The position numbers were made by a program, and so were the translations under genes. Under the pieces are notes generated by a model that did no database searches, had not been told where the DNA came from, and saw only the letters and a program-made list of their open reading frames with translations. A stretch of DNA of 64,000 bases, from assembly GCA_965248915.1 (NCBI GenBank), contig OZ252216.1, positions 153,091 through 217,090 on the forward strand. Reading direction: 5' to 3'. This DNA comes from Alphaproteobacteria bacterium. Lineage in GTDB: Bacteria > Pseudomonadota > Alphaproteobacteria > M2410. Every line of letters starts with the position of its first letter. The first letter of the stretch is position 1. This document shows positions 1 to 64,000 of the stretch, in pieces.

Positions 1-40
1 CAGGGAGAAGAACTTGGGCAGCCATGGTGACCTCTCAATC

Positions 41-850
41 TCAATTGCCTTCAAAGATGGGTTTTTCTTTAGCGACAAAGGCGTCATAGGCCCGCACGAA
101 ATCTTGCGTTTGCATGCAAATCGCTTGCGCTTGCGCCTCGCACTCGATTGCCGTGTCGAGGCTCATATCCCACTCAATGTTGAGCTGGTTCTTCGTGAAT
201 GCGTTTGCGAAGTTGGGGCCGGATGCCAATCGTGTCGCCATGTCCATGGCATCGCCGAGGAGTGCATTATGCTCGCAGAGTCGATTGAAGAACCCCCATC
301 GTTCCGCTTCTTCGCCTCCGAGCGACCGGCCGGTGAACAAGAGTTCCGCCGCCCGGCCTTGCCCAATAATGCGAGGCAAGATGGCACATGCGCCCATGTC
401 ACATCCCGCCAGTCCGACGCGATTGAACAGGAAGGCTGTCTTAGAGCGCGATGTCCCCAAACGAAGATCCGAAGACATGGCAATAATTGCGCCCGCACCC
501 GCACAAACACCGTCGATTGCCGCGATGATGGGTTGCGGCGCATGACGCATGGACTTGACCAGGTCACCGGTCATGCGGGTGAACTTCATGAGCTCCGTCA
601 TGTCCATTTTGGTGAGCGGACCTATGATCTCGTGAACGTCTCCGCCGGAACAGAAGTTCTCTCCCGCACCTGAAAAGACGATCGCTTTAACATTGTCCGC
701 GTAGACCAGGTTCCGAAACAGATCCCGCAACTCTGCATAGGAGGCAAAGGTCAGCGGGTTTTTGCGGTCCGGTCGATTCAACGTCACATGCCCAACGCCG
801 TTGTCGAAGCTCCATTTAAAGTGTTGGGGGGCGAAATTTGTCGGATCCAT
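41..850 (-). CDS. enoyl-CoA hydratase/isomerase (crotonase) family protein
   Basis: 269-aa ORF. Crotonase-fold signatures in the translation (…[15 protein letters not shown]…, …[15 protein letters not shown]…). The antisense ORF 14..673 has no recognisable family. Confidence 0.85.
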
Positions 851-934
851 TGAAATCTCCGCTGTCAGGGTGCGCGTGATGCGGATAGCAACACGACCTA
901 ATGTTTAGTATCGACGTGGAAAAGCCACAAGCAG

Positions 935-1693
935 CTACATGATTTCGCCGCCGGCAAGTGTCAGGGCCTGTCCAGTCAGCGAGGTGACATTGTTTGAGCA
1001 GAGCCACAAAACGGTTTCGGCAACCTCTTTTGGATCGACCAGTCGATTCTGCGGATTGAACTTGGTGAATTCGGACAAGACGTCATCACGAGACCGGCCA
1101 GTCTTCTCAACAATCTGGTCGATGAACTCTTGAACCAATTTTGTGTCCGTAAATCCAGGACACACCGCATTGACCCGGACGGGCGACTCCGCAAGTTCTA
1201 CAGCCAAGGCACGTGTCAACCCGATGACCCCATGCTTGGCTGCTGTGTAAGCGGACGTGTAGGCATACCCCTTAAGGCCCGACGTGCTCGCAATGTTGAT
1301 GATGTGTCCGGCTTTGGACTTCTTGAGACTCTTGAGAGCAGCTCGTGTGCACAGGTAAGTTCCGGTGAGATTAACATCCAACATCGCTTGCCACAAATCG
1401 AGGTTTGTCTTCTCAAAGGGCGCCGACTGCGCGGCACCCGCATTGTTGACCAGGATGTCAATGTCGCCGTTTTGTGAGATGACATTTTGAAAGGCCGAGT
1501 CGACGACCGCAGGTTTAGTTAAGTCCATGCCAATTGCGACTGCCTTTGGCAATTTTTTGGCCACCTTCTTCGCACGCTCGACGTCGCGAGCCAGAATACT
1601 AATAAATGCACCCTTAGTTGCGAGCGCTTCTGAAATAGCGCGTCCAATTCCGGTTGCCCCACCGGTAACAACGGCATGTCTACCAGTTAGCAA
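935..1693 (-). CDS. SDR-family NAD(P)-dependent oxidoreductase
   Basis: N-terminal TGGATGIG Rossmann motif, NNAG, and catalytic Y-x3-K (YTAAK). Length of 252 aa is typical of classical SDRs. Confidence 0.88.
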   Translation of the reverse strand: MLTGRHAVVTGGATGIGRAISEALATKGAFISILARDVERAKKVAKKLPKAVAIGMDLTKPAVVDSAFQNVISQNGDIDILVNNAGAAQSAPFEKTNLDLWQAMLDVNLTGTYLCTRAALKSLKKSKAGHIINIASTSGLKGYAYTSAYTAAKHGVIGLTRALAVELAESPVRVNAVCPGFTDTKLVQEFIDQIVEKTGRSRDDVLSEFTKFNPQNRLVDPKEVAETVLWLCSNNVTSLTGQALTLAGGEIM

Positions 1694-1925
1694 AGTTTTC
1701 CTACCTCAATGAAATACTAAGACGCTCTCAAGCCCGAGATACGGAATTGGCTTAGCACACCACGTATGAATTGTCAGGCGCGACAGCCATCGCGGTTTTA
1801 CATAATGTGAGTAGGTAAGTATTTGAGTATTAATCATGTATTGGCATAGCTTTTTGTATACAACGATGGGGCGTCCAAAAAGTGGGCGCTAAACAACTTC
1901 TCACCAATGTGTTTCAACTGGCACC

Positions 1926-2960
1926 ATGGTAAAATCACTACTCCACAATATCCTTAGTGCGGCAGCGGATGCCTCACAAAGCCAGGGAAAGAGAAAAAGT
2001 CACTGGGGCACGCTCATTCGTGTTGCTGTGACAATTGGCATATTTGCGGCGTTGTTCAGCTGGCTGCCGATTGAGGTCCTGATTGAGGCAATTGCCTCAA
2101 TCCCCCTGCATATTTGGGTCTTTGTCGTTGGCCTGGTGCTAGTCAACCACTTTGTTTCCGCCATGAAGTGGCGGCTACTACTTTCGGCCGCAGGAACACG
2201 AATACTCAGAACGAGTGCCGTACAAGCTCATGGAGCGGGTCTGTTTGCAACAATCTTTCTCCCCGGCAATGTTGGTGGAGACTTTGTTCGCGCCGCCGTA
2301 ATAGCACGGCAAAAGAAAGGGCAAATGGGAGCGATCGCAGTCGGCGGGATGGGTGACCGTGTCAATGACCTGGTTGCTCTCGTGTTAATTTCGTTTGTGG
2401 CGAGTTTGTTTCTGCCCGAAATCGAGAATTCAGCCTACGGCAATGTTCTATCAATAGTGACAGCGGCAATATTATTAGGTGTGATTGTTGGGTCTTGGAC
2501 CATTCTCAAATTTCCACTAGATCGTTTGCCAGTGCAACTGTCGAATGTAGTCACGAAACTTCGTGATGCCTTGAGATCTCTACTGGCTGAGCCCCTCGCC
2601 GGAGCGATTGGTCTTTTCATGTCCATCGTGATTCAGTGCATTTTCGTATTTCTGAATATCGTCTTTGCAAAGAATATGGGACTCGAAGTTCCCATTGTGC
2701 TTTGGTTCTTCGCCTGGCCGATGACCAAGCTCATCGCTCTTGTTCCCATTAGTTTGGGGGGGTTGGGTGTGAGAAATGCAGTTCTCGCCGGACTAATGGC
2801 ACCGTTCGGGATTGCGTCGAGTCTGGTCGTTGCGCAATCACTATGTTGGGACGCAGTGATGATCTTAACAGGTCTCGCAGGTCTGGGCGCCGCCGCTGTT
2901 CCATCGAGCAATAATGTGAGGCCCTCTGGACCTTCTATGAGTGACGTAGGGAACGACTGA
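1926..2960 (+). CDS. UPF0104 / lysylphosphatidylglycerol-synthase-TM-region (flippase-like) family membrane protein
   Basis: 344 aa with about 8 hydrophobic helices. Family-typical KWRLLL and GGDFVRA motifs. Same family as MprF N-domain / YbhN / HpnL. Confidence 0.65.
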   Translation: MVKSLLHNILSAAADASQSQGKRKSHWGTLIRVAVTIGIFAALFSWLPIEVLIEAIASIPLHIWVFVVGLVLVNHFVSAMKWRLLLSAAGTRILRTSAVQAHGAGLFATIFLPGNVGGDFVRAAVIARQKKGQMGAIAVGGMGDRVNDLVALVLISFVASLFLPEIENSAYGNVLSIVTAAILLGVIVGSWTILKFPLDRLPVQLSNVVTKLRDALRSLLAEPLAGAIGLFMSIVIQCIFVFLNIVFAKNMGLEVPIVLWFFAWPMTKLIALVPISLGGLGVRNAVLAGLMAPFGIASSLVVAQSLCWDAVMILTGLAGLGAAAVPSSNNVRPSGPSMSDVGND

Positions 2961-3306
2961 GGATTGGAATTGTCTAAAAACCACACCAAGAGTCGGTGAA
3001 TTAACGATTTTTCCTCCCACGGATGATCGAAATCGACCATCACCACCGCAACGCCAACGATCACCAGAGATGTGCCTGATAGAGGCAACGGGCTCGAATT
3101 TTGCATTCCCATAGCTCTGAAATCTGGGATGAATATAGGACAACGGGGGGCTCTTGAGTCCTTATTAGGAAATTAGGCGTTGAATGTTATCCAAGGCCTG
3201 GGTCTAATCGTCTTTAACTGGGTCATTTGGGTTCTAGATACACGCATTTGTGTACGATTTCGGGAATACCTGAGTAAAAGCGTAGGGAATTGAGTTAGGG
3301 GAAGTA

Positions 3307-4983
3307 ATGAAAATCGCACTTTGTTATCCATCACTTTTGCCGGGTGAACGGCCGAGTTACGGTTTGCCGCCAATGGGTATTCTTTATATTGCGGCAGAGC
3401 TGCAATTGGCGGGGCACACAGTAACCGTTGTGGACTCTGATATCGAAGGATTGACTGCGCAAGAAACGGCGGAGTGCATTTTGGCCTCTGACCCGGATCT
3501 TATCGGGTTCAGCATTATGACGCCTCAGGTTCCCTGTTGTTTGCAAGCCTGTCATATTTTGAAGCGTGAACGCCCCGATATTCCCATCGTCATTGGCGGC
3601 GCCCATATCGCATCGACCCTGGATGACATCTTCACTCAAAGTGATGACTTCGATTTCGTGATCAATGGCGAGGGCGAGGTTACGATGCTCGAAGTTTGCG
3701 CCAAGATGCGTGAACAGAAAGTTCCAGAGTGTCTAGTGGGCGTCCCTGGCGTCATGTACCGCAAACCAGATGGTAAGGCCAAGATCAACCAACCACGACC
3801 CTTCTTTAAGGATCTCGATGAGTTGGCACCAATTGATTATTCATTGGTGGATGTTTTCAAATACAAAATCCCGACCCTACCTGGGCCGCCAGTTGTTGGC
3901 TTGATGATCACGCGCGGGTGTCCGTTCAAGTGTACATACTGTGATGCACCGACGACAACCGGTCGCAAAATCAGATATCATTCGCCGAAACGCGCGGTCG
4001 AAGACATTGTGCGGCTTAACAAACAATTCGGCGTGCGAGGATTTTCTTTCCGCGACAGTACCTTTACGGCGTCAAAGAAATGGACCAAGGAATTCTGCGA
4101 ACGTCTTATTGATAGCGGTGTCAAAATCGCTTGGCGTTGCAACACGCGCGTCGACTGTGTCACCGAAGAACTTCTGATGCTCATGAAGAAGTCAGGCTGT
4201 CACACCATCAATTTCGGTGTGGAATCCGGACACCCAGACATTCTGGCGCGCATCAAGAAAGAAGTGAAGATTGACCGGATTTACGACGCTCATAAATGGA
4301 CGCGAAAAGCCGGAATCAGAACTTACACGACATTTTTGGTCGGTTCACCCGGTGAGACCGATGAAACAATACGTGAGACAATAGAGGTAGCAAAGCGAGC
4401 CAGGCCGAGCATGGCCATGTTCTTTGTGACCATTGGATATCCAGGAACCGAAATGTACCGCGAAGCCGTTCAAGAGGGCCTCATCGAACAAGGATGGTGG
4501 AACAAGCAACGCTGGGACAAAGATGTGAACAGCGCATTCGAAAAACGGTGGGGCTGGTCGGCCGATGCAGGGTCGTTACATCTTGAAGGCTTCGATTCAC
4601 AAGGCTGGCAGCGTCGCGCCACACGCGAGTTTTACCTTCGTCCCAGATTTGTACTAGACACATTGATCTTCACTTTGAAGAACCCGTATTTCCTAAGGCA
4701 CGTTATTGTCCTATCGAAAGAAGTCCTGCCTCTGCACAAATTGCGTCTTCCTTGGAAGAAGTCCAAAATCAATGAAGATCATAAAGTCTATTCCCGTTGT
4801 CCGGAAGCTGCGACATGGGATTACAAAGAACGTGATGACCTCCCAGCTCTCACCATTACATCAAGTGGTGCTGTGAAGCGGACCGAAGAGGACATCAAAA
4901 TCCCGAAGGACATTCCTCCCGTCACCTTGGCCGACAGTGGTTTGGTGGAGCTGCGTGCAGGCAAGACGCAAGCAGCGGAATAG
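3307..4983 (+). CDS. B12-binding-domain radical SAM protein (paralog A)
   Basis: N-terminal cobalamin-binding Rossmann segment (KIALCYP…GILYIAAEL…VTVVD). Radical-SAM Cx3Cx2C (GCPFKCTYCDAP). About 120-aa C-terminal extension with WWNKQRWD…RWGW and RCPxxxxWDYKxRD motifs. Confidence 0.85.
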   Translation: MKIALCYPSLLPGERPSYGLPPMGILYIAAELQLAGHTVTVVDSDIEGLTAQETAECILASDPDLIGFSIMTPQVPCCLQACHILKRERPDIPIVIGGAHIASTLDDIFTQSDDFDFVINGEGEVTMLEVCAKMREQKVPECLVGVPGVMYRKPDGKAKINQPRPFFKDLDELAPIDYSLVDVFKYKIPTLPGPPVVGLMITRGCPFKCTYCDAPTTTGRKIRYHSPKRAVEDIVRLNKQFGVRGFSFRDSTFTASKKWTKEFCERLIDSGVKIAWRCNTRVDCVTEELLMLMKKSGCHTINFGVESGHPDILARIKKEVKIDRIYDAHKWTRKAGIRTYTTFLVGSPGETDETIRETIEVAKRARPSMAMFFVTIGYPGTEMYREAVQEGLIEQGWWNKQRWDKDVNSAFEKRWGWSADAGSLHLEGFDSQGWQRRATREFYLRPRFVLDTLIFTLKNPYFLRHVIVLSKEVLPLHKLRLPWKKSKINEDHKVYSRCPEAATWDYKERDDLPALTITSSGAVKRTEEDIKIPKDIPPVTLADSGLVELRAGKTQAAE

Positions 4984-5009
4984 GTTTGCAGAAATCCAAA
5001 TAGAAGAAA

Positions 5010-5040
5010 GGACCGGAGAAATCTTCGGCCCTTTTTGTTT
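5010..5040 (+). terminator. putative intrinsic terminator between the convergent radical-SAM genes
   Basis: GGACCGGA-GAAAUC-UUCGGCCC hairpin (8 bp, one mismatch, one G-U) followed by UUUUUGUUU. Sits 27 nt after the stop of paralog A, with paralog B converging from the other side. Confidence 0.35.
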
Positions 5041-5067
5041 ATTCTTCTTGTGTTACCGAAACCGTTC

Positions 5068-6669
5068 TTACTCGCTCACCGTCAGATGTGAATTCGCGTC
5101 ACTGCGCTTCTTATAATCCCAGTTGGGCTGCGACGGACAACGCTCAAGTATTTGCAGGCGTTCATCTTCCTTGATCTTCTTTTGCGGTAAGAGATTGCGC
5201 AATTTGTAGAAGGGAAGAACTTCAAATCCAAGATTCCACAAATGCCTCATGAAATAAGGGTTCTTCAACGTGAAAATTCCCGTGTCCCAAATAAAGCGTG
5301 GACGCATGTACCAGGCTCGGGTTGCCTTGCGTTGCCACAACTCCGCGTCAAATCCGTTCTTGAAGGTAAGGGCGCCTGCATCTGTCCAGCCCCAACGGAC
5401 TTGGAAGGCAGAGTTCTTTGAGGCGTCAAATTCTTGTTTGGCCCACCACCTGGGTTGAACCTCGCCGGCCACGAGTGCCTCATCATACATCGGCGTTCCC
5501 GGATAGGCCGTTGAAACGAAGAACATGCAGAGGCTTGGCCGAACGCGTTTGGAGAAATCGAGTGTATTTTGAGCGCTTTCTTCTGTTTCCCCAGGATTGC
5601 CAATAAGGAATGTCGCGTATGTCCGGATGCCCAATTTGCGGCAGCGCTCAAAGGCATCAACGACCTCTTCGAGATCAACTTCTTTCTTGATGCGCTTCAA
5701 GACTTCCTGGTCACCGGATTCAACGCCAAAGTTGATGACGTAGCAACCGGCCTCGGCCATGAGGTCAAGAAGACCAGGTGGGACGAGATTTGCACGGGTG
5801 TTGCAGCGCCATTTGATATTGAGATTTTCGTCGACCAACCGTTGGCAGAACTCCTGCGCCCACTTCTTCTTTGCGGTGAAAGTTGAGTCCTTAAACACGA
5901 AATTGGTGACACCGTACTTCTCTTTGTAGAACTTGATGTCTTCAATCACTCGGTCAATGGACCAAAATCTGAGCTTGGTTCCCATAGTGATCGGTGCGTC
6001 ACAGAATGTACATTTGAATGGACAACCGCGGGACAACATCATTGAAACCACATAACCACCCGCCATGGTCGGAATGCTGTACTTCTTAATATCGACCATG
6101 TCGTAGTCGACCGACGGAAACTCATCGAGATTGCGGGTAAACGGACGACCGAGGTTGACCTGGACTTTGCCAGTCTCTTTGTCGCGGTAAATTATGTTGG
6201 GCACATCTTCGATGCACTCTTGGAAATTGGTGTAGCCTTCTTCGGTCTTTACGCCCTTGTCGCGCAAGTTTTGGCAGGCCTCAAGCAGCGTGTACTCGCC
6301 TTCACCGTGAACGGCAAAATCGAAACAGTCAGCCATTTCGTATGTGTCACCCTTAGTGGAGTCGACATGAGCGCCTCCAAGTACGACGGGAAGGTCAGGA
6401 CGGGCTTCTTTAATCAGTGTCGAACATGCCAGCGCTGTAATCAGCTGCGGCGTCATCATGCTAAAGCCGATGAGGTCCGGTTCGCTTTCTAAGACGCGCA
6501 CGACCGTTTCTTCCACAGAAAGACCGTCGATGTCCGCGTCGATCACTTCGACGTCGAAACCATTCTCCTTCAACAAGGCCGCAATGTACAAGACGCCCAA
6601 GGGTTGCAGCCCGTACTTTGCTTTGTGTCCCGGTACCAATGCCGGATAACAGAGAGTGATCTTCTTCAT
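5068..6669 (-). CDS. B12-binding-domain radical SAM protein (paralog B)
   Basis: Same architecture as 3307..4983 (KITLCYPALVP…GVLYIAALL…VEVID; GCPFKCTFCDAP; C-terminal RWWAKQEF…RWGW and RCPSQPNWDYKKRSD). Clearly homologous but diverged, roughly 55-60% identity by eye. Confidence 0.85.
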   Translation of the reverse strand: MKKITLCYPALVPGHKAKYGLQPLGVLYIAALLKENGFDVEVIDADIDGLSVEETVVRVLESEPDLIGFSMMTPQLITALACSTLIKEARPDLPVVLGGAHVDSTKGDTYEMADCFDFAVHGEGEYTLLEACQNLRDKGVKTEEGYTNFQECIEDVPNIIYRDKETGKVQVNLGRPFTRNLDEFPSVDYDMVDIKKYSIPTMAGGYVVSMMLSRGCPFKCTFCDAPITMGTKLRFWSIDRVIEDIKFYKEKYGVTNFVFKDSTFTAKKKWAQEFCQRLVDENLNIKWRCNTRANLVPPGLLDLMAEAGCYVINFGVESGDQEVLKRIKKEVDLEEVVDAFERCRKLGIRTYATFLIGNPGETEESAQNTLDFSKRVRPSLCMFFVSTAYPGTPMYDEALVAGEVQPRWWAKQEFDASKNSAFQVRWGWTDAGALTFKNGFDAELWQRKATRAWYMRPRFIWDTGIFTLKNPYFMRHLWNLGFEVLPFYKLRNLLPQKKIKEDERLQILERCPSQPNWDYKKRSDANSHLTVSE

Positions 6670-6973
6670 TCGTAAACTCCTGAACCCCTCGGGCCACCCA
6701 AGGCCAAGTACACATTACTTGATAGGGCAGCCAAGCGCCACCTTGGGAAATCACATAATCCGCAATCTTCTAATAGCGATTTCTAAGACTTATACCGCTG
6801 GCAACGTTACCAAATTGATACAACATGTCTTTCTCGCCTGGATCGGGAGGTTCCCAAGAATGTTCGCCCCACAGAACATGCGCCACCCTGAAACGATGGC
6901 GTATTTTCAACAAATGGCTAAAGCAAGCAACATGCCACGGATGGCGTGAATAACCCTTGTCCGTGTGGTGATA

Positions 6974-8638
6974 TTAGGTGGTCAATCCGTCCTGAAATTC
7001 CGGTTCCTCTGATGGCAGAAAGGATCTGCCCAGAACCGCATCGGACATTTTTTCTGCAATCATGATGGTCGGCGCATTCGTATTTCCACTGACGATGGTC
7101 GGCATCACCGAAGCATCAATCACACGCAAGTTTCCGATTCCCCGCACACGGCACGTTTCATCAACAACCGCCTTGTCGTCGTGACCCATTTTACAGGTTC
7201 CAACGGGGTGATAGTCCGTCTCCATATTCTCTGAAATATGTCGATCAATATCATCATTTGATTGAGCTCTATCGCCTGGCCAAATTTCCGCACCTCGGTA
7301 GGGGTCCATGGCGGGTTGGGCGATGATTTGACGGGTCAACTTCACACCGGCTCGCATGGTCTGAATGTCTACTCTTGTGTCTAGATAATTTGGATGAATT
7401 CCTGGCGCGTCATGTGTTGATGGAGACTTCAAACAAATACGACCGCGGCTCTCGGGCCGCAATTGGGTAACGTGAACCAGAAATCCATGCCGTTGTCCTC
7501 CTTCAATCGGTTGTCGGCCATGATCCTTCATCAATCCTGCAACAAACTGTAATTGAACATCTGGGATTCCAAGCTCCGGGCGTGTCTTGATAAACCCGCC
7601 CGCTTCAACTGGGATGGCAGCTGCTGGTCCTGTCTTGGTGAGAAGATATCGCAAGCCGACGCCAAACCGCCGAAATCGATTGGTCGAGTATTTGTGGTAC
7701 GTGACAGGCTTCAAACATTCGTACTGGACAAAATAATCCGCATGGTCTTGCAAGTTCTCCCCAACCCCCGCGAGGTCGGTGATACAAGGAATGCCAAACT
7801 CACGTAGATGTTCTGCCGGTCCAATGCCGGACGCAAGAAGAAGGTGAGGGGACCCAACCGCCCCCGCGCTGCATATAACCTCGTTCGATGCGGTAAGGGT
7901 CAGTTGCTCGCTGTCCTTTGAAATCAAGACGCCTGTCGCCCTCTTGCCCTCAAAGACGATCTTTTCTGCATGAGAATTTGTGAAGATGGAGAGATTGTCG
8001 CGACCCATCGCTTGCTCCAAGTAGGTGCTGGCCGTGCTTGCGCGCTCTCCTTTGTGGATGGTGAATTGATAGTGACCGACACCTTCTTGATTAGGACCAT
8101 TGAAGTCTGGGTTGTGCTTGTATCCTGCTTGAACACCTGCTTGAACACCTGCTTGCACAAAGGCCTCAAAGAGGTGCAAGTCAGTACTCGCATCTGAAAC
8201 ATTGAGGGGGCCATCATCGCCGTGCAGTGGGTCGGACTTAGAGTTGTTGCTTTCAGAGCGCTTGAAATAGGGAAGGCAGTCCGCAAACCCCCACCCGGTA
8301 AGCCCCATCTGTCGCCATTGGTCGTAGTCCAAGCGATTACCGCGAATGTAGATCATGCCGTTGATCGAAGAAGAGCCTCCAAGCACTTTGCCACGCGGCC
8401 AATAGAGTTTGCGATTGGCAGTCTTGGGGTCAGGTTCCGTCTCAAAAGACCATTTGTGATCCGCGTTCGATAGGATGGTACCCATACCCGACGGCATCTT
8501 GATCAATGTGTGATTGTTTGCCCCACCAGCTTCGATAAGCGCAACGCGATGTTGACCGCCATCGCTCAAGCGATTGGCCAGCACGCACCCAGCGCTGCCT
8601 GCGCCGATGATGACGTAGTCGAATTGAAGGTCTGACAT
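6974..8638 (-). CDS. GMC-family FAD oxidoreductase (choline dehydrogenase-like)
   Basis: N-terminal [22 protein letters not shown] motif and GMC signature regions. Length 554 aa. Lies 4 nt downstream of the MFS gene on the same strand. Confidence 0.85.
8124..8159 (-). repeat. in-frame 12-nt tandem repeat x3 (cctgcttgaaca) inside the GMC oxidoreductase gene
   Basis: Read directly from the sequence: two perfect copies and one one-mismatch copy. Encodes [11 protein letters not shown] in the protein. Confidence 0.8.
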
Positions 8639-8642
8639 CTAC

Positions 8643-9998
8643 TTATCCCTTTGCCCCTGCCGAGGCGGGGTCTTCAAGTACCTTTTCACGAGTCTTAGCA
8701 TCTAACCAGAGGAGCCCAAAGAGAGGAGGGATTGTAAGGAAGGCGTAAATCGCGCCACCAAGGGCAATTGTTCGGATGGACACGCCGGCGTCCAACAAAT
8801 AGCCAAAGCTCGCGGGCGCCAATCCTGTAGCGAGAACCATAACGGCGGAAATCATAGATCGGATGGCGCCAAGATGCTGTACCCCGTAGAGACCTGGCCA
8901 AAGTGCGCCCGAAATGGGAATGCTAATTCCAACCGCGACCCCCGATAGGGCGTAGAATGCCCAAATGCCGGTGAAACTGTCTGAGAGACTAAGTGTCAGA
9001 ATGGACAGGGCGAGAAGCAAGGCGGAAACTGGATAGAGTTTAAGAAACCCGATCCTGTCGACCCACGGACCCAGTCCAAGGGATCCGATCATCTTTGCAA
9101 TCGCAAAAGCGGTGAAACAACCGGCAATGAATTCAAGGCTTAGTCCGGATTCGCTGGCAAGAGATGCCTGGTGGAAAAAGAGCCCCGTCAGCAAGTAAGG
9201 TGACCCCAACATAGCTGGCAGCAACAACCAAAACCGCGTGTCGCGAATGACCTCCCCACGTGTCCATTGTTTGTGCCACTGAACAGGCTTGCCTTTATGC
9301 GATCCATTCGAATTGCGAACATTCTCATAATGTAGTTTGAGGTCGCGGCGATTGGCCTTGAGTAAGAACAGTGCAACGGGAAGAAAGACAAACGCGATGA
9401 AAGCCGCGATCGAAAGCCAAGTGAAACGCCAGCCGACAAGTCCCAGCATGGCGACAACGCAAATGGGCATGGCGGCTTCTGCGGTTGCAAATCCCATGGA
9501 GGCGAGGCTTGCCGCCTTGGCGCGATTGTTATGAAAATACCGCGCCATCGTGGTGGATGACGTATGACCCATCAACGCTTGGCCAAGATGACGGATGCCG
9601 AAGATTGCAATGGCGAGAACCGCAACGTGGAAAGCCAAACCGACCAATGCCGCCGCGCCTGCAAAGAGGAGGCTGAAGACCACAATCGTCCGTCGCACGG
9701 TCCATCTATCGATGAGCTTGCCCGTCCAAAAGAAAACACCCGCGCTCACCAAGGTTGCTGTCGAAAAGATGAGGCCAAAGTCGCCGATCGAAATGCCAAA
9801 ATGACCTGCAATGTCGTCTCGAAACAGACCGACGAAAAATGTCTGGCCAGGTCCCGAGAGTGCCGTCAATAGAAAGCCAAAACCAAGAAGTGGCCAATCC
9901 TGCTTGATGAATTTCCAATACGTCACTTGGCTGGACCTTTTGCTCAGTCGGCATCGCTGACCATCTGAGGGCAGAGAGGCATTTAGTCTCGGAATCAA
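8643..9998 (-). CDS. MFS transporter
   Basis: About 12 predicted TM helices and MFS-like loop motifs. The track start at 9998 is TTG. An in-frame GTG about 72 nt downstream (…VTYWKF…) with an upstream AAGG is an alternative start. The stop lies 4 nt before the GMC start, implying an operon. Confidence 0.7.
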   Translation of the reverse strand: MIPRLNASLPSDGQRCRLSKRSSQVTYWKFIKQDWPLLGFGFLLTALSGPGQTFFVGLFRDDIAGHFGISIGDFGLIFSTATLVSAGVFFWTGKLIDRWTVRRTIVVFSLLFAGAAALVGLAFHVAVLAIAIFGIRHLGQALMGHTSSTTMARYFHNNRAKAASLASMGFATAEAAMPICVVAMLGLVGWRFTWLSIAAFIAFVFLPVALFLLKANRRDLKLHYENVRNSNGSHKGKPVQWHKQWTRGEVIRDTRFWLLLPAMLGSPYLLTGLFFHQASLASESGLSLEFIAGCFTAFAIAKMIGSLGLGPWVDRIGFLKLYPVSALLLALSILTLSLSDSFTGIWAFYALSGVAVGISIPISGALWPGLYGVQHLGAIRSMISAVMVLATGLAPASFGYLLDAGVSIRTIALGGAIYAFLTIPPLFGLLWLDAKTREKVLEDPASAGAKG

Positions 9999-10052
9999 CC
10001 CATTAACTCCGGAAGAAAGTGATTTGCTGTGTTTTCGCTGCTGTTCTGTAAA

Positions 10053-10615
10053 CTAGGTGACGCAGGCTTCAATAGAAGAACCGATAGGTTCGCCAAACCT
10101 ATTTGGACATAGAATGGGGGCTTTACACAATGGGATTAGCTCGTTCTGAAGAAAATCAACAAAGGTCTCAGCTTCTCCTGCGGTTGGGAAAACAAGATCA
10201 ACGCCTGAGTTTTGGGTCGGTGTATAGTCTCGATCACGGTCTACGTTCTCGATACCGACAACAATCACTTGTGGAATCCTAATGCCGGCAACTTCGTCAT
10301 ATGAATAGAATCGTGCGTGCGAGCTTGCAAGATGGAATAGCCATTCGCCATCCAATACGTAGAGCACAGGATATTTCTTATCCCTCCGGCTGTACCCTTC
10401 TGGCAACTGAACATAGATGCGGCGAGTTTCGTCGAGTACGGTGGAATAGAAGTCCACTGTCTCACCTGGATTGGGCATTCCTTGAATGACAGACACATTA
10501 TTGTGAGCGTTCTGAGACATTTGGTCAGCTTGTTCGACTGCCGCTCCGCCCGAGCAGCCTGTAAGAAAGATCGCCAAAAAAGTTGTGTCAGAGTTCCACG
10601 TTTAGAATTTCCCAT
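10053..10615 (-). pseudogene. decayed lipoprotein esterase (putative esterase / enterochelin-esterase family) remnant
   Basis: The frame 10053..10577 encodes the lipobox LTGC plus esterase-family core (YVLDGEW…DRDYTP…FLQNELIPL) but stops before the GxSxG nucleophile. The ATG at 10613-10615 opens a different frame (MGNSKRGTLTQLF…). One extra A in the A6 run (10576-10581) would fuse it into a canonical signal peptide MGNSKRGTLTQLFLAIFLTGC. Only about 55 nt separate the stop from the MFS start. Confidence 0.45.
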
Positions 10616-10744
10616 TGTTATAGAGCCCCCCAATTCATAGTGAGAGAAAGAAGAACAGTTCGGGGTGTCGGTTTCAGTAAACAAACTTGCACTAGTTGTT
10701 CGATGGGTGGGCAGTAGAGGTTGCTGTGGCCACCGATCAGCCTT

Positions 10745-10764
10745 TGTGCAATCCGATTTGCACA
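10745..10764. promoter_or_regulatory. perfect 7-bp inverted repeat TGTGCAA-N6-TTGCACA about 110 nt upstream of the nitronate monooxygenase gene (candidate operator)
   Basis: Seen directly in the sequence. No cognate regulator gene identified in the window. Confidence 0.2.
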
Positions 10765-10871
10765 GCCAGTGTAGATAGCGTAAGTAAAGCAGAGGCTGTG
10801 TGGGTGAGAGGAAAGAACCTAAATTCTCAAATCAGGCGGCGTCCCAAAAAACAAAAAATGGGGTAGGAAAC

Positions 10872-11843
10872 ATGAAAACCAAAATTACCGAACTCTTTGG
10901 CATCGAGCATCCGATCGTGCAAGGCGGTATGCACTATGTTGGCTTTGCGGAACTGGCGGCAGCCGTCTCAAATGCGGGCGGTCTTGGCATAATTACTGGA
11001 CTGACCCAACCGACGCCGGAAGATCTCGCCAAAGAGATCGCCAGATGTCACGAAATGACCGACAAACCATTTGGTGTCAATTTGACTTTCCTGCCTGGCT
11101 TCACCGCTCCACCATATCCTGAATACATCGAAGCGATCATCAATGGCGGCGTGAAGATTGTCGAAACGGCCGGGCGCAATCCGCAAGCATATATGCCGGC
11201 CATGAAAGAAGCAGGCATCAAGGTCATTCACAAATGCACATCCGTCCGCCATTCCATTAAGGCGGAGAGCATTGGCTGTGACGCCGTGAGTGTCGACGGC
11301 TTCGAGTGCGGCGGACACCCGGGCGAAGATGACATTCCAAATATGATTCTGCTTCCGCGCGCAGCGGAGGAACTAAAGATTCCTTTCGTTGCCTCTGGCG
11401 GCATTGGCAACGCTCAGCAGTTGGTGGCGGCACTCGCTTTGGGCGCCGATGGCATTAATATGGGCACCCGTTTCATCGCGACGCAAGAAGCGCCGGTCCA
11501 CCAAAACGTCAAAGACGCGTTGGTCGCCGCCAGTGAGTTAGATACGCGATTGATCATGCGCCCCTTGCGCAATACAGAGCGTGTCCTTTCCAACCCTGCA
11601 GTCGAGAAGATTGTCGAGATTGAGAAAGAGAAAGGCGCTGGCCTTGAAATCGGCGACATCATGGAACTTGTCGGTGGTGTTTATCCGAGGGTCATGCAAG
11701 AAGGCGAAATGGACATAGGCGCCTGGAGCTGTGGCATGGTGGCTGGGCTTATCCATGATATCCCGACCGTCAAAGAACTCGTGGATCGGTTCATGAGTGA
11801 GGCTGAGGAGCTCATTCGCGGGCGACTCCAAGCGGTTCTCTAG
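10872..11843 (+). CDS. nitronate monooxygenase / 2-nitropropane dioxygenase family (FabK-like FMN enzyme)
   Basis: MKTKITELFGIEHPIVQGGMHYV…GGLGIIT. TIM-barrel FMN family. The track ORF starts at 10800, but an AGGAAA SD precedes the ATG at 10872. Confidence 0.85.
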   Translation: MKTKITELFGIEHPIVQGGMHYVGFAELAAAVSNAGGLGIITGLTQPTPEDLAKEIARCHEMTDKPFGVNLTFLPGFTAPPYPEYIEAIINGGVKIVETAGRNPQAYMPAMKEAGIKVIHKCTSVRHSIKAESIGCDAVSVDGFECGGHPGEDDIPNMILLPRAAEELKIPFVASGGIGNAQQLVAALALGADGINMGTRFIATQEAPVHQNVKDALVAASELDTRLIMRPLRNTERVLSNPAVEKIVEIEKEKGAGLEIGDIMELVGGVYPRVMQEGEMDIGAWSCGMVAGLIHDIPTVKELVDRFMSEAEELIRGRLQAVL

Positions 11844-12733
11844 TCGACTGAAGGGGTGTCTTCTTCCGCGATGTGTCGGGCCACAAGTTCAGGGTCTTGC
11901 ATAGGAATGTAGTGGGTCAGATGCGGGAGATAGACGTCCCGTCCATTTGGGAATAGATCTGCGAGCTTTTCCCAAGTCGGAGAAATGGAGAAGTCCAGTG
12001 CGTCATCGTGGCCAGGCTCAATCCCTTTCGCGCGCAAGATGGTAACCGGCAAGTCGATCTCTTTCACAAGGTGATGGATATTGGCGTCGACGCTTCCAAT
12101 ATAGACCGATGATTCGATTACGGGCGGACACGCAAGTTCGAACCCGTCTTCCGTGTCACTTGGGAGGAGACCGTGTCTGCAATAGTCCCGCAAGACTTGC
12201 TTGTTCCAGTTCGAATGGGGTTGTCGACGCTGAAAGCGCTCATACATGGCTTCCCAAGACTCAAATCGCCCGCGTCGTCGTGACACCGGATGATCTTCGG
12301 GACCAGAAAGGTCTGCGTATCTGCCTGAAGTATAGGCCTCTGGACGCATGATTACCGGGTCGATCAATAGGAGGCGCTGATAGAGATGGGGCAGACGGTG
12401 CGTAACCTGGGTTGTGCAATGACCACCCATGGAGTGACCGACACCAATGATGTTCTCAAGACCAAGGTGTTGAACCAGTTCAAAGACGTCTTGGGCGACC
12501 AGGCGCCAATCGCTCAAGGGGCCGGTTTTTTCGCTGCGGCCGTGCCCCCGGAGATCGACGGAATAAACATGAAATCCTTCTGGCAGGGCGGCCACCGTCT
12601 GATCCCAAACACGGGCGTGAAAGCCGGTCGCGTGGGTCAGAAAGACAGGTGTGCCGCCGGGCTCTCCCCATTCGAAATAGGTGATCTGTGCGCCTGAGGC
12701 TTGGAATCGATGCTGTTTAGGAGTGGCGTCCAC
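11840..12733 (-). CDS. alpha/beta-fold hydrolase
   Basis: GVGHSMGGH nucleophile elbow. N-terminal …ITYFEWGEPGGTPVFLTHATGFHARVW… is typical of the abhydrolase_1/6 family. Convergent with the NMO gene, with a 4-nt overlap. Confidence 0.8.
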   Translation of the reverse strand: MDATPKQHRFQASGAQITYFEWGEPGGTPVFLTHATGFHARVWDQTVAALPEGFHVYSVDLRGHGRSEKTGPLSDWRLVAQDVFELVQHLGLENIIGVGHSMGGHCTTQVTHRLPHLYQRLLLIDPVIMRPEAYTSGRYADLSGPEDHPVSRRRGRFESWEAMYERFQRRQPHSNWNKQVLRDYCRHGLLPSDTEDGFELACPPVIESSVYIGSVDANIHHLVKEIDLPVTILRAKGIEPGHDDALDFSISPTWEKLADLFPNGRDVYLPHLTHYIPMQDPELVARHIAEEDTPSVD

Positions 12734-12902
12734 GCTTGTGCTTTCTTGTTCTTCTTTGCTGGGAACTATAGGGGGGGCTTTGGACCGAGAATAGGGACTT
12801 TGTCACAAGCCGTCATTATCATTGGAAAGACGCGAAAGACGAGGTAAGAGGGGCGAGAAATTTCTGATCCTGCCGGCTGGCGAAAACAGAGGCGCGGCCA
12901 AT

Positions 12903-15098
12903 ATGAAAAATCGGGCGGACGTGGTTCATGAGAACTTCCTGAACCGTGTGAAATCTGAAGACTTTCCGAACCCCAGGTCATCCGTCAGCCTGGAAGACGC
13001 TGGGCTCAACACATCGCAATTGGTTGAGATGTTTGAAACCCAAGTCTTGAGTCGACACTTGGACCTACAATCGCGCAAACTCCAAGCACGCGGCGAGGGC
13101 TTTTACACAATCGGTAGTTCTGGGCACGAGGGCAATGCGGCCATTGCTGCTGCGTTTCGAATAGGCGATATGGCGTTCCTGCACTACCGTGATGCCGCCT
13201 TCCATATTCAGAGGTCAAAGAAGGTGCCGGGTCAAACTCCGATCTGGGACATGCTCTTGAGCTTTGTCGCCTCCAGTGACGATCCCATTTCCGGTGGGCG
13301 TCATAAAGTTCTGGGCAGTAAGGCGCTTTCGATCCCCCCTCAAACCAGCACCATTGCGTCCCACCTTCCAAAGGCGGTTGGGGCTGCCTACAGCATCGGC
13401 CTTTCACGCCTCATGAAACGAGAAGGGGATCTCGACCGCGACGCTGTCATCCTGTGTAGTTTTGGTGACGCGTCGGTCAATCATTCGACCGCTCAAGGCG
13501 CCATCAACACGGCCTGCTGGACATCCTTCCAAGGCGTACCGCTTCCCTTGGTTTTTGTGTGTGAAGACAATGGTATTGGCATTTCTACCAAAACCCCCTC
13601 CAACTGGGTCGAGCGAAGCTGCGGTCATAGACCGGGTCTTGCCTATTTCAAATGCGATGGCCTGAGTCTCCTCGACACCTACCGAGCCGGACAGGTCGTA
13701 GAGCAATACGTTCGCCGCCATCGTAAGCCTGTCTTTCTTCACATGGGCTGCGTGCGCCTCTTTGGACATGCCGGAGCGGACGTTCAAGAGAGTTACATGC
13801 CCAAGCAAGAGATCTTGGAAATGGAAGCAAACGATCCGCTTCTGCATTCAGCGCGCATCATCGTTGAAAACAATATCCTAACCTCTCAGGAAATTCTCGA
13901 CCTTTACAAGAGAACCGAGGACCGCGTAATCCGAACGGCGGAGGAGGTTATCAAACGTCCCAAATTGGCCACACGGGCCGACATTCGCGGCAGCTTAATC
14001 CCGCCAATGAAGGAGCCCGCCCAGGTCGCCGACAAGGTCGCATTGGCTGAGCGAGGACAGTCACCGCAGCATATGGCCCGCCTCATCAATTGGGCCCTCG
14101 CTGACATCATGGCAGAACGTCCCAATGTCGTTTTGGCCGGGGAGGATGTCGGCGCTAAGGGCGGCGTCTATGGCGTCACAGCCAAACTCTCTGAGACGTT
14201 CGGCAATCACCGTGTCATCAACACACTGCTTGACGAGCAAAGCATTCTGGGGCTCGCCATCGGTCTCGCCCACAATGGTTTTATCCCGATCCCGGAAATC
14301 CAATTCCTCGCCTATGTCCACAATGCAGAAGACCAAATCCGCGGTGAAGCATCGACCTTGAGTTTTTTCTCCAACGGTCAATACACCAACCCAATGGTTA
14401 TTCGCATTGCAGGACTTGGTTATCAAAAAGGGTTTGGCGGACACTTCCACAATGACAATTCCATCGCCGCTTTGCGTGACATTCCGGGCATTGTGATTGC
14501 CTGTCCGAGCAATGGCGCCGACGCGGTCGGCATGTTGCGTGAATGCGTGCGTCTCGCCGAAGAAGAACAACGCGTGGTGATTTTCTTGGAGCCAATTGCG
14601 CTCTACATGACGCGCGATTTGCATGAGCCTAAGGACGGTCTTTGGACATTTCCCTACAAAGCACCTTCCAAAATGGAAGGTGTAAAAGTAGGAGAGGTCA
14701 GCCTTCACGGATCAGGTGAAGACCTTTGCATCCTCACTTTCGGTAACGGTGTCTATCTCAGTCGCCAGGCTGAAAAAGTCTTGCAAGAGGATTACAAGGT
14801 CAACACGCGCATTGTCGATCTGCGCTGGCTTGCGCCTCTGAATCAAAAGTCGATCATGAAGGCGATTGGTCCTTGCAAGAAAGTTCTGATTGTTGATGAG
14901 TGTCGTGCCACCGGATCTCAAAGTGAGGCTCTGGTCACGTTGCTTCATGAGCATGGGGCAGGTGATCTTGCAATCGGCCGCATCACCGCAGACGATACGT
15001 TCATTCCGTTGGGCCGTGCTGCCACGGTGCCTCTCCCAAACAAAGAAGAGATCGTTGAAGCAGCGATGAACCTGGTAAACGGGGGAGAAGCGTCATGA
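12903..15098 (+). CDS. thiamine-diphosphate-dependent 2-oxoacid dehydrogenase E1 component, fused alpha/beta subunits
   Basis: N-half resembles E1-alpha (TPP-binding GDAS…NH region, GSSGHEGNAA). C-half resembles E1-beta / transketolase-like Pyr and C-terminal domains. 731 aa counted from the ATG at 12903; the track ORF starts upstream at 12822. Confidence 0.8.
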   Translation: MKNRADVVHENFLNRVKSEDFPNPRSSVSLEDAGLNTSQLVEMFETQVLSRHLDLQSRKLQARGEGFYTIGSSGHEGNAAIAAAFRIGDMAFLHYRDAAFHIQRSKKVPGQTPIWDMLLSFVASSDDPISGGRHKVLGSKALSIPPQTSTIASHLPKAVGAAYSIGLSRLMKREGDLDRDAVILCSFGDASVNHSTAQGAINTACWTSFQGVPLPLVFVCEDNGIGISTKTPSNWVERSCGHRPGLAYFKCDGLSLLDTYRAGQVVEQYVRRHRKPVFLHMGCVRLFGHAGADVQESYMPKQEILEMEANDPLLHSARIIVENNILTSQEILDLYKRTEDRVIRTAEEVIKRPKLATRADIRGSLIPPMKEPAQVADKVALAERGQSPQHMARLINWALADIMAERPNVVLAGEDVGAKGGVYGVTAKLSETFGNHRVINTLLDEQSILGLAIGLAHNGFIPIPEIQFLAYVHNAEDQIRGEASTLSFFSNGQYTNPMVIRIAGLGYQKGFGGHFHNDNSIAALRDIPGIVIACPSNGADAVGMLRECVRLAEEEQRVVIFLEPIALYMTRDLHEPKDGLWTFPYKAPSKMEGVKVGEVSLHGSGEDLCILTFGNGVYLSRQAEKVLQEDYKVNTRIVDLRWLAPLNQKSIMKAIGPCKKVLIVDECRATGSQSEALVTLLHEHGAGDLAIGRITADDTFIPLGRAATVPLPNKEEIVEAAMNLVNGGEAS

Positions 15099-16138
15099 CA
15101 GATAAGCAAACAGCACTCGTGGTCTGTCCCGGACGGGGTACCTACAACAAACCTGAACTGGGTTACTTCACCAGACATCACCCAGACAAGACGGATCTCC
15201 TCAAGAGATTTGATACCTTTCGCACTAGCAAAGGACAAGTTGAGATTAGTGAACTGGACCGCCGCGAACGGTTTTCCATGAAAGACTTCTCACGCGGCGA
15301 CAACGCATCCGCGTTGATTTACGCCTGTGCCTACGCCGACTTTCTCTCCATCGACCGCGAGAAATTCGATATCATCGCGGTGACCGGCAACTCCATGGGG
15401 TGGTACATCGCCACCGCTTGTGGCGGTGCGGTGAGCGAGGCCGGGGGTCTCGAGGTTATCAACACCATGGGCACATTGATGCATGACCATCTCGAAGGCG
15501 GACAAGCAATCTATCCGCTGATGGATGAAGAGTGGCATACAATTCCGGGGCGCCGTGAGGAGTTGTTGGGCCTCATCGACGACATTCATCACGAGCAGAA
15601 TAACAGGCTCTATGTTTCCATCGACCTTGGCGGCATGTTGGTCTTTGGCGGCGAAGACAAAGCGCTGGATCTATTGATGGAAAAACTGCCGGAAGAGCAG
15701 GGACGCTTTCCGCTTCGTTTGAACAATCACGCGGCGTTTCACACGCCTATTTTGCAAGACAATTCTGAGCGCGGCAAGGCACTGCTGTCGCAGGATCTGT
15801 TCCACCGCCCGTCCCTTCCCCTCATAGATGGACGCGGACACATATGGACCCCTTACTCTTCTGACCCAATTGAGATGTGGGACTACACACTCGGCGCTCA
15901 AATTGTCTCAACCTATGACTTCACGCGCGCCGTAGCGGTCGGCACGCAAGAGTTCTCGCCAGACTGCATTATCATCTTAGGTCCCGGCACCACACTGGGG
16001 GGCGCCGTGGCTCAATCCCTCATTTCGATTGATTGGCAGGGCCTGTCGTCAAAGGACGATTTTGTGAAAAGACAAAAATCAGACCCGATCATTTATTCCA
16101 TGGGAATGGACGATCAACGTGCAGAAGTTACAACATAG
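15095..16138 (+). CDS. acyltransferase-domain protein of the malonyl-CoA:ACP transacylase (FabD-like) superfamily
   Basis: GNSMG nucleophile elbow (GHSLG in FabD) and a downstream AAFHTP motif matching the FabD AFHS His. Its ATG overlaps the E1 stop (ATGA), indicating translational coupling. Confidence 0.55.
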   Translation: MTDKQTALVVCPGRGTYNKPELGYFTRHHPDKTDLLKRFDTFRTSKGQVEISELDRRERFSMKDFSRGDNASALIYACAYADFLSIDREKFDIIAVTGNSMGWYIATACGGAVSEAGGLEVINTMGTLMHDHLEGGQAIYPLMDEEWHTIPGRREELLGLIDDIHHEQNNRLYVSIDLGGMLVFGGEDKALDLLMEKLPEEQGRFPLRLNNHAAFHTPILQDNSERGKALLSQDLFHRPSLPLIDGRGHIWTPYSSDPIEMWDYTLGAQIVSTYDFTRAVAVGTQEFSPDCIIILGPGTTLGGAVAQSLISIDWQGLSSKDDFVKRQKSDPIIYSMGMDDQRAEVTT

Positions 16139-16154
16139 AACTGAGGAGTGACCG

Positions 16155-16871
16155 ATGACGGAAGAACGGACCGGAATTCGACAAGGCTTTACACACCTGA
16201 TGGAGCGCCAACCCGTGCGACTGGGCCTCCTCATCCTCATTCCTTTGTTGATCGCGTTGACCTTCGCCACGCCCTATTCCAATTTTGCCATCCTTGGTGG
16301 CTTTGCATTCATCATCATAGTGTCTTTGCTGCGGGTGAAGGGGTTTCAACATCTAGGATTTCGGTCGCCAGGAAAATGGGGTGCCCTCATTCTTGCCGCC
16401 ATAGGCCTCGCGGTAATACTCGAAATTGGCGCCGATGTTCTAATTGAGCCCTTCGTGGCCAAGTGGACCGGCGAAGAAGCCGATTTCTCGGCCTTCGATG
16501 GCCTCGTTGGGAATGTGCCCAACACGCTCATCATGATCGCCATTGGCTGGATCATCGGCGGCTTTTTGGAGGAGATGTTCTTTCGCGGATTCTTGCTTCA
16601 GGAGACCGGCCTGCTGCTCGGTGGGCGCAATGTCGGCTTCGCAATCGGACTAGTCCTGTCGTCAGCCTTGTTTGGCATGTCCCACTTTTATCAGGGACCA
16701 ACAGGTATGATCATGACCGGCTTGATGGGCTTCTTCTTAGGCCTGATCTACCTTGCTAAAGGGCGAAATATTTGGCTCGCGGTGCTCGTGCACGGCATCG
16801 TCGACACGATCGGCTTCACACTCATCTACTTCGACAAGTACGAAGCCCTCCGCGAAATCGTGCCGGCTTAG
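16155..16871 (+). CDS. CPBP-family intramembrane glutamic endopeptidase (CAAX protease / Abi family)
   Basis: Multi-TM protein with the family motifs EEMFFRGFL (EExxxR), …FGMSHFY… and HGIVDT. GAGGAG SD 6 nt upstream of the ATG. Confidence 0.75.
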   Translation: MTEERTGIRQGFTHLMERQPVRLGLLILIPLLIALTFATPYSNFAILGGFAFIIIVSLLRVKGFQHLGFRSPGKWGALILAAIGLAVILEIGADVLIEPFVAKWTGEEADFSAFDGLVGNVPNTLIMIAIGWIIGGFLEEMFFRGFLLQETGLLLGGRNVGFAIGLVLSSALFGMSHFYQGPTGMIMTGLMGFFLGLIYLAKGRNIWLAVLVHGIVDTIGFTLIYFDKYEALREIVPA

Positions 16872-16878
16872 GACCGAA

Positions 16879-17643
16879 CTACTTGCCTTTCCAGTCAGGT
16901 GCCCGCTTTTCCGCAAAGGCGACGGACCCCTCTATGGCATCCTCGCTGGCAAAGATCGGTCCGGTGATCTTGTTTTGATTTTTGTAGAGATCTTCTGTTG
17001 CCCAGTCTTGGCTTTCCACCATCACCTGTTTGCTGGCTGCGACTGCCATAGGCCCGTTCGCGCAAATCATTTGAGCGAGCTTTTTCGCCTCTTTAAGAGC
17101 CGTACCCTTAGGGACGACTCTGTTGATCAAGCCCATCTCGTAGGCCCGTTGTGAGGTGATGAATTCACCGGTGAGCGCAAGTTCCATAGCAAGACGTGGT
17201 GGGATTTGACGAGGGAGTTTGACAAGACCCCCTGCTGCTGCTGCGAGCCCGCGCTTCACTTCTGGAATACCGAACATGGCATTGTCCGCCGCCACGATGA
17301 GATCGCAGCTGATGGCAAGCTCAAAACCGCCAGCCAATGCGTAACCCTCAACCGCCCCGATCAAAGGCTTTTGGGGCGGCGCTTCTGTGACGCCTGCAAA
17401 TCCACGACCCTCAACCGAAGGGAACTCGCCTTTGACAAAGGCCTTGAGATCCATACCGGAACAAAATGTGCCATCCGCCCCGGTGATAATCGCGACCCGC
17501 AAATCATCATTGCCATCGAGCTCATCCATGGCGGCTGCGATGGCCACAGCCACCGCACGATTGGCAGCATTCTTGGCCTTTGGCCGGTTGATGGTTACGG
17601 TCATGATGCCGCCTTCAGTGCTGACGAGGACTTCTTCGCTCAT
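16879..17643 (-). CDS. enoyl-CoA hydratase/isomerase family protein
   Basis: MTVTINRPKAKNA…FCSGMDLKAF and the AGGFELA crotonase signature. Confidence 0.85.
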   Translation of the reverse strand: MSEEVLVSTEGGIMTVTINRPKAKNAANRAVAVAIAAAMDELDGNDDLRVAIITGADGTFCSGMDLKAFVKGEFPSVEGRGFAGVTEAPPQKPLIGAVEGYALAGGFELAISCDLIVAADNAMFGIPEVKRGLAAAAGGLVKLPRQIPPRLAMELALTGEFITSQRAYEMGLINRVVPKGTALKEAKKLAQMICANGPMAVAASKQVMVESQDWATEDLYKNQNKITGPIFASEDAIEGSVAFAEKRAPDWKGK

Positions 17644-17755
17644 TGGGTTAGCTCCAGGTTATCTGTTATAAGTTCTTGTCTTGACCCCCATGATAGTGCC
17701 AATTTGTCGACCACAACAACAAAACAAAAACACCAGGGACAAGAGGAAACGGAAC

Positions 17756-18988
17756 ATGAGCGAAGCATGGATCATTGATGCCTGCCGGACACCGCGGGGA
17801 ATTGGCAAGATCGGCAAAGGCGCACTCGCCGAAATGCACGCGCAACACTTAGGCGCAACGGTCTTGAAAGCTTTGAAAGAGCGCAACGATCTCAACACCG
17901 CCGAAGTCGACGACATAATATGGGGAACCAGCTCTCAGCGTGGCGACCAAGCCGGTGATCTCGGTCGCATGGCCGCCCTTGATGCAGGTTACGACGTTCA
18001 ATCTTCCGGTGTGACCCTTGATCGCTTTTGTGGATCTGGCATCACAACCGTCAACTTTGCAGCCGCCAGTGTCATGTCGGGATTTGAAGACCTGGTCATT
18101 GCCGGTGGAACGGAAATGATGTCACACTATGGTCAAATGCAAGGCTCATCACCTTTCCTTGACAATGGAAACACCCGTCTTCGTCATGAACATCCGCAAC
18201 CTCACCAAGGCGTCTGCGCTGATGCCATCGCGACCTTGGAAGGAATTTCACGGGACGCCGTTGATGACTTGGCTTTGGTGAGCCAACAGCGCGCTGACAA
18301 TGCCATCAAGAACGGTCACTTCGAAAAATCATTGGTGCCGGTCTACAAGGAAGACGGATCTCTCGCTCTCGACCGCGAAGAATTTCCCCGCCCACAAACC
18401 ACCAAAGAAGGCTTGGCCGGACTAAACGCCTCCTTTGCGGCGATTGCTGATTTCGAACTTGACGAAGACGGCACCACCTTCCGCAAACTGGTGCTGCAGA
18501 AATACCCAGACCTGGAAATCGACCATGTCCACCACGCCGGTAATTCCTCCGGTGTTGTTGATGGCGCTGCAGCTCTTCTTTTGGCCTCGCCAAAATACGC
18601 TGAGAGCCATGGCATGAAGCCGCGCGCCCGCGTTGTCGCGATGGCCAATATGGGCGACAGCCCAACCTTGATGCTCAACGCGCCGGTTCCAGCCGCCAAG
18701 AAAGTCTTGGCGAAAGCGGGCATGAAGGTTGAGGACATCGATCTCTTTGAGATCAACGAAGCCTTCTCGGTGGTGGCCGAAAAGTTCATCCGCGATCTGG
18801 ATCTCGACCGCAGCCGCGTCAACGTGAACGGCGGCGCCATGGCGCTTGGTCACCCGATCGGCGCCACAGGGTCAATCCTCATTGGCACCATGGTCGATGA
18901 GCTCGAACGCCAAGACAAACAGTTTGGTCTTGTGACCATGTGCGCCGCCGGCGGCATGGCCCCGGCTATCATTGTTGAGAGGATGTAA
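17756..18988 (+). CDS. acetyl-CoA C-acyltransferase (thiolase)
   Basis: MSEAWIIDACRTPRG… thiolase N-terminus. Active-site regions …CGSGIT… and C-terminal …GGAMALGHPIGATG…MCAAGGMA. AAGAGGAAA SD before the ATG at 17756; the track ORF is over-extended. Confidence 0.9.
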   Translation: MSEAWIIDACRTPRGIGKIGKGALAEMHAQHLGATVLKALKERNDLNTAEVDDIIWGTSSQRGDQAGDLGRMAALDAGYDVQSSGVTLDRFCGSGITTVNFAAASVMSGFEDLVIAGGTEMMSHYGQMQGSSPFLDNGNTRLRHEHPQPHQGVCADAIATLEGISRDAVDDLALVSQQRADNAIKNGHFEKSLVPVYKEDGSLALDREEFPRPQTTKEGLAGLNASFAAIADFELDEDGTTFRKLVLQKYPDLEIDHVHHAGNSSGVVDGAAALLLASPKYAESHGMKPRARVVAMANMGDSPTLMLNAPVPAAKKVLAKAGMKVEDIDLFEINEAFSVVAEKFIRDLDLDRSRVNVNGGAMALGHPIGATGSILIGTMVDELERQDKQFGLVTMCAAGGMAPAIIVERM

Positions 18989-19123
18989 GAGGAAGCGTGG
19001 GTCGCGGCGGGTTCATTTTCCCATTTGATTAGACCCCCAATGCGCCAATGACCATCGTCATGGCTAACCGCGGGCGAGGTTAATTGGGATTGTCAGTCCT
19101 GGGATTTCTTGGGGTGGTTTCGC

Positions 19124-19615
19124 TTAGTCGGTGTCAGGAGATCCAACAAAGATTTCCATTTTGTGCCCAAACCCTTGGCTATTGTCGATGAGGCGAATCC
19201 ACTGTGGGCGAAAACAGAAATACGGAGTTTCGTTCAACCGCGTCACCAAATCTTGTTTGGCCGGATCGTCTTTATCACCATCTTTGGGTTGGAGGAATGA
19301 AAACTTCTCGAGATAGAGGTCGTTAGCGCAAGAAGCATCAGCGGTGTCAACTTGGTTGCAGCTCCCGACGGCCTGAATACCAACAATACTTTGCCACTCT
19401 TGCCCATCATCTTGGATCGTCGCAGCGATTTGTGCGGTTTGAGTGATGTCGATGCCGTGCCGAGTGCTGGGGCTGGTCTTGAAGAAAAAATTGAAATTGT
19501 CACCGTTGGCGTAAAAGACCGCTGCGGCCCAGGGGCCATCCTCGCCAAGGGTCGCCAACGTCATTGTGTTATGCGTTGCCAGGTAGTTGAGGATACGTGT
19601 GTGATCATCCGACAT
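19124..19615 (-). CDS. pyridoxamine 5'-phosphate oxidase-like FMN-binding (split-barrel) family protein
   Basis: …ILNYLATHNTMTLATLGEDGPWAAAVFYA… is the typical PNPOx-like N-terminus. 163 aa. Confidence 0.55.
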   Translation of the reverse strand: MSDDHTRILNYLATHNTMTLATLGEDGPWAAAVFYANGDNFNFFFKTSPSTRHGIDITQTAQIAATIQDDGQEWQSIVGIQAVGSCNQVDTADASCANDLYLEKFSFLQPKDGDKDDPAKQDLVTRLNETPYFCFRPQWIRLIDNSQGFGHKMEIFVGSPDTD

Positions 19616-19619
19616 TTTT

Positions 19620-20198
19620 CTAGTCGATACTTTTGCTCATACCGGACCAACGTTTGACCCGGCCTGTGTCGATGTCAAAGAGGTCCAAGACACGGCCGAC
19701 GCTGTGATTGATGATGTCATCGATGCTTTGTGGATTGTTATAAAAGGCGGGCATCGGTGGCGCGATGATAATCCCCATCTGTGCGGCCTCATAGAGGAGC
19801 TTGCAATGTCCAACATGCAGTGGTGCTTCCCGCGGCATCAAGACCAGGCGCCGTCCTTCTTTCAAGACGACATCTGCAGCCCTGGTGAGAAGATTGTCCG
19901 CATTTGAGTGCACGATCGCTGAGAGTGTTCGGATCGAACATGGCGCAACAAGCATACCGTCTGTCTTGAAAGACCCAGATGAAATAGTCGCTCCGAGATT
20001 CTTGCTTGAATGGACTTCATGGGCGAGGCCTTCGATGTCTTTGACCGTCCATTCGGTTTCCGCAGCAATAGTCGCGCGCGCACCATCAGAGAGGACGAGA
20101 TGCGATTCAACATCCGAAATTTCAGACAATGTTTCTAGGGCGCGGATGCCATAAATGGCACCGCTTGCACCGGATATGCCGACGATGATGCGTCTCAT
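19620..20198 (-). CDS. ubiX: UbiX-family flavin prenyltransferase (prFMN synthase)
   Basis: MRRIIVGISGASGAIYGIRALE… N-terminus and about 190-aa length. The 50-aa extension in the track ORF has no homology. Confidence 0.85.
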   Translation of the reverse strand: MRRIIVGISGASGAIYGIRALETLSEISDVESHLVLSDGARATIAAETEWTVKDIEGLAHEVHSSKNLGATISSGSFKTDGMLVAPCSIRTLSAIVHSNADNLLTRAADVVLKEGRRLVLMPREAPLHVGHCKLLYEAAQMGIIIAPPMPAFYNNPQSIDDIINHSVGRVLDLFDIDTGRVKRWSGMSKSID

Positions 20199-20365
20199 TG
20201 ACAAATCGCTCCACTCTCGATCCGAGGAAACATAGTGCTTATGTGTCCGTCGGGCCAGGTCAAAGAGAGCCAGGGTAAATGACGGCGAGTTTCCCAATGC
20301 CTTTGGCGAGGGCCATAGTTCATGTAGGGTGCCCTGAGCGTTAAGCAAGGAATGATCGACGACTG

Positions 20366-21571
20366 ATGACCATCAATGGCGAAATGGTATTTGAGAGCTG
20401 GGAACTCGCGAAGCTAAAACTGCGCAACCGTGTCATCCGAGCCGCAACTTACGAAGGTCGTACACCAGGCGGCAAGATCACAGATGAACAGATCGACTTT
20501 CACCGCGACCCGTCCGCCGGCGGTGTGGCCATGACCACCGTTGCCTATGGTGCGGTCTCAAAGGACGCACGTACTTTCGATGATCAGATTGTGTTGTCCG
20601 AGGACGAGATTCCGAATCTGAAGCGATTGACTGAAGCCGTGCAATCAGAAGGCGCTGCAGCTTCCATTCAACTGGCCCACGCAGGCGGATTTACACGGGC
20701 CACTGGCAGATCAACCTGGGCATCACGAGCGCCGTCCAGCGGGTTCAACACATACGGTCTGATGTCCGGATCCCCGTTCATGAAATCTCTCACGACCAGC
20801 GAAATGGACGAAATCGTTAAGGATTATGTTCGCGCCGCTGCGGTCGCGCGCGAGGCTGGTTTCGATGCTGTCGAAGTGCATATGGGCCATGGCTATCTCT
20901 TAAGTCAGTTCTTAAGCCCGGCTCTCAATCACCGTCGAGATCAGTATGGTGGCACGACCAACAATCGGACGCGATTTCCCCGCCGGGTTGCAGAAGCTCT
21001 ACGAAAAGAGTTGGGAACAGACTTTCCGATTCTAGCAAAGGTGAACCTCAGTGATGGTGTTCGCGGTGGTTTATGTACGACCGAGGCAACAGAGGTCGCC
21101 TGTCATCTCGAAAGCACGGGGCTCAACGCACTCGTATTGTCAGGCGGCATCGTCAGCAAGTCGCCGATGTTTCTCTTTCGTGGCGGCAGCCCTCTCAAAG
21201 CCATGGTGGCTGTGGAATCATCTGCATTTCGAAAGGCCATTTTGAGAATTGGCGGTGCGCGGATGCTGCGCGAGTTGCCCTTTGAGGAACTCTTCTTTCT
21301 TGATCAGGCCCGCCAAATTCGCGCGGCGGTAGATATGCCCTTGGTACTCATTGGAGGGGTGCGCAGCCGCGCCAATATCGAAAAAGCAATCGCGGAAGGC
21401 TTCGATGCGGTCGCCATGGGCCGCCCCCTTATTCACAATCCCAACTTGATCAATGAGTTCAAATCCGGCCAGTCTCACCGATCTCTCTGCGACAATTGCA
21501 ATCGTTGTGTCGGAGAGATGGAATCCGCACACGGTGTGGTGTGTGTCACCCGGCGCGAGACGCAAAGTTAG
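20366..21571 (+). CDS. NADH:flavin oxidoreductase, Old Yellow Enzyme family
   Basis: …LRNRVIRAATYEG… and …IQLAHAGG… TIM-barrel FMN motifs. 401 aa with no Fe-S extension. Confidence 0.8.
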   Translation: MTINGEMVFESWELAKLKLRNRVIRAATYEGRTPGGKITDEQIDFHRDPSAGGVAMTTVAYGAVSKDARTFDDQIVLSEDEIPNLKRLTEAVQSEGAAASIQLAHAGGFTRATGRSTWASRAPSSGFNTYGLMSGSPFMKSLTTSEMDEIVKDYVRAAAVAREAGFDAVEVHMGHGYLLSQFLSPALNHRRDQYGGTTNNRTRFPRRVAEALRKELGTDFPILAKVNLSDGVRGGLCTTEATEVACHLESTGLNALVLSGGIVSKSPMFLFRGGSPLKAMVAVESSAFRKAILRIGGARMLRELPFEELFFLDQARQIRAAVDMPLVLIGGVRSRANIEKAIAEGFDAVAMGRPLIHNPNLINEFKSGQSHRSLCDNCNRCVGEMESAHGVVCVTRRETQS

Positions 21572-21576
21572 ATGGT

Positions 21577-23199
21577 CTAAGCGGTTGGGTGTGACCCATT
21601 GGCGCGAGATGGTGCTTTGCGCGTGCTGCTTGTCTTGCGTTTCGTTTTAGCTTTCGCCTTCGTTTTTGCCTTAGCTTTAGCCTTCGATTTAGCTTTTGGC
21701 TTTGCTTTGGTTTTCGGTCTTGCAGATTTTTTGGCCACAGGTTTCTTCAGCGGTTTTTCCTCTTCGCCCTGGCCCAATCCATGAAGGAAGAGGGTTCTCA
21801 CATCCGCAATGTGTTTCTCGAGATTCTTCACATCCCAATCCTTAGTCGAAATGGGTGGTAGAACTTTGACTTCAATCGTTGTCGGTCGGGCGATGGCCGA
21901 TCCTTTGGGCATGGCATCCGTTGTATTCATCAAAAGGACCGGAACGATGGGCGCGTCTGCCTGCATCGACAAATGAAACCCGCCTTTCTTAAACGGTCCT
22001 AGCTTGTTGGTGACACTCCGGGTTCCTTCCGGCGCCATCATGACCGAAATGCCTGACTTCAACCCATCAATGGCTGGTTTGATAGCCTCGATGGCTTTTT
22101 CTGTATTGGAACGGTCAACAAAGAAAGTTCCAAGGGCGCGCGCCACCTGGCCGATTACAGGTTGTTTGCTGATCTCGATCTTTCCAATAGGGGCAAAGTC
22201 ACGCTTCAAGAGCTTGATCATGACAATCGCGTCAACAGCGCTTTGATGATTGAACATGAAGATTGCGGGTCGATGGGACCACAGGTGTTCTTCACCTTCC
22301 GTATTGATTCTAAGGCCTGTCGAGGCTGCCGACAATTCGCCCCAAACGGAATTGAAGATGTTACGTGCTTGCCAGGGGGAGCGGTTAAGCGCATAGGCCG
22401 ACAACGCTGCCGAGGCCGCAACCATGGAAGAACCATAAGCGAGCCCCGTACGCACGACATCCATTGTTGAAGGTGTGCCGCGGCTATCAAATCTGGTGAT
22501 GGGCCAGTCCCGTTCCTCTGCGATGCGCGTGAGCTTGCGTCCCGGATTAAGAGGGCGGGGATACTTCACCGCGTCTAGGAGTGGCAAATCCTCTGAACCG
22601 TCGGAATAGAAGTAGCTCTTAAGGAGGTCGGCGCCTTTTTCATCGCACAAAGCTTGAGCGGCCACGAGTTTTCCTTCGCCGTAACAGGCAGGTTCGATAA
22701 TGCGGCCAGTACAAACGCCGTTCTCAACTTCTAAATGATTGCAGAGAACGTTGTCGATGCCAAAGTCTTCGGCAACAGGGTCGACCTGATACGACGTCGC
22801 CGAAGAGACGATGGCAACAGTGTGCCCTTTGCGGAAGTGTGCCTCGATCAACCCGCGTGCTTCAGGATAAATCCGTGCGGCGACGCGTTCATCAAAGACT
22901 TTGCGTCCAAATTCGCAATTGGTTTCATCAAGCTGACCGCGCAAGGATGAGATCGTCGCGTTGACCCACTCGGTGAAGTCAATTTTGCCGCGCGCGAACT
23001 CCGTTGAAACGGCGACCCCGTCAATCAGCTCCGGGATCGACATATCACCTTCTTTGAGGCGCTCAACGAACAAGTCTTGAGCTGAAAACCCTGCCAGGAC
23101 GGTCTTGTCCATGTCGAAAAAGGCACCGACGGTCGAGCCTGAGGGGCCATCTTCGATGTCCCGCAACAATGTTTGATAGGTCGCCATAATTCTTCCCAA
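21577..23199 (-). CDS. bifunctional HAD-IB family phosphatase / 1-acyl-sn-glycerol-3-phosphate acyltransferase (PlsC-like) with Lys/Ala-rich basic C-terminal tail
   Basis: N-half has HAD motif I FFDMDKTV and motif IV …YSDGSEDLPLL. C-half has the LPLAT H(x4)D motif (NHQSAVD) and EGTRS motif. The last about 50 aa are KAKxK repeats. The start lies 4 nt after the plsB stop. Confidence 0.75.
   Translation of the reverse strand: MGRIMATYQTLLRDIEDGPSGSTVGAFFDMDKTVLAGFSAQDLFVERLKEGDMSIPELIDGVAVSTEFARGKIDFTEWVNATISSLRGQLDETNCEFGRKVFDERVAARIYPEARGLIEAHFRKGHTVAIVSSATSYQVDPVAEDFGIDNVLCNHLEVENGVCTGRIIEPACYGEGKLVAAQALCDEKGADLLKSYFYSDGSEDLPLLDAVKYPRPLNPGRKLTRIAEERDWPITRFDSRGTPSTMDVVRTGLAYGSSMVAASAALSAYALNRSPWQARNIFNSVWGELSAASTGLRINTEGEEHLWSHRPAIFMFNHQSAVDAIVMIKLLKRDFAPIGKIEISKQPVIGQVARALGTFFVDRSNTEKAIEAIKPAIDGLKSGISVMMAPEGTRSVTNKLGPFKKGGFHLSMQADAPIVPVLLMNTTDAMPKGSAIARPTTIEVKVLPPISTKDWDVKNLEKHIADVRTLFLHGLGQGEEEKPLKKPVAKKSARPKTKAKPKAKSKAKAKAKTKAKAKTKRKTSSTRKAPSRANGSHPTA
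21600..21745 (-). repeat. imperfect short tandem repeats (gcyttrgcyttcg-like) encoding the Lys/Ala/Pro-rich tail
   Basis: Visible on the + strand as repeated gctttagccttcg / gcttttggctttg units. Translation on the minus strand gives KPKAKSKAKAKAKTKAKAKTKRK. Confidence 0.6.
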
Positions 23200-23202
23200 A
23201 CC

Positions 23203-25569
23203 TCAGTCTTCTTGGCGGCTTAGCACCATTGTGACGATAATGTCGAGTCGGCGGGAGATATCTCGCATATCCTGCGCCCATTGAACCCGCCGTTCGGCCA
23301 CTTCCGCGCCGCCCTCGTCAAGCCCGCGATTGGTGGCGAGTTTTAAGCCCGTTTCATAAAGGCTTTTGGAAACTGATTCTTCCGAGAAAATCCGACTTTG
23401 CAAATACATCTGCTTTCCAAGTTTGATGCAGTCAGCCAAAAAGGACTTGGCGTCTTCAACCGGCTCAGATCCGAGGCGACAAAGAGCTTGAGCCACAACC
23501 GAATAGGCATCCGTGAAAGAACGAAGAACTCCCTGGGCCACAAGGGGTCTTGTTTCATCAAGCGCATCGCGCGCTGCATGACCGCCCTCTCTGAGAGCCG
23601 CTTCCCAACTCTTCGTGCGCGCTTTGAGTTCAGAATCAACTTCCGCCCGAAACTCGTCTTTTGGCGGGAAGTAAAACTCAAACTTCAACAAATCTCTCAA
23701 CGCTTCCACTTCACGCCAGAACACCAGCGCGCCGTCTTCACTAGGACGATCCGAGACCTTCATGAGCGCCAGCTCAACAATGGCATCGACAACAAAGAAG
23801 TGAATGATGGTATTTCGGTAATACGCCGCTTTGAGATACTCACCGCGACATATTGCGTAGACCTTCTCAAGTCCCTCTTCGTAACAGGTTACCACCCCAT
23901 TGCGGGTCAACTGTTCAAGCGTTAGCTCAATGGCTTCGAGGGTGTCGAGCTCTAGAGGTCCGGCTGTCGGAAACTGCCGACGATTGACGACTTCCATCCA
24001 GGATTGAATGGTCCGCTGAATACCTTTGAGGGTGCGCGCTCGTGTGCTATTGGCGAGGAGGGACAGTGTTACCAATGAAGTGGCCGTTATGGGAGTGACC
24101 TCATTGATACGAACGGCGACTTGGAAAGCGAGCTTTTGTACGGCTTCGGTTTTTTGGTCTGCATTGAGGCCGTCATTGAGGCGCTCTGGGGGAACAATGT
24201 CAGGAAGACGAAGCGGTTCGCCAAAGCGCAAGAAGATGCGGCCGAGCTTTTGCTTGGAGCGGAGGAACTTTGCGATCCAAGCCATGCCCTCTGGCTTCTT
24301 GTCGAGCCCTCGCTGTTCGCGAATATAGTCATCGACTTCATTGATCTGATCATAGGCAATTGTGACCGGAACAAATGTGACGTCATAGCTCTTGTTTCTC
24401 AGGATCGATTCAACGAAGTAATTGAACATGCCATACCGTGGCGGCAGCAGTTTTCCGGTTCGAGACCGTGTTCCTTCAAATGCCCAAACAAACGAAAAGC
24501 GCTTGTCGACCATATAGTCAATGTAACGCCGGAATGTTGCCTTGTAGGTTTCATTGTCTTGGAAACTGCGCCGAATAAAGATGACACCAGCGTTCTTGCC
24601 AAGGGCGCCAAGGCCAAAGGTATTGAGATTGATGCCGCCGAAAGCCATGGGCGGCGGCAGATTGTTGTCAAACAAAGTGACCGACAAAGCGACCGTATCG
24701 AGCATTGACTTGTGAGTGACCAAAAAGACCACAGGCCTTGAGGTGAGCAAGTCGCGAACTTCTTCCAACTGCCCTTTGTCATAGTCAATTTCAGGATCGT
24801 ACGTACTCACATACATGGCGCGTTGCAGCGCAATGAAGCAATCGAGTGTGAACGGGTTTTGAGCTGCCGCCATTTCTTTGAGATACGCTTCGGCTTTCTC
24901 GCGGACCTGCGGTAAGTCAGCATCGCCCGACTGGGAAATATCAACCAGCTTCTTTTGATAGGTTTGGTCCGAGAAGACGTCACTAGTGAGAAGTTTCGGC
25001 ACCTTGTATCTCGCGCCGCGCAAGACACGTTCGGCTCGTTCCAAGACGACGGCGGCCTGACGCAAGACAAAATCGCTCAGAGTGCTGTCATCAAATTCCG
25101 CTGAACCCCAATCGTCTTCAAATTGGCGTCGCACATCGCTCAAATGGGCGCCGAGACCTGCAGCACATTTTACCCGGTCAGGATGTCTCTTGAGCAGCCA
25201 GCGCCCTCTAAATCTTCCAGGGTGTTGAACGATCCCGGCAAAGAGGTCTTGAACGAGGGGAAATCTTTTCTCCGCGCTGCTTTGCCCAAGCCACACCACG
25301 CGCACCGGTTGGAGCCAGGGGTCATGGCCATATTGCGTGGTACTTTCAATAACCGATGATAGGTCGCTTTGGGCATCCCCACCAATATTGCAAAATGAGT
25401 GATCGACATTTTCGCCGTCGGAATGGTCCGCGATCCATTTCTTGAGGATCTCGTCTTCCAGATCATTCGCCGCATCCAACAGAAAAATAACCTGAGCTTT
25501 GCCTGCCCAAGGGCCAGTGGAAGTTTCTTGATCAACGGCGGTTTCGTGCAAGATGGTCGTTTGACTCAT
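23203..25569 (-). CDS. plsB: glycerol-3-phosphate 1-O-acyltransferase
   Basis: 788 aa, the same size as E. coli PlsB (807 aa). Contains VTHKSMLDTVAL (H(x4)D) and FEGTRSRTGKLL motifs. Confidence 0.85.
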   Translation of the reverse strand: MSQTTILHETAVDQETSTGPWAGKAQVIFLLDAANDLEDEILKKWIADHSDGENVDHSFCNIGGDAQSDLSSVIESTTQYGHDPWLQPVRVVWLGQSSAEKRFPLVQDLFAGIVQHPGRFRGRWLLKRHPDRVKCAAGLGAHLSDVRRQFEDDWGSAEFDDSTLSDFVLRQAAVVLERAERVLRGARYKVPKLLTSDVFSDQTYQKKLVDISQSGDADLPQVREKAEAYLKEMAAAQNPFTLDCFIALQRAMYVSTYDPEIDYDKGQLEEVRDLLTSRPVVFLVTHKSMLDTVALSVTLFDNNLPPPMAFGGINLNTFGLGALGKNAGVIFIRRSFQDNETYKATFRRYIDYMVDKRFSFVWAFEGTRSRTGKLLPPRYGMFNYFVESILRNKSYDVTFVPVTIAYDQINEVDDYIREQRGLDKKPEGMAWIAKFLRSKQKLGRIFLRFGEPLRLPDIVPPERLNDGLNADQKTEAVQKLAFQVAVRINEVTPITATSLVTLSLLANSTRARTLKGIQRTIQSWMEVVNRRQFPTAGPLELDTLEAIELTLEQLTRNGVVTCYEEGLEKVYAICRGEYLKAAYYRNTIIHFFVVDAIVELALMKVSDRPSEDGALVFWREVEALRDLLKFEFYFPPKDEFRAEVDSELKARTKSWEAALREGGHAARDALDETRPLVAQGVLRSFTDAYSVVAQALCRLGSEPVEDAKSFLADCIKLGKQMYLQSRIFSEESVSKSLYETGLKLATNRGLDEGGAEVAERRVQWAQDMRDISRRLDIIVTMVLSRQED

Positions 25570-25626
25570 TGGCTGTTCGTTTCCTCACCGACTTCTCAAA
25601 TATGAAGTGGGATCAATACAGTTGAA

Positions 25627-27063
25627 CTACTTGGCGGTCTTCAATTTTGCGAAAGCCGCTTTTCTCAATTCGTTGTAAGATTGGTCAATGCACTCAGCGT
25701 AAAAATCAGGGTCAGGAAGATGTTCCCGACAAGCTGTTATAGAAATCGTTAGCGTGTTCTTGTGGCTGGTCACCGCGTGGAAAATGCCCATGCCGTCTCC
25801 AAGCGGCGCCATGCCGTACCCGGCGACGAGCTTTGCGCCAGCAAAGAAGATATCCATGGGAAGTCCGGGGACATTCGACACGAATGTATTGCAGATAGGC
25901 CGCATTTTGGAGATCCATTTCATACCTTCAGCACGGCGAAAAGTTGCCGACGCGAGGGCAGGGCTCAAAATGCCGGATATATGGGAGAGAAGATCGGGGC
26001 CGCGAACCGCAGCCATTCGCTTTGCGTCCTGAGTTCGGATGCGAATGGCTTGAAGTCGCGCGATGGGATCTTCTATATCCGTGCCCATGGCAACAGCCAT
26101 ATCTGAAATCTGGTTTCCTCCATCCCCTTCAGCCCCTTCGGTTCTGACCGAGATCGGGCACATCGCCACCAGCGATGTTTTCGGAAGTTCTTCTTTTGCC
26201 AATAGGTAGCGTCGCATCGCGCCGGCGCAAATGGCAATGGCGGCATCATTGATGGTCGCACCATTGATCGCTTTTCTGAATTTTCGAATGTCTTCGAGCA
26301 CATACTCGCGCCCCTCAAAGACGCGGTGCACCGATACCGGTTCGTTAAAGCGCGTGCGTGGGACGGAGGGACTCTTTAGCAGACGTTCCTGCCGTCGCGA
26401 CCGACCGGCTTTGAGTTCTCCGCGAATGAGCGCGGATGTGTGTCCGATCGACGTGAGCGGTTGCTGAACGAGATTTGGCAGAGCGCGCGTAAGCAGAGCG
26501 GCATCCGTGGGCAGGCTTTCATCTGTCCCATCAAATGAATCGGTTCCTTTGTCACGCGAGGCCTCTGGATCAAGTTCGTGTATGGCCTCCATAAGTGCGA
26601 TCGCCGAGACTCCATCTGTGAGGATGTGATGGATCTTGATGAGGACTGCAAAACTACCTTTCGGGATGTTGTCAATATTGTCTAAGCCGCCAATGACATA
26701 CATCTCCCACATCGGACGATTCATATCGAGAGGTCGGGAATAGATGCGGGCCAAGAGAATGCACAGCTGTTTCCAATCGCCTGGCTTTGGCAAGGCGATG
26801 TGGCGAACATGAAATTCAAGGTCAAAATCAGGATCATTGGCGAGATACGGCAGATCCAAGTCCATGGGTACGCGGACCAGTTTCTGCCGAAACGGCTCCC
26901 AGAGGTGCAGGCGCTCCCGCATATACTGCAGGATCTCCATGAACCTTACTTTGCCGCCTGGCGCCGAAGAGGGATCATAGATAGAAACACCACCGACGAC
27001 GCTCGGCGTATGCGGTGTATCCGCATAGAAGAAGACGGCATCTGTGTTGGAGATTTGCTTCAT
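25627..27063 (-). CDS. wax ester synthase / acyl-CoA:diacylglycerol acyltransferase (WS/DGAT) family
   Basis: HHILTDGVS active-site motif (HHxxxDG). 478 aa with a typical WS/DGAT N-terminus MKQISNTDAVFFYADTPHTP. Confidence 0.85.
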   Translation of the reverse strand: MKQISNTDAVFFYADTPHTPSVVGGVSIYDPSSAPGGKVRFMEILQYMRERLHLWEPFRQKLVRVPMDLDLPYLANDPDFDLEFHVRHIALPKPGDWKQLCILLARIYSRPLDMNRPMWEMYVIGGLDNIDNIPKGSFAVLIKIHHILTDGVSAIALMEAIHELDPEASRDKGTDSFDGTDESLPTDAALLTRALPNLVQQPLTSIGHTSALIRGELKAGRSRRQERLLKSPSVPRTRFNEPVSVHRVFEGREYVLEDIRKFRKAINGATINDAAIAICAGAMRRYLLAKEELPKTSLVAMCPISVRTEGAEGDGGNQISDMAVAMGTDIEDPIARLQAIRIRTQDAKRMAAVRGPDLLSHISGILSPALASATFRRAEGMKWISKMRPICNTFVSNVPGLPMDIFFAGAKLVAGYGMAPLGDGMGIFHAVTSHKNTLTISITACREHLPDPDFYAECIDQSYNELRKAAFAKLKTAK

Positions 27064-27227
27064 ACCCGGCCTTCAGATTCGACAACCACACCATGGAACG
27101 CTAGATTCCAAGGACATTGTGCCCAATATGCGGCTGTAAGTGTAGGTTTTTGTTTTTGCAGAGCCACGCCACGATGAAGCGCTGTTCCATGTCGCTGGTT
27201 CGGCTGTGGTTGACGTAAGGGGAAACT

Positions 27228-28235
27228 ATGAGCAATCCGTTGAATGTTGGTATTTTGGGTGCCGGTTCTTGGGGAACTACCGTTGCCTCCCTCGTCGCCC
27301 GAAACGCAAACGCGCTTTTGTGGGCGCGGGACCAGAAGTCGGTTGACGAGATCAACAATAATCACTCCTTGGAAAAATACCTACCGGGCGGATCCCTCAA
27401 CAAATCTCTTCGCGCAACTAATAGCATTGAGGAGGCGGTGCGTGGTGCCGACGTGATCATCATGGGCATTCCGTCGCAAAATTTTCGTTCGGTTCTAAAA
27501 GATGTTTCCAAACACATTCGAGCTTGGGTGCCCATCATCAGTCTCTCCAAGGGTCTTGAGCAGGGGTCCAGGTTGCGAATGACCCAAGTCATTGAACAAG
27601 TATTGCCGGGACATCCGCCCGGCGTCTTGACCGGTCCAAACTTGGCGCGGGAGATCATTTCCGGGGATGCCGCTGCCAGCGTCATTGCCATGGAAGACGA
27701 TGCCATTGTGAAGGCCCTTCAAAGCATTTTTCGCTCAGGGCTCTTTCGCGTTTACACAAACAACGATGTTACCGGGTGTGAGCTTGGTGGGGCGCTGAAA
27801 AATGTCGTCGCAATTGCTGCCGGAATGGGCGATGGCTTAGGCGCCGGCGACAATACCAGATCAGCCGTGATCACACGTGGGCTGGCCGAGCTCACAAGAT
27901 TGGGAACAGCCCTTGGCGGGCGCCCGGAAACCTTCGCAGGATTGGCAGGCATGGGGGATCTAGTGGCGACCTGCACGAGTCAGCAGAGCCGGAACAGATA
28001 TGTAGGCGAACAACTAGGCAAGGGACGATTGCTCGACGACATCATCAACGAGATGCACATGGTCGCCGAAGGCGTCAAGAGTGTTGGCGCCGTCATGGAG
28101 CTTTCCCAAGAGCACAATGTCGAAATGCCCATTGCCCAAGAGGTCTATGACGTCGTGCATCAAGGCGGTGGCCCGCACCGTGCCTTCAGAGGATTGCTCC
28201 GCAGCCAGTCAGGCGCGGAATGGGAGCCGGGCTAG
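27228..28235 (+). CDS. gpsA: NAD(P)H-dependent glycerol-3-phosphate dehydrogenase
   Basis: VGILGAGSWGTTVA Rossmann motif and GpsA-typical regions (…GIPSQ…, …NLAREI…). 335 aa. Confidence 0.9.
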   Translation: MSNPLNVGILGAGSWGTTVASLVARNANALLWARDQKSVDEINNNHSLEKYLPGGSLNKSLRATNSIEEAVRGADVIIMGIPSQNFRSVLKDVSKHIRAWVPIISLSKGLEQGSRLRMTQVIEQVLPGHPPGVLTGPNLAREIISGDAAASVIAMEDDAIVKALQSIFRSGLFRVYTNNDVTGCELGGALKNVVAIAAGMGDGLGAGDNTRSAVITRGLAELTRLGTALGGRPETFAGLAGMGDLVATCTSQQSRNRYVGEQLGKGRLLDDIINEMHMVAEGVKSVGAVMELSQEHNVEMPIAQEVYDVVHQGGGPHRAFRGLLRSQSGAEWEPG

Positions 28236-28269
28236 AACCCGACCCCACATCGATACCAAAACAACGATT

Positions 28270-28959
28270 CTATTCGGTTTTGCCGCCCAATAGCCCTGCG
28301 CGAAACAAAAAGCCCGCGACGACCGCTCCGAGGATTGGCGCGACTAAGAACAACCAGAGTTGGCTGATCGCCTCTCCGCCAACAAAAACAGCGGGGCCAA
28401 TGCTGCGGGCTGGGTTGACCGATACGCCGGTGACATTGATGCCGACGATGTGGATGACCACAAGTGCGATCCCGATCGCAAGACCCGCCACGGGCGTTGT
28501 TCCGGCCTCATCGGTTGACCCGAGTATTGTCACAACGAAAAGAAAGGTTGCGACAAACTCAAAAATGAATGCCGCGGTCATGGCATACTCACCCATATAC
28601 CCATCGCCCCAGCCATTTTTCCCGAGACCCGACGCAGCAACGTCATACCCGCCAAGTTGGCCACCAACGATGAGAAGAAGAACGCCTGCACCAAGCACTG
28701 CGCCAACGATCTGCGCGACAATGTACGTGCCCAGTTTAGATGCGGGCATCCGGTTCGCGATGACAGCTGCAATGCTGACCGCAGGATTGATATGGCATCC
28801 CGAAATGGGGCCAATACCGTAAGCCATAGCGATGAGTGCAAAGCCGAATGCGAAGGCGATCCCCAATACACCAATGTCACCACCAGCGATGACAGCCGCG
28901 CCGCAGCCAAAGAGCACAAGCGTGAACGTGCCAATAAGTTCTGCCAAAAAGATTTTCAT
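28270..28959 (-). CDS. aqpZ: aquaporin Z (MIP family water channel)
   Basis: Two NPA boxes (HINPAVS, VNPARS). MKIFLAELIGTFTLVLFGCG N-terminus. The ATG at 28959 is chosen over the extended track start. Confidence 0.9.
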   Translation of the reverse strand: MKIFLAELIGTFTLVLFGCGAAVIAGGDIGVLGIAFAFGFALIAMAYGIGPISGCHINPAVSIAAVIANRMPASKLGTYIVAQIVGAVLGAGVLLLIVGGQLGGYDVAASGLGKNGWGDGYMGEYAMTAAFIFEFVATFLFVVTILGSTDEAGTTPVAGLAIGIALVVIHIVGINVTGVSVNPARSIGPAVFVGGEAISQLWLFLVAPILGAVVAGFLFRAGLLGGKTE

Positions 28960-29186
28960 GTTTTTCCCCTGTCTTTTGAGAGTCAAAAGCAAGACCCGCT
29001 TCTCGCATCTGGGTTAGAAGGTACACAGAATATTTGCCTAAACCCAGTCAGAACTAGGTGGCGTAAGCCGTTTTCGGGTGGAAATATTGCTGCCTTAGAG
29101 TCTTATGGAAATTGATTTTGCATTTCATCTGCACGGTGGTGCCGATATGGTACGGTGACGAATCATCCGCAAACGGAGGCTATGCA

Positions 29187-29573
29187 ATGACTATCGAACT
29201 CTTGATGTTGCTTTACAGCACAATTCTCCTCTTTGTTTTGATTGCGATTCCTGCAACGGAATCAATCCTCAAAAACGGTGTCGCCGCGCAAGCGAGCTCG
29301 CGTGACAGTTTGCCGGATCCAACGGTGTTTAACAAACGCGCCGTTCGGTTGCGTAACAACATGCTTGAAAACATGGCATTGTTCATTCCGCTCGTCGTGA
29401 TCGTCACGGCCGTCGGCGGCAGTTCTGAGCAGACCGCCATGGGCGCACAAGTCTTCTTCTATGCGCGACTGGCACACGCGGTTGTCTATTTGGGAGGCTG
29501 GCCCTGGATACGTCCGTTGTTCTGGTTTGCCGGTGTTGTAGGCTTGATCCTGATGGCGTTGCCGCTCCTATGA
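29187..29573 (+). CDS. MAPEG-family membrane protein (microsomal GST-like)
   Basis: About 130 aa with four hydrophobic segments. …FYARLAHAVVYLGG… is typical of bacterial MAPEG. AACGGAGG SD before the ATG at 29187. Confidence 0.5.
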   Translation: MTIELLMLLYSTILLFVLIAIPATESILKNGVAAQASSRDSLPDPTVFNKRAVRLRNNMLENMALFIPLVVIVTAVGGSSEQTAMGAQVFFYARLAHAVVYLGGWPWIRPLFWFAGVVGLILMALPLL

Positions 29574-29812
29574 GGTGAGGTGCAGCTGCTGGTGAAATGG
29601 GGAGTTTGTCCTCGATCACGTTTGTGGTCGGGGATTTTTCTTGAAGGCGGGATGAGAAAAAAGCTGGTCGATTTGTGACCGTCAAGCTCACTTTGAACTC
29701 AATTCACGTCTTTCTGATTTTGCTGCTGTGACGAATTGAACTATCTTCGTTTAGGATTCGAATGGCTATTGTTTTGGTCTATCGCAATACCAAACCATGA
29801 GGAAATGACCTG

Positions 29813-30592
29813 ATGTTCGGATGGGTCTCTCGAAAGATCTCCAATGCCGTCGTCTGGTTCATAGAGCGACCGCTACGAAAATATCAACCGTTCTCAGTTG
29901 TCGAGTCCGAACGGCTCCAACACTGCCTGGAACCCGGTGATGTCTTGTTGATTGAGGGCAATCAACGCATTAGTTCAATTATCAAATACCTTACGCAATC
30001 GACTTGGTCGCACGCAGCTATCTTTGTCGGTGATCAACTTAGCGAAGATGGTGATAATAATCCGCCCACACTTGTGGAAGCACGAGCGAAAGATGGGGTT
30101 ATCGCGGTTCCTCTGTCAAAATTTGCGCAGTTCAACACCCGTATTTGCCGCCCCATAGGATTGAGCGACGAGGACCGTGCGCAAGTCGTGCAATTTGCCG
30201 TCGATAGTCTGGGCAAGAAGTATGACCTTCGAAACGTTGTCGATCTATTTCGATATCTCATCCCTCATCCACCGGTTCCGGTCCGTTTCCGTCGTAGAAT
30301 GTTAGCTTTAGGAAGTGGTGATCCGACCCGAGCTATTTGCTCAACACTTATCGCTCAGGCTTTTCAGACTGTGCGCTATCCAATTCTGCCGGATGTTGAG
30401 GCGGTCGACGGTACTCAGTACACCAAGAAAGAAGTCCTTCACATCCGGCACTATTCACTTTTCGCGCCGCGAGACTTTGATCTCTCACCGTATTTTGCCG
30501 TTGTAAAACCAACCATTGAAAGTGGATTCGACTATAAAGAGATTGTGTGGGGAGATCGACAACGGCACGAGCAGAATAGGCAAGACGCCTAG
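29813..30592 (+). CDS. YiiX/YebB-like permuted papain-fold (NlpC/P60-superfamily) protein
   Basis: His-before-Cys arrangement (…[11 protein letters not shown]… then …[11 protein letters not shown]…) and a length of 259 aa. Confidence 0.45.
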
Positions 30593-32019
30593 CACTCAAC
30601 GAGATTGACCGCGAGACCACCCTGACTGGTCTCCTTGTATTTGGTCTGCATGTCGAGACCGGTTTGGCGCATGGTCTCAATAACTTTGTCGAGAGAAACT
30701 GCATGACTGCCGTCGCCATTGAGTGCCAAGCGGGACGCATTGACCGCTTTGGCGGCTCCCATCGTATTGCGTTCGATACAAGGCACCTGTACCAAGCCGG
30801 CAATGGGATCGCAGGTGAGGCCCAGATTGTGCTCCATACCAATTTCCGCGGCATTCTCAATTTGTGCGTTCGTGCCACCAAGCGCTGCGGTCAAGCCGCC
30901 GGCCGCCATTGAGCACGCAACGCCCACTTCGCCTTGGCATCCAACTTCCGCGCCCGAGATGGAAGCTTTGTGTTTGTAGAGAGCGCCTATTGCGCCTGCG
31001 GTGAGGAGGAACCGCAAAACACCCTCATCATCGGAAGCCGGGCAAAATCGTTCATAATAAGTAAGCACGGCCGGAACGACCCCGGCGGCACCATTTGTCG
31101 GAGCGGTCACCACGCGACCGCCGGAAGCGTTTTCTTCGCTGACCGCCAAGGCATAGAGGTTGATCCAATCAAGAACAGTGAGAGGGTCTTTCAAGCCTTG
31201 TTCAGGAGTGGACGAAAGCTTGACGTGAATGGAAGGCGCGCGACGCTTCACGTTCAACGGGCCTGGCAGGTGTCCTTTTTGTCGACATCCGCGCGCGATA
31301 CAGTCGCGCATGACATCGCGGACTTTGAGGAGATAGTCACGGGTTTCTTCGGCGCTTCGCCATGCCAGTTCGTTTTCAGCGACCATTTCCGAGATTGTTA
31401 GACCCGTCTCTTGGCCGCGCTCAAGGAGTTCATCGGCGGACGAAAACGCGTGTTTGAGAACAACATTGTCGCCGTGGACAGGAACCCCGCCTATCTCATC
31501 TTCACACACAACAAACCCACCACCGACTGAAAAATACTCACGTGTAGAGAGGGACCGACCATCTTCAGCAACTGCCTCAAATCGCATGCCGTTTGGGTGC
31601 TGAGGCAAAATTTCTTCGTAGCAGAACTGGAGGTGTTCGCTCTCAGTAAAACGCACTTCCCGAGTTGCCCCAAGGGTCAGAGTTTCAGAGGACCGCACTT
31701 GCTCGACGATTTGAGAGCATCGATCTGGATCCACACTGTCGGGCAACTCGCCTGATAGACCAATGAGAATAGCACGGTCCGTGCCGTGGCCCTTGCCGGT
31801 TAGAGCCAGCGATCCAAAGAGTTTCGTGACGACGGCGTGGGTCTTGCTCAGCACGTTTTCGCGCCTGAGATCTTCGACGAACCGATGGGCGGCGCGCATC
31901 GGCCCAATGGTATGCGAGCTTGAAGGTCCAATCCCAACTGTAAAGAGGTCAACAACGCTCAAGCGGACGCCGCGTGTGGCATCACGTTGTTCGATGTGTA
32001 CATCCTCTTGATCGCTCAC
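30589..32019 (-). CDS. sdaA: L-serine ammonia-lyase (Fe-S L-serine dehydratase, single chain)
   Basis: …[22 protein letters not shown]… N-terminus and a conserved C-terminal beta-domain. 476 aa. Confidence 0.9.
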
Positions 32020-32033
32020 CGGGATCTCCCTGG

Positions 32034-33059
32034 TTAGTCCCAGTTCAAAATGACTTTGCCAGATTTGCCTGACCGCATCGTGTCGAAACCTTCCTGAAAG
32101 TCATCGATGGAAAAGTGATGGGTGATGATCGGTGATATATCGAGTCCGCTCTCGAGCATCGCGGTCATTTTATACCAAGTCTCAAACATCTCGCGCCCAT
32201 AGATGCCTTTGACAACGAGCCCTTTAAGGATCATGTCATTCCAATCAATATTGATCGGGCCGGGCAATAATCCAAGCAAGGCAACTTTGGCGCCGAAATT
32301 CATCGTCCGGATCATGTCGGAAATTGCAGCTGGATTGCCAGACATTTCGAGACCAATGTCGAAGCCTTCTGCCATACCGAGTTCGCCCATGACATCGTCC
32401 AGACTTTGATTGGCAACATTGACTGTGCGTGTTGCTCCCATCTTTTCTGCAAGGCTGAGGCGGTAATCGTTGACATCTGTGATCACCACATGACGCGCGC
32501 CCACATGACGACAGATCGCGGTCGCCATAATGCCGATCGGGCCAGCGCCGGTGATCAAGACATCTTCACCAACCAAATCAAACGAAAGCGCGGTGTGGGC
32601 CGCATTCCCAAGTGGATCGAGAATGGCGCCAAAGTCATCTGAGATTTCTTTCGGCAGATGAAAAGCATTCACAGCTGGGATCACGAGATGGTCGGCAAAA
32701 GCGCCGGGTCGGTTGACTCCCACACCGACTGTGTTGCGACAGAGATGTCGCCGACCGGCGCGACAGTTTCGGCAATGTCCACAGGTGATGTGACCCTCGC
32801 CGGACACGCGTTCGCCGACACTGAAGCCTTCGACTTCGCTACCAATCTCAACGATCTCACCAGAGAACTCATGACCAACCGTCATAGGAACCGGAATGGT
32901 TTCTTGGCTCCACTTGTCCCAATTGTAAATGTGAACGTCGGTGCCACAGATTGCGGTCTTCTTGACCTGGATACGAACGTCATTGTGACCACACGGCGGC
33001 TCCGGGATGTCTTCCATCCAGATACCAACTTCAGATTTTGCTTTGACCAAAGAACGCAT
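32034..33059 (-). CDS. tdh: L-threonine 3-dehydrogenase
   Basis: Zn-ADH fold with [22 protein letters not shown] and GAGPIG motifs. Immediately downstream of kbl. Confidence 0.9.
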
Positions 33060-33070
33060 GGAAAGTCTCC

Positions 33071-34261
33071 TTAGGAAATGACGCCGAGCTCTCGGCCAAC
33101 ATCTGCAAAAGCCGAGATGGCTGTGTCGAGATGCGCGCGTGTATGTGCAGCTGAAAGTTGTGTGCGGATGCGGGCTTGGCCCTTTGGCACGACCGGGAAT
33201 GAGAACCCAATGACATAAATGCCCTTCTCAAGCAATCGGTCTGCCATCTCTCCGGCCAGTTTGGCATCGCCTAACATCACAGGCGAGATCGGATGTCCAT
33301 TTCCACCCATTGCGAAACCGAGCGCGCTCATTTGTTCTCTGAAGTAGTCGGTATTGGATTGGAGCTGCTCGCGCAATCCGCCCGATGTCTCCAGCATTTC
33401 AAGAACTTTGAGCGACGTGGCCACGATCATTGGGGCGACTGAGTTGGAGAACAGATAAGGACGCGAACGTTGTCGCAGCCATTCGACAATTTCTTTGCGC
33501 GCCGAAGTGTAACCACCAGAGGCCCCTCCGAGCGCTTTTCCGAGTGTGCCGGTTACAATGTCGACCCGTCCTTCGACGCCACAAGCTTCCGGTGTCCCGC
33601 GACCGTTTGCTCCGACAAATCCAACCGCGTGCGAGTCGTCGACCATGACCATGGCATCGTATTTCTCCGCCAAATCACAAATGGCTTCAAGGTTGGCGAT
33701 GATACCATCCATAGAAAAGACACCATCCGTCGCGATAAGGCGGAAACGACAATCCTGCGAAGCCTTCAAATGCTCCTCGAGCTCGTCGATGTCGTTGTTG
33801 GCGTAACGCAAACGACGGGCTTTGCACAAACGAACACCATCAATGATGCTGGCATGATTGAGTGCGTCACTGATGATGGCGTCGCGGTCATCTAGAAGTG
33901 TTTCGAACAACCCTGTATTGGCGTCAAAACAAGATCCGTAGAGGATCGTATCTTCCATGCCGAGGAACTGGCTCAAGCGTTCTTCCAGCGCGCGGTGTGT
34001 CACTTGTGTCCCACAAATGAACCGTACCGATGACATGCCATAGCCATACTCACACAGAGCTTCACGACCGACTTCGATGAGATCCGGGTGGTCCGACAAT
34101 CCAAGATAGTTGTTGGCACAAAAATTGATGACTTCACTGCCATCTTCGAGCCGGATCATAGCTTCTTGAGGTGAGGCAATCACGCGTTCATACTTATAGA
34201 GACCGGCCTCTTTGACAGTCTCGATTTCGTTGCGCAGATGGTCCAAGAATGAGGTGATCAT
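33071..34261 (-). CDS. kbl: glycine C-acetyltransferase (2-amino-3-ketobutyrate CoA ligase)
   Basis: AONS-family PLP enzyme (…DDSHAVGF…GTLGKALGG…). Classic kbl-tdh pair. Confidence 0.9.
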
Positions 34262-34374
34262 GGGGGCACCCTTGTCGATGTGTGACAGTTATTGCGGCGC
34301 CCTCATAACCTGGCCAGGAAGCAAGGTCAACGACAGCTGGAAATGGAAGCTTGTTGACAGCTTGTCAGTCCAAT

Positions 34375-35400
34375 TCACTCGCTCTCGACAGGTCCACCAT
34401 TCTCGATCCAGCCTGCGCAATCAAGCGAGAGAGTTTTCCCCATCACTTCTTCGTAGAGTTTAAGGTCTTCTTCGTTGAGGACGTCTTTCCAGCGGCCATT
34501 GGTTCCCTTGTTGATAAAGGTGTCGGCACCCCCTTTGAAGCCGAAATCAATGCCGGGCCCCGTGACTATGTCCGGGTTCTTTTTCACGGTGGCAAAGGTA
34601 CAGGCTTCAACAATTCCCGGCCATTTCTCTTCCGGAATTTCGATATTCAGATAGGAGGCAACACGCTTCATTTCCTTGTCGAGGTCATCAAGCATGTCGC
34701 CGTAATGGAAGAACTCGATGTTTGGTAAGTTTCGGAATTCCCACCAGGTTTTGATGTGATGGAGGTGTGACCAATAAGGCCATCCATCGTTCTCCCAATC
34801 AAACCATCCTTGCGTCATCCACTTTTGCCAACTCCCATGAACATCGCCATCGTAAGTGGGCATTGGATCGCCGACGCGGTCTGGAATGATGTTCATGAGG
34901 TCCAGAAACTCCGGTGTATGATTTCCCCAGTGATTGAGCAATGACATGAACACGTCGCGCGGGTCGCGGCCAACAACAATGTACTTTGCTTCTGGATAAT
35001 AGGGCAGACCGTCGAGCGGGAGGTGTGACTTGATGAACCGGCGATGTGTTTGCGCTTCGAGAGTCCCCAACACGTCGTCGAGGGGGAAGATCCTCATATC
35101 GAGCCAAGGCGAAATCTCAGTAATGACTCCAGGTATTTCCCGGTCCCAAAAGATCAAGTAGGCCACAATCGTCTGCATCCAAGTCGTGCCTGCCTTGTAA
35201 GATGTGGAAATGATCACATCATCAGGACGAACCTTGAAATCACGCCACCGTTCTGTATCGAGGTGATGGTTTTGATAGATGTGGCGGATTTCTGGTTTGG
35301 ACTTGGTGGACACGAACGGGCCTCCGCAACAGGTGAATGTAAGAATCACTCTAAGGTCTAAGAAGCCGTCTGCAAAGGTCGCCGATCTTAACGGGGACAT
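34375..35400 (-). CDS. PAPS-dependent sulfotransferase (cytosolic SULT-like Sulfotransfer_1 fold)
   Basis: 5'-PSB motif YKAGTTW and 3'-PB motif RDPRDVFMS. The start is uncertain, since the N-terminal extension is long for the family. Confidence 0.7.
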   Translation of the reverse strand: MSPLRSATFADGFLDLRVILTFTCCGGPFVSTKSKPEIRHIYQNHHLDTERWRDFKVRPDDVIISTSYKAGTTWMQTIVAYLIFWDREIPGVITEISPWLDMRIFPLDDVLGTLEAQTHRRFIKSHLPLDGLPYYPEAKYIVVGRDPRDVFMSLLNHWGNHTPEFLDLMNIIPDRVGDPMPTYDGDVHGSWQKWMTQGWFDWENDGWPYWSHLHHIKTWWEFRNLPNIEFFHYGDMLDDLDKEMKRVASYLNIEIPEEKWPGIVEACTFATVKKNPDIVTGPGIDFGFKGGADTFINKGTNGRWKDVLNEEDLKLYEEVMGKTLSLDCAGWIENGGPVESE

Positions 35401-35480
35401 CTCCTTACTTCACAAGACGAATTTTATCTGCGTACAGTGCCTTTGCACCGCACAAGCTCGCAAAGGACGAAACAAGGCTC

Positions 35481-36569
35481 ATGTCTCTATCAAAGTTCCT
35501 GCAGATCTATGTTGTGCCAGGTGCTGTGTTTCAGTCGATCCTCGTTGGTGGTGGCTACGGCACCGGTCGCGAAGTGGTGGAGTATTTCACGCAATATGGC
35601 GCTGTCGGCGGGCTCATGGCCATCGCGGTTGCTTTTTCTCTATTTTTACTTGTCATCGGTTTGACATTTGAAATTGGTCGAAGATTTCAAGCTTATGACT
35701 ACCGCACATTTTTTCAACAGATCCTGGGGCGAGCTTGGCCAGCGTACGAAATTTTCGCGTTCTTTATGTTGATGCTTGTCTTTGCGGTTCTCATTTCAGC
35801 AGCCAGCGAAGTGCTCAATGATCAATTCGGTGTGCCAATACCTGCTGGCATGGCTGTCATGCTTCTGCTGGTTGGGACCTTGGAATATTTTGGCCGCGAG
35901 GTGGTGACCAGGGTGCTAACCTTTTGGTCGCTTTTTCTTTACATCGTCTTCATTGCGTTTCTTGTCGCCGTATTCTCACAGCTTTCTGGTCGAATTGGTG
36001 AGGCATTCGATGCCGGGGCCGTTGAGCCCGGTTGGGCGCTCTCAGGCTTCAAATACGCCATGTACAACATGACAGCGGCACCGATTGTACTCTACGTGGC
36101 GCGCGCGTTTGAGACCCGCTCCCAGGCGCTCACCTCGGCCGGGATTGCCACGGTGATTGCCCTTGCGCCTGCTTTGATTTTTCACGTAGCTTTTCTCGGC
36201 GCCTATCCCGAAATTCGAGCAGTCAACATTCCCGTTTACAGCATGATGGGTGATCTGGGCTTGGGCGTGTTGATGGTCTTCTTCACCATCATGTTGTTCG
36301 GTACGCTGATCGAAACCGGTGCGGGGGTTTTGCAAGGGATCAACGAGCGGATTGATACGCATAGAAGCGAACGTGGTCTGAAGTCCCTTAGCAAAGTCTC
36401 TCATTCTCTGATCGCAGTCGGCTTGATGAGTCTCAGCGCAATTCTGGCGAGTTTCGGCATTGTGGGCTTGATTGCCAAAGGTTACGGCACTCTGTCGTGG
36501 GGCTTCTTCGCGATCTACTTCATTCCGCTTGTGACGGTTGGCGTCTACAGACTCATGAACTCGAAGTAA
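35481..36569 (+). CDS. YkvI-like / APC-superfamily-like polytopic membrane protein
   Basis: About 11 TM segments. N-terminal …FQSILVGGGYGTGREVVEYF… resembles the YkvI-family GAGFASGQE motif. Confidence 0.45.
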   Translation: MSLSKFLQIYVVPGAVFQSILVGGGYGTGREVVEYFTQYGAVGGLMAIAVAFSLFLLVIGLTFEIGRRFQAYDYRTFFQQILGRAWPAYEIFAFFMLMLVFAVLISAASEVLNDQFGVPIPAGMAVMLLLVGTLEYFGREVVTRVLTFWSLFLYIVFIAFLVAVFSQLSGRIGEAFDAGAVEPGWALSGFKYAMYNMTAAPIVLYVARAFETRSQALTSAGIATVIALAPALIFHVAFLGAYPEIRAVNIPVYSMMGDLGLGVLMVFFTIMLFGTLIETGAGVLQGINERIDTHRSERGLKSLSKVSHSLIAVGLMSLSAILASFGIVGLIAKGYGTLSWGFFAIYFIPLVTVGVYRLMNSK

Positions 36570-37839
36570 CATCGTCTGACGACACGTCACTCTTCTTCCG
36601 ATGATTGGCAAGCGCCCATTCGAGAAATGCATGAACCGCATCAACGGTGTGTTCGGTTCGAATGGAATGAACAACCTCATAGGCATGTTGTGCCCAAGGA
36701 AGTTCAGCGTAGGCTGCTGGCGCGTTTGAGGATTGTCTGAGTTCATCAACAAAGTCCTGCGCACCCTCCACTGGAGCGAGGACGTCGTGTGTCCCATGGA
36801 TGACGAAGAACGGCGGCGCGTCTTCAGAGACCTGTGATATCGGTGAGACCAATTCCCAAAGGGCGCGGTCGTCTCCAGGCGAGGAAGGCATAACCGACTG
36901 GGTCAAGAAATCGATCATGCCGGGCCCATAGCGGCCTTCACCGCGATCGAGAAAATCGTAGATGCCATAAAATGGGACCGCGGCAGAAATGGATGTGTCG
37001 GCATTTTCAAATCCCGGCTGCAACACGGCCTTGTTTCCGGTCAGAGCGGTGAGGGACGAAAGATGACCTCCTGCCGAACCACCGGTGATGGCAATGAAGT
37101 CTGTATCCAGCCCATACGTGTTTCCATTCTCGTGCAGCCAAGCGATCGCGCGCTTCACGTCGATCACATGGTCTGGAAAACGAGCGTTGGGGCTCAACCG
37201 GTAATTGATCGCGACGCAGGCCCAACCTCGTTGAGCAAGATGCATCACTAGCGGCATCGCTTGCTGTTGCTTGTGGCCGACAACCCAGGCACCGCCATGA
37301 ACTTGTAGGAGAACAGGGCAAGGCGTATCGGGAGCGGGAGCGGGATCGGGGAGATAGATGTCGAGCGTGTGGCGTTCATGCTCATCCGAATAAGCCAGAT
37401 CTGCAATTCGTTTGACCCCTGGGCGTTTCATGGCGAAAGGCAGCAGCCACTCGCGAGGTGCAATTGAAGGGCGAAAGGTCTCACGGCGATCATCCGGTAT
37501 CTCTAGGCGAAACTCCTCTCCCAAAGCGTCATCAAGAGATTTGATCAGTACCTTCTTGTTCTCGTTGGCCAGAACGAAAACGACGCCAAGGCCAGCCCAA
37601 GACGCAAAAGAAATCGCCAAGCCCCATGATCCCTGCCAAACCTCAAAAACCCCAAAGAGGGCGAAAAAGAGGGTCAAGAGCAGTTGCACCGCGATGAAAT
37701 GCAACGGCATTTCGCTGGCCATCAGACTTAAGAAAAAGTAGGGGATGATCACCGGACCCGCCTTGTTATTGAGGCGAATGAGGGCAGTTGTGGTCCAGGC
37801 GGCGCCAATGAAGCAGCCAATCAAGTAAAGCCAAGCCAT
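36553..37839 (-). CDS. membrane-anchored alpha/beta hydrolase fold-3 esterase/lipase
   Basis: N-terminal about 120 aa with 3-4 TM helices. Then HGGAWVVG (HGGG-box variant) and GGSAGGHL nucleophile motifs. Confidence 0.7.
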   Translation of the reverse strand: MAWLYLIGCFIGAAWTTTALIRLNNKAGPVIIPYFFLSLMASEMPLHFIAVQLLLTLFFALFGVFEVWQGSWGLAISFASWAGLGVVFVLANENKKVLIKSLDDALGEEFRLEIPDDRRETFRPSIAPREWLLPFAMKRPGVKRIADLAYSDEHERHTLDIYLPDPAPAPDTPCPVLLQVHGGAWVVGHKQQQAMPLVMHLAQRGWACVAINYRLSPNARFPDHVIDVKRAIAWLHENGNTYGLDTDFIAITGGSAGGHLSSLTALTGNKAVLQPGFENADTSISAAVPFYGIYDFLDRGEGRYGPGMIDFLTQSVMPSSPGDDRALWELVSPISQVSEDAPPFFVIHGTHDVLAPVEGAQDFVDELRQSSNAPAAYAELPWAQHAYEVVHSIRTEHTVDAVHAFLEWALANHRKKSDVSSDDVTSSS

Positions 37840-37994
37840 GTGAATTGGAGACCTGTTCTTGTTGTTTTTCGGGTCAAATAAATCCTAGTTCAAAATGGAA
37901 CCCCTGGGAAAACATTTGATCATTCCAGGCGCAATGTCGCATGGTTGGCTGGCAATACTGATCCATGATGCATATTCCAGTGAAAGGGCTTGAG

Positions 37995-39233
37995 ATGGGT
38001 ACACTTGAGATCGTCAATGCCGAACTTCTGAACCCAGAGAGTGGCGACATGACAACCGGCGCCCATCTCGTCATTGAAGGCGACACCATTAAGGAAGTCA
38101 GCACTGGTCCCTCGAATGGAAACGCTGACCAAACCATTGACGCCAAAGGGGCCACCGTGATGCCCGGGCTCATCGACGCCCATGTGCATGCTTTTCTTAC
38201 CAGCATGGACTTGGCGAGCCTGTCGACCAAGCCCATGAGCCTTCATGCGGTTGAGGCGGCGAGAGCCTTGGAAGCGATGACAAAACGCGGCTTTACAACG
38301 GTGCGAGATGCGGCCGGTGCCGATTGGGGGTTGGCCTCTGCCGTCGAGCGCGGACTAATTGAGGGTCCACGCGTCTACTATTCAGGCCGCTCCATTTCCC
38401 AAACCGGTGGGCACGGCGATCCGAGACCCTTCTCTGAAGATCCTGCGGTGTGTGCATGTGGCGCATTTTCGAGCTGGCTGTCTCATGTGGTCGACGGCGT
38501 CGATGCCGTGCGCACCGCCGTCCGCAGTGAGCTAAGACATGGGGCCAAGCAAATCAAACTTATGGCCTCAGGTGGCGTCGCATCTCCAACAGATCCACTC
38601 ATGAGCCTGCAAATGAGCCTGGACGAAATGAAGGTCGCAACCGATGAGGCGAGAGATTGGGGCACCTACACCATGGCCCATGCCTATGCGCCGGAAGCGA
38701 TCCGGCGTGCCGTCGAGGCGGGCGTGCGCAGTATTGAACACGGCAATCTTCTCGATGAACCTGTTGCAAAACTCATGGCGGAGAAGGACGCCTTTCTTGT
38801 TCCAACCCTGGTGACCTATCACACACTTCACGAGTTGGGACGCAGTGCCGGATTTCCTGAAGTGAGTCTCAATAAACTGTCGAGCGTATTGGACGCCGGA
38901 CTACGTTCTCTGGAAATCGCAAAGGCCGCTGGCGTGCCTATGGGCTACGGCACGGATCTTCTTGGCGATGCGCACAGCCAACAGTGTCGCGAGTTCACAA
39001 TCCGCTCAGAAGTGCTGTCACCGCTTGAACTCATTCGGTCGGCCACTACCGTCAATGCAAATCTTCTCAATGAGACGGGCCGTCTTGGTATTTTAAAAGA
39101 AGGCGCCCTCGCCGACATCATCTTCGTGAGTGGAAATCCACTCGAAGACATCAATGTGTTGGCAACGCCGGAAGAACATTTGCGTCTGGTGATGAAGGCA
39201 GGTCGCGTGCAAGTCGATCATCGCGCCGAGTAA
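37995..39233 (+). CDS. metal-dependent amidohydrolase family protein
   Basis: …IVNAELL…VMPGLIDAHVHAF… HxH metal site. ATG at 37995 with an AAGGG SD; the track start is 30 nt upstream. Confidence 0.8.
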   Translation: MGTLEIVNAELLNPESGDMTTGAHLVIEGDTIKEVSTGPSNGNADQTIDAKGATVMPGLIDAHVHAFLTSMDLASLSTKPMSLHAVEAARALEAMTKRGFTTVRDAAGADWGLASAVERGLIEGPRVYYSGRSISQTGGHGDPRPFSEDPAVCACGAFSSWLSHVVDGVDAVRTAVRSELRHGAKQIKLMASGGVASPTDPLMSLQMSLDEMKVATDEARDWGTYTMAHAYAPEAIRRAVEAGVRSIEHGNLLDEPVAKLMAEKDAFLVPTLVTYHTLHELGRSAGFPEVSLNKLSSVLDAGLRSLEIAKAAGVPMGYGTDLLGDAHSQQCREFTIRSEVLSPLELIRSATTVNANLLNETGRLGILKEGALADIIFVSGNPLEDINVLATPEEHLRLVMKAGRVQVDHRAE

Positions 39234-39346
39234 GGCGCGGGCCTAAAGGCGTGACGTTGCTGCAAGCAACCACCTGGACTTGCTTCCCCAGCCGTTCTTA
39301 TAGTGGGGTAGCTGCTTTGTATCAGATAATCTGAGACACAGACACA

Positions 39347-40036
39347 ATGTCAGATGGCCCTGTAGAAATAGAAATCAGCAATGAATTCGCCAAAGCCGGC
39401 GTCAAGATCACCCTTGGTGCGATCACCTATTCGGTTCCAGAAGAATTGAATTCAGAGAAAGTCGAGGAAGCCTTCAACCAGGCAACAGAGAGGGCGGCCG
39501 CTCGTGTGGCTGAAAAGCGCTCCGCTGACTTGGAAGAGATCGCAACCACCAGGCAGGCGTTCAAAGCGCTCGGCAAAGACCCAAGCCGGTACAGACCGTC
39601 TTCCGAAGCGCTCTACCGTCGCATCGCCACCGGCAAGGGTCTTTGGCGCGTGAACGATATCGTGGATGCCAACAACATCATGTCCTTGGACGCCAAGTGG
39701 CCGGTAGGAAATTATGATCTCGCCAAAATCGAGCCACCCGTGAAGCTTCGGTTGGGGCGATCGGGTGAACCCTATGTCGGCGTCGGGCGGAGTGACATCA
39801 ATATCGAGTGCCTAACGGTTCTATCAGACCTGCAAGGGTCGTTCGGGGCGCCATTCTCAGATTCTGAGCGAACCAAAGTGACGCCTCAGACGCGTCATGT
39901 CATGTCCGTGCTTTATGTATACGGGGATGCACAAGGGATGGACGCATTGATAAAGAGGTCGGTCGAAACGCTCAAAAATCTGCTGGGCGCATCAAAGATA
40001 GAGGTCCAGACAGTGATCCAAACCGAAACACTCTGA
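39347..40036 (+). CDS. B3/4-domain (PheT B3/B4-like) protein
   Basis: …AFKALGKDPSRYRPSSEALYRRIATGKGLWRVNDIVDANN… matches the stand-alone B3_4 domain family. Confidence 0.5.
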   Translation: MSDGPVEIEISNEFAKAGVKITLGAITYSVPEELNSEKVEEAFNQATERAAARVAEKRSADLEEIATTRQAFKALGKDPSRYRPSSEALYRRIATGKGLWRVNDIVDANNIMSLDAKWPVGNYDLAKIEPPVKLRLGRSGEPYVGVGRSDINIECLTVLSDLQGSFGAPFSDSERTKVTPQTRHVMSVLYVYGDAQGMDALIKRSVETLKNLLGASKIEVQTVIQTETL

Positions 40037-40159
40037 CCTCACCGGAAATTCACCTGACAGGCAATCTGATTTGTGGCAGATTTCGCCTCGATTTATACGT
40101 GGGTCTCAGTCCAGATTCTCGAGACCTGTACAAAGACGACTATGGAGTAGCGCAGCGAA

Positions 40160-42817
40160 ATGATACGCCCTTTAAAATCGATTATTCTGACAATCTGCAT
40201 CTCTTTCATTGGTGTGGTGGTGTTTAGCCCGTCCATGTCTGTTGCCCAAGAAGCCGCGGCTGAGGAAACGGAGACCGAAAAGCCCAAGGAAGAAGAGAAG
40301 GCTTCAAAGTCAAAAAAGAAAAAGAAGAAAGACGATGACGAAGAAGATAAAGAAACCTTAGAGGAAGTAACGAAAGACTTTGAAAAGCTAGAAGGTCTTT
40401 TCACCCTCTACCGCGATCCGGAAAATGGCGCGCTCCACATGGAGATCGCATCAGACCAGATAGATAAGGAATTCATTTATCACGCGTTGACAGTCGATGG
40501 ACCTGCCGACCTAGGGTTCAACTATACCCGAGGCTCATATCTGGCCAATGATGTCATTTCAATTCGCAAGCACTACGAGACCATCGAGATCTACAAGGAA
40601 GTCACGTCCTTTTACTATGACCCAGAAAGTCCGATGTCTCGGGCGGCCAGAGTCAATCAAATCCCATCACTCATCGCCACAGCGACCATTACGGCAAAGA
40701 GCGAAGACGAGACACGTTATTTGATTGAGGCCGATCCACTGTTTGTCTCTGAAGCTCTAACACAGATTAGCCCTTCCCCAAGTGCCGAGCCACCCAAGAA
40801 TGTTCCCTTCTCAATCGGCGGCTTCAATCCTGAAAAAAGCAAGACACTTGATGTTCGCAGCTATCCGAAGAATGCGAACGTCACCGTCGCATTAACCTAT
40901 GACAGCAGCACGCCAATGAATTATGGCAGCGATGAAATTGTCGACGCACGCTCTGTCACCATCAATGTTCAGCACAGTTTTATCGCGATGCCGGACGATG
41001 GATTTAGACCTCGGTTTGATGATCAACGGGTGGGGTATTTTTATCAGCGTGTCACAGATCTCACCTCCGCTGACTTTACACCGTACAGAGATCTGATCGA
41101 TCGTTGGCGATTGGTGAAAAAGGATCCGGAGGCGGAGATTTCCGAACCGGTCACCCCAATCACCTATTGGATTGAAAATACAACGCCGCTTGAATACAGA
41201 GAAGCTATTAAGAAAGGCACCCTGGCTTGGAACGCGGCGTTTGAAAAAGTCGGGTTCAAAAACGCCATTGTGGTGAACATTCAACCCGATGACGCCGAGT
41301 GGGATGCCGGCGATATTGAATATAACGTCATCCGTTGGGTCTCCTCGCCGCAACCAATGTACTCGGGTATGGGCCCGAGCATAACCAATCCGCGAACCGG
41401 TGAAATCATTGGTACGGATATTATGCTTGAATACATTTCCGTGTCTTTCATTCTGCAACTGGAAAACTCATTTGACATCGCCGCCATGCCCGCATTGGCG
41501 CCGCCGGAGGGTCAAGAAAGCGAGTTGAACTATTGCAGCGCTGGCCTGGCGATGCAGTCGAATGTGATGTTTGGCCGCGCAGTATTACAAAGTCAGAATG
41601 CAAGTGAGGCGGAAGTCGGAGAGTTTCTTGAGCAGAGCTTGATCAGTCTTGCCGCTCATGAGGTTGGCCACACGCTGGGCTTGATGCACAATTTCCGAGC
41701 CAGCTATTATCAACCGATAGACAGAGTCTTCATTTCAGATGTCACGAAGGCAGATACGCTAAGCGCGTCCGTGATGGACTATGAGACAGCCAATTTGTCG
41801 AAAGACCGGAGTGTTGACGGACACTACTTCACAATGCAAATCGGGCCTTATGATCATTGGGCGATTGAGTATGGCTACTCCCAATCGGAAGAAGATGAGG
41901 AATTGGAGCAGACGCGCCTCGCAGAGATCTTGGCGAGGTCAACAGAGCCGGGACACGCTTTCGCAAATGACGCCGATGATATGCGCTACCCCGGAAAAGG
42001 CATTGATCCTCGCGCAATGATTTTTGACATGTCCGCCGACCCAATCTCTTACGCCATTGATCGCGCCAGCTTGGTCAAAGATCTTTTGTCGACCATGGCA
42101 CAAGAGTACGATGAAGAAGGTGCAACTTGGCACGGGCTTCGAACATCGTATCTCTATGTTTCCAGCCATACAGGATTGGCCTCGATGGTCTTGTCCAGAT
42201 ACATCGGTGGTGTCTATGTCGAACGACAAACCATTGGCCAACCTGGGCAAAAGCAACCATTCACTGCGGTTGCCTATGCCGACCAGAAGAGGGCCATGCT
42301 AGGTCTCCGTGACCACATTTTCGCGCCCGATGCGTTTGACATGCCTGTCGAACTCATCGCGCGTCTCCAGATGCAACGTCGCGGTCAGCAATTTTGGCCA
42401 ATCACTGAGGATCCGAAAATCCACGATCGGGCTCTCGGCATTCAAAACCGAGCCCTCGCCCATGTCATGCATCCGGTGGTCATGAAGCGTCTCACAGATT
42501 CACGTCTCTATGGAAACGAGTATTCTGTCGCAGAAATGTTGGGAGATTTGACGGACGCAATCTTCGAAGAGGATCTCAAAGGACCGGTCAACACCTATCG
42601 CCAAAACCTGCAGATGCAGTATGTCCAGCGTCTCACTGGAATCTTGTTTGGCGCGCAGGGGTATGACCAGATTTCTCAATCCGCGGCGCATTACAATCTT
42701 CGCCGCATTGAACGCATGATGCGGCAAGGTGCGCGTGGGAACTTGGAAACTCAAGCCCATCGCAGACATGTCCGCGCTTTGGTCGAGAACGTTCTCTATG
42801 GTGAACCCTCAAGATGA
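40160..42817 (+). CDS. secreted zinc-dependent metalloprotease (met-zincin, DUF4953-type)
   Basis: Signal peptide MIRPLKSIILTICISFIGVVVFSPSMSVAQ. Acidic/basic linker …EEKASKSKKKKKKDDDEEDKE…. HEVGHTLGLMHNF zinc site. 885 aa. Confidence 0.75.
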   Translation: MIRPLKSIILTICISFIGVVVFSPSMSVAQEAAAEETETEKPKEEEKASKSKKKKKKDDDEEDKETLEEVTKDFEKLEGLFTLYRDPENGALHMEIASDQIDKEFIYHALTVDGPADLGFNYTRGSYLANDVISIRKHYETIEIYKEVTSFYYDPESPMSRAARVNQIPSLIATATITAKSEDETRYLIEADPLFVSEALTQISPSPSAEPPKNVPFSIGGFNPEKSKTLDVRSYPKNANVTVALTYDSSTPMNYGSDEIVDARSVTINVQHSFIAMPDDGFRPRFDDQRVGYFYQRVTDLTSADFTPYRDLIDRWRLVKKDPEAEISEPVTPITYWIENTTPLEYREAIKKGTLAWNAAFEKVGFKNAIVVNIQPDDAEWDAGDIEYNVIRWVSSPQPMYSGMGPSITNPRTGEIIGTDIMLEYISVSFILQLENSFDIAAMPALAPPEGQESELNYCSAGLAMQSNVMFGRAVLQSQNASEAEVGEFLEQSLISLAAHEVGHTLGLMHNFRASYYQPIDRVFISDVTKADTLSASVMDYETANLSKDRSVDGHYFTMQIGPYDHWAIEYGYSQSEEDEELEQTRLAEILARSTEPGHAFANDADDMRYPGKGIDPRAMIFDMSADPISYAIDRASLVKDLLSTMAQEYDEEGATWHGLRTSYLYVSSHTGLASMVLSRYIGGVYVERQTIGQPGQKQPFTAVAYADQKRAMLGLRDHIFAPDAFDMPVELIARLQMQRRGQQFWPITEDPKIHDRALGIQNRALAHVMHPVVMKRLTDSRLYGNEYSVAEMLGDLTDAIFEEDLKGPVNTYRQNLQMQYVQRLTGILFGAQGYDQISQSAAHYNLRRIERMMRQGARGNLETQAHRRHVRALVENVLYGEPSR

Positions 42818-45532
42818 AGAATTGGGGTCGGGTGGATCACCGCTCGACCCATCTTCAACCGCGACGACGAACCTCTGATACAAAAATCCAATTGGTACCA
42901 AACTGAGGCCCAATCCCAAAACCGACAGTGCGCGTAAAATCGTGTTGTCCAGGCTCGACATATCGAACACGAAGATTTTGATGCTAGCGATTAACAACGC
43001 CGCTAATGAGGCGAGTCTCAGAGCTTTGTTGTTTTGCCAAATGCCGAAGGTGATGAGGACGGCCCCGTAAACGAGCCATACGAGAGAGTAGGTGTAGAAC
43101 TCCGGGTCGCTCGTCGGCCCATCGTTCAAGACGGTTCCATGGAAACCGCGTCGCACTTCGAAGGACAGATAGATGAGGCCTAAAACGAAACAAGCCACCG
43201 CCAATGCAGGTCTCAATCCATTGCCAAACACAGGCCCCATGCGCGCCTCATGCCAAGGTAAGAAATAGGCAGCCAAAAAGAAAATAGGCAGGGCATAAGC
43301 CAAGAAGAGCGTGTTGAGGATCGCAATGTTGCCGACCGCTTCCCCTGTAACCATGGGGTTGAGTGCCATGAGATGGATGAGTCCAATATGCGCAAGCGCT
43401 GAAAAGAGCAACGCCCGTGCGCCGTAAAGGATGACCGGGCTCGACCCATCCGTGCAACGCCGAAAGAGCCCGTAAGCCAGGGCCAACCAGAGGGCTGTGT
43501 TCAGACTTGCCTCACTCAAGAGATAGCTAAGCGCCTTCAAATCTCCATCGTGAAGGAAGAGGCGGATTTGGCCCGTCAGACAAACGACTGCGAAGACCAG
43601 AGAGCCAGCCTCGAGCAATATGACCGTGTCGTCTCGTTTGACTTGGGCATAGGTGCGAGCGGCCCAATAGAAAGCGAGTGCCGGAATGCCGTATCCATAG
43701 GTCAGCCAATTGAAAATCAAAACGTCCGGTATGGCATAATCGAGCGCGAAAGGATTGAAAATCAATCGCACGATAACAATGGCCGCTGCAATGATGGCAA
43801 CACGCCTCAGAATGGGGAGTGTGATCTGGGTGTAAACCCACGCCATAGCCGGCAGAAGTAACGCAAGCGCAACCGTGAGCCACGCCTTCTCCAAGGCCAT
43901 AGCAAAGGCAAGGGCAAGGGAAGCCAGCACACCGATGGCAAAAGCCGCACGAGCCGCGTCCGAGATCTTCTCGTTCGTTTTGCCGTGCAGTGACCAGGTG
44001 GCGTACAGGTAAAGTACAGCTGAAACGATGCCAATCGTTGCCCAACCAATCGAGTTTTCAAATCCGTTGATCCGCCAATAGGATATTGCGATGGCGGCAA
44101 GCGAGGTCGTCACGCCGATCCCGGCCCACAAACCACTTTGAGGTTTGCGGCGCCACGCGCTGAGAAGACCTGCGGCCGCATATCCAAGGGCAACCGCAAG
44201 ACATGTCATTGCGAAACGATAGGCATCCGGCGGAATGCTCAAGATGAACGAGGGCCGCCCGATCTCGCCCTCGACTTCTAGTGGCGGTACGTAAGGCAAA
44301 TGCCAGAACAAAAGGGTGAGAATGCCGGTGACCGCCCCGATAACATGGACGGGATAAAATGCCGGCCAGCGAAATCCGATGATCGCATTGCCAGCGCAGA
44401 ACAACGCAATCATGACCAGGATTTCCCGGTCCGGCCCTTGGCTACCAAACATTGCCAACAAAAAGAAAGCCGCCATGCCAGAGGCGGCGAGCGCAACTGC
44501 AAGGGCTGGAGCTTCAACACCATCGTTAGGGTCTGTCGCCTTTTCACTTCCACCAGCTTTCGGCGTCATGGAGAGCGGATACATCAAACCCACGAACGCG
44601 GCAAATCCTGCAATGACGAGCAATTCAAACGGCGTATTGGGTCCGGACACTTGGCCGAGGGCGATCCATGCGCCAGCGCCTGTGAGTGATAGCCAACCAA
44701 GCCACCACCAACGTCGCAATCGCACGATGCCAAGCGCGCCAAGTTGGACGAAAGTCAGATAACCATAGAGAGCCGGAAGGGAAGGCGTGTCCGTTCTAAT
44801 CAGTGCGGGCACAAGAAGCGCTCCCGCAATGCCAAGCGCACCGATCAGCGGTCCGTGCACGAGTGACAGAACCACCGCGCCCGCTGAAAGGAGGCCGAGA
44901 AGGAAGAACGCGACGGTTGAGCCGAGAAGGCCGTAAAGCAGATATGCAGCAAACACTGAGGCGTAAAGGGCAATGATCCCGGCAGCGGTAAGGGCCGGTG
45001 GCAGCATATCGTGCTCCATGATTGCCGCCGCCCGACCAAAAGACCGATGCCGCGTCACCTCGCCAAGTCCCAATAGTATGAAGCCAAATATTACCCCGAC
45101 CGCAATCCTTGCCGTTGGCCCAAGCAATCCTTGTTCGATCGAGTACTTGACGAGAAACACCACAAAGAATGCAAGCGCAATCCCGCCGCCAATAATCAGT
45201 ATGTTGGCTATGCTAATAGACTCGACGAATCCCTCCCATTGCATCGATTTCTTCTTTGCAGCGACCTGCGGAGAGGGCGCCAATTCCTCAGAGGGCGGAG
45301 GAGACGCCATCGGAGCGGGCGTCGGTTCTGTGTTTTCTTGTTCAGGTTCAGCCTGCGGTTCAGCTACGGTAGGTGCGACAAATTCAGGTGTTGAACTTTG
45401 TGCAAGGGTTGCCAGCGTTCTTTCGATAACACCTAGCCTTCGGTGCGCGTCTCGCGCTTGCAGCCAGCCGACCAAAGCGAGAATGGGTGTGGCGAGAACG
45501 ATGAGGCCTACAATGACAGCGAGCAAATACAC
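42809..45532 (-). CDS. large polytopic membrane protein (DUF2339-like), Pro/Glu-rich N-terminal region
   Basis: 907 aa. N-terminal TM helix followed by PQAEPEQENTEPTPAPMASPPPSEELAPSP, then more than 20 hydrophobic helices. Overlaps the metalloprotease 3' end by 9 nt (convergent). Confidence 0.45.
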   Translation of the reverse strand: MYLLAVIVGLIVLATPILALVGWLQARDAHRRLGVIERTLATLAQSSTPEFVAPTVAEPQAEPEQENTEPTPAPMASPPPSEELAPSPQVAAKKKSMQWEGFVESISIANILIIGGGIALAFFVVFLVKYSIEQGLLGPTARIAVGVIFGFILLGLGEVTRHRSFGRAAAIMEHDMLPPALTAAGIIALYASVFAAYLLYGLLGSTVAFFLLGLLSAGAVVLSLVHGPLIGALGIAGALLVPALIRTDTPSLPALYGYLTFVQLGALGIVRLRRWWWLGWLSLTGAGAWIALGQVSGPNTPFELLVIAGFAAFVGLMYPLSMTPKAGGSEKATDPNDGVEAPALAVALAASGMAAFFLLAMFGSQGPDREILVMIALFCAGNAIIGFRWPAFYPVHVIGAVTGILTLLFWHLPYVPPLEVEGEIGRPSFILSIPPDAYRFAMTCLAVALGYAAAGLLSAWRRKPQSGLWAGIGVTTSLAAIAISYWRINGFENSIGWATIGIVSAVLYLYATWSLHGKTNEKISDAARAAFAIGVLASLALAFAMALEKAWLTVALALLLPAMAWVYTQITLPILRRVAIIAAAIVIVRLIFNPFALDYAIPDVLIFNWLTYGYGIPALAFYWAARTYAQVKRDDTVILLEAGSLVFAVVCLTGQIRLFLHDGDLKALSYLLSEASLNTALWLALAYGLFRRCTDGSSPVILYGARALLFSALAHIGLIHLMALNPMVTGEAVGNIAILNTLFLAYALPIFFLAAYFLPWHEARMGPVFGNGLRPALAVACFVLGLIYLSFEVRRGFHGTVLNDGPTSDPEFYTYSLVWLVYGAVLITFGIWQNNKALRLASLAALLIASIKIFVFDMSSLDNTILRALSVLGLGLSLVPIGFLYQRFVVAVEDGSSGDPPDPNSSS

Positions 45533-45655
45533 AAAAAGACCTCGTTCTTTGCAAATGGGATTGAAGGAATCGTAACACGCTCATCCACGGGAGCCAGAGC
45601 GAATTGCTCTCCCCTCGTTTCGCATCAAACATTGGGGTGTTATGGAAAAGATAGT

Positions 45656-47692
45656 CTAGGTGATTGCCTCTACCTCGACCCGCGCGTCGTTGTAACAAGC
45701 ACCATCCGCGATGTCGGACTTGTGCCCTGGAATAAGGGCATTGGTTGTTTGATGGGTGGGGCTGGTTTTGAGCCAGGCGCCTTTGGGCGAATAAACACAT
45801 CCTGGCCGGACGACCGGCGTGATTTGTAAGCGCAGATGCACTTCTCCCAAGTCATTGTGGACCCGAACGGTCATCCCTTCCGTGAGTCCACGCGGTTCCG
45901 CGTCATCGGGGTGCATTTCCAAGACCTCCAACGCACTCTCAGGATCCGAACCGCCAAAGGTTGAATTGATGCGACGATCAGAAGATGGCGTCACCAGGGT
46001 GAGCGGGTACTCACTTGCAAGCGACCGGTATTTTGGAACCTGCGCATTGTAGCGTTCTTGCAAGCGGTCCGAACTCAACTCGATCTTTCCGCTTGGTGTT
46101 TGAGGCAACAGTCCCCGCAAGAGAGAAAGCGACCCCTCATCATCTTGCATTGGGTAAGCATCGGTCGTGCTAACTTGTTCACTTTGCGGTCCTGGCAGTC
46201 GATCATCTCCTATTGAAAGCGCCTCTGTGATGAGATCAAGATCTTGCGTTTTGAAACAGGCATCATGAAAACCAAACCGCGCCGCAAGTCGGCGAAAAAT
46301 TTCTGTATTGCTCAGTGCGTCACCAACGGCAGGGATCACAGGAACAGCTCTCTGCAAGTATTGATGGCCATAGGCAGGGTAGAGATCGTCAAACTCGAAA
46401 TGACTAGCCGCTGGCAAGATGACATCTGCAAATGCGAGGCTCTCCGTCATAGTGACATCGCACCCGACAGCAAAGAGATCCTCTTTCGCCAAGGCTCGCT
46501 TCATGCGGTTTTGGTTCGGATGAACGGCAATGGGATTGTGGTTAAAGATGAAGAGCGACATGATAGGCGGGTCGACTTTATCTTCAAGAATGTGAGTCAC
46601 CACATCAATAATATTGAACTCGCGTGGGATGCCGGACGTAAGGTCTGGCCTTTCCAAGGCTTCTCTGTTCATAGGGAAAGTTAGGCTGAACTTGTCGAAA
46701 AACCCACTGCCCACCTTGCCGATGTTCCCGCTGAGAGCCAGCAAACTAAGCGCTGCTCTGATACCACCGCCGCCATTTCGGTTCCGCTCAACGCCGACGC
46801 CTACCGTCATAGAGAGGGGCGCGCCGTCCGCAAAACACTGTGCCAGCGCACGAATATCCATGGCGTCGACGCCACAAATGGCCGCCGCCTTCTCGACCGT
46901 GTAAGTGCGGGCCTCAGTCATGTAGGGATCAAACCCCTCAACCCACTCCTTGATGAAGTCGTGATCCAATCCATCGAGGCGTTCCAATTCCGCTGCGACC
47001 GCATAGGCCAAGATCACATCCGTTCCGGGTCGCAGTCCGACATAGAGATCAGCTTGTTCGGCAATGCGAATGCGCTTCGGATCAATGACAATAAGTTTTA
47101 CCCCATTCTTTTGCGCCTGGGTAATCAACCGTGTCTGATGAAGAGCGGAGACCGTAATGTTGCGACCCCAGATGACGATGGTATTCGAGCGAATCACTTC
47201 TTCCGGGGAGATTCCAGAGGTCGTGCCAAAGAGTGAGGCGTAAGCGAGCGATCTGGTGCCAGCGCAGAGCGGCCCTCTGTCGAGTTTGGAAGCACCCAGC
47301 TTGTTGAAGAAACGAGTGGCCATCGATCCGCCCGCCAGAACCCCGTGGGGTCCGGCGTAGTTAAACGGGACGATGGCCTGCGCACCGTGGCTTGCGATGA
47401 TGTCGGAGTAGCGCTGATAGATGGTGTCGAGGGCCCGCTCCCAGCTCACCGCTTCGAACTGGCCATCCCCTTTTGCTCCCACACGAACGAGCGGTTGTTT
47501 TAGGCGATCAGGCCCGTGAATATAGTCTGGGTAGTACTTCATGACTTTGGAACAAACCGCGCCTGCCGTGATCGGATTGACGCGACTGCCATTAACTTTT
47601 GTCACTCTGTCATTCTCAACGGTGACACGGAGTGAGCATGTGTCTGGGCAATCCATTGGGCAAACACTGGGTTTTTGAAGGTGTTCGGTCAT
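45656..47692 (-). CDS. molybdopterin-dependent oxidoreductase (Fe-S containing, cytoplasmic NasA/Fdh-like)
   Basis: N-terminal CPMDCPDTC (Cx3Cx3C) 4Fe-4S motif followed by MopB-family regions. No Tat signal. Start placed at the MTEHLQ ATG. Confidence 0.8.
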   Translation of the reverse strand: MTEHLQKPSVCPMDCPDTCSLRVTVENDRVTKVNGSRVNPITAGAVCSKVMKYYPDYIHGPDRLKQPLVRVGAKGDGQFEAVSWERALDTIYQRYSDIIASHGAQAIVPFNYAGPHGVLAGGSMATRFFNKLGASKLDRGPLCAGTRSLAYASLFGTTSGISPEEVIRSNTIVIWGRNITVSALHQTRLITQAQKNGVKLIVIDPKRIRIAEQADLYVGLRPGTDVILAYAVAAELERLDGLDHDFIKEWVEGFDPYMTEARTYTVEKAAAICGVDAMDIRALAQCFADGAPLSMTVGVGVERNRNGGGGIRAALSLLALSGNIGKVGSGFFDKFSLTFPMNREALERPDLTSGIPREFNIIDVVTHILEDKVDPPIMSLFIFNHNPIAVHPNQNRMKRALAKEDLFAVGCDVTMTESLAFADVILPAASHFEFDDLYPAYGHQYLQRAVPVIPAVGDALSNTEIFRRLAARFGFHDACFKTQDLDLITEALSIGDDRLPGPQSEQVSTTDAYPMQDDEGSLSLLRGLLPQTPSGKIELSSDRLQERYNAQVPKYRSLASEYPLTLVTPSSDRRINSTFGGSDPESALEVLEMHPDDAEPRGLTEGMTVRVHNDLGEVHLRLQITPVVRPGCVYSPKGAWLKTSPTHQTTNALIPGHKSDIADGACYNDARVEVEAIT

Positions 47693-47814
47693 GCGAAAAC
47701 CGTAAACCATGAAGACTGAAACCTCCACTGAACTTTGTGTGGCCAGCTTCCGTCAGTCCACTTTGTGAGTTAGTCTTGAGTCTCTATCAGTTTGACCCAT
47801 GGAGGCGGGCAACA

Positions 47815-48900
47815 ATGCGCATTGAAGGCAAACCCTTTCGAACAATTTGGGTCGATGAAAACCCAATGGGACCTGTCAAAATCATCGATCAACGCAAACT
47901 CCCGCATGTTCTTGAAGTCATTGACCTGGCAACGATGGACGATGCTGTTGTCGCCATTCGAGACATGGCGGTTCGCGGCGCGCCTCTCATTGGCGCGACC
48001 GGCGCCTTCGGCGTCTATCTCGCACTGATGGAAAGCGGAATGGAAGGTTTGGAAAAAGCCGTCAATACCTTAAAGGCGGCACGACCTACCGCCGTCAACT
48101 TGGCCTGGGGCGTTGACCGTGTCGCAACTGTCGTAAGAGCGTCACCTGAAAATGCCGTACCAGTCGCGCGAGCAGAAGTGCTCAAGATCGTTGAAGAAGA
48201 TGTTGAAGTGTGTCGCAACATTGGGATGAACGGGTTGCCGCTCATTGAATCCATTGCCAATCGCAAAGTGGGCCCGGTTAACATTCTCACTCACTGCAAT
48301 GCCGGTTGGTTGGCGACCATTGACTGGGGCACCGCCACCTCACCCATCTACCACGCTCACAAACAGGGTATTCCTGTCCATGTTTGGGTCGATGAAACGA
48401 GACCTCGCAATCAAGGCGCCAGCCTGACGGCATTTGAGTTGGGCCAAGAGGGCGTGCCCCATACGGTGATTGTTGACAATGCAGGTGGGCACTTGATGCA
48501 GCACGGACAAGTTGATCTCGTTATCGTAGGCACCGACCGCACAACCGCAACAGGCGATGTTGCCAACAAGATCGGCACTTACTTGAAAGCCTTGGCGGCT
48601 CACGACAACGGAGTGCCTTTCTACGTCGGGCTTCCCTCATCAACCATTGATTGGCGAGCTCAATCTGGGTTTGAAGACATCCCCATTGAGGAGCGCGACG
48701 AAAACGAAGTCCATGAGATTGTTGGGCTCGACGGAGATCAAGTGCGCTCGGTGCGGATAACGCCACCGGGAAGCGCTGCCGCCAATCCTGCCTTTGATGT
48801 AACGCCGGCCCGCCTCGTTACCGGCCTTATCACCGAGCGTGGAATTGCTGAACCGAATGCACAGAGCATCGCGAAATTGTTCCCGGAATTGGTAGGGTAG
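47815..48900 (+). CDS. mtnA: S-methyl-5-thioribose-1-phosphate isomerase
   Basis: MRIEGKPFRTIWVDENPMGPVKIIDQRKLPH… and …AVRGAPLIGA… eIF2B-family motifs. GGAGG SD before the ATG at 47815. Confidence 0.85.
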   Translation: MRIEGKPFRTIWVDENPMGPVKIIDQRKLPHVLEVIDLATMDDAVVAIRDMAVRGAPLIGATGAFGVYLALMESGMEGLEKAVNTLKAARPTAVNLAWGVDRVATVVRASPENAVPVARAEVLKIVEEDVEVCRNIGMNGLPLIESIANRKVGPVNILTHCNAGWLATIDWGTATSPIYHAHKQGIPVHVWVDETRPRNQGASLTAFELGQEGVPHTVIVDNAGGHLMQHGQVDLVIVGTDRTTATGDVANKIGTYLKALAAHDNGVPFYVGLPSSTIDWRAQSGFEDIPIEERDENEVHEIVGLDGDQVRSVRITPPGSAAANPAFDVTPARLVTGLITERGIAEPNAQSIAKLFPELVG

Positions 48901-48904
48901 ACTT

Positions 48905-49525
48905 GTGACCGAAGCTGAAGGTGTCATCAAATATCGCCTCGACCATGTTGCATCTCCCATCAGCAATGCGCAACACGTTGAGGTTCTGAACCATTGGCGC
49001 AATGTCTTGGGTGGATTGGGACTCATTGGAGCGGACCCGGTTCGATACCAAGGACTAGGGTTTGGCAATCTCAGCGCCCGAACCAAAGACAACCAATTTC
49101 TCATTACCGGCAGTCAAACCGGAAATGTCGCGAAACTGACGGCGACCCACTACAGCTTTGTGAAGGAGGTGGATCTTGCAACTTTGACGGTCCGCGCTGA
49201 AGGGGAAACAAAGCCGTCATCGGAAGCATTGACCCACGCTGCAATGTATCAAGCAGATGCGGATATTAACTTCGTCTTCCATGTTCACAGCCCAGACGTG
49301 TGGCATGCGGCATCGAAGCTTGATCTGGCGGTCACACCAAGAGATGTGCCTTATGGCACACCTGAAATGGCCGAAGCGATGAAACGAGCTTTGGCAACTG
49401 AGGAAGCCTGCGCCACTGGCATCGTGGTCATGTTGGGCCATGAAGACGGTGTGGTTGGATTTGGGTGTTCGGCCGAAGAGGCGGGCGTGCGGTTGACCGA
49501 CGCTTTGAAGCGCGCCAATTCATGA
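48905..49525 (+). CDS. class II aldolase/adducin-family protein (MtnB-like methylthioribulose-1-phosphate dehydratase or MTRu-1-P aldolase)
   Basis: GNLSAR motif and HVHSP / LGHEDG metal-ligand regions. GTG start 4 nt after the mtnA stop. Confidence 0.7.
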   Translation: MTEAEGVIKYRLDHVASPISNAQHVEVLNHWRNVLGGLGLIGADPVRYQGLGFGNLSARTKDNQFLITGSQTGNVAKLTATHYSFVKEVDLATLTVRAEGETKPSSEALTHAAMYQADADINFVFHVHSPDVWHAASKLDLAVTPRDVPYGTPEMAEAMKRALATEEACATGIVVMLGHEDGVVGFGCSAEEAGVRLTDALKRANS

Positions 49526-49640
49526 GACCAGAACTCAGATTCTAGGCCAAGCGTGATGCCTTCACTCTGGCGCCGCTCTCCAAAATCGGTAAACTGCCGC
49601 CTGCCTTGTAAATAGGAAAAACAAACATTGTGAGGAAACC

Positions 49641-50831
49641 ATGAGTGATTTGGAGGCATTTCGCCAAGAGACGAGAAATTGGCTCGAGGAAAACTGCCCA
49701 CCATCAATGCGCACGCCTATGACATCCGAAGAGGATGCCGTCTGGGGTGGACGCAAAGAAACCTATGCCAACCCGGAAGCAAAACTCTGGCTGGATCGCA
49801 TGGGTGCCATGGGGTGGACAGCCCCGACCTGGCCAAAGGAGTATGGCGGTGGTGGCTTAACCAGCGAAGAAGCGCGTGTCCTTGGCCAAGAACTGGGGCG
49901 CATCGAAGCGCGTCCTGCTCTTGCAAGTTTTGGCCTTTGGATGTTGGGTCCGGTGCTCATCGAATATGGCACCGAAGAACAAAAGAAAGAGCACCTCCCG
50001 CCGATCGTGCGTGGTGAATTACGCTGGTGCCAGGGATACTCAGAACCTGGTGCTGGATCAGATCTCGCAGGCCTTCAGACAAGGGCTATCCTTGAGGGAG
50101 ACGAGTATGTGGTGAATGGTCAGAAGGTGTGGACTTCCTATGCAGATAAAGCAGACTGCATCTTCTGTTTGGTAAGAACGGATACATCCAAGAAACATGA
50201 AGGTATTTCGTTTTTATTGATTGATATGGATCAACCAGGGATCACAACGAAACCCATCAAACTTATTTCCGGCAATTCGCCATTCTGCGAAACCTTCATC
50301 GACGATGCCCGCGCGCCCCAGCGCAATTTGATCGGCCGTGTAAATGGCGGTTGGGAAATTGCCAAGAAGCTTCTTCAGCACGAGCGCACAAACATCTCAG
50401 CCGGCGGTTTTGGAACCGGCGGTCGGTCGACGCCCATGGAAGAGGTGGCCAAAGAATACCTCGGACAAGAAGGTGGCAAGATCGCTGATACCATTAAGCG
50501 AAGTGATATTGTGAAACAAAAGATGTTGGAACGCGCATTTGGGTTGACCTTGAAACGCATGCAAGATGAATCGAAAGCCGGCGAAGTTTCTGCCGTGTCA
50601 TCGATCATTAAATATGTTGCAGCCGAAATGAACAAAGACCGTCTCGAACTGATGGTCGAAATTATGGGTCTCCAAGCGCTCGGCTGGGAGGGCGACTATT
50701 TCTCAGATGCCGGACTGGCCACGACCCGTGGCATGTTGCGATCAAAAGCAAATTCCATTGAAGGCGGAACGTCTGAAGTTAACCTCAACGTGGTTGCCAA
50801 ACGTGTTTTGGGTCTTCGTGATCATCAGTAA
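49641..50831 (+). CDS. acyl-CoA dehydrogenase
   Basis: ACAD N-, middle- and C-terminal domains. …IEGGTSEV… region near the C-terminus (catalytic Glu position). Confidence 0.9.
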   Translation: MSDLEAFRQETRNWLEENCPPSMRTPMTSEEDAVWGGRKETYANPEAKLWLDRMGAMGWTAPTWPKEYGGGGLTSEEARVLGQELGRIEARPALASFGLWMLGPVLIEYGTEEQKKEHLPPIVRGELRWCQGYSEPGAGSDLAGLQTRAILEGDEYVVNGQKVWTSYADKADCIFCLVRTDTSKKHEGISFLLIDMDQPGITTKPIKLISGNSPFCETFIDDARAPQRNLIGRVNGGWEIAKKLLQHERTNISAGGFGTGGRSTPMEEVAKEYLGQEGGKIADTIKRSDIVKQKMLERAFGLTLKRMQDESKAGEVSAVSSIIKYVAAEMNKDRLELMVEIMGLQALGWEGDYFSDAGLATTRGMLRSKANSIEGGTSEVNLNVVAKRVLGLRDHQ

Positions 50832-50863
50832 AACAACAACAATAGGAAGAATGGAGGAAGCCA

Positions 50864-52003
50864 ATGGGCTTCGTACTGACAGAAGAACAAACGCTTTTGC
50901 GCGACTCGGCGCGTGAGTTTTTAGCTGAAAAGGCGCCAGTGTTGGCCTTTCGCAAACTGCGTGACGAAAAAGATGAAACTGGATTCTCGCGAGCGCTTTG
51001 GACCGAAATGGTCAAGATGGGCTGGGCCGGCATTACCATTCCAGAAACGTACGGCGGTCTTGATTTTGGGTTTCAGGGCTTAACGCTGGTTCTCGAAGAA
51101 GCTGGCAAGACACTGACCGCATCACCATTGGTCTCAACGGTTTTGCTGGGCGCACAGGCAGTAACATTGGGGGGCAGCGAAGAACAAAAACAAGAGATCT
51201 TGCCGAAGGTTGCCGCCGGAGAACTTCTACTTGCCTTGGCTGTTGATGAAGGGCCGCATTTCGATCCAACAAAAGTCGCCTTAGAAGCAACCGCTCAAGG
51301 CGATGGTTTCGAACTATCTGGATCTAAGACCTTTGTGCTCGATGGTCATGTCGCCGACACACTCATTGTTGTTGCACGGACAAGCGGGAGTGTTGGTGAG
51401 AGCAAAGGCCTATCACTTTTTCTGGTCGATGCAAATGCAGAAGGCGTATCACGAGAACGCCTTGAAATGCTTGACAGCCGAAATGCCGCAGTGGTTCGAT
51501 TGGACTCGGTGAAAGTATCAAAAGACGCTGTATTGGGATCGATCGATGGCGGGTTTGATGTGCTCGAGCAAGTGCTTGATCGCGCCGCCATTGGGTTGGC
51601 CGCAGAGATGTTTGGATCGATCTCCACTGTTTTTGGAACGACGCTCGAGTACTTGAAGGAGCGCAAGCAGTTTGGCCAACTCATTGGCAGCTTTCAATCC
51701 TTGCAACATCGCGCCGCTCACATGTACGCCGAAATCGAAATGGCAAAATCTGTGGTGGTCGAGGCTGCTAGCGCTGTCGATGAAGGATCAAACGATGTAG
51801 CGTTGCTGGCAAGCCTAGCCAAAGCGCGGATCAATGACACGTTCAACCTGGTTTCTCGGGAAGGTGTTCAAATGCACGGCGGCATTGGTATGACCGACGA
51901 ACATGATGTGGGTTTGTTTTTGAAACGAGCGCGTGTCGCTGAACACACATTTGGCTCATCAGATTATCACCGCGACAGATACGCTCAATTGAATGGGTAT
52001 TAA
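50864..52003 (+). CDS. acyl-CoA dehydrogenase family protein
   Basis: ACAD fold. The K-L loop position reads …MHGGIG… rather than YEG. Confidence 0.85.
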   Translation: MGFVLTEEQTLLRDSAREFLAEKAPVLAFRKLRDEKDETGFSRALWTEMVKMGWAGITIPETYGGLDFGFQGLTLVLEEAGKTLTASPLVSTVLLGAQAVTLGGSEEQKQEILPKVAAGELLLALAVDEGPHFDPTKVALEATAQGDGFELSGSKTFVLDGHVADTLIVVARTSGSVGESKGLSLFLVDANAEGVSRERLEMLDSRNAAVVRLDSVKVSKDAVLGSIDGGFDVLEQVLDRAAIGLAAEMFGSISTVFGTTLEYLKERKQFGQLIGSFQSLQHRAAHMYAEIEMAKSVVVEAASAVDEGSNDVALLASLAKARINDTFNLVSREGVQMHGGIGMTDEHDVGLFLKRARVAEHTFGSSDYHRDRYAQLNGY

Positions 52004-52010
52004 GAATGGT

Positions 52011-52039
52011 GAGGCAGGTGGCGGGGAACCACCTGCCTC
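52011..52039 (+). terminator. perfect 11-bp stem hairpin (GAGGCAGGUGG-CGGGGAA-CCACCUGCCUC) 8 nt after the ACAD stop; no U-tract
   Basis: Read directly from the sequence. A second GACGUC-N12-GACGUC hairpin follows at about 52047-52070. Confidence 0.3.
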
Positions 52040-52234
52040 GATACCTGACGTCTCGGGGGGGGCGGACGTCACTTTCGGCAGTATGTTATTACTGACTCGA
52101 TAAGCGGCTTTCGAATGGACGGGATGAACGCCGCTGAATAAACAATATAGGAATGAGCCCGGACTTGGGAAGTCACACACATTCACAAACGCGTGACGGT
52201 AGTTATCACGATGGCGTGAAACGAACATGTCCAT

Positions 52235-52687
52235 TTAACGATCACGCACCTTGGCATTGATGATGGTGTTGTGGAAATTTACGACGGTCTCTTCGCAAAC
52301 GCCAATCGACGTAAGATCTGCGAGAGTTTCATCGTAGGTGTCTTGATAAGATGCCTCAAGCGTTGCCAATTCTTCTTCGGTTCCACCGGCATTTTTATAG
52401 AAGGCGATCATGTCTTCCAAGCGATCTTCGGCATCAATTTCGAGCAATTGCGTATATCGCTTTGCACTAATCTCAAGGATCACGCGTGTCCTGGTGTCTG
52501 CATCGCTATCGATGAGGGGCATACAAACATCCGCAACAGCAAAAGCCTTGCCGGCATTACTCATTTGATCCGAGAATTTCTCAAGATCTTTGTTGGTCCA
52601 AGGAGTTGATGTTCCTTGGCTACATGCACTGAGGCCGCCGTACAATGCGAACAGCACCACTGCGTCTCGAATTCTCCGATTGCCCAT
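52235..52687 (-). CDS. hypothetical lipoprotein
   Basis: Signal peptide with lipobox (…LFALYGGLSAC). 150 aa with no recognisable domain. Confidence 0.45.
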   Translation of the reverse strand: MGNRRIRDAVVLFALYGGLSACSQGTSTPWTNKDLEKFSDQMSNAGKAFAVADVCMPLIDSDADTRTRVILEISAKRYTQLLEIDAEDRLEDMIAFYKNAGGTEEELATLEASYQDTYDETLADLTSIGVCEETVVNFHNTIINAKVRDR

Positions 52688-53039
52688 ATGTATCCCCTTG
52701 TCGCGTGATCAAGCGAACTCTATCAGCTTGTTGAGAGACCTCAAAGAGCTTGCATATTTTGGCAATTTTGACCCATAACCATGGGTGTCAGGCACGGCAG
52801 TCGATCGCTTTTTCACACGAGTACAAGGCATCCATTTGGCTTCGGTCTTGGGCATTATTGAAACCCTGCGCGGGCATGCAAGAGATGACCCGAAGTCCAA
52901 GACGAATTTTTTGGTGTGATGCAAGAGCAAGCGGAACGAATGGGGCGTCTCGTTGATGACCTTAGTTCTCACGAAAAAGCGAAGGCCCTCAAAATCATTT
53001 GAGGGCCATCCAGAGTTCTTGAAGGTCTCCAACAACAAA

Positions 53040-53480
53040 TTAGCCTGTGGCGCGGCGACGATCCCGACGGCTTTGTGCCGGTTGGTAAGCTAGGCGCGCG
53101 TGAGCGCTGCAATACGGTGACCCCGCCGTTGTATTGTTTCCACAAAAATGAAATTCATTTGAACCCGGATCGCCAATAGGCCAACGACACATCGACGAAC
53201 TCAATGTCATGACGGTTGCAAACTCACCATTTTCAAGTGTGGCCTCCTCGATGATTTCAGGTTCGCTCACCACGGGTTTTGGCTGCGGCTTTGGGATAGT
53301 CGCGCGTCTTGGCCGATCAACCCGGCTGGTTGTGGCGCGTCCAGACAGTCCCAAACGGTGAACTTTGCCAATCACAGCATTTCGGGTTACATCGCCCATT
53401 GTGCGGGCAATTTGGCTGGCGCTGAGGCCCTCGGCCCAGAGCTTTTTCAGTTGTTCGACCCGATCTTCGGTCCAAGCCAT
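53040..53480 (-). CDS. gcrA: cell-cycle transcriptional regulator GcrA
   Basis: MAWTEDRVEQLKKLWAEGLSASQIARTMG…NAVIGKVHRLGL is the diagnostic GcrA N-terminal DNA-binding domain. ATG at 53480. Confidence 0.85.
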   Translation of the reverse strand: MAWTEDRVEQLKKLWAEGLSASQIARTMGDVTRNAVIGKVHRLGLSGRATTSRVDRPRRATIPKPQPKPVVSEPEIIEEATLENGEFATVMTLSSSMCRWPIGDPGSNEFHFCGNNTTAGSPYCSAHARLAYQPAQSRRDRRRATG

Positions 53481-53557
53481 ATTCGTCTCCGTAATGCGGC
53501 CCCGAAAGGGGCGAATTTGGTTCGTGGGGGCTCGAGAGCAAATGCACGCTTTCAGAG

Positions 53558-53566
53558 TTATCCACA
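53558..53566 (+). promoter_or_regulatory. perfect DnaA box TTATCCACA about 78 nt upstream of the gcrA start
   Basis: Exact 9-mer consensus read from the sequence. A 7/9 copy (TTATCCAAG) follows at about 53608-53616. Confidence 0.45.
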
Positions 53567-53713
53567 AGATGTCGTGGGTGTGATCGCATTTTATACAAGA
53601 TAGTCCATTATCCAAGCTCAAATTGACCGGATTCTGGAAAGTCGGGCGCCTTGCGAGACTTATTCACATGGAGTATTCCTGATGCCTCCAAGCGATCTGC
53701 GGATCAGCTGACT

Positions 53714-53722
53714 CTATCCACA
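53714..53722 (+). promoter_or_regulatory. DnaA-box-like 8/9 match (CTATCCACA) about 50 nt upstream of the ABC-2 permease start
   Basis: Read from the sequence. Shares the extended core TATCCACAAG with the box at 53558. Confidence 0.35.
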
Positions 53723-53772
53723 AGCAAAAAAATTTCTGTCGGCAAGGCAATAAACGCGCCCAAAGGAAACCA

Positions 53773-54594
53773 ATGACAACGAATGAAGCGATAGCAAACA
53801 GAATTGCGCCCGGAACACGACACTTCGGACGCGTCAATTGGCTCGGGCTGCTGACCCTTTACACAAAAGAGATCCAAAGATTTTTGAAAATCTGGGGGCA
53901 GACGATTGCAGGTCCGGCAGTCACATCACTCTTGTTCTTGATCATCTTCAATCTGGCCATCGGACAATACCGGCCATCGATTGGTGGCATATCTTTCGCA
54001 GCCTTTGTCGCACCTGGGTTGGTTATGATGACGGTACTACAGCAAGCTTTTGCCAATACGGCTTCATCGCTGCTGGGATCCAAAATTCAGGGAAACTTGG
54101 TGGACTATTTGATGCCGCCGCTTTCCCCAGGAGAATTGGCGACCGGCTATGCTCTCGGGGGCATCACACGCGGCGTGGTGGTTGCTCTTAGTACCGCGGT
54201 TCTTATTTGGCCGTTCGCGCGCTTTGGTATTCATAACCCCTTTGCCATCCTCTTTTTCGCCATCGGTGCGTCTTGCATGCTGGCTCTCACCGGCTTGCTC
54301 GCGGGAATCTGGGCGGACAAGTGGGATCACATGTCAACGATAACAAACTTCATCATTCAGCCCTTGTCGCTTCTGTCTGGGACCTTCTACTCGGTGAGCC
54401 GCCTACCCGAGCCATGGTTTCAGATTAGCCAGTTTAACCCTTTCTTCTACCTAATTGACGGATTTAGATATGGGTTCACCGGCAATGCGGAAAGTAATCT
54501 CTTCATCGGGGCTACCATGGTGATTGTCGTCAATTTGGTTCTATGGGTCCTTTGTCTCTCGATTTTGAGAAGAGGTTACAAATTGAAGGCGTAG
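53773..54594 (+). CDS. ABC-2 type transporter permease
   Basis: Six TM segments with an ABC-2 family profile (…LLGSKIQGNLVDYLMPPLS…). No ATPase gene adjacent in the window. Confidence 0.75.
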   Translation: MTTNEAIANRIAPGTRHFGRVNWLGLLTLYTKEIQRFLKIWGQTIAGPAVTSLLFLIIFNLAIGQYRPSIGGISFAAFVAPGLVMMTVLQQAFANTASSLLGSKIQGNLVDYLMPPLSPGELATGYALGGITRGVVVALSTAVLIWPFARFGIHNPFAILFFAIGASCMLALTGLLAGIWADKWDHMSTITNFIIQPLSLLSGTFYSVSRLPEPWFQISQFNPFFYLIDGFRYGFTGNAESNLFIGATMVIVVNLVLWVLCLSILRRGYKLKA

Positions 54595-54763
54595 ACAAAC
54601 AAATTGACACGCAATGCTGCGGGCCTAGAATTGTCGGCCTAATGAACCGCCGACCGGCAATCCGGAGTGGCGGTTCGGCTTTTTTGAAGACCTCTAGGCA
54701 CCCCCATCCGATACTCCCGCCTGGAGAAAACCTCGATGGAGAAAACTGGTGATTTCTGCAGTC

Positions 54764-55927
54764 ATGCCGACATACGGCGGTGCCGATTATGGATTCGAAC
54801 GCGGTGAAGGTTGCTACCTCTTCAATCGCGATGGTGAGAGTTACTTGGATTTTGGATCAGGCATCGCGGTCAATGCCCTTGGTCATTGCCACCCGCATTT
54901 GCTCGCCGCTCTAACCGAGCAGGCGGGCAAATTGTGGCACACCTCCAACATGTTCAAGATCCCCAGCCAAGAACGACTGGCCGAGCGTTTGACAGAAGCG
55001 ACATTTGCTGACACGGCGTTCTTTACCAATTCTGGCGTCGAAGCCATCGAGTGCTCCATCAAAATGGCGAGGAAGTACCACGCGACCAACGGGCATCCTG
55101 AGAAGTATCGCCTCATCACATTTGAAGGGGCTTTCCATGGACGTTCCCTCGCGGCGATTGCTGCCGGAGGTCAACAAAAGTACTTGGATGGCTTTGGCCC
55201 AAAAGTTGAAGGATTTGATCAGGTTCCTTTCGCAGATGTCAAAGCGGTAAAGGCGGCGATCACTGAGGAAACGGCTGGAATCTTGATGGAGCCCGTGCAA
55301 GGCGAAGGCGGTATTCGTCCGGTGCCTTTCGAGATCATGCGTCAGTTGCGCCAGATTTGCGATGACAATGATATGCTTCTCATTTTGGATGAGGTTCAAT
55401 CCGGGATTGGGCGTACTGGAAAACTGTTTGCACATGAATGGTCAGACATCGAACCGGACATCATGGCGATCGCAAAGGGTATCGGAGGTGGATTCCCGAT
55501 GGGGGCCTGTCTTGCGACCGAGGGAGCCGCTAAAGGAATGGTCAAAGGCACCCATGGGTCTACATTTGGCGGCAATCCTCTCGCCATGTCCGTCGGGAAT
55601 GCGGTGCTTGATGTCGTCCTTGAGCCGGGTTTTCTCGATCACGTCAATGAGATGTCAAAGCGTTTGCGTCAACAGTTGGCCATGGTCATGGATGCTTATC
55701 CGGAGGTTGTTGAAGAGGTGCGAGGTGAGGGCCTCATGCTCGGCATTAAATGCAAGGTTCCCAATTTGGACATGTTGCAGGCCTTGCGGGATCGTAGAAT
55801 GCTCACAGTAGCCGCAGGCGACAATGTCATTCGCTTTTTGCCGCCTCTCATTGTGACCGAATCCGAGTTGGAAGAGGCCATCACAAAACTCGAGGATGCA
55901 TGTCAGTCATTCAAGCAGGACTCATAA
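54764..55927 (+). CDS. argD: acetylornithine aminotransferase (class III PLP aminotransferase)
   Basis: [44 protein letters not shown]…; conserved …GEGG…, …[14 protein letters not shown]… and …[10 protein letters not shown]… (PLP lysine) regions. Upstream of argF. Confidence 0.85.
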
Positions 55928-55937
55928 CAATAAAAAT

Positions 55938-56867
55938 ATGACCGATCTCAAACACTTTCTGGATTTGTCGGACATGGATTCGGCGACGCTCGCGCAGATG
56001 TTGGCAGATGCGCGTCAGCGAAAAGAGGGGCGTCGTGGCCTACCGAAGGGAACGCCCGATCCTGATGCTCCCTTAAAGGGGAGGGTTCTCGCGATGATTT
56101 TCGAGAGACCCTCGACCCGAACCCGTGTCTCCTTTGATGTTGGAATGCGTCAACTTGGTGGGCAAACGATTGTCCTTGGTGCTGATGACTTGCAGCTCGG
56201 AAGAGGGGAGACCATCGCCGACACCGCGCGCGTACTCTCTCGGTATGTGGATGCCATTATGATCCGCACGGATTCTCATGAGAAACTTCATGAATTGGCT
56301 GCTAACTCCAGCGTTCCCGTGATCAACGGTCTGACCAATGAAACCCATCCGTGTCAACTTATGGCGGACGTGATGACTTTTGAAGAGTCCAAAGGTCCGA
56401 TACGTGGAAAGACCGTCGCCTTCTTCGGCGACGCCAACAACAATGTTGCGGCCTCCTTCGTTCATGCCGCTTCCAAGTTTGGGTTTGATTTAAAATTTGC
56501 CTGCCCTGCGGCGTTGTCGCCTGACCAAGATGTCATGGCTTGGGCAGCCCGTGAGGGCGCTCGCGTCACCGTGACCGAAAACGCTGACGATGCGTTGAAA
56601 GGTGCGGACTGTGTCGTGACCGACACCTGGGTCTCCATGGGAGATGCTGACGGTGAAAGTCGGCACAACGTGCTGCAGCCGTACCAAGTTGATGATGTGA
56701 AAATGTCGAAAGCAAATCAGGGAGCAATTTTTATGCATTGTCTTCCTGCACATCGCGGTGAAGAAATGACGGCTGAAGTCATCGAAGGGCCCCAATCAGT
56801 CGTTTTCGACGAAGCCGAAAATCGAATGCATGTGCAAAAGGCCATTCTGGTGTGGTGCCTGTCCTAA
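55938..56867 (+). CDS. argF: ornithine carbamoyltransferase
   Basis: [12 protein letters not shown] carbamoyl-phosphate site and [10 protein letters not shown] ornithine site. ATG at 55938. Confidence 0.9.
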
Positions 56868-57799
56868 TGGCTTCGACAGTTCCAACAATGCGCGACGAAC
56901 ATTGTTTGCCTTTTCAGATCGAGGGTGCTGACGTCCGTGGCCAAATTGTTAAACTGGGATCGGTGGTCGACGAAGTTCTCACTAAACACGAATACCCGCA
57001 CGAAGTATCTATTCTCATCGGTGAGATGCTGACATTGGCGACAATGTTGGGAACTGCCCTAAAATTCCAAGGGCGCATTTCGCTACAAACAAAGAGTGAT
57101 GGGCCGGTCTCCATGGCGGTTGCTGACTTCTTTTCGCCAGACACAGTTAGGGCTTATGCGCGCTTTGATGAGGCCGCGCTTGCAAAGGCCCTTCAGGGTG
57201 TTGAGGGTGATCGCCCGAGTGTATCTGAACTGTGCGGCAAAGGACATTTTGCACTCATCATCGATCAAGGGGATGACACGGAACAGTACCAAGGTATCGT
57301 TCCATTGGAAGGCGGTACTATCTCAGAGTGCGCCCAGACTTACTTCCAGCAGTCCGAGCAACTTGCAACTTCTGTGAAGGCGTCTGTTTCCAAGATCATG
57401 AACGGTCAAGACGATGGTGCAGAAGAGAGTTGGCGGGCCGGGGCGATCATGATTCAACACACGCCGAGGCCAAAGGAAAAGAGAGCTCCGGAAGAAGAAG
57501 CACCATCGGAGATTTGGAACCGTGTGAACATTCTATTGGAAACCGTTGAAGATCATGAACTGCTCGACCCAACATTGCCTCCAGAGGAAGTGTTGTACCG
57601 GCTGTACCATGAAGACGGGGTGCGTGTTTACGATGCGCACGATTTGAAAGCCGGGTGTTCCTGTGATGAAGAGCGCGTCACGACCATGCTCAAAGGGTTT
57701 TCAGAAACTGAGAGATCCGACATGGCCAACGATGGCGGCATCGAAGTGCGGTGTGAATTCTGTAACCACCTTTATTTGGTCGAAGAAACAAAGCTCTGA
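56867..57799 (+). CDS. hslO: Hsp33-family redox-regulated chaperone
   Basis: Hsp33 N-domain. C-terminal zinc centre CSCDEE…CEFCNHLY. The ATG overlaps the argF stop (TAATG). Confidence 0.85.
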   Translation: MASTVPTMRDEHCLPFQIEGADVRGQIVKLGSVVDEVLTKHEYPHEVSILIGEMLTLATMLGTALKFQGRISLQTKSDGPVSMAVADFFSPDTVRAYARFDEAALAKALQGVEGDRPSVSELCGKGHFALIIDQGDDTEQYQGIVPLEGGTISECAQTYFQQSEQLATSVKASVSKIMNGQDDGAEESWRAGAIMIQHTPRPKEKRAPEEEAPSEIWNRVNILLETVEDHELLDPTLPPEEVLYRLYHEDGVRVYDAHDLKAGCSCDEERVTTMLKGFSETERSDMANDGGIEVRCEFCNHLYLVEETKL

Positions 57800-57873
57800 T
57801 TTTGAGGCTGGAGGTCTTATCTCTGCCATCATTGGAGACTACCAAAGCCCCAGTTTCAGAAAGGGAAAAATCC

Positions 57874-58506
57874 ATGTTTCGGAAATCAGCGTCGAGAAGT
57901 CCATTCACAAACCTCAAAAACGAGATCGCAACTATTGGCGCTTTATTGGTGGTTCCCTTGGCCTTGAGTGCGTGTCTTTCCTCGACATCAGCGCCGCGCC
58001 CCGTATCTCCGCCAGACTTGTCATTCGATCAAGGCGCGGTGGTTTCTGTTCAGGCCATGAATATTGTTTTTGTGGAGGATTATCTTCCACCCCTTCGCAA
58101 GCCAAATGTCGAACATGAATTCTCTCTCTTGCCTGTAGATGTGGTTCGCCATTGGACCAATGAGAGATTGAGCGCCGTTGGAGCCGATGGCCTCTTCACG
58201 GTGACGGTGAGAGAAGCCAGTGTGGTCGAAGAAGAATTACCCACGACGTCTGGTGTACAAGGGCGCTTCCGCCTCGAGGAAGATCGCAAACTGACCGCCC
58301 GGCTTGTCGTTGGTGTGACCTACCAGGGGCCAAGCGGCGAGAAGTCGGCAGACTTTGAAGTGACGGCGGTGAAAACATTGCTTGAGAGCGCCAGTCTAAA
58401 TGACCGGGAACGAGCCTACTATTGGCTCATCGAAAGACTGAAACACCAGACCCAAGAAGTCATGGAAGAACAGATCGCTACTACATTTTCAGGTGTGGTT
58501 GGTTAG
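57874..58506 (+). CDS. hypothetical lipoprotein
   Basis: MFRKSASRSPFTNLKNEIATIGALLVVPLALSAC lipobox. AAGGGA SD before the ATG at 57874. Confidence 0.45.
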   Translation: MFRKSASRSPFTNLKNEIATIGALLVVPLALSACLSSTSAPRPVSPPDLSFDQGAVVSVQAMNIVFVEDYLPPLRKPNVEHEFSLLPVDVVRHWTNERLSAVGADGLFTVTVREASVVEEELPTTSGVQGRFRLEEDRKLTARLVVGVTYQGPSGEKSADFEVTAVKTLLESASLNDRERAYYWLIERLKHQTQEVMEEQIATTFSGVVG

Positions 58507-58523
58507 AGCCCAATATCTGGCGA

Positions 58524-59666
58524 CTAGCCTTTCATGTGATTGATGAGCTTTCGAACAAAGGCCTCGCAAGCGACGATCTGGTCGATGTCAATGAATTCAT
58601 CCGGTTTGTGAGCCTGCTTGATGTCACCCGGCCCGCATACGACCGTTGGAACCGACGCCTCCTGAAAAAGGCCGGCTTCAGTTGCGTAAGAGACAGCCTC
58701 CGTTTCATTCTTACCGGTGAGGGCCAGGACAAGGCTTTCCGCGTCCGACCCACTGTCGACCTTTAGTCCAGGGGCAAAGGCGCGTTGTACGGTCTCCACC
58801 GAGCACTCCGCCGAGAACCCTCTCAGTTGAGTGTTCATCGCTTCTTGTTCCTCTTGAAAGCGCGTCCAAATTTCATCGGCGTCATGATCAGGAAGCCAGC
58901 GATACTCCCAGCCAAATGTACAATGATGCGGGATGATGTTGACGGCGGTACCACCCTCTATCGTACCAATCTGGATGGTGGTGTATCCCGGCTCAAAACG
59001 GCCACTTGTGTCGCCTCGATCTTTCAATTCACTTGAGAGTTCGTTTAGGAAGCCAATCAGCTTGGAGGTATAGACAATCGCGTTCACCCCAATTTGCTGC
59101 TGGCTCGAGTGAGCCTCAAGGCCAGTGACAGTGGTGCGAAACGACCGAATACCTTTATGCGCATTGATCACTTTCATCATTGTCGGCTCGCCGACAATGA
59201 CCGCCCTTGGCATCGGAACATGATTTATCATGTGTTCAATCATAGACCCGACACCAAGACAGCCGACCTCTTCGTCAAACGAGAAGGCAAAGTGGATAGG
59301 GCGGGACAAGTTTGCGTTATTCATTTCCGGTGCAAGGGATAGGGCGACGGCAATGAAACTCTTCATGTCGGCGGTTCCACGGCCAAACAGACGCTTCTCC
59401 GTTTCGGCAACAACGAAAGGATCTGTTGACCAATTTTGTCCATCAACGGGAACGACATCTGTGTGTCCTGAGAGAACAACCCCACCCTCAATTGCAGGTC
59501 CGATGGTGGCAAAGAGGTTGGCCTTGCTGCGATCCTCATTGTGGATGAGCGTGCTCTCGATACCTAGGTCTTTGAGGTATTTCTCAACAAACGAAATCAA
59601 ATGCAGATTTGAATCTCGGCTTGTGGTGTCGAACGAGATCAATCGATCGATCATGGCGCGAGACAT
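58524..59666 (-). CDS. M20-family metallohydrolase (acetylornithine deacetylase ArgE-like)
   Basis: M20 motifs (…LSGHTDVVP…, …GRGTADMK…, …DEEVGCLG…). The track start (GTG 59786) overlaps trkH by 88 nt, so the internal ATG (MSRAMIDRL…) near 59666 or MPGTS… near 59690 is preferred. Confidence 0.7.
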   Translation of the reverse strand: MSRAMIDRLISFDTTSRDSNLHLISFVEKYLKDLGIESTLIHNEDRSKANLFATIGPAIEGGVVLSGHTDVVPVDGQNWSTDPFVVAETEKRLFGRGTADMKSFIAVALSLAPEMNNANLSRPIHFAFSFDEEVGCLGVGSMIEHMINHVPMPRAVIVGEPTMMKVINAHKGIRSFRTTVTGLEAHSSQQQIGVNAIVYTSKLIGFLNELSSELKDRGDTSGRFEPGYTTIQIGTIEGGTAVNIIPHHCTFGWEYRWLPDHDADEIWTRFQEEQEAMNTQLRGFSAECSVETVQRAFAPGLKVDSGSDAESLVLALTGKNETEAVSYATEAGLFQEASVPTVVCGPGDIKQAHKPDEFIDIDQIVACEAFVRKLINHMKG

Positions 59667-59698
59667 TGGTTCGGTGGAGGTGCCAGGCATGTCTGTTC

Positions 59699-61162
59699 CT
59701 AGATGCGCCAAAACGCAGGTGTAAAGAGGACAAGAACGGTAAAGAGTTCCAATCGACCAAGGAGCATGCCAAGCGACATGAGCCACTTTGCGCCGTCAGG
59801 TAGCGTTGCAAATGTGCCGTCAGGACCAACAATGTCGCCAAGGCCCGGTCCTACATTGGCGATCGCGGTTGCTGCCGCCGACATTGCCGTCAATGTATCG
59901 AGACCGAGGGCCGTAAGTGCCAGTGCCAACACCCCGAAACACACAAAAAACAGAAAAAAGAAACTCGCGACCGATGAAACGACGCTTTGATCGATCTTTT
60001 TTCCGTTGTATCGCGGCGCAAAAATGCCGCTGGGGTGGATGAGCTTTTTGAGTTGAACGCGCATGGCTTGAAAGATCACTTGGAATCGAAAGATCTTGAT
60101 TCCACAAGAAGTCGATCCGGCGCAGCCCCCAATGAACATGATGCAGAAAAACGAAACGACCGCAAAATTCCCCCAACCACTGTAGTTGGTGGTCGCATAT
60201 CCAGTGCCAGTCAAAATGGATATCACATTGAAGGATGCATCTCGCATGGATTGGCTGAGATCACTGCCTCCGCTCAAGGTACGAAACGCAACCAAGAGAG
60301 CAATTAGAAAAATCACCGTGACCAGAAACCAGTGCACCTGAGTGTCACGCAACAGGGGCTTTGCCCTCCCTCTGATAGCTTGCAAATAAAGCGCAAAAGG
60401 CATCGAGCCAATCAACATAAAGACGATGGAAATTGTCTCAAGCGTCTGCGATTGGAAAGCACCGAACGAACCATCGCGGGTCGAAAAACCACCGGTTGCG
60501 ATTGTCGTCATCGCATGGCAAGTCGCGTCAAATGCGGTCATGCCAGCGCTCCAATAGGCGATGGCGCAGATGGTAGACAGCCCGACATATAGCGCAGTGA
60601 TTGATCCAGCGATCTGTGTCGCGCGAGGCAAGATCTTCTCAGAGGTGTCTGACGATTCAAGACGGAAGAGTTGCATACCCCCAATCTGCAACATAGGCAG
60701 GACGGCGATCGCCATGACAATGATACCAATGCCTCCGAGCCATTGCAGGAGGGCGCGCCAAAGCAAAATGCCAGGGGGCACTGAATCGAGGCCGACCAAA
60801 ATGGTGGAACCGGTGGTTGTCAGACCGGACATGGATTCAAAGAAAGAATCTGTATAGCTCAACCCAAGATCGGAAAAGACAAACGGCAGCGCCGCGAACG
60901 CCACCATGACAATCCAGGCCAGTGTCGTCAAAACGAACGCTTCTTTGAGACCCAACGCAGATTTGCTACCTAAGTTCGTTAGGCAAAGAGCCAATCCGAA
61001 AAAGACGGTTGCCGAGGAAGCAATCAAGAAAACCTGCCAGTCGGGATTGCCAACCGCCAAATCGACCATGGCCGGTAGCAACATCGCGCCGCCGAGCGTT
61101 GCAAGCAAAAGACCGATAACCTGAATGATGGGACGAAATTTCTGCAATTGAGCTCGATCCAC
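59699..61162 (-). CDS. trkH: TrkH-family potassium uptake protein
   Basis: 487 aa, polytopic, with TrkH-typical repeated M-P-M segments (…TTTGSTIL…, …GGFSTRDGS…, …ILTGTGYATTN…). Confidence 0.9.
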   Translation of the reverse strand: MDRAQLQKFRPIIQVIGLLLATLGGAMLLPAMVDLAVGNPDWQVFLIASSATVFFGLALCLTNLGSKSALGLKEAFVLTTLAWIVMVAFAALPFVFSDLGLSYTDSFFESMSGLTTTGSTILVGLDSVPPGILLWRALLQWLGGIGIIVMAIAVLPMLQIGGMQLFRLESSDTSEKILPRATQIAGSITALYVGLSTICAIAYWSAGMTAFDATCHAMTTIATGGFSTRDGSFGAFQSQTLETISIVFMLIGSMPFALYLQAIRGRAKPLLRDTQVHWFLVTVIFLIALLVAFRTLSGGSDLSQSMRDASFNVISILTGTGYATTNYSGWGNFAVVSFFCIMFIGGCAGSTSCGIKIFRFQVIFQAMRVQLKKLIHPSGIFAPRYNGKKIDQSVVSSVASFFFLFFVCFGVLALALTALGLDTLTAMSAAATAIANVGPGLGDIVGPDGTFATLPDGAKWLMSLGMLLGRLELFTVLVLFTPAFWRI

Positions 61163-61282
61163 ATGGAATGCGCGAAAGCGCCTCTAGGCCTCAATAAGAA
61201 GGGCTAGGGCGTAATCGTGAGGAGGTCAAGAAAAACACATCTTCGATGCGCCAAAACCGCCACTCTTCCTCAAGGATCTAAT

Positions 61283-61990
61283 TCAGTCGTTCACGACGCT
61301 GGAGGGATTGCCGATAATCGTTAGGAATTCACGGCGGGTCATGGGATCTGTACGGAAAGCGCCGAGCATTTGGCTTGTCACCATTGATACACCTGGCTTG
61401 TGGACGCCCCGTGTCGTCATGCATTGGTGTGTTGCCTCGATAACCACTGCAACGCCACGAGGCTGCAGGACATCTTGAATGCACTGCGCAATCTGCGCTG
61501 TCATTTTTTCTTGCACTTGAAAACGCCGCGCATAGGTTTCGACCACACGCGCGAGCTTGCTGATGCCAACAACGCGAGCGTCCGGCAGATAAGCCACATG
61601 TGCGCGTCCGATGATTGGAGCCATGTGGTGTTCGCAGTAGGACTCAAGGCGAATGTTCTTGAGCAAGACGACTTCGTCATAGCCTTCGACTTCTTCAAAC
61701 GTTCGTTGAAGGTATTCCACCGGATCATCGTGATAGCCGGCAAACCATTCTTCGTAGGCACGTGCAACCCGCGCTGGGGTGTCCGCGAGCCCTTCACGCG
61801 ATGGATCGTCTCCAGCCCAACACAAAAGAGTGCGAACCGCTTCTTCGGCCTCTTTCCTTGTTGGCTTTATCGGTTTGCTCGCTTGCGAAGTCGCTGCTTT
61901 GAGATTTGTCAAGGCTGGCTCCTTAGGAATTTCAATACGCTTTTGATCGTGATCCGGTGGCGATCTATGTGCCCACCCAGTATAGCTCAT
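61283..61990 (-). CDS. folE: GTP cyclohydrolase I
   Basis: …[39 protein letters not shown]… and the CEHHMAPI zinc site. The N-terminal extension, and therefore the true start, is uncertain. Confidence 0.9.
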
Positions 61991-62111
61991 TTTTGTGCTG
62001 ACGGGAGAGGGTCACATCAAATTGACCACTTAGTGCGATCCGCCAATCCGTCAACAAAAAGCCCTGACATCCAGAAAATCCCTATAGGCCAAACAAACCG
62101 TCAATTTGCCG

Positions 62112-63320
62112 TTACTGGGTATTGAACGCCCTTTGCAAGTCGCGGCACAAATCCTCTCCGTTTTCAAGGCCAACCGACAATCTCAGGAGCCCCGGGCGAA
62201 TGCCGAGTTCCGCCCGCGCTGCCGCGCTGAGTTTCGAATGTGTCGTGGTCGAGGGGTGGGTGATCAAACTCTTAGCATCGCCCAGATTGTTCGAGATTCT
62301 GATGATCTCAAGCTTGTTGGCGACCTTAAAGGCGCGCTCTTTTCCGCCCTCGATCTCAAAGGCAACCACATTACCACCTCGCAGCATTTGCTTCGTTGCC
62401 AAATCCCTTTGTGGATGGTCGGACCGTCCTGGATAGAGAGCCTGGGTCACCAAGGGATGATCGGCCAAGAATTCCGCCACCAATTCAGCGTTGTCGCAAT
62501 GCCTATGAACCCGCAGGTCCAACGTCTCAAGGCTCTTGAGAAGTACCCATGCATTAAACGGCGAGAGGGTGGGTCCAGTGTTGCGCAAGAATGGTTTGAG
62601 ATCTTTGAGAATGAACTCTTCATCATTAGACAGAACAATCCCGCCCAGACACCGACCTTGTCCATCAATGTGTTTTGTCGCGCTATAAATCACAATGTCT
62701 GCACCTAGGTCCAAAGGCTTTTGAAGGATGGGTGTTGCAAAAACGTTATCAACGATCAATCGCGCGCCTGCATTTTTAGCAAGAGCGGCAACAGCCGAGA
62801 CATCCACCAAGCTGACAGTGGGGTTCGAGGGCGTCTCAAGGAAGAACGCCTTGGTATTGGGTTGGATCGCGTCTTTCCAAGCGTCAATGCTCTCGCCGTC
62901 CACCAGTGTTGAAGTGATGCCGAGCCTCGGGCACAAAGTCTCAACAACATATCGACAAGACCCAAAGAGGGCTTTCGCCGCGACAATGTGGTCCCCGGCC
63001 GAAAGAGCCGACAAGAGCGCTGAAGTGACCGCTGCCATACCTGTCGCGGTTGCGCGCGCCAAATTGGCGCCTTCGAGCAGGCACATCCGGTCTTCAAACA
63101 TTTGGACCGTTGGATTTTCAAACCGACTATAGGCAAAGCCGTCATCTTGTTCTTTGAAACGGGCTTCCGCCTGTTCTGCATTTTCGTAGATGTACCCGGA
63201 GGTAAGAAAGATCGATTCGCTGGTCTCGCCAAACTGCGATCTCTGCGTGCCGCCATGTACCTGGCGTGTCTGTGCGTGCCATTCGCGCGCTTTTTCGAGG
63301 TCTTTTGATGTGTCCGTCAT
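62112..63320 (-). CDS. metZ: O-succinylhomoserine sulfhydrylase (Cys/Met-metabolism PLP enzyme)
   Basis: Cys/Met metabolism PLP fold (…IVIYSATKHIDGQG… PLP-lysine region). MetZ-like N-terminus …WHAQTRQVHGG…. Confidence 0.85.
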   Translation of the reverse strand: MTDTSKDLEKAREWHAQTRQVHGGTQRSQFGETSESIFLTSGYIYENAEQAEARFKEQDDGFAYSRFENPTVQMFEDRMCLLEGANLARATATGMAAVTSALLSALSAGDHIVAAKALFGSCRYVVETLCPRLGITSTLVDGESIDAWKDAIQPNTKAFFLETPSNPTVSLVDVSAVAALAKNAGARLIVDNVFATPILQKPLDLGADIVIYSATKHIDGQGRCLGGIVLSNDEEFILKDLKPFLRNTGPTLSPFNAWVLLKSLETLDLRVHRHCDNAELVAEFLADHPLVTQALYPGRSDHPQRDLATKQMLRGGNVVAFEIEGGKERAFKVANKLEIIRISNNLGDAKSLITHPSTTTHSKLSAAARAELGIRPGLLRLSVGLENGEDLCRDLQRAFNTQ

Positions 63321-63334
63321 TTTCGTTGTTCCAA

Positions 63335-63361
63335 TAAAAAACCCGCCTCTGACCGGGCGGG
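63335..63361 (-). terminator. intrinsic terminator/attenuator hairpin inside the metZ 5' leader
   Basis: On the minus strand: CCCGCC-CGGUCAGA-GGCGGG followed by UUUUUUAUU. It ends about 14 nt before the metZ ATG. Confidence 0.5.
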
Positions 63362-63432
63362 GAGAACAACGCCCGACCTTTTAGCGTTTTGAGTTTCCTC
63401 GTGGCCGCAAGCCGGTCGGCTCAAATCACCAC
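63362..63432 (-). promoter_or_regulatory. structured metZ leader; candidate SAM-responsive riboswitch aptamer (SAM-II/SAM-V-like motifs)
   Basis: The leader contains GAUUUGAGCC…GGCUUGCGGCC…AAAACGCUAAAAGG. A long-range helix CCGACC/GGUCGG is possible. GGGCG immediately 3' of it can pair with the 5' arm of the terminator, giving an antiterminator mutually exclusive with P1. Confidence 0.35.
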
Positions 63433-63440
63433 TACTTGGT

Positions 63441-63469
63441 TCAATAGGCGCTCATCGCTTTCACGTCAA
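63441..63469 (-). promoter_or_regulatory. sigma70-like promoter for metZ (TTGACG-N17-TATTGA)
   Basis: -35 and -10 hexamers read on the minus strand with an exact 17-nt spacer, about 110 nt upstream of the metZ ATG. Confidence 0.4.
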
Positions 63470-63684
63470 GAGAGGGCAAGAGATTCGGATCCAATCCAAT
63501 CGACCTTGGGGGTAAGTTGAGCCCGGTTTGGCCCATTTACCATATTCAGCTAGGATTTCTCGGCTTAACTCCGAGGGCGCCCTGTGGATAACTTTGTGGG
63601 TTACTTCCTGCTTGGCTTGCTGTAACACATTGAAATATAAACACAATCCAATCGGATTCGCGTTGAATTTTCCTGGAGTCCCAT

Positions 63685-64000
63685 ATGTCGCGTGCGACAG
63701 GCATTTTGCCAAACCAAACACTCAAAGCCCTCCTGCGGGATGGTGAGATCTTGGGCGATCCGGACATCCTCGCGGATCAAATTCAACCTGCGAGCATTGA
63801 CCTCAGATTGGGCGCTACGGCGTACCGAATACGCGCAAGTTTTTTGCCGGGTCCAGGCCAAGCCGTACGGGACAAGCTTTCAGAAGTCCTTATGCACGAG
63901 ATCGACCTGTCGGAAGGAGCGGTACTCGAACGCGGCTGTGTTTACTTGGTTCCTTTGATGGAGAAGCTCGCACTTTCTGACCGCATCTCAGGTTCCGCCA
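63685..64000 (+). CDS. dcd: dCTP deaminase (long alphaproteobacterial type), 5' partial - runs off the window
   Basis: Manual translation from the ATG at about 63685 gives MSRATGILPNQTLKALLRDGEILGDPDILADQIQPASIDLRLG…. This matches the Dcd N-terminus. The ORF stays open to the window end, so it is absent from the ORF track. Confidence 0.65.
   Translation, partial: MSRATGILPNQTLKALLRDGEILGDPDILADQIQPASIDLRLGATAYRIRASFLPGPGQAVRDKLSEVLMHEIDLSEGAVLERGCVYLVPLMEKLALSDRISGSA

Follow-up and report, generated by a model that had tools for sequence, protein, structure and literature searches.

Several three-component systems of periplasmic glycosylation are known, among them ArnC/ArnD/ArnE-F/ArnT, Bordetella Lgm, the GtrA/GtrB/Gtr type and CsbB/GtcA/YfhO. 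In the mycobacterial decaprenyl-phosphate-arabinose route (DprE1/DprE2, Rv3789, AftA), a flavoenzyme remodels a polyprenyl-phosphate sugar on the lipid, after which the product is flipped and used by a GT-C transferase. In the hpnI-hpnJ-hpnK-hpnL cluster, by which bacteriohopanetetrol glucosamine is converted to the cyclitol ether, a radical SAM enzyme (rSAM) with a B12-binding domain adjoins a UPF0104/LPG_synthase_TM membrane protein, as it does in the locus described here. The function of HpnL is not yet established (bioRxiv 10.1101/2025.07.29.667474). Other UPF0104 proteins, such as GpgF and HexF, are proposed flippases of head-group-modified lipids (PMC12713373), as is the MprF domain (bioRxiv 10.1101/2022.03.11.483950). 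P. aeruginosa, with gpgSDF for GlcN-phosphatidylglycerol, and C. difficile, with hexSDF, each use a synthase, a deacetylase and a UPF0104 'flippase' for a lipid whose head group is an amino sugar (PMC12713373).

Genes of the locus and extent of the unit

Every gene named in the initial annotation of the window (the whole 64-kb stretch of DNA analysed) was found intact at its stated position; the genes, with their Pfam support, and two terminator-like sites are listed below.

41-850, minus strand: crotonase
935-1693, minus strand: SDR
1926-2960, plus strand: UPF0104/LPG_synthase_TM membrane protein, 344 aa (PF03706, 117.7 bits, cutoff 33.4)
3307-4983, plus strand: rSAM1, 558 aa (PF02310, 80.7 bits; PF04055, 99.8 bits)
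5013-5028, plus strand: hairpin and T-run resembling a terminator, in the 84 nt that separate the convergent genes rSAM1 and rSAM2 (consensus scan only)
5068-6669, minus strand: rSAM2, 533 aa (PF02310, 85.7 bits; PF04055, 97.3 bits)
6901-6881, minus strand: second terminator-like site, downstream of the GMC stop and ahead of the rSAM2 start
6974-8638, minus strand: GMC oxidoreductase
8643-9998, minus strand: MFS transporter

Of these genes, only UPF0104, rSAM1 and rSAM2 form the functional unit. The GMC oxidoreductase, MFS transporter, SDR and crotonase, which had initially been counted as members of the block, accompany the rSAM family in none of 49 related loci and are unrelated neighbours. 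In the closest relative, locus L001 of an alphaproteobacterial MAG, the order UPF0104-rSAM1-rSAM2 is kept, at 58%, 88% and 82% identity, respectively, amid completely different flanks. The GMC and MFS genes had also been described as translationally linked; they are closely adjacent but do not overlap, the MFS stop lying 4 nt ahead of the GMC start.

Co-transcription of the trio is putative, and two features of the sequence count against it, namely the 346-nt gap between UPF0104 and rSAM1, a stretch not conserved with L001, and the convergent orientation of rSAM2 to rSAM1. The terminator-like site at 6901-6881 would fit transcription of rSAM2 apart from the MFS-GMC pair; both such sites are consensus-scan calls, which do not in themselves indicate function. 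Neither a small ORF nor an RNA element is conserved in the intergenic regions. As initially reported, no squalene-hopene cyclase, hpnH/G or glycosyltransferase occurs among the large ORFs scanned with Pfam across the 64 kb, and a search of every stop-to-stop ORF in the window with profile HMMs of the usual family partners retrieved none other than UPF0104.

The radical SAM proteins and their relation to named families

Both rSAMs belong to class B, with a B12-binding domain, and carry the CxxxCxxC motif (in rSAM1 the cluster-binding cysteines are C205, C209 and C212). They are paralogs (52-53% identity), rSAM1 falling within clade A of the family and rSAM2 within clade B, the more widespread of the two. 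Sequence prediction found no transmembrane segments in either protein, and both are therefore predicted to be cytoplasmic.

The closest named family is HpnJ. The HpnJ model scored 207.7 bits against rSAM2 (cutoff 577.6), aligning over nearly the full length of the protein (profile positions 46-468 of 472), and it was the only named model to align in the C-terminal region too, solely in rSAM2. For rSAM1, the best NCBIfam matches were BchE (210.6 bits, cutoff 481) and HpnJ (205.8 bits, cutoff 578). However, both rSAMs are only 29-31% identical to genuine HpnJ, rSAM2 is 28-31% identical to the annotated HpnJ of Burkholderiaceae megaplasmids, and 42 of the 85 family-invariant residues, including a Trp-rich C-terminal motif, are not shared with HpnJ. 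Since at least 150 representative clusters, among the matches listed, score at least 228 bits against rSAM2 and the HpnJ model only about 207, the likeness to HpnJ is generic to this branch of the superfamily. Neither protein lies within a characterised rSAM clade, every NCBIfam score being far under its cutoff and identity to HpnJ so low, which supports the initial annotation on this point.

An AlphaFold2 model of rSAM1 (pLDDT 78, pTM 0.82) had as its best PDB fold match AprD4, the radical SAM 1,2-diol dehydratase of apramycin biosynthesis (6fd2; target TM-score 0.72, with about 20% identity in the structural alignment). AprD4 was also the best PDB match by sequence (phmmer, E 5.8e-31), over the radical SAM core only, and its NCBIfam model gave 136.5 and 130.7 bits for the two rSAMs against a cutoff of 500. 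HpnJ and AprD4 are both amino-sugar enzymes, although the substrate of AprD4 is a soluble aminoglycoside.

Genomic context of the rSAM family and of UPF0104

The rSAM family is uncharacterised and strongly conserved; it is tight (45-95% identity) but spread across many bacterial lineages, and rSAM2 reaches up to 85% identity with a gene of a Spirochaetaceae MAG and 79-83% with genes of 'Deltaproteobacteria' and Acidobacteriota MAGs. Partners were counted with HMMs in those 24 related loci that span 6.6 kb or more. The single commonest were ArnT/PMT-like GT-C transferases, with PMT_2 in 16 loci and any GT-C in 18, or 19 with a divergent PMT in L014; in L009 and L023 the rSAM gene overlaps the PMT_2 gene. 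A GT2 that resembles polyprenyl-phosphate glycosyltransferases (dolichyl-P-hexose transferase, ArnC, AglJ, PpgS) was present in 14 of the 24, an amine-oxidase-type flavoprotein in 13 and an ArnD/PgaB-type deacetylase (PF01522) in six, and tblastn found an NDP-sugar epimerase/dehydratase in 7 of the 23 loci whose flanks reach 5 kb or more. UPF0104 lay within 10 kb of the family rSAM in 13/24 loci from several lineages; chance proximity was roughly estimated at about 1% for a gene at 1-3 copies per genome, so the adjacency is more than chance. Pairing of rSAM paralogs, for which the initial annotation had cited precedent, recurs beyond the window in nine further loci (L001, L003, L005, L006, L027, L028, L035, L036 and L044). 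The nearest outgroup rSAM, P0214 (43% identity), lies among GT87, GT2, PMT_2 and DegT genes, by two further B12-rSAMs, and distant relatives (28-36% identity), often arrayed in tandem, likewise neighbour GT2 and epimerase genes.

This gene context suggests that the normal genomic home of the rSAM family is a lipid-carrier-dependent glycosylation system. Like the periplasmic systems above, the related loci join a polyprenyl-phosphate-sugar-synthase-like GT2, a PF01522 deacetylase, a candidate flippase and an ArnT/PMT-like GT-C. The candidate flippase is UPF0104, however, rather than ArnE/F or a GtrA-type protein, and the loci further contain a B12-rSAM and an amine-oxidase-type flavoprotein; our literature search found no description of this combination. 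Compared with a genuine hpnI-hpnJ-hpnK-(LPG-synthase-domain) operon, the rSAM/UPF0104 pairing resembles hpnJ beside hpnL. That operon has a GT2 and a deacetylase, as do related loci such as L009. The rSAM-family loci differ in that their deacetylase, unlike HpnK, is of the PF01522 type, in having GT-C, which hpn clusters lack, and in that no shc or hpn genes, hpnH included, were seen in the window or any annotated related locus. Since GT2, GT-C, flavoprotein and deacetylase were found neither in the 64-kb window nor on the L001 contig, the sugar link for the source organism rests wholly on the context in other genomes.

The UPF0104 protein is polytopic, with multiple hydrophobic segments, and resembles the MprF flippase domain. 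It scored 40.8 with TIGR00374 ('flippase-like domain'), slightly below the cutoff of 43.2, and 449.5 bits (E 1e-135) with an HMM of rSAM-linked UPF0104 genes whose nine seeds include the window's own. The HpnL model was absent from its NCBIfam matches, and it had no BLAST similarity to the protein in the HpnL position. Six sampled orthologs (44-55% identity) all have a GT2 immediately upstream, with a 4-nt overlap, and five a flavoprotein immediately downstream; none has an rSAM within 8 kb. The pairing reported initially thus recurs across lineages from the rSAM side but is not conserved from the UPF0104 side, whose usual setting appears to be a GT2-UPF0104-flavoprotein cassette without rSAM. 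The source contig was absent among the best 120 clusters matching the cassette GT2. The mycobacterial arabinose route offers a possible analogy for this cassette, although its protein families differ throughout and it has no rSAM.

It is very unlikely, in our judgement, that the trio has no functional link, its adjacency being the remnant of a broken-up cluster whose rSAMs act on a non-lipid substrate (a peptide, as ApyD, or a tetrapyrrole, as BchE), or that the rSAMs work with the GMC-MFS pair, SDR and crotonase. The ApyD and BchE models do match at the level of HpnJ (181-211 bits), but far under their cutoffs (750 and 481). The UPF0104 orthologs without an rSAM neighbour, the unconserved gap and the convergent rSAM2 would all be accommodated; the order kept in L001, the 13 loci with UPF0104, intergenic regions without conserved elements and the 0/49 count for the flanking genes argue against it.

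Sugar head group or lipid tail

Glycosylation genes are what accompanies the family in other genomes. They point to a sugar head group carried by a lipid, and the trio most likely tailors such a sugar rather than a lipid tail. The initial proposal, as far as it means a novel hydrocarbon or isoprenoid skeleton, is at odds with GT-C, polyprenyl-phosphate-sugar-type GT2, deacetylase and NDP-sugar epimerase as recurrent partners, among which isoprenoid and fatty-acid synthesis genes do not figure. Methylation or cyclisation by the two rSAMs of a hydrocarbon part (an acyl chain, a hopanoid, another isoprenoid or a polyprenyl carrier), with UPF0104 handling the lipid, lies at the heart of the initial proposal and is in our view unlikely. 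Such a role would accord with the characterised lipid-acting B12-rSAMs HpnP, HpnR, GrsA/B and Gmm, which act on hydrocarbon skeletons (PMC13459092), with the weak likeness of the partner flavoprotein to HpnE and CrtI-type isoprenoid desaturases (39-62 bits) and with the lack of a sugar-handling gene adjoining the trio in the window or L001. The two rSAMs nevertheless score low with the HpnR model (126.5 and 100.2, cutoff 650) and the ladderane-type lipid rSAM model (157.6 and 129.8, cutoff 360), and the window and the annotated loci show no shc or hpn gene.

We judge the chances about evenly balanced that the rSAMs modify the sugar head group of a lipid by radical chemistry and that UPF0104 then flips the product. 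From the genes present, their domains, the relationships of the families and the conserved context, we infer substrate, chemistry, step order and flipping as follows. First, a sugar or amino sugar would be joined at the cytoplasmic face to a membrane lipid, most likely polyprenyl phosphate, by a GT2 like ArnC or Dol-P-hexose synthase. Second, rSAM1 and rSAM2 would each split SAM at a [4Fe-4S] cluster, and the 5'-deoxyadenosyl radical and cobalamin would alter the head group at two positions or in two steps. This could be C-methylation, dehydration/deoxygenation as by AprD4, or contraction of the ring to give a carbocycle, the reaction proposed for the lipid-attached hexose of HpnJ and Cds (PMC13459092, PMC9092360); the sequence does not separate methylation from rearrangement, and either could apply. 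The calditol synthase Cds, an archaeal enzyme whose substrates are GDGT lipids, and PtmC are sugar-to-carbocycle rSAMs for which hexose rearrangement after lipid attachment is proposed (PMC13459092, PMC9092360), and they are likened here by described role only. Third, UPF0104 would carry this modified sugar, still on its lipid, across to the outer leaflet. Finally, the product may either remain in the membrane as a glycolipid or be transferred to an envelope acceptor by a GT-C encoded elsewhere in the genome.

That in this organism the trio alters a head-group-modified glycerolipid or hopanoid and flips it, the lipid staying in the membrane as in gpgSDF/hexSDF or hpnIJKL with no GT-C step at all, seems distinctly unlikely. 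GT-C is indeed missing in the window, L001 and L013, and the precedents met in our literature search are end-product lipids, namely Lys-PG, GlcN-PG and the C. difficile aminohexosyl glycolipid (PMC12713373; bioRxiv 10.1101/2022.03.11.483950), as well as BHT-glucosamine/cyclitol ether adjoining HpnL. GT-C is, however, the family's most frequent partner, the window UPF0104 reaches 23 bits on the GlcN-PG flippase model (cutoff 320) with no HpnL match, and no synthase or deacetylase gene is nearby. Moreover, GpgS is a GT4 and GpgD belongs to COG3233, neither of which the window has, and the gpgSDF and hexSDF operons are without rSAM.

If the preferred reading of a sugar head group modified by the rSAMs and flipped by UPF0104 is true, the trio would be a variant of hpnIJKL/Arn-like logic.

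Gene content of the window and the conserved unit

Genes were called by ORF listing combined with Pfam and NCBIfam scans, which over the rest of the 64 kb covered most of the larger ORFs. All of the genes named in the initial annotation were found to be present.

Genes of the window discussed in the text (window coordinates, strand, product)
41-850, -, crotonase
935-1693, -, SDR
1926-2960, +, UPF0104/LPG_synthase_TM membrane protein
3307-4983, +, rSAM1, B12-binding-domain radical SAM protein
5068-6669, -, rSAM2, B12-binding-domain radical SAM protein
6974-8638, -, GMC oxidoreductase
8643-9998, -, MFS transporter
21577-23199, -, HAD-acyltransferase fusion (lipid gene group)
23203-25569, -, PlsB-type glycerol-3-phosphate acyltransferase with GPAT_C domain (lipid gene group)
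25627-27063, -, wax-ester synthase/DGAT (lipid gene group)
27228-28235, +, GpsA (lipid gene group)

The flanks of rSAM1, rSAM2 and their close relatives (here, the rSAM family) were compared at 49 loci, from 21 species-representative genomes and 28 metagenomes, by ORF clustering, tblastn and profile HMMs. At none of the 49 were the window's GMC, MFS, SDR, crotonase, esterase, NMO or hydrolase genes found near a family rSAM. The MFS genes near L003-L006 and L013, five of these loci, show no significant similarity to that of the window, 58 residues at E 0.003 being the best match. The closest relative of the window locus, L001 from an alphaproteobacterial MAG, keeps UPF0104, rSAM1 and rSAM2 at 58%, 88% and 82% identity, respectively, and is flanked by formate-dehydrogenase-like, beta-lactamase and transketolase-like genes. 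Because the flanking genes are absent near the rSAM at all 49 related loci and the flanks of L001 differ, the predicted functional unit is UPF0104, rSAM1 and rSAM2 only; the GMC-MFS pair, which the initial annotation had counted as part of the locus, and the SDR and crotonase, which it had named as flanking genes, do not belong to it.

The MFS stop lies 4 nt ahead of the GMC start, and the pair (6974-9998, -) has the look of an uptake/oxidation unit of its own. The GMC oxidoreductase scores above the cutoff of the PRK02106 choline-dehydrogenase subfamily (707 bits, cutoff 605) and below that of the BetA equivalog (585.7 bits, cutoff 732.1), and terminator-like hairpins lie just 3' of its stop (6949-6935 and 6901-6881). 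Beyond the MFS gene, a 174-aa ORF (10053-10577, -) aligns only to positions 1-108 of 251 of PF00756 'Putative esterase', which may mark it as truncated or as a pseudogene.

Neither squalene-hopene cyclase, hpnH/G, hpnI or hpnK nor any glycosyltransferase was detected among the window ORFs scanned, that is, most of the larger ones. The glycerolipid/neutral-lipid gene group at 21577-28235 suggests storage-lipid synthesis, and no link between it and the rSAM unit was found. Elsewhere in the window lie a GcrA gene (53040-53621, -) and a Cys/Met-metabolism PLP enzyme gene (62112-63320, -), directly upstream of which is a SAM_alpha riboswitch (RF00521; 63361-63442, -; 46.7 bits, gathering score 36). 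GcrA and this riboswitch identify the source of the window as alphaproteobacterial.

The rSAM family

rSAM1 and rSAM2 are paralogs (52-53% identical) that lack transmembrane segments and exceed the Pfam cutoffs for both PF02310 (B12-binding) and PF04055 (radical SAM). Their CxxxCxxC cluster motif (C205/C209/C212 in rSAM1, C216/C220/C223 in rSAM2) is invariant throughout the rSAM family. On sequence, they are members of the class-B (B12-binding domain) radical SAM superfamily, and cobalamin binding is predicted. Neither reaches any curated NCBIfam cutoff.

Scores of rSAM1 and rSAM2 against named families (bits; all below cutoff)
HpnJ (TIGR03471): rSAM1 205.8, rSAM2 207.7; cutoff 577.6 (equivalog)
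BchE (TIGR02026): rSAM1 210.6, rSAM2 181.6; cutoff 481.35
ApyD: rSAM1 198, rSAM2 201; cutoff 750
HpnR (TIGR04367): rSAM1 126.5, rSAM2 100.2; cutoff 650
Ladderane-type lipid-biosynthesis B12 radical SAM (TIGR04072): rSAM1 157.6, rSAM2 129.8; cutoff 360

With scores so far under the cutoffs, neither protein falls in the HpnJ, HpnR or BchE clade, in agreement with the initial annotation. The BchE alignment covers only profile positions 18 to ~394 of 497, no HpnP model figures in the list of the 25 top-scoring families of rSAM1 or of rSAM2, and identity to a genuine HpnJ, from a Mycetohabitans megaplasmid, is 29-31%. The DUF4070 C-terminal domain (PF13282), which the initial annotation had raised, was not detected in either rSAM, PF04055 and PF02310 being the only Pfam families reported at E <= 0.001. 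The labels 'BchE', 'anaerobic Mg-protoporphyrin IX monomethyl ester cyclase' and 'YgiQ' in public records are automatic and unsupported; for annotation, this means that calling genes of this family 'BchE', 'anaerobic Mg-protoporphyrin cyclase' or the like is wrong.

The isolation of the family was tested against 1.84 billion cluster representatives. At 50% clustering it collapses to one single full-length representative; among the clusters listed, the next relative outside it is 43% identical and the remainder are at most 39% identical. At least 150 clusters were found, every listed one scoring at least 228 bits against rSAM2, which is more than the ~207 bits that rSAM1 and rSAM2 reach with the HpnJ model; among families that have a name, HpnJ is thus the nearest and no more than that. 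We collected 46 full-length members, as well as a partial gene from an Acidimicrobiia MAG. The members come from metagenome contigs without a taxon label and from MAGs labelled Alphaproteobacteria, Methylococcaceae/Methylococcales, 'Deltaproteobacteria', Myxococcota, Pirellulales, Sedimentisphaerales, Planctomycetota, Vicinamibacterales/Acidobacteriota, Eiseniibacteriota and Spirochaetaceae. The plasmid collection held no member, all matches there being below 60% identity (best ~30%). Pairwise identity among the full-length members is 45-95% (median 58%), and 42 of the 85 invariant columns, including a Trp-rich C-terminal motif, are absent from HpnJ. Such conservation between groups so far apart, Alphaproteobacteria, Planctomycetota and Acidobacteriota for example, argues for a single specific and important substrate. 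A neighbour-joining tree rooted on HpnJ separates clade A (rSAM1 and Pirellulales genes) from the more widespread clade B (rSAM2), and A+B pairs occur in the window, L001, L003, L005, L006 and L027. At two loci from long-contig Acidobacteriota MAGs (L020, 9950-11595; L021, 10001-11578), two to four reading frames share the rSAM gene between them, which could reflect assembly frameshifts or pseudogenes.

The AlphaFold2 model of rSAM1 (pLDDT 78, pTM 0.82) has the class-B fold. Its top PDB match in the fold search is AprD4, a diol dehydratase of amino sugars; next come MgmA, TsrM, CysS and TokK, which are methylases, and OxsB. Neither the predicted structure nor the fold search discriminates between methylase and rearrangement chemistry. 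The 346 nt that separate UPF0104 from rSAM1 show no conservation with L001, and Rfam gave nothing there up to E 1. This gap contains neither a riboswitch nor an obvious precursor peptide, which weakens a RiPP reading. The sole weak Rfam match in 1650-7100 is MicC (27 bits, threshold 90), located in the gap between rSAM1 and rSAM2.

Neighbours of UPF0104 and of the rSAM family

The window UPF0104 matches PF03706 over residues 31-317 (117.7 bits, gathering score 33.4) and has multiple hydrophobic segments, and is thus by sequence a UPF0104/LPG_synthase_TM polytopic membrane protein. Its only NCBIfam matches at E <= 0.001, TIGR00374 (40.8 bits, cutoff 43.2) and the GlcN-PG flippase model (23.1 bits, cutoff 320), do not include HpnL (TIGR03476). 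As a reference we used a genuine hpnI-hpnJ-hpnK-(LPG-synthase-domain) operon from the Mycetohabitans megaplasmid; at E <= 0.001, BLASTP matched the window UPF0104 to no part of the protein after hpnK.

About 90 relatives of the window UPF0104 are detectable, of which we sampled six that share 44-55% identity with it and come from contigs of 5-73 kb. A GT2 of ~295 aa lies immediately upstream with a 4-nt overlap in 6/6, and a flavoprotein lies immediately downstream in 5/6; in none is there an rSAM within 8 kb. From this sample, the core appears to be a GT2-UPF0104-flavoprotein cassette that some loci supplement with rSAM(s) and GT-C enzymes. The reduction is the other way round in the window, L001 and L013, where UPF0104 and rSAM(s) are present and all other partners are absent from the vicinity. 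That the UPF0104 and rSAM proteins have no functional link would fit the six sampled relatives; we consider this, like a substrate that is not a lipid, improbable, given that L001 preserves all three genes and that UPF0104 recurs at 13 of the 24 family loci of at least 6.6 kb.

The cassette is widespread; among the UPF0104-ortholog loci L093, L094, L095, L098, L099 and L100, it lies around position 8000 in most. Over the best 120 clusters, the identity of its GT2 does not fall below 67%; cultured Cycloclasticus pugetii accounts for one of these clusters, and none of these best 120 matches comes from the source contig. The plasmid collection held no cassette-type GT2, and the literature searched gave no described function for the cassette.

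Partners were counted with profile HMMs over the 24 family loci of at least 6.6 kb.

Partner genes at the 24 loci
PMT_2 (ArnT/PMT-like GT-C): 16
Any GT-C: 18 (19 with a divergent PMT beside the Spirochaetaceae gene)
GT2: 14
UPF0104: 13
Amine-oxidase-family flavoprotein: 13
LA_3751-like putative GT: 6
PF01522 deacetylase: 6

Of the 23 loci whose flanks extend for at least 5 kb, tblastn found an NDP-sugar epimerase/dehydratase at seven and a sulfatase/PEtN-transferase-like membrane protein at five. The partner GT2 resembles dolichyl-phosphate hexose transferase, ArnC, AglJ and PpgS. The Pirellulales operon runs GT4, PMT_2, GT2, deacetylase, rSAM, PMT_2, GT2, UPF0104, putative GT, flavoprotein, sulfatase-like, Wzx-like, with overlapping rSAM and PMT_2 genes. 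The nearest outgroup rSAM (43% identity) is surrounded by GT87, GT2, PMT_2 and DegT genes and two further B12-rSAMs, and more distant relatives have GT2 and epimerase neighbours and form tandem rSAM arrays.

The outgroup cluster (L096, 5138-16596) comprises three B12-rSAM genes, two GT2, a GT87 GT-C, a 970-aa PMT_2-NHL repeat protein, an FrhB-methyltransferase fusion and a DegT aminotransferase; judged by its genes, it is another uncharacterised sugar cluster with many radical SAM genes. SLT-domain (lytic transglycosylase) proteins of FHA-SLT or SBP_bac_3-SLT type follow clade-A genes in Methylococcaceae and 'Deltaproteobacteria' MAGs (L002, 3023-4546; L005, 8975-10456), a hint of some link with the cell wall; beside rSAM1 in the window, no gene of this type is present.

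A candidate pathway for lipid-linked sugars

B12-dependent radical SAM enzymes are, to our knowledge, among the least characterised enzyme groups, and we know of no member of this family that has been studied so far. UPF0104 proteins have been proposed to flip lipids with modified polar head groups, as for the MprF domain and E. coli YbhN/PplT (bioRxiv 10.1101/2022.03.11.483950) and for GpgF and HexF (PMC12713373), and the rSAMs HpnJ and Cds to contract a hexose ring once it is attached to lipid (PMC13459092, PMC9092360). The function of HpnL is still unknown, and HpnJ domains occur only in genomes with SHC and HpnH (bioRxiv 10.1101/2025.07.29.667474). The window differs from these systems: HpnJ occurs with shc/hpnH beside hpnI/hpnK, none of which is among the scanned window ORFs, and the synthase and deacetylase genes that accompany UPF0104 in gpgSDF/hexSDF are both missing. 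It likewise lacks, over its 64 kb, the polyprenyl-phosphate-sugar-synthase-type GT2 and the GT-C of three-component lipid-carrier glycosylation (GT2 synthase, flippase, GT-C), which are found at 14 and 18-19, respectively, of the 24 related loci. For the flippase role of UPF0104, we know of an experimental demonstration only for MprF.

Combining the published proposals with gene context, the best supported reading, to which we give an even chance, is that the rSAMs modify a lipid-linked sugar. The soluble rSAMs would act at the cytoplasmic face on a sugar already linked to lipid, UPF0104 would flip their product and the GT-C, where present, would pass it to an envelope acceptor; the two paralogs would serve two positions or two steps. 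For this organism, the proposed sugar link is borrowed entirely from gene context in other genomes. Candidate chemistries, among which sequence does not discriminate, are C-methylation, a dehydration like that of AprD4 and a ring contraction like that proposed for HpnJ.

Two other outcomes have to be weighed. First, the enzymes could tailor a hydrocarbon chain, close to the lipid or isoprenoid skeleton favoured in the initial annotation; the score against the ladderane-type lipid model lies below cutoff and the family's neighbours are glycosyltransferases, so that this substrate is probably wrong, a head-group sugar is more likely on gene context, and chain tailoring is unlikely. Second, a glycolipid could be the end product with no GT-C step, as the reduced loci would allow; with a GT-C at most of the 24 loci, we regard this as slightly less likely still. 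What survives of the initial interpretation is an uncharacterised UPF0104 and B12-rSAM pair of hpnJ/hpnL-like logic without hopanoid core genes, shorn of the GMC-MFS, SDR and crotonase genes.

The lipid-linked-sugar reading can be extended, tentatively and with less than even confidence, to a family that makes an undescribed modified sugar on polyprenyl-phosphate or a membrane lipid, with UPF0104 proteins as dedicated flippases and the two paralogs here as two successive radical steps. Candidates for this sugar are a hexosamine that carries a C-methyl group or has been deoxygenated, and a carbocycle, a 'pseudo-sugar' similar to cyclitol ether or calditol. The overall logic of building on lipid, modifying, flipping and transferring is well known; what appears to be new here is a B12-rSAM within GT2/flippase/GT-C clusters, of which no description was found in the literature searched, where radical SAM with ArnT/cobalamin or with LPG_synthase_TM also gave nothing relevant.

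In summary, the steady tie of the rSAM family to genes for lipid-carrier glycosylation suggests that the envelopes of bacteria bear a sugar modification not recognised so far. Should the extended reading hold, a radical SAM step would for the first time be assigned to an envelope glycosylation pathway of the GT2/flippase/GT-C type, and the family, as a handle on UPF0104/HpnL-type proteins, would give these long-unexplained proteins a testable function.

Follow-up and report, generated by a model that had tools for sequence, protein, structure and literature searches.

Two convergent genes in the 64 kb window (the whole stretch of DNA that was analysed) encode intact radical SAM enzymes with a B12-binding-type N-domain. 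These proteins, denoted A and B, are not a local duplication: within one unnamed family, each belongs to a deep subfamily of its own. The relationship between the subfamilies is asymmetric and is best read as that of a core subfamily, B, and an accessory subfamily, A, that is found only where B is present. Elsewhere, this family lies in operons for the attachment of sugars in the cell envelope, and hence the pair probably makes two radical modifications of a lipid-linked sugar. The specific proposal that A and B modify a lipid-linked envelope sugar, with B responsible for the primary modification and A for a second, regiochemically different one, is in our assessment evenly balanced.

More than 220,000 B12-type radical SAM enzymes have been recorded (PMC12931638). 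Few of them have assigned functions, and the family described here, which has no curated model, is frequently mislabelled as BchE. At present, its delineation is an annotation-level advance that holds no surprise, concerning a variant, as yet uncharacterised, of a familiar class of enzymes. The linkage to a module of glycosyltransferases and a flippase-like protein nevertheless yields a testable hypothesis, namely, that a lipid-linked sugar of the envelope is the target of radical chemistry, and the combination of a core B and an accessory A is a natural pair for dissecting regiospecificity. Should the enzymes yield a distinctive lipid or glycan of the envelope, that product could also be of interest as a biomarker or as a determinant at the cell surface.

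Two intact enzymes from two deep subfamilies

Copy A (558 aa) is encoded at positions 3307-4983 of the + strand and copy B (533 aa), which is identical to a public protein (P0104), at positions 5068-6669 of the - strand. The original prediction of two paralogs, about half identical, that share a B12-binding domain, an intact CX3CX2C motif and a Trp-rich C-terminal module holds in full, down to the exact coordinates and strands of both open reading frames: in a pairwise BLASTP comparison, A and B are 52% identical, with 71% positives, across 523 aa (E = 0). In Pfam searches, the B12-binding domain (PF02310; 80.7 bits for A and 85.7 for B, cutoff 32.1) spans aa 20-130 of A (nt 3364-3696, + strand) and aa 15-130 of B (nt 6280-6627, - strand), and the Radical SAM core (PF04055; 99.8 and 97.3 bits, cutoff 29.5) spans aa 201-360 of A (nt 3907-4386) and aa 212-372 of B (nt 5554-6036). 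The CX3CX2C motif of the [4Fe-4S] cluster consists of C205, C209 and C212 in A (nt 3919-3942, + strand) and of C216, C220 and C223 in B (nt 6001-6024, - strand); in our alignment, none of the 123 family members deviates from it, and neither does the outgroup. By this motif and the PF02310 domain, both copies belong to the B12-binding-domain class (class B), and binding of cobalamin is predicted from the Pfam domain only.

The AF2 model of copy A (pLDDT 88.5, pTM 0.89) includes a confident alpha/beta N-domain, and its fold matches those of TsrM, TokK, CysS, OxsB and MgmA in a Foldseek search. No transmembrane helix was found in A or in B. Apart from the cluster motif, both copies retain every family-invariant residue, and both evolve under purifying selection (pN 0.08-0.23 against a saturated pS of about 0.8; these values are given in place of dN/dS because synonymous sites are saturated), with A diverging at about 1.8 times the rate of B between the same pair of genomes. 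As had been anticipated, neither copy is degenerate. An auxiliary cluster formed by four additional conserved cysteines (C264, C278, C298 and C498) is disfavoured, given that three of these are also present in the outgroup, which lacks C498.

The suggestion that the split is old is borne out by phylogenetic analysis. The tree contains three subfamilies with bootstrap support of 98-100%, the A and B clades are each supported at 100%, and orthologues of both A and B are present in other lineages. The family has hundreds of members, in Alpha-, Gamma- and Deltaproteobacteria, an anammox planctomycete and many metagenomes. A scan of a genome collection with a single-protein query yielded only 3 loci, and a metagenome scan yielded 26, mostly short or distant. 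The claim that the duplicates are maintained side by side has to be revised, because linkage is conserved and layout is not: A and B remain linked across five layouts, namely convergent, divergent, tandem in either order, and 6-9 kb apart. The expected co-conservation of the two copies is one-sided. All A-type copies with adequate flanks have B nearby, and the A-type loci without B all have a flank shorter than 350 bp on one side or both. The statement that A occurs only with B is based on about 13 loci, many of them on short contigs. B, for its part, often occurs alone, and is found without A despite 10 kb flanks in L007, L009, L043 and L044.

This distribution bears on the possibility that A and B form a heteromer, obligate or facultative, that catalyses one joint reaction instead of two steps. 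A complex would account for A never being found without B and for the arrangement in L041, where 8 bp separate the two genes within a single operon, but B, being commonly alone, must function by itself, both copies have the complete cluster motif and all family-invariant residues, and transcription in the window is convergent. We consider a heteromer improbable. The notion of two activities on one substrate is plausible, and we cite in its support the 29 positions at which A and B have different fixed residues; of these, 21 map to the catalytic core (aa 191-300).

An interval of 84 bp lies between the convergent genes and includes a hairpin with U-rich tracts on both strands (positions 4998-5046), resembling a bidirectional intrinsic terminator. 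The original prediction of a hairpin shared by the two genes is upheld: as the + strand, the 49-nt core has a folding energy of -17.6 kcal/mol (z -4.1), compared with -13.9 kcal/mol (z -3.0) as the - strand, none of the 200 shuffles folded equally well on either strand, and on each strand the stem is followed by a U-rich tract. The hairpin is absent from the closest relative (L001), and both it and the convergent layout are confined to the source lineage. A search against Rfam around the pair detected no riboswitch or other RNA element, only a sub-threshold match to MicC over the hairpin (27 bits vs 90), and the non-coding DNA between the upstream flippase-like gene and A shows no conservation with L001.

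A Trp-rich C-terminal module outside the named families

Both proteins share a C-terminal module of about 125 aa (aa 388-512 of A, nt 4468-4842, + strand; aa 399-525 of B, nt 5095-5475, - strand) that consists of 6-7% Trp and 17% Lys/Arg; in A, Trp accounts for 6.4% of the module vs 0.8% of the remaining protein. The module includes a WW...RWGW segment (W397-W398 and R414-W417 of A, nt 4495-4557) and, further on, an RCPxxxxWDYKxRD motif at residues 497-511 of A, within the tail RCPEAATWDYKERDD (nt 4795-4839, + strand), and at residues 510-524 of B, within the tail RCPSQPNWDYKKRSD (nt 5098-5142, - strand). Conservation among the 123 family members reaches 95% or more for WW, RWGW, WQ, ATR, NPYF and the Cys-Pro within the RCP motif, and is only partial for the WDYK portion. 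In the AF2 model of copy A, the module folds with a pLDDT of 77-93 to about aa 480, and the tail at 496-506 falls below 50.

The module had been flagged as unusual, and it is indeed not the canonical DUF4070 (PF13282), which, like the module, lies C-terminal to the radical SAM core and from which the module differs in showing no sequence-profile match. Isolated modules had no Pfam match of any kind at E <= 10 and the full proteins had no match to DUF4070 at E <= 0.1; PF13282 was likewise absent from all 120 listed homologues with precomputed Pfam assignments and from 19 more distant relatives. No NCBIfam match to the module was obtained, its profile retrieved only noise from PDB sequences (E >= 0.5), and among 1.84 billion cluster representatives only 42 matched it. 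Nor does the module on its own match HpnJ. Within a narrow group of proteins that share its first approximately 90 residues, HpnJ is the best or second-best match.

The full-length proteins fall well short of the curated cutoffs of every named family examined: HpnJ (TIGR03471; 205.8 bits for A and 207.7 for B, equivalog cutoff 577.6), which is the top or second NCBIfam match for both copies; BchE (TIGR02026; 210.6 and 181.6 bits, cutoff 481.35), the top match for A; the ladderane-type lipid B12-radical SAM family (TIGR04072; 157.6 and 129.8 bits, cutoff 360); and the AprD4 family of diol-dehydratases (NF033070; 136.5 and 130.7 bits, cutoff 500). Other NCBIfam matches include PhpK-type, RiPP and KedN5-type methylases.

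The top-ranking match of A, together with the label carried by several homologues in the JGI annotation, could suggest that A and B are BchE, the anaerobic Mg-protoporphyrin monomethyl ester cyclase, or else redundant isozymes of one housekeeping reaction. However, the alignment to BchE stops at about aa 391-405, leaving out the C-terminal module, and no bch genes were found in any neighbourhood inspected; with scores under the curated cutoff and this gene context, BchE membership is effectively refuted. Simple redundancy is disfavoured by the fixed differences between A and B and by their conserved co-occurrence, and we regard this explanation, in either form, as extremely improbable.

Gene neighbourhoods and the proposed reaction

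The one neighbour conserved with the pair is a flippase-like membrane protein of 344 aa, encoded upstream of A (positions 1926-2960, + strand), that contains LPG_synthase_TM only (PF03706, 117.7 bits, cutoff 33.4), without a synthase domain, and has 77 KD windows above 1.6. Its orthologue in L001 is 58% identical and occupies the same position, and homologues at 35-37% are encoded in the radical SAM operons of L005, L009 and L011. Elsewhere, the usual partners of B are a polyprenyl-phosphate-type GT2, with best matches to ArnC, PpgS, AglJ and dolichyl-P hexose transferase; PMT_2 (GT-C); LPG_synthase_TM, with a weak likeness to HpnL; and an amine-oxidase-like flavoprotein (AO). The family matches of these partner genes are all under curated cutoffs. 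L041 is a five-gene operon, A-B-PMT_2-GT2-LPG_TM; in L011, with the operon GT2-AO-B-PMT_2-LPG_TM, B is 83% identical to copy B of the window; and L005 carries GT2, deacetylase and radical SAM genes in series. A tblastn search of the 64 kb window detected no homologues of GT2, PMT_2, AO, the deacetylase or a 202-aa ORF, so that in the source genome the link to glycosylation consists only of the LPG_TM neighbour and the orthology of B. GMC oxidoreductase and MFS genes occur both upstream of B in the window and near homologues, but the two sets do not match, and those of the window are thus taken to be unrelated neighbours. The original prediction was silent on the upstream flippase-like gene and on the GT2 and GT-C partners elsewhere, and a literature search for an association of radical SAM enzymes with GT-C or flippase genes returned nothing relevant.

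In the mechanism that we propose, each enzyme would cleave SAM reductively to produce a 5'-deoxyadenosyl radical, which would remove a hydrogen from a lipid-linked sugar anchored in the membrane, on the cytoplasmic face, with the Trp-rich module docking the enzyme on the membrane or the lipid. After the primary modification by B and the second, regiochemically different one by A, the product may be moved outward by the flippase-like protein and, in genomes that have a GT-C enzyme, transferred or decorated by it. The reaction could be a C-methylation, as is classical for B12-radical SAM enzymes, or a non-methylating rearrangement or dehydration of the kind represented by HpnJ and AprD4. The gene-neighbourhood association does not distinguish modification of the sugar from modification of the lipid or acceptor.

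One specific form of this proposal is a classical class-B methylase pair, that is, methylcobalamin-dependent C-methyltransferases that would add two methyls to one substrate, successively or at two positions; as a special case of the lipid-linked-sugar explanation, it does not contradict the latter. BchQ/BchR, HpnP/HpnR and CysS are the named parallels for such an arrangement. Most characterised B12-radical SAM enzymes are methylases (PMC12931638), and the Foldseek matches that follow AprD4 (MgmA, TsrM, CysS and TokK) as well as several of the NCBIfam matches listed above are methylases, but the top-scoring named families, BchE, HpnJ and AprD4, are not, and we consider a methylase pair possible, if on the unlikely side. 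Sequence is insufficient for assigning the chemistry, methylase or otherwise.

A second form is carbocycle formation similar to that by HpnJ or Cds, whereby a lipid-linked (amino)hexose would undergo ring contraction or rearrangement to the cyclitol-type head group of a non-hopanoid lipid. The rank of HpnJ among the matches of both copies and of the group with the partial module, the gene order in L005, which resembles HpnI-HpnK-HpnJ, and the HpnL likeness of the LPG_TM partner are consistent with this reading, as is the fact that lipid-linked sugars are the substrates of HpnJ and Cds (PMC13459092). Against it stand the HpnJ scores, far under the cutoff, and the failure of the isolated module to match HpnJ; furthermore, the co-encoded GT-C could no longer use a ring-contracted sugar as its glycosyl donor. 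No SQHop_cyclase (squalene-hopene cyclase) or HpnH-type family was detected among the called genes of homologue loci, and the ten large ORFs of the window that were checked are not SHC. Carbocycle formation is, in our view, doubtful.

Returning to the modification of a lipid-linked sugar by B and A, its most far-reaching extension is a widespread, unrecognised bacterial pathway whose product would be an envelope glycolipid or glycan of a new class. At the inner membrane, a sugar linked to polyprenyl phosphate or to another lipid would be remodelled by B12-type radical SAM enzymes that do not methylate, yielding, for instance, a head group that is carbocyclic or deoxy/branched. The Trp-rich module, which would be particular to this chemistry, would serve in docking to the membrane and its Cys-Pro tail in catalysis or metal binding; LPG_synthase_TM would flip the product and GT-C would install it. 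We offer this extension as speculation, more likely wrong than right by a considerable distance.

Relation to known systems

HpnJ resembles A and B in the order of the B12-binding domain, the radical SAM core and a helical C-terminal region, and its gene cluster resembles the partners described here in encoding a GT2 (HpnI), a deacetylase (HpnK) and an LPG_synthase_TM protein (HpnL) (PMC13459092; bioRxiv 10.1101/2025.07.29.667474); the GT2-deacetylase-radical SAM series of L005 parallels the HpnI-HpnK-HpnJ logic (PMC13459092). Unlike HpnJ, however, the A/B family has an extra tail of about 45 aa with the conserved Cys-Pro and is accompanied by GT-C/PMT_2 and a polyprenyl-P-type GT2, with no hopanoid genes detected nearby; the scores of A and B are about 36% of the curated HpnJ cutoff.

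The archaeal GDGT ring synthases GrsA/GrsB and, similarly, BchQ/BchR and HpnP/HpnR are paralogous pairs of B12-domain radical SAM enzymes that perform the same chemistry successively, at different positions of one lipid substrate (PMC13459092). They are a precedent for A and B by analogy only; these pairs act on isoprenoid chains or tetrapyrroles and have no glycosyltransferase or flippase partners.

The closest solved structure by sequence is AprD4 (PDB 6fd2; E 3.5e-34, about 21% identity), which is also the closest solved fold in the Foldseek search (E 5.9e-25, TM 0.76 normalised to the target). AprD4 is a radical SAM 1,2-diol dehydratase that acts on the glucosamine ring of paromamine. It has a related N-domain, yet binds no cobalamin (PMC12931638). 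AprD4 belongs to an aminoglycoside antibiotic pathway and, by sequence, is devoid of the Trp-rich module. Its substrate is an aminosugar, which we count in favour of a sugar substrate for A and B.

A paralogous pair and its deep split

The paired B12-type radical SAM (rSAM) enzymes of the window, A (3307-4983, + strand, 558 aa) and B (5068-6669, - strand, 533 aa), both match the Pfam B12-binding and Radical_SAM domains far over threshold. The N-termini of both fit the family consensus MK(V/I)TLCYP, which indicates that the two ORFs are full length, and no transmembrane segment was detected in either. The proteins align end to end with 52% identity and 71% positives over 523 residues, and each retains an intact CX3CX2C motif, in agreement with the original prediction of paralogs about half identical with an intact cluster motif. 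Both also contain the WW...RWGW segment, and RCPxxxxWDYKxRD is located at residues 497-511 in A and 510-524 in B.

Past the conserved tail motif, A continues for about 45 residues (513-558; window 4843-4980), with a terminal helix predicted at 541-557. Such an extension is limited to the closest A-type relatives (544-578 aa), most A-type proteins stopping at about 513-522 aa.

A search of 5.8 billion proteins recovered 645 relatives at E <= 1e-10; among the 120 listed, 76 are closer to B and 44 to A by score. One of the database proteins (P0104) is identical to B, and another (P0122, 558 aa), from the same public contig of 3.54 Mb, is apparently A. In a neighbor-joining tree rooted with an outgroup of eight HpnJ-like proteins, the A/B family is monophyletic (bootstrap 100) and comprises three groups, namely, a B clade (100), an A lineage (100), and an intermediate group (98), with a bootstrap of 92 for the non-B grouping. 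Three well-supported groups in a rooted tree imply that A and B are deep-rooted subfamilies and did not arise by recent duplication in place. The paralogy and the old split that had been proposed both hold.

A locus from a Deltaproteobacteria MAG (L011) encodes one copy 67% identical to A and another 83% identical to B; between the window and this locus, the divergence of A is about 1.8 times that of B. Both genes are subject to purifying selection (pN 0.08-0.23, with pS saturated at about 0.8). Fixed differences between A and B occupy 29 positions, 21 of which lie in the region of the cluster loop and core strands (aa 191-300). Neither protein has lost any family-invariant residue; C264, C278, and C298 are common to the family and the outgroup, and Cys498 in the tail is family-specific.

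The C-terminal module

Both proteins carry, after the radical SAM core, a Trp-rich C-terminal module of about 125 aa. Beyond the two core domains, Pfam yielded no match for full-length A and B (E <= 0.1) or for the isolated modules (E <= 10), and all 120 listed homologues of the 645 carry only PF04055 and PF02310. DUF4070, raised as a possible identity of the module, is accordingly rejected. The isolated modules matched no NCBIfam model, and a profile built from 33 diverse modules found nothing among PDB sequences and just 42 proteins at E <= 1e-3 among 1.84 billion cluster representatives. Family members or fragments account for the strong matches; the weaker ones of full length are 12 proteins of 462-526 aa that cover only profile positions 1 to ~92. 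Ten of these 12 were scanned: the best NCBIfam match was HpnJ or BchE, always under cutoff, and DUF4070 was found in none.

Within the family, conservation of at least 95% extends to WW, F, RWGW, G, WQ, ATR, Y, P, and F, and further to DT, F, NPYF, L, E, P, and the tail Cys-Pro; WDYK is only partially conserved. Trp makes up 6.4-7.1% of the module versus 0.8% of the remaining protein, and Lys/Arg about 17% of the module. In an AlphaFold2 model built from a 96-sequence alignment (pLDDT 88.5, pTM 0.89), the module consists of short helices and three longer ones at 431-473, with the RCP tail (496-506) under pLDDT 50.

The RWGW part of the profile (positions 30-71) is also matched four times (E 5e-7) in P0149, a database protein of 2692 aa, at residues ~1167-1208 and three other stretches. 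Possible explanations are a repeat protein carrying a comparable Trp motif and a compositional coincidence.

Arrangement and neighborhood

In the window, A and B converge on an 84 bp spacer holding a hairpin. For its 49-nt core (4998-5046), the folding energy is -17.6 kcal/mol (z -4.1) for the + strand and -13.9 kcal/mol (z -3.0) for the - strand. No shuffle among 200 equalled either strand in stability, and on both the stem is followed by U-rich tracts, so the predicted hairpin between convergent genes is real; as a lasting feature of the pair, the shared terminator is local only, without conservation. The side-by-side convergent layout is likewise local. It recurs in an Alphaproteobacteria MAG (L001; A 88%, B about 83%), but elsewhere the genes are in tandem (A then B with an 8 bp gap in L041, B then A in L015), divergent (L016, L042), or 6-9 kb apart (L004, L011/L012, L040).

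That linkage persists while the layout varies indicates functional coupling. B-type genes stand alone, with no A, in L007, L009, L043, and L044 despite complete 10 kb flanks, and in L045 with flanks of 4.7 and 8.9 kb; of the A-type loci, four show no B (L002, L013, L014, L039), and each of these has less than 350 bp of flanking sequence on one side or both. This asymmetric occurrence points to B as the core enzyme and A as an accessory. That the two linked products form an A-B heteromer appears improbable to us.

Locus L018 (465-6452) harbors two B-type copies, not an A+B pair, flanking an amine-oxidase-like gene and an LPG_synthase_TM gene; thus, duplication inside the B subfamily happens too. 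In L004 (a 5.8 Mb genome), a DDE transposase (14021-15388) separates the A-type gene from the operon with B, consistent with a rearrangement having split the pair.

The sole neighbor common to the window and L001 is the upstream gene for an LPG_synthase_TM flippase-like membrane protein (1926-2960 in the window); the SDR, enoyl-CoA hydratase, GMC oxidoreductase, and MFS genes show no such conservation. Elsewhere, B adjoins genes for PMT_2 (a GT-C glycosyltransferase), a GT2 enzyme of ~290-310 aa, LPG_synthase_TM, and a PRK07208-type amine-oxidase-like flavoprotein. The order in the L041 operon is A-B-PMT_2-GT2-LPG_synthase_TM, and that in L005 is GT2-deacetylase-rSAM-PMT_2-GT2-LPG_synthase_TM. 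The best matches of the GT2 partner, all sub-threshold, are polyprenyl-phosphate glycosyltransferases (dolichyl-P hexose transferase, ArnC, PpgS, and AglJ). Wider loci add envelope-polysaccharide genes, namely, GT4, Wzx-type flippase, epimerase, sulfotransferase, and phosphodiesterase/sulfatase. The 64 kb window contains no GT2, PMT_2, or amine-oxidase-like homologues. Relatives with ~25-34% identity likewise occur in arrays by GT2 genes, two or three paralogues at a time, without the C-terminal module (L020, L024, L026-L028), so paralogue arrays beside GT2 genes are normal for the wider clade.

These arrays span 7086-11269 in L020, 5991-13704 in L026/L027, and 4346-7412 in L028; in L020 and L026/L027, GT2 genes are interleaved, with amine-oxidase-like and deacetylase genes near. 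The rSAM operons of L011 (17135-17743, -) and L041 (1-609, +) each include a 202-aa ORF without a Pfam or NCBIfam match; with both as queries, tblastn (E <= 1e-8) gave self-hits only, with no mutual homology detected, and the window contains no homologue of either.

Among other genes of the window, 21577-27063 (-) holds three consecutive lipid-assembly genes, encoding a HAD-phosphatase/1-acylglycerol-3-phosphate acyltransferase fusion (539 aa), a mycobacterial-type glycerol-3-phosphate acyltransferase (PRK03355, 745 bits, over cutoff), and a WS/DGAT wax-ester/triacylglycerol synthase, which suggests neutral-lipid storage capacity. Two large ORFs, 40160-42817 (+, 885 aa) and 42809-45532 (-, 907 aa), overlap by 9 bp at their 3' ends and have no NCBIfam match at E <= 1e-20. 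A 758-aa protein (12822-15098, +) fuses E1-alpha-like and E1-beta-like halves of 2-oxoacid dehydrogenase in a single chain, every match being under the curated cutoff; in L001, a 795-aa transketolase/E1-like ORF lies directly upstream of the LPG_synthase_TM gene.

Proposed function and known systems

In the most likely reading, to which we give an even chance, A and B carry out two different radical reactions that modify a lipid-linked envelope sugar, or possibly its lipid, and the product is exported; the "two activities on one substrate" originally suggested are likewise something we infer. Both enzymes would be cytoplasmic and dock at the membrane via the Trp/Arg-rich module, B and A would each make a distinct modification, the flippase-like protein would export the modified product, and the GT-C enzyme, where encoded, would use or decorate it.

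All the best curated-family matches are far under the cutoffs: BchE (210.6 bits for A and 181.6 for B; cutoff 481.35), HpnJ (205.8 and 207.7; 577.6), ApyD (198.4 and 200.8; 750), ladderane rSAM (157.6 and 129.8; 360), and AprD4 (136.5 and 130.7; 500). Identity with BchE, or simple redundancy of A and B, is effectively excluded. The solved structure nearest in both sequence and fold is that of AprD4, a diol dehydratase whose target is a glucosamine ring, followed by the cobalamin methylases MgmA, TsrM, CysS, and TokK, and then OxsB. Methylation is a possible chemistry, albeit a doubtful one; an HpnJ- or AprD4-type rearrangement or dehydration seems to us unlikely. For HpnJ and Cds, contraction of lipid-linked hexoses has been proposed (PMC13459092). 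AprD4 has a related N-domain, yet binds no cobalamin (PMC12931638), so that cobalamin use by A and B is something we infer.

A literature search found no account of the A/B family, nor of its linkage to GT-C and flippase-like genes. GrsA and GrsB are paired B12-type rSAM paralogues that modify a single lipid one after the other (PMC13459092). HpnL, the LPG_synthase_TM protein of the hopanoid cluster, is itself uncharacterised (bioRxiv 10.1101/2025.07.29.667474). A and B are a real, well-conserved, uncharacterised subfamily pair inside a very well-known enzyme class, and stand out by their distinctive C-terminal module and informative set of partners.

Follow-up and report, generated by a model that had tools for sequence, protein, structure and literature searches.

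What can the E1 component of a 2-oxoacid dehydrogenase do when no E2 or E3 is encoded around it, and when the gene that begins on its very stop codon codes for an acyltransferase of the FabD fold? The question is raised by a 64-kb stretch of alphaproteobacterial DNA, the window in what follows. Judging from gene neighbourhood and residue conservation, we propose that the two proteins may well be the two specific components of a system making glutaryl-CoA from 2-oxoadipate in the catabolism of lysine and 2-aminoadipate; a 2-oxo-dicarboxylate closely related to 2-oxoadipate could also be the substrate.

The first gene (12903..15098, plus strand) codes for a TPP-dependent protein of 731 residues, counted from an ATG; a TTG at 12822 would extend it to 758 residues, and its homologues span 729-765. 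As originally predicted, this is a true fusion of alpha and beta subunits, since all three expected Pfam domains are present (PF00676 E1_dh, 7.6e-23; PF02779 Transket_pyr, 4.4e-24; PF02780 Transketolase_C, 3.9e-14). The protein shares these domains, together with the TPP motif and the catalytic alpha-His, beta-His and beta-Glu, with the heterotetrameric (alpha2beta2) E1 of pyruvate and branched-chain 2-oxoacid dehydrogenases, PDH and BCKDH (Geobacillus stearothermophilus 1w85, Thermus thermophilus 1um9, human BCKDH 1dtw), which its beta part matches at E = 4e-41 and its alpha part at E = 7e-20. The TPP motif GDA...EDNG, alpha-His289, beta-Glu445 and beta-His516 are invariant among 68 paired homologues, and the canonical active site is, by these residues, complete. 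In contrast to those enzymes, alpha and beta form a single chain, a FabD-fold gene comes next, and no lipoyl-E2 or E3 gene is at hand; the score remains far below every NCBIfam cut-off for PDH or BCKDH. A Pfam scan of about 50 of the 52 open reading frames of at least 100 codons in the window retrieved no E2, E3, lipoyl, ACP or KS domain, and tblastn of the window with lipoyl domains and AcpP gave nothing significant, so that the absence of E2 and E3 first noticed there stands.

The second protein (15095..16138, plus strand; 347 residues), which we name ATL, has no Pfam match at 1e-3, and its bit scores stay below the cut-offs for MdcH (40.6 against 297.9) and FabD (29.6 against 260.9). Its family profile matches solved FabDs at 4e-19, and an AF2 model (pLDDT 95.3) retrieves FabD and acyltransferase structures, PksD among them, at TM 0.66-0.74 and 13-20% identity. 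The motifs reported at the outset are in place, GNSMG at residues 98-102 and AFHTP at 214-218, with Ser100 and His216 invariant across the family alignment. ATL is thus predicted to be a catalytic protein of FabD fold with an intact Ser-His dyad, belonging to a distinct family. Alignment with FabD, which the original prediction had called for, places Met125 where FabD has its malonyl-binding Arg117; for this reason we do not regard ATL as a malonyl transacylase. FabD Gln11 corresponds to Arg14, nearly invariant in the family, which has motifs of its own (PGRGSY, IDGRG, YTLGxQ). With Escherichia coli FabD (malonyl-CoA:ACP transacylase) and MdcH (malonate decarboxylase epsilon subunit), ATL has in common the fold, the positions of the dyad, the N-terminal PG-G loop and the AFH motif that precedes the histidine; it differs from them by GNSMG in place of GHSLG, by about 40 additional, conserved residues at the C-terminus and by having no fab, mdc or ACP neighbours.

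How tightly are the two genes bound to one another? The E1 TGA and the ATL ATG overlap as ATGA at 15095..15098 (plus strand), read directly from the DNA and in agreement with the original prediction, and the sequence before this overlap at the ATL start is GGGGGAGAA. The same 4-nt overlap is found in loci L003, L006, L007, L008, L092, L094, L095 and L096, with a 1-nt overlap in L089, and the majority of annotated loci have overlapping stop and start codons. Whether the pair is an operon elsewhere is answered clearly: in 82 of 83 related loci the gene immediately before ATL is that of a fused E1, which takes the pairing far beyond chance. Distant members of the family (29-36% identity) keep it in unrelated surroundings, and in one sequence (P0372) what appears to be the C-terminus of E1beta is fused to ATL. 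A test in the reverse direction agrees, as a Roseiterribacter E1 homologue, picked independently of ATL, is preceded by gcdH, and an ATL of 54% identity overlaps its stop codon. E1 and ATL are an ancient, obligately coupled two-gene unit, of which we found no description in the searchable literature.

The other neighbours in the window are of a different kind. The gene after ATL codes for a CPBP (Rce1-like) intramembrane protease (16155..16871, plus strand; PF02517, 9e-20), with EEMFFR, FGMSH and HGIVD motifs visible in its translation; it was correctly recognized at the outset, with a gap that is 16 nt and not 17. It is preceded by a GAGGAG ribosome-binding site and is possibly co-transcribed with the pair here. 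It is absent from all 51 related loci whose sequence reaches far enough downstream: it is an incidental neighbour, neither a conserved partner nor a part of the system. Likewise, the divergent alpha/beta-hydrolase upstream of E1 (11840..12733, minus strand; Pfam Abhydrolase_6 and Abhydrolase_1) went unmatched when the related loci were searched by tblastn and is not conserved beside the pair. Thiolase and crotonase genes, thought to flank the block, are both present, but both lie downstream. The crotonase (16879..17643, minus strand; PF00378, 3e-55; NF006100, 392.9 bits for a cut-off of 282) could, going by context only, handle crotonyl-CoA once glutaryl-CoA dehydrogenase has acted; the acetyl-CoA C-acetyltransferase (17756..18988, plus strand; NF004682, 778 bits for a cut-off of 568) is again a matter of context.

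It is in the related loci that the surroundings of the pair become telling. The acyl-CoA dehydrogenase gene found upstream is gcdH, coding for glutaryl-CoA dehydrogenase (E = 1.4e-184 to solved enzymes). It is at most 1.6 kb from E1 in 35 of the 49 loci with enough upstream sequence, in 30 of them on the same strand, and missing in the other 14; counted over all loci, it stands beside the pair in 43 of 93. The aldehyde dehydrogenase encoded downstream is L-piperidine-6-carboxylate dehydrogenase, AmaB (824 bits for a cut-off of 730), and a SacDH-family neighbour resembles lysine dehydrogenases, its nearest match being PH1688 (3abi). In a Ruegeria chromid a divergent LysR gene precedes a PLP aminotransferase, gcdH, E1 and ATL, with tight or overlapping junctions; this aminotransferase recurs in eight loci. 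In most proteobacterial loci, indeed, the pair is found between or beside gcdH, amaB, the lysDH-like gene, the PLP aminotransferase and the LysR regulator. In R. pomeroyi lysDH (SPO0234) and the AASADH gene (SPO0235) are adjacent and were reannotated on experimental evidence (PMC4334477). The recurrent context of the pair is catabolic, not biosynthetic, and since its usual place is in operons for lysine breakdown, with glutaryl-CoA dehydrogenase as neighbour, the conversion of 2-oxoadipate to glutaryl-CoA is its probable task. Distant members are found in other contexts, beside a glycosyltransferase (L089 and L090), beside YjbQ and SodC, or beside an 80-aa ORF and an AsnB-like gene (L091), so that the substrate may differ between clades.

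The glutarate module of Pseudomonas offers a direct comparison. Its gene order is gcdR-gcdHG, and, as at the loci considered here, a LysR regulator diverges from gcdH, which is followed by whatever supplies glutaryl-CoA. GcdR is a LysR-family regulator (PMC6667623), and GcdG is a glutarate CoA-transferase (PMC7645780). No CoA-transferase appears in any annotated locus with the pair, so that E1 and ATL would occupy the place of gcdG, which points to a 2-oxoacid, and not glutarate, as the precursor.

How could such a system work? E1 would decarboxylate 2-oxoadipate on TPP and reductively glutarylate a lipoyl arm that comes in trans from the E2 of another complex or from a dedicated lipoyl protein. 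Ser100 of ATL would accept the glutaryl group and hand it to CoA, taking over the job of an E2 catalytic domain, with the arm reoxidized by a shared E3; glutaryl-CoA would then pass to GcdH, crotonase and thiolase. A lipoyl protein was among the companions to be looked for, and none is encoded, nor any E2 domain, between -9 and +6 kb of the pair in 92 of 93 loci. In the exception, L004, the adjacent protein combines a pair of lipoyl domains with a subunit-binding domain, and its E2 core has SFDTRQLS in place of the SYDHRVIDG of E2s, with the catalytic His replaced by Thr; this protein, a singleton, comes from a metagenome-assembled genome and lacks close relatives. All 68 E1s keep the alpha-His and beta-His that serve in the reductive acylation of lipoamide, and this, with the L004 protein, favours a lipoyl carrier in trans. 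Acetoin dehydrogenase AcoABC(L) would be a precedent for an alpha/beta E1 working with a serine-hydrolase-fold acyltransferase, as its E2, AcoC, joins a lipoyl domain and an alpha/beta-hydrolase-fold domain in one chain, an architecture whose name is borne by NCBIfam model NF011457. ATL, by contrast, has no lipoyl domain, and has the FabD fold instead of the classical alpha/beta-hydrolase fold.

A competing view begins with human 2-oxoadipate dehydrogenase (DHTKD1 as E1a, DLST as E2o, DLD as E3), which shares with our proposal the reaction and a place upstream of GCDH in lysine catabolism. DHTKD1 is an E1o-type homodimer whose architecture is unrelated to that of the alpha/beta fusion, and it is not known to need a FabD-like partner. 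There, canonical E2o handles glutaryl groups, which leaves the need for ATL without explanation. DHTKD1, too, is a specific E1 borrowing shared components (bioRxiv 10.1101/2020.01.20.912931). The fused E1 might likewise work with housekeeping E2 and E3, with ATL as an accessory: a glutaryl-CoA:ACP transacylase that supplies the synthesis of pimeloyl-ACP and biotin, a proofreading hydrolase clearing mis-acylated carriers, or a hydrolase releasing glutarate. The normal task of FabD-fold enzymes is to move dicarboxylic acyl groups between CoA and ACP, some of these enzymes are hydrolases, and PksD is in the list of fold matches; glutaryl-CoA is the BioZ primer in alphaproteobacteria (PMC7645780). 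Agrobacterium tumefaciens cannot supply glutaryl-CoA without the glutarate CoA-transferase CaiB, although its biotin synthesis is fed by 2-oxoadipate (PMC7645780), a hint that 2-oxoadipate can pass via free glutarate in some alphaproteobacteria. Yet neither an ACP, a bio gene nor a CoA-transferase is found with the pair, a glutarate-releasing hydrolase would deprive the adjacent GcdH of its substrate, and near-constant adjacency, translational coupling and persistence outside lysine operons would all be left unexplained; we find this account rather unlikely.

It is improbable, too, that lipoate is dispensed with altogether, E1 forming an acyl-TPP or an equivalent from which Ser100 would collect the acyl group within the E1 active site and carry it to CoA, with neither lipoyl carrier, E2 nor E3, and some oxidant accepting two electrons. 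The lack of lipoyl, E2 and E3 genes in cis, in 92 of 93 loci and across very different contexts, speaks for it, and strict coupling and the apparent fusion suggest direct physical contact. The hydroxyalkyl-TPP enamine, however, needs a two-electron oxidation before it can acylate a serine, and flavin, Fe-S or other redox domains are absent from E1 and ATL and not recurrent nearby; the retained histidines and the L004 protein tell against it as well.

Does the window copy belong with the others? Neither gcdH, amaB nor lysDH is at this locus, and the sole acyl-CoA dehydrogenases of the window, at 49.6-52.0 kb, have 27-31% identity to GCDH. Some other 2-oxoacid, branched- or medium-chain for example, might then be the substrate here, in keeping with acyl-CoA and lipid genes nearby (alpha/beta-hydrolase, NMO/FabK-like, crotonase, thiolase, WS/DGAT, GPAT). 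This seems very doubtful, as E1 is 60-70% and ATL 57-64% identical to gcdH-linked copies, the window ATL nests among three of these (L009, L005, L013) in a neighbour-joining tree, and crotonase and thiolase also catalyse the steps after GcdH. By these comparisons the window pair is an orthologue of the gcdH-linked copies, separated here from gcdH, amaB and lysDH.

Finally, the original prediction of a starter- or extender-unit loading pair, passing an acyl or hydroxyalkyl unit to the ACP of a polyketide or fatty acid synthase, has a precedent in quinocarcin and naphthyridinomycin biosynthesis, where a TPP-dependent E1-like enzyme and an E2-like protein load a glycolyl unit onto an ACP, and some appeal for L089, L090 and L091, but it is hardly credible when ACP, KS and other such synthase genes are absent from the window and from the proteobacterial loci examined, the recurrent neighbours are catabolic and the window copy groups with gcdH-linked orthologues.

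We found no gene assigned to the bacterial step from 2-oxoadipate to glutaryl-CoA; if our proposal is true, E1 and ATL would supply it.

E1, a fused TPP-dependent 2-oxoacid dehydrogenase (12903-15098, + strand, 731 aa), and ATL, a FabD-fold acyltransferase-like protein (15095-16138, + strand, 347 aa), are encoded by two genes where the TGA of the first overlaps the ATG of the second as ATGA, with a Shine-Dalgarno-like GGGGGAGAA immediately 5' of this ATG. A CPBP/Rce1-like gene (16155-16871, + strand; PF02517 at 71.2 bits for a cut-off of 22.4) follows after 16 nt, preceded by a GAGGAG site, and its translation displays all the intramembrane-protease motifs, EExxxR, FxxxH and HxxxD, as EEMFFR, FGMSH and HGIVD. 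The three reading frames, ATGA overlap included, are as the original prediction had described them. Thiolase and crotonase genes had been placed on both sides of this block, but both the crotonase (16879-17643, - strand) and the thiolase (17756-18988, + strand) sit downstream, the upstream neighbour of E1 being a divergent alpha/beta-hydrolase. The claimed absence of E2 and E3 partners holds within the window: of the 52 ORFs that reach 100 aa, about 50 were searched with Pfam without a match to lipoyl-E2, E3, ACP or ketosynthase (KS), and lipoyl-domain and AcpP queries gave no significant tblastn match there. A promoter and terminator scan returned no promoter-like site, and about as many terminator-like sites as chance alone would give. 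A GcrA gene further on, at 53040-53621, identifies the source as an alphaproteobacterium.

Elsewhere in the window, two convergent B12-binding radical-SAM genes (3307-4983, + strand, 558 aa, and 5068-6669, - strand, 533 aa) stand beside a gene whose product has a lysyl-phosphatidylglycerol-synthase TM domain (1926-2960, + strand), and the three may form a lipid-modification cluster. A fusion of a HAD-hydrolase with a PlsC-type acyltransferase (21577-23199, - strand), ending in a long C-terminal tail that is histone-like and rich in Lys and Ala (…KPKAKSKAKAKAKTKAKAKTKRK…), adjoins a PlsB-like GPAT (23203-25569) and a WS/DGAT wax-ester synthase (25627-27063). Finally, a 174-aa ORF (10053-10577, - strand) covers only the first 108 of the 251 positions in the 'Putative esterase' profile and is probably a truncated gene or a pseudogene.

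The presence of the Pfam domains E1_dh, Transket_pyr and Transketolase_C in a single chain makes E1 a fusion of alpha and beta subunits, ordered E1alpha then E1beta and of the heterotetrameric type. Over its full length it aligns to solved chains, at E = 4e-41 for E1beta and 7e-20 for E1alpha. Across 68 distinct homologues from E1-ATL pairs (47-69% identity), the TPP-binding motif GDA...EDNG is invariant, as are alpha-His289 (in FGHAGAD, aligned with YGPHSSAD and with IGHHSTSD of human BCKDH), beta-Glu445 and beta-His516 (in FHND, aligned with LHSD of the Geobacillus enzyme). By its domains, its TPP motif and its catalytic alpha-His, beta-His and beta-Glu, the protein belongs to the alpha/beta-type E1 superfamily. 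As a result of this conservation and of the full-length alignments, it looks, as judged from its sequence, like a fully competent conventional E1. It scores below every NCBIfam PDH/BCKDH equivalog cut-off (137 bits at best, against 321 for NF006667) and thus stands outside all of these curated groups, and the cognate lipoyl-E2 and E3 that define an E1-E2-E3 complex are absent in cis.

ATL had no Pfam match at 1e-3. A profile built from 39 diverse members and run against the PDB matched solved FabDs at 4e-19, and its AlphaFold model (pLDDT 95.3, pTM 0.93) compares with FabD and AT-domain structures at TM 0.66-0.74 for 13-20% identity (Foldseek). Of the features that the original prediction had singled out for alignment with FabD, the Ser-His dyad is kept: neither the nucleophile Ser100 (GNSMG) nor His216 (AFHTP) varies in the family, and because of this the idea of a non-catalytic FabD homologue falls. 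FabD Arg117, which binds the malonyl carboxylate and selects for malonyl, is not kept, being replaced by Met125 (TMG); FabD Gln11 is aligned with Arg14 (PGRGSY), which is nearly invariant. Read against the E. coli FabD sequence, the Arg117 to Met replacement recurs in an alignment with 5ypv, the solved FabD of A. baumannii, which corroborates it. Curated models tell the same story, with 29.6 bits for FabD (TIGR00128, cut-off 260.9) and 40.6 bits for MdcH (TIGR03131, cut-off 297.9), in loci where there are no fab or ACP neighbours and mdc genes are absent throughout. ATL is therefore a member of the FabD/AT-fold superfamily that is neither FabD nor MdcH, as judged from the residues at Arg117 and Gln11, curated scores and genomic association. 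It belongs to a discrete family, which has conserved motifs of its own (GGQ137, W147, IDGRG, YTLGxQ) and, at the C-terminus, an extension of some 40 residues that is likewise conserved. Counted as 50%-identity clusters, the family numbers 136 at E <= 1e-30 and 659 at E <= 1e-3, while 90%-identity clusters matching ATL run into the thousands.

The pairing itself is a matter of observation. The 95 related loci that we assembled came from genomes (2), metagenomes (80), annotated plasmid or chromid records (3) and exact-protein look-ups (10), and their genes were labelled by tblastn. Upstream sequence of 400 nt or more is available for 83 loci, and in 82 of them a fused E1 lies directly 5' of ATL, so that the operon conservation asked about in the original prediction is borne out to an uncommon extent. 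The sole exception is a 2.5-kb contig, L066, where a TetR-like gene (L066:139-537) precedes ATL instead. Stop-start overlaps between E1 and ATL recur in L003, L006, L007, L008, L089, L092, L094, L095 and L096. The reverse search, from an E1 homologue of Roseiterribacter gracilis picked irrespective of any ATL, led to a 54%-identical ATL overlapping the E1 stop, with gcdH (glutaryl-CoA dehydrogenase) upstream of E1 and a LysR gene after ATL. Even ATLs at 29% (L089/L090) and 36% (L092/L093) identity keep a fused E1 as partner, within a very different set of neighbouring genes.

In the first of these distant lineages (L089:3599-9167, L090:7539-13107), the genes are those of an EamA transporter, a 40-aa ORF, E1, the 29%-identical ATL, a 298-aa protein with no Pfam match and an EryCIII-like glycosyltransferase, and the E1-ATL module may serve another pathway there. 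The most distant ATL-like protein (L091:393-5464, 27% identical) has SNSIG in place of GNSMG and is followed by an 80-aa ORF without a Pfam match, which might be a carrier protein, then by a gene resembling asparagine synthase; upstream of the ATL-like gene the contig extends for 392 nt. A homologous protein of 595 aa, P0372, is a possible natural (Rosetta-stone) E1beta-ATL fusion, reading as an E1beta C-terminal domain, a linker and a complete ATL; given its tail rich in proline and serine, the gene may be eukaryote-like or mis-called.

What surrounds the pair in the related loci speaks of lysine. The recurrent acyl-CoA dehydrogenase matches solved GCDHs, bacterial and human, at E = 1.4e-184 and is a true glutaryl-CoA dehydrogenase. 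Present in 43 of 93 loci overall, its gene lies at most 1.6 kb from E1 in 35 of the 49 loci with enough sequence, 30 of these being on the same strand. LysR-type regulators are found in 22 of 42 loci, and a class-I/II PLP aminotransferase stands immediately 5' of gcdH in eight. An aldehyde dehydrogenase, in 10 loci, reaches 824 bits against a cut-off of 730 for the L-piperidine-6-carboxylate dehydrogenase AmaB, and a protein of the saccharopine-dehydrogenase family, in seven, has as its nearest relative PH1688/3abi, which we take to be an L-lysine dehydrogenase. In R. pomeroyi, genes for lysDH (lysine dehydrogenase, SPO0234) and AASADH (SPO0235) are adjacent and were reannotated from experiments, according to a passage of PMC4334477 that cites Neshich et al. 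(2013). The chromid of Ruegeria sp. THAF33 displays the whole of the proposed logic in one operon, a divergent LysR gene followed by aminotransferase-gcdH-E1-ATL with junctions that overlap or span 12 nt. No annotated locus contains a glutarate CoA-transferase.

Unbiased clustering of neighbours, based on all-frame ORFs and yielding many shadow-ORF clusters, so that reading was limited to those of protein-like length, brought no further recurrent partner. The CPBP gene, which had been counted as a member of the block, was rejected as a component of the E1-ATL system: it lies beside the pair in none of 51 related loci, and is thus an incidental neighbour in this genome. An ArgR-like gene, identified by eye from its translation, occurs about 100-500 nt 3' of ATL in one gammaproteobacterial clade, always after the LysR<gcdH-E1-ATL block (L041, L045, L047, L049, L054, L061, L071, L073, L076 and L084). 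It was judged mere synteny and also rejected as a partner.

Because the operons offer an aminotransferase and E1-ATL but no other source of glutaryl-CoA, we propose that the pair acts on 2-oxoadipate. From its linkage to gcdH, amaB (piperideine-6-carboxylate dehydrogenase), lysDH and the aminotransferase in homologous loci, we infer that it would convert 2-oxoadipate and CoA to glutaryl-CoA and CO2. E1 would decarboxylate 2-oxoadipate; ATL would hand the glutaryl group to CoA via a glutaryl-O-Ser100 intermediate, standing in for the catalytic domain of E2; a lipoyl arm provided in trans would act as both oxidant and carrier, with a shared E3 to reoxidise it. Taken as a whole, this explanation, with ATL in the role of the E2 core, has in our judgement about an even chance of being right. 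The one match to a lipoyl/E2 HMM among all ORFs from -9 to +6 kb of 93 loci is a 477-aa protein encoded directly after E1-ATL in a Marinobacter metagenome-assembled genome (L004:11264-12697). It carries a subunit-binding domain together with two lipoyl domains, and its E2 core is degenerate, with two segments deleted and SFDTRQLS where SYDHRVIDG is canonical, so that Thr takes the place of the catalytic His. This protein resembles a scaffold whose transferase role would have moved to ATL, and this one locus supports a lipoyl carrier. The protein is a singleton for which no close relatives were found, and its E2-like C-terminal domain is therefore not generalisable.

Other readings have to be weighed. 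E1 might be served by the housekeeping E2 and E3, with ATL as an accessory, be it a glutaryl-CoA:ACP transacylase that supplies BioZ-type biotin synthesis, a hydrolase with a proofreading function or an enzyme that sets glutarate free. This is kept alive by the work of Hu and Cronan, where CaiB is essential for the glutaryl-CoA supply of A. tumefaciens although 2-oxoadipate feeds biotin synthesis (PMC7645780). We think it unlikely, as it leaves unexplained both the strict coupling of the two genes and the absence of CoA-transferase and ACP genes. A direct, lipoate-independent transfer from E1 to ATL accords with the universal absence of E2/E3 in cis, but it does not account for the two-electron oxidation, and the conserved lipoamide-related histidines of E1 point the other way, making it quite unlikely. 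In E1 enzymes, these alpha and beta histidines function in the reductive acylation of lipoamide. There is, further, a slim chance that another 2-oxoacid is the substrate in this particular genome: the pair of the window is not adjacent to gcdH, amaB or lysDH. Even so, a neighbour-joining tree places its ATL within the gcdH-linked copies, and the downstream crotonase and thiolase match the steps that come after GcdH. As for the PKS/FAS starter- or extender-unit loading pair of the original prediction, it is very improbable, with ACP and ketosynthase lacking in the window and in the proteobacterial loci, and with surroundings that are catabolic.

To return to the oxidation of 2-oxoadipate by E1-ATL, the proposed system would have a functional likeness to the human 2-oxoadipate dehydrogenase, DHTKD1-DLST-DLD. 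DHTKD1 is a homodimer of the E1o type, whereas E1 here is an alpha-beta fusion of the heterotetrameric type. The E2 of acetoin dehydrogenase employs a hydrolase-fold transferase, a likeness to the serine acyltransferase ATL. Pseudomonas has the gene order gcdR-gcdHG, with a similar operon logic, E1 and ATL here replacing GcdG. Full-text literature searches, bounded by the collection searched, found no description of the E1-ATL pair, and the literature searched names no bacterial gene for the conversion of 2-oxoadipate to glutaryl-CoA in lysine catabolism (PMC5653290, PMC7645780, PMC4334477). More broadly, and quite tentatively, one may see here a new architecture for 2-oxoacid oxidation, where the E2 core would be replaced by a free-standing FabD-fold serine acyltransferase docking on E1. 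It would work with a lipoyl arm lent in trans or, as the bolder variant, with no lipoate at all, and would have been recruited in Proteobacteria to make glutaryl-CoA from 2-oxoadipate and, in other phyla, to act on other 2-oxoacids.

Public names are misleading for both partners: ATL homologues are labelled 'ACP S-malonyltransferase' despite the lack of Arg117 and scores far under the FabD cut-off, and several E1 homologues (the proteins P0147, P0212, P0219 and P0234) are named 'MFS transporter'. The pair, carried by thousands of Alpha- and Gammaproteobacteria, makes a specific, testable candidate for the bacterial step from 2-oxoadipate to glutaryl-CoA. If this proved true, it would be an unusual solution for a 2-oxoacid dehydrogenase, with an E1 obligately coupled to a FabD-fold Ser-His acyltransferase instead of an E2 core, and a corrected annotation would improve the reconstruction of pathways in lysine, glutarate and biotin-precursor metabolism.

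Follow-up and report, generated by a model that had tools for sequence, protein, structure and literature searches.

A compact gene cluster encoding a Kennedy pathway for neutral lipids is not a new idea. It was published for Rhodococcus and Mycobacterium (PMC4850399, PMC10699116) and extended in 2023 to Alpha- and Gammaproteobacteria, where a neighbouring gpsA gene was noted as well (PMC10351704). The atf9-plsB-plsC operon of Rhodococcus RHA1 contains a plsC gene that is fused to a HAD domain, and it was considered to encode the whole pathway because this domain, proposed as the missing phosphatidate phosphatase, would supply that step (PMC4850399). The HAD-type alternative was proposed in 2016, and the PAP2 genes of Rhodococcus are barely expressed. 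The counterpart in Mycobacterium consists of Rv2484c (tgs), Rv2483c (plsC, HAD fusion) and Rv2482c (plsB2), and the Rv2483c and Rv2484c proteins were located on mycobacterial lipid inclusions (PMC10699116). Galvan et al. 2023 (PMC10351704) described "complete Kennedy pathway" clusters adjoining ws/dgat in Alpha- and Gammaproteobacteria, with Parasphingorhabdus halotolerans JK6, Arenicella xantha and Woeseiaceae as examples, and in one gammaproteobacterial scaffold gpsA adjoins the GPAT gene. According to these authors, the function of the fusion "remains to be elucidated", and our literature search returned no biochemical assay of any HAD::PlsC fusion. Which enzyme provides diacylglycerol for bacterial triacylglycerol (TAG) synthesis is still uncertain.

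The cassette in the 64-kb stretch of alphaproteobacterial DNA analyzed here (the window) is an alphaproteobacterial version of the atf9-plsB-plsC operon known from Rhodococcus and Mycobacterium. All three gene families of that operon are represented, the HAD::AGPAT fusion among them, and the order, WS/DGAT-plsB-fusion, is the one in which the RHA1 operon is written; as in the Rhodococcus/Mycobacterium-type operon, the three genes are adjacent and co-directional, with gaps of 57 nt and 3 to 15 nt. The gene set is also that of the proteobacterial clusters, namely, WS/DGAT, GPAT and an AGPAT-HAD fusion labelled "PAP/AGPAT" (PMC10351704). The window differs from the actinobacterial operon in its host, in the presence of gpsA in the block and in the long basic tail of the fusion, and its proteins are only 33 to 35% identical to the actinobacterial proteins compared. 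The basic picture in the literature is unchanged by this locus, which adds a compact and clear-cut proteobacterial case whose HAD catalytic residues are intact. New here are the PlsB2-type assignment, the shuffled gene orders and lipase-like neighbours, the triple-domain fusions and the invariance of the HAD residues.

Gene layout and transcription

Four genes occupy positions 21577-28235. On the plus strand, gpsA (27228-28235, 335 aa) diverges from three minus-strand genes, of which WS/DGAT (25627-27063, 478 aa) is the first, followed by plsB (23203-25569, 788 aa) and the HAD::PlsC fusion (21577-23199, 540 aa from the listed TTG start). The open reading frames lie exactly where the first-pass annotation had placed them, the catalytic motifs are intact in all, and the four proteins score above curated family cut-offs, which confirms the proposed identities. 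The divergent region between WS/DGAT and gpsA, with the presumed promoters, indeed measures 164 nt (27064-27227). As for the spacing of the trio, given as 4 to 57 nt, the shared direction and the 57 nt from the WS/DGAT stop to the plsB start hold, but the lower value needs correction: the plsB stop is 3 nt from the listed TTG start of the fusion, and translation of the fusion more probably begins at the ATG at 23187, which follows the plsB stop by 15 nt, has a ribosome-binding site (GGGAAG) and aligns with the N termini of homologs. A ribosome-binding site (GAGGAA) also precedes plsB. No convincing terminators were found between WS/DGAT, plsB and the fusion gene, all terminator-like matches lying within coding regions; the three genes probably form a single transcript, with gpsA transcribed divergently.

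The 164-nt region contains one weak sigma-70-like match (27079-27107, plus strand), and the number of promoter-like matches in it equals the shuffled expectation. It also holds two nested inverted repeats. A regulatory RNA was considered there and rejected, with an RNA fold z-score of 0.19 that is no better than shuffles and no Rfam match in the region. Alignment with the Parvibaculaceae intergenic regions revealed no convincing shared operator. The GC content of the cassette, 0.52 to 0.54, is the same as in the rest of the window, and composition gives no sign of recent transfer.

GpsA possesses both the N- and C-terminal GPDH domains (PF01210 and PF07479), also matches PF20618, exceeds the cut-offs of NF009098 (504.9 bits, cut-off 436) and NF000942 (410.1 bits, cut-off 257), and is 66 to 70% identical to the Parvibaculaceae GpsA proteins encoded next to the same cassette. 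The MIP gene at 28270-28992 was considered as a glycerol facilitator GlpF near gpsA but is aquaporin-Z-like instead (241.5 bits, cut-off 256).

The WS/DGAT protein is a member of the WS/DGAT family, with predicted acyltransferase activity, as judged from PF03007 (WS_DGAT_cat, 196.7 bits, cut-off 23.6), PF06974 (WS_DGAT_C, 93.1 bits, cut-off 20.7), TIGR02946 (393.2 bits, cut-off 309.95) and the catalytic HHxxxDG motif, present as HHILTDG. With the two WS/DGAT Pfam domains and TIGR02946 all above cut-off, a PapA5/PDIM-type enzyme, for which the first-pass annotation had allowed, is excluded. Bifunctionality is common in the WS/DGAT family, and wax esters are a storage lipid of marine proteobacteria such as Marinobacter. 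Among solved structures, the Marinobacter WS/DGAT (6chj) is the closest; the protein aligns with it end to end (E 3.5e-47), including the catalytic motif. This would agree with an enzyme that mainly esterifies fatty alcohols and is adjacent to glycerolipid genes for co-regulation only. Such a role is nevertheless highly improbable: all linked genes and fused partners are glycerol-backbone enzymes, and no fatty acyl-CoA reductase domain occurs in the window ORFs scanned, leaving the earlier suggestion of wax ester synthesis without support in the window.

The acyltransferases and the HAD domain

The plsB product, annotated as an sn-1 acyltransferase for glycerol-3-phosphate (G3P) or lysophosphatidate, contains Acyltransferase and GPAT_C domains (GPAT_C 249 bits) with the motifs THKSMLD and FEGTRS. 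It passes NF002886 (745.5 bits, cut-off 721), a model with which the PlsB encoded next to the fusion gene of Nocardia farcinica scores 1091.7 bits, and it fails the E. coli-type models TIGR03703 (246.6, cut-off 618.5) and NF003441 (249.4, cut-off 610); its match to the solved GPAT 9vuq reaches only 131 bits. By these scores it is of the actinobacterial PlsB2 type and not of the E. coli type, a correction to the earlier naming as PlsB. Alphaproteobacteria normally use PlsX/PlsY; neither plsX, plsY nor a further plsC was found among the ORFs scanned in the window, which covers 64 kb of the genome.

Counted from the ATG at 23187, the fusion comprises, all on the minus strand, a HAD-IB phosphatase domain (22480-23187, residues 1-236) that is the proposed phosphatidate phosphatase, two long linking helices (22318-22467, residues 241-290), a PlsC (1-acylglycerol-3-phosphate acyltransferase) catalytic domain (21763-22317, residues 291-475), and a disordered, basic Lys/Ala/Pro-rich C-terminal tail (21577-21762 with the stop codon, residues 476-536). 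Its closest relatives are only 57 to 60% identical, and public assemblies contain no exact match to the window's GpsA sequence, so that close kin of the source organism are poorly represented. The HAD domain matches PF12710 (110.5 bits) and the HAD-IB model TIGR01490 (150.5 bits, cut-off 98.3), its predicted fold resembles 3fvv (TM 0.85-0.89), and motifs I to IV are intact (DMDKT, K, DGSED). Across 54 homologs, no substitution occurs at D25, D27, T29, T131, K173, D196 or D200; among 100 diverse representatives, the DxD nucleophile motif is kept in about 99, and the motif-IV residue D200 is replaced, by Glu, in about 4. Motif I is intact in the window, whereas it is degenerate in the Nocardia farcinica ortholog adjoining plsB2, and no WS/DGAT gene was found upstream of the Nocardia plsB-fusion pair. 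Caulobacter CicA is presumably also a HAD protein linked to plsC; a literature search for it gave nothing usable.

The nearest relatives of the HAD domain, SerB and the histidinol-phosphatase models (the latter at 92 to 119 bits), represent enzymes for small soluble phosphoesters, and it fails the histidinol-phosphatase and phosphoserine phosphatase equivalogs (NF052360, 118.9 vs 280; NF052359, 92 vs 400; TIGR00338, 40.9 vs 144). Lipin/Pah1 and PAP2 enzymes (PgpB/Lpp-type) catalyze the reaction proposed for it, and lipins are DxDxT HAD enzymes too; unlike lipin and PAP2, the fusion has the HAD-IB cap type of SerB-like enzymes. Neither PAP2 (PF01569) nor lipin LNS2 domains occur in the cassette proteins or the other window ORFs scanned, an observation counted in favour of a TAG module. 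The same applies to E. coli PgpC, a PF12710 HAD protein that, by annotation, dephosphorylates a membrane lipid phosphomonoester, and that differs from the fusion in being a stand-alone protein of 211 aa with another substrate. A PgpC-like identity of the HAD domain was rejected given the marginal pairwise similarity (24% over 78 residues, E 0.008), and the shared Pfam family is kept as a plausibility argument only.

The PlsC domain carries the HX4D and EGTR blocks (NHQSAVD, PEGTRS), matches PF01553 (99.4 bits), the AGPAT model TIGR00530 (104.9, cut-off 102.95) and, by phmmer, 5kym (E 3e-21). In the AlphaFold model of the fusion (pTM 0.79), residues 241-268 and 271-290 form two helices with pLDDT above 88, and Foldseek aligns 239 to 243 columns with the 232- to 241-residue chains of 5kym (TM 0.78). 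The modelled helices correspond to the membrane-embedded two-helix motif of Thermotoga maritima PlsC, and the HAD domain sits directly before them. The tail has pLDDT values below 50. Tails of 50 to 130 aa with a net charge of +18 to +40 are found in the alpha- and gammaproteobacterial homologs adjoining plsB and are absent from the Myxococcota-type proteins of about 474 aa. The tail of one homolog matches Pfam HC2, which is histone H1-like.

The domain architecture raises the question of a monoacylglycerol product. Plant GPAT4 and GPAT6 combine an N-terminal HAD-like with a C-terminal PlsC-type domain, and the Acinetobacter WS/DGAT has MGAT activity. These plant enzymes are reported to be sn-2 GPATs with phosphatase activity (Yang et al. 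2010, as cited in PMC10593935), uniting both functions in one protein as proposed for the fusion; the likeness is one of description only, their product being 2-monoacylglycerol for cutin rather than diacylglycerol for TAG. PlsM, a bacterial PlsC-family enzyme, can likewise acylate G3P at sn-2. A fusion of this kind would convert G3P via lysophosphatidate to monoacylglycerol, which WS/DGAT would acylate to diacylglycerol and TAG. We regard this route as very unlikely, as the PlsC domain exceeds the cut-off of the AGPAT subfamily model, and a PlsB2-type gene, which such a product would make unnecessary, is the most frequent partner of the fusion and in some proteins is joined to HAD::PlsC in a single polypeptide.

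Linkage in relatives and natural fusions

The cassette is not a chance assembly, because its gene order is identical in five Parvibaculaceae genomes and the same genes occur in other orders in many other lineages. Linkage was counted in 47 related loci that extend 5 kb or more in both directions from the fusion gene: a PlsB2-type gene lies within 6 kb in 30, gpsA in 19 and WS/DGAT in 16. The linked genes appear in at least five different orders, in Parvibaculaceae, Sphingomonadaceae, Kordiimonadaceae, Parvularculaceae, Halieaceae, Woeseiaceae and Myxococcota. At 15 of the 47 loci, mostly from Myxococcota, the fusion has no partner nearby. Lipase-like genes recur as well: a DUF3336+patatin gene is near the cassette at 12 loci, and a PF12146 alpha/beta hydrolase at 20, among them all five of the Parvibaculaceae loci that share the gene order of the window. 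The window itself lacks these patatin and Hydrolase_4 partners, which was counted against a TAG module.

Stronger evidence comes from natural gene fusions of the Rosetta-stone type, in which all motifs are kept. WS/DGAT::HAD::PlsC exists as a single polypeptide in P0136 and in P0276 (two assemblies, divergent from a plsB-type gene), HAD::PlsC::WS/DGAT in P0141, and PlsB::HAD::PlsC in P0131, P0145, P0154, P0156 and P0123, the last on at least five contigs with a WS/DGAT::SCP2 gene 1.6 kb away. These triple-domain proteins are the strongest in silico support for a HAD domain that supplies diacylglycerol, and the most direct genomic argument so far that it performs this step. The first-pass annotation had reasoned that the locus encodes every step from dihydroxyacetone phosphate (DHAP) to TAG if the HAD domain is a phosphatidate phosphatase. 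This logic holds, and it is strengthened, as are the gene identities, by the conserved neighbourhood and the natural fusions.

The fusion is most commonly accompanied by plsB and gpsA in the absence of WS/DGAT (gpsA and plsB at 9 of the 47 loci, plsB only at 6), and since many loci have gpsA and/or plsB and no WS/DGAT, the core genes may serve glycerolipid synthesis in general. They could constitute a housekeeping module that in growing cells mainly feeds phosphatidate into membrane phospholipids and may be the organism's main route of G3P acylation, with WS/DGAT taking a side stream and the HAD domain being a PGP phosphatase like PgpC, which shares PF12710, a regulator or another phosphoesterase. 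The preference of Alphaproteobacteria for PlsX/PlsY speaks against this, as do the polypeptides that tie HAD::PlsC directly to the neutral-lipid enzyme, the TAG-lipase-type patatin genes of relatives, the lack of cdsA, pgsA and pssA among the recurrent neighbours of the relatives' loci, and the absence of the PgpC-specific NCBIfam model among the matches, next to the marginal PgpC similarity. The RHA1 operon, the only homologous one with expression studied, points the other way: its plsB is the sole plsB homolog there, and the operon, called "house-keeping", is expressed in vegetative growth, most highly under nitrogen excess and 35- to 50-fold lower under nitrogen limitation (PMC4850399). This pattern also sits poorly with the storage pathway apart from phospholipid housekeeping that the first-pass annotation had suggested. 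Overall, we consider the housekeeping role unlikely.

Proposed pathway and its distribution

Our preferred reading, to which we assign a probability of roughly 60%, is a self-contained four-gene module for the de novo assembly of diacylglycerol and TAG from DHAP. GpsA would reduce DHAP to G3P, which the PlsB2-type enzyme and the fusion's PlsC domain would acylate at sn-1 and sn-2, giving phosphatidate; either acylation may come first, since G3P and 2-acyl-lysophosphatidate are both accepted by mycobacterial PlsB2. With the PlsC two-helix anchor keeping it at the membrane surface, the HAD-IB domain would remove the phosphate to yield diacylglycerol, and WS/DGAT would add the third chain. This substrate and end product, like the time at which the cassette would be used, are predictions, and we counted against the module the down-regulation of the RHA1 operon under TAG storage conditions, the small-phosphoester relatives of the HAD domain, the partnerless fusion loci and the degenerate motif I of Nocardia. 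A three-gene operon, or four genes if gpsA is counted, that may lead from central metabolites to TAG would be a convenient part for the engineering of oil production. From the locus, one would also predict that its marine-type alphaproteobacterial lineage, in which neutral-lipid storage has hardly been examined so far, is capable of such storage.

More tentatively, and with slightly less than even odds, HAD-IB domains fused to PlsC could represent a widespread bacterial class of Mg2+-dependent phosphatidate phosphatases, distinct from PAP2 enzymes and lipins, that act at the membrane surface and convert the product of PlsC directly to diacylglycerol. WS/DGAT::HAD::PlsC proteins would then catalyze the three consecutive steps from lysophosphatidate to TAG in some bacteria. 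In the alpha- and gammaproteobacterial versions, the histone-H1-like tail, rich in Lys, Ala and Pro, might tether this machinery to an anionic surface, either the nucleoid or a lipid-droplet monolayer, which would parallel PhaF, a polyhydroxyalkanoate granule protein with a histone-like tail.

The arrangement in the window and in Parvibaculaceae, with gpsA diverging from wsdgat-plsB-fusion, is not mentioned in PMC10351704, where "Parvibaculum" has 0 occurrences. The lineages described there have the order fusion-plsB-wsdgat(-gpsA) instead, and the Parasphingorhabdus, Woeseiaceae and Halieaceae loci in our set show the arrangements reported in that study.

Gene content and assignment

The four long open reading frames of the cassette were found at exactly the coordinates proposed in the first-pass annotation. 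Their assignments, made with Pfam and NCBIfam profiles and curated cut-offs, are unambiguous, with scores above these cut-offs. The reverse strand encodes a fusion (21577-23199) of an HAD-IB phosphatase domain (PF12710, 110.5 bits; TIGR01490, 150.5, cut-off 98.3) and a PlsC/AGPAT domain (PF01553, 99.4 bits; TIGR00530, 104.9, cut-off 102.95), a PlsB-like protein of 788 aa (23203-25569; NF002886, 745.5 bits, cut-off 721), and a WS/DGAT (25627-27063; TIGR02946, 393 bits, cut-off 310). GpsA (27228-28235; NF009098, 504.9 bits, cut-off 436) is encoded on the forward strand. The translations contain the HAD motifs DMDKT, a Lys, and DGSED as well as the PlsC motifs NHQSAVD and PEGTRS in the fusion, HKSMLD and FEGTRS in PlsB, and HHILTDG in WS/DGAT. 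The divergent intergenic region between gpsA and the WS/DGAT gene measures 164 nt, as had been reported. Of the 4- to 57-nt gaps given for the codirectional genes, that of 57 nt between the WS/DGAT gene and plsB stands, but plsB is separated by 3 nt from the TTG listed as the start of the fusion. The more likely start is the ATG at 23187, which lies 15 nt past the end of plsB, is served by a GGGAAG ribosome-binding site, and agrees with the aligned N termini of homologs. No GC-content island was detected at the cassette in a comparison within the window.

An identity as E. coli-type PlsB was rejected, as the protein failed both E. coli-type equivalogs (about 247 to 249 bits versus cut-offs of 610 to 618). 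The family NF002886, which the protein passes, also includes the PlsB copies of Parvibaculaceae and Parasphingorhabdus and a Nocardia farcinica plsB adjoining a fusion gene (1092 bits). Mycobacterial PlsB2 transfers acyl groups to the sn-1 position of G3P and of 2-acyl-LPA (Angala et al. 2023, PMC10593935) and, since it accepts both substrates, the acylation order in the cassette is not to be assumed.

Published counterparts, gene linkage and the storage question

The interpretation of the cassette as a Kennedy pathway is reasonable but had already been published. The atf9-plsB-plsC operon of Rhodococcus jostii RHA1, whose PlsC is an AGPAT-HAD fusion, was reported by Amara et al. (2016, PMC4850399), who also remarked that it is conserved among rhodococci and mycobacteria (Rv2483c). 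Galvan et al. (2023, PMC10351704) reported a 'complete putative Kennedy pathway' adjoining ws/dgat in the alphaproteobacterium Parasphingorhabdus halotolerans JK6, and such clusters also in the gammaproteobacterial Arenicella and Woeseiaceae, with gpsA beside the GPAT gene included. The cassette is thus a further case of a described type and not a new one.

Relatives of the fusion were scanned in one genome per species, and the best 80 of 584 matches were kept, which weights the sample to closer relatives; the remaining cassette proteins were then mapped onto these loci. Among these 80 relatives, gpsA diverging from wsdgat-plsB-fusion was identical in 5 Parvibaculaceae genomes, an order that the window shares. 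The order is fusion-plsB-(wsdgat)-gpsA in Halieaceae and other gammaproteobacteria, fusion-plsB-wsdgat in Sphingomonadaceae and Kordiimonadaceae, and fusion-gpsA-plsB-wsdgat in Parvularculaceae, and many Myxococcota possess fusion-gpsA or the fusion alone. At the 47 loci from this best-80 set with at least 5 kb on each side, the fusion was found near a PlsB-type gene in 30 cases, gpsA in 19, and WS/DGAT in 16, and near none of these in 15. Linkage that is kept through repeated changes of order is a classic signature of functional coupling, which is thus suggested for the cassette genes.

The first-pass annotation had suggested a storage-lipid pathway separate from housekeeping phospholipid synthesis; such a dedication to storage is over-stated. 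No plsX, plsY, or second plsC was found among the ORFs scanned in the 64-kb window. The homologous RHA1 operon holds the sole plsB and was described as vegetative and 'house-keeping', with 35-50-fold lower expression under N-limitation (PMC4850399); the expression data, available for this homolog alone, point away from a separate storage pathway. Many relatives tie the fusion just to gpsA and/or plsB, so that the conserved core may be the route from DHAP to PA/DAG, to which WS/DGAT may be a frequent add-on. A monoacylglycerol route, as in plant GPAT4/6, was considered as an alternative and appears improbable. Wax esters, also proposed as a product, find no support in the window, where the scan of ORFs detected no fatty acyl-CoA reductase domain.

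Clustering of the ORFs of related loci revealed a recurrent PF12146 alpha/beta hydrolase (20 loci) and a recurrent DUF3336+patatin protein (12 loci), the latter sharing its arrangement of domains with TAG lipases of eukaryotes (Tgl3-5 and SDP1). Both genes adjoin gpsA in 5/5 Parvibaculaceae loci. Neighbours of this kind were located at about 70-2750 in loci L001-L005 and at about 13.7-16.1 kb in loci L024, L028, L049, L051, L053, L062, and L075. Neither partner was found in the window. On a 306-kb plasmid of Mycobacterium paragordonae (NZ_CP025547.1, 121916-129233; locus L081), a set of WS/DGAT, alpha/beta hydrolase, and alcohol dehydrogenase genes diverges from an HAD::PlsC fusion and a PlsB1-like acyltransferase, which shows that plasmids can carry forms of the module.

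The putative HAD phosphatase and its natural fusions

The residual value of the cassette lies in its putative HAD phosphatase. The function of AGPAT-HAD proteins 'remains to be elucidated' according to Galvan et al. (2023, PMC10351704), and no later biochemical study of them was found in the literature. The HAD domain would perform step 3, the conversion of PA to DAG, between the AGPAT (step 2) and the DGAT (step 4).

Natural fusions of three domains bear on this proposal. The arrangement WS/DGAT::HAD::PlsC was identified in the cluster representative P0136 (975 aa) and in P0276 (967 aa; 8001-10904 of loci L084/L085, two assemblies). A plsB-type gene (811 aa) is divergent from that of P0276, and two genes thus cover all four activities in that organism. 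HAD::PlsC::WS/DGAT was observed once, in an NCBI protein (P0141, 969 aa), whereas PlsB::HAD::PlsC is represented by P0123 (1092 aa; 8001-11279 of loci L086-L088), present on at least 5 contigs from several metagenomes, and further by P0131, P0145, P0154, and P0156. A WS/DGAT::SCP2 gene lies 1.6 kb from that of P0123, and this architecture, as described in PMC10351704, points to Bacteroidota as the source. The HAD, PlsC, PlsB, and WS/DGAT motifs are kept in all these proteins, several of which recur on independent contigs. No mention of them was found in the literature on the cassette, and their description is new as far as could be found. The strongest current in-silico case that the phosphatase would catalyze step 3 comes from single polypeptides in which it is conserved and stands between AGPAT and DGAT.

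In the fusion of the window, numbered from the ATG at 23187, the HAD catalytic residues D25, D27, T29, T131, K173, D196, and D200 are invariant in 54/54 homologs. An exhaustive search through 1.84 billion cluster representatives yielded 100 diverse representatives for alignment, of which about 99 keep the DxD nucleophile motif; the position of D200 is Asp except in about 4, where it is Glu, and that of D196 is Asp or Asn. This conservation indicates that the domain is under selection as an enzyme and, together with the triple-domain fusions, provides stronger comparative support for the predicted phosphatase. The Pfam family of the HAD domain also contains a lipid phosphomonoesterase, E. coli PgpC, which shows that membrane lipid phosphates can be substrates for this fold; the pairwise similarity of PgpC to the window domain is marginal. 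The N. farcinica fusion ortholog, encoded beside a PlsB2-type gene (locus L082, 8001-9380), has a degenerate motif I ('FDLS' and a deletion of about 10 residues) and lacks the first motif-IV Asp; this single Nocardia sequence suggests that some actinobacteria may possess an inactive phosphatase.

The fusion was modelled confidently with AlphaFold on the basis of 54 homologs (pLDDT 85.2, pTM 0.79). In the model, the HAD domain (residues 1-236) most resembles 3fvv, an uncharacterised protein of Bordetella (TM 0.85-0.89), followed by SerB-type phosphatases. Two long helices (residues 241-268 and 271-290) and the subsequent acyltransferase core match Thermotoga maritima PlsC with a TM of 0.78 over 239-243 alignment columns, nearly spanning the full chains (232-241 residues). 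In the T. maritima structure the two helices are embedded in the membrane, and the phosphatase is thus predicted to lie beside a membrane-interacting element.

Residues 476-536 (window 21577-21762) form a disordered, Lys/Ala/Pro-rich, histone-H1-like C-terminal tail, whose net charge reaches +40 among homologs. It is present in alpha- and gammaproteobacterial homologs adjoining plsB (loci L011, L012, L024, L029, L031-L033, L038, L041, L047, L048, L067, L071, L073, L074, and L076), is short in Parvibaculaceae, and is absent from the Myxococcota-type fusions. The tail of one homolog matches Pfam HC2.

Host markers and lipid genes of the window

The cassette proteins are most closely related to those of Parvibaculaceae (57-60% identity for the fusion, 66-70% for GpsA). 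An exact match to the GpsA sequence was looked for in the index of public assemblies and not found. The window encodes the alphaproteobacterial marker GcrA (53040-53621) and an alpha-proteobacterial SAM-II riboswitch (RF00521; 63361-63442, reverse strand, 46.7 bits, E 2.3e-7) that precedes the gene of a PLP enzyme of Cys/Met metabolism (62112-63320), which identifies the host as an alphaproteobacterium.

The neighbourhood is rich in lipid metabolism. A 428-aa Abhydrolase_3/BD-FAE esterase (36553-37839, reverse strand), encoded 8 kb from gpsA, has the mycobacterial esterase LipQ as its top NCBIfam match (306 bits, under the cut-off of 700); M. tuberculosis lipQ (Rv2485c) adjoins the Rv2484c-Rv2482c cluster. 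Convergent with gpsA is a gene for an MIP channel (28270-28992, reverse strand) that is aquaporin-Z-like, and an identity as GlpF was dismissed. In two MAGs, one from Spirochaetales and one from Deltaproteobacteria (L043, 2263-2763; L063, 7183-7674), the fusion-gpsA pair is directly preceded by a homolog of this channel (53-54% identity). Two B12-binding radical SAM enzymes beside a lysyl-phosphatidylglycerol synthase TM-region gene (1926-2960 and 3307-4983, forward; 5068-6669, reverse) may form a lipid-modification cluster unrelated to the cassette. Genes of fatty-acid beta-oxidation, namely, enoyl-CoA hydratases, one thiolase, and two acyl-CoA dehydrogenases, are dispersed over 16879-18988, 41-850, and 49641-52003.
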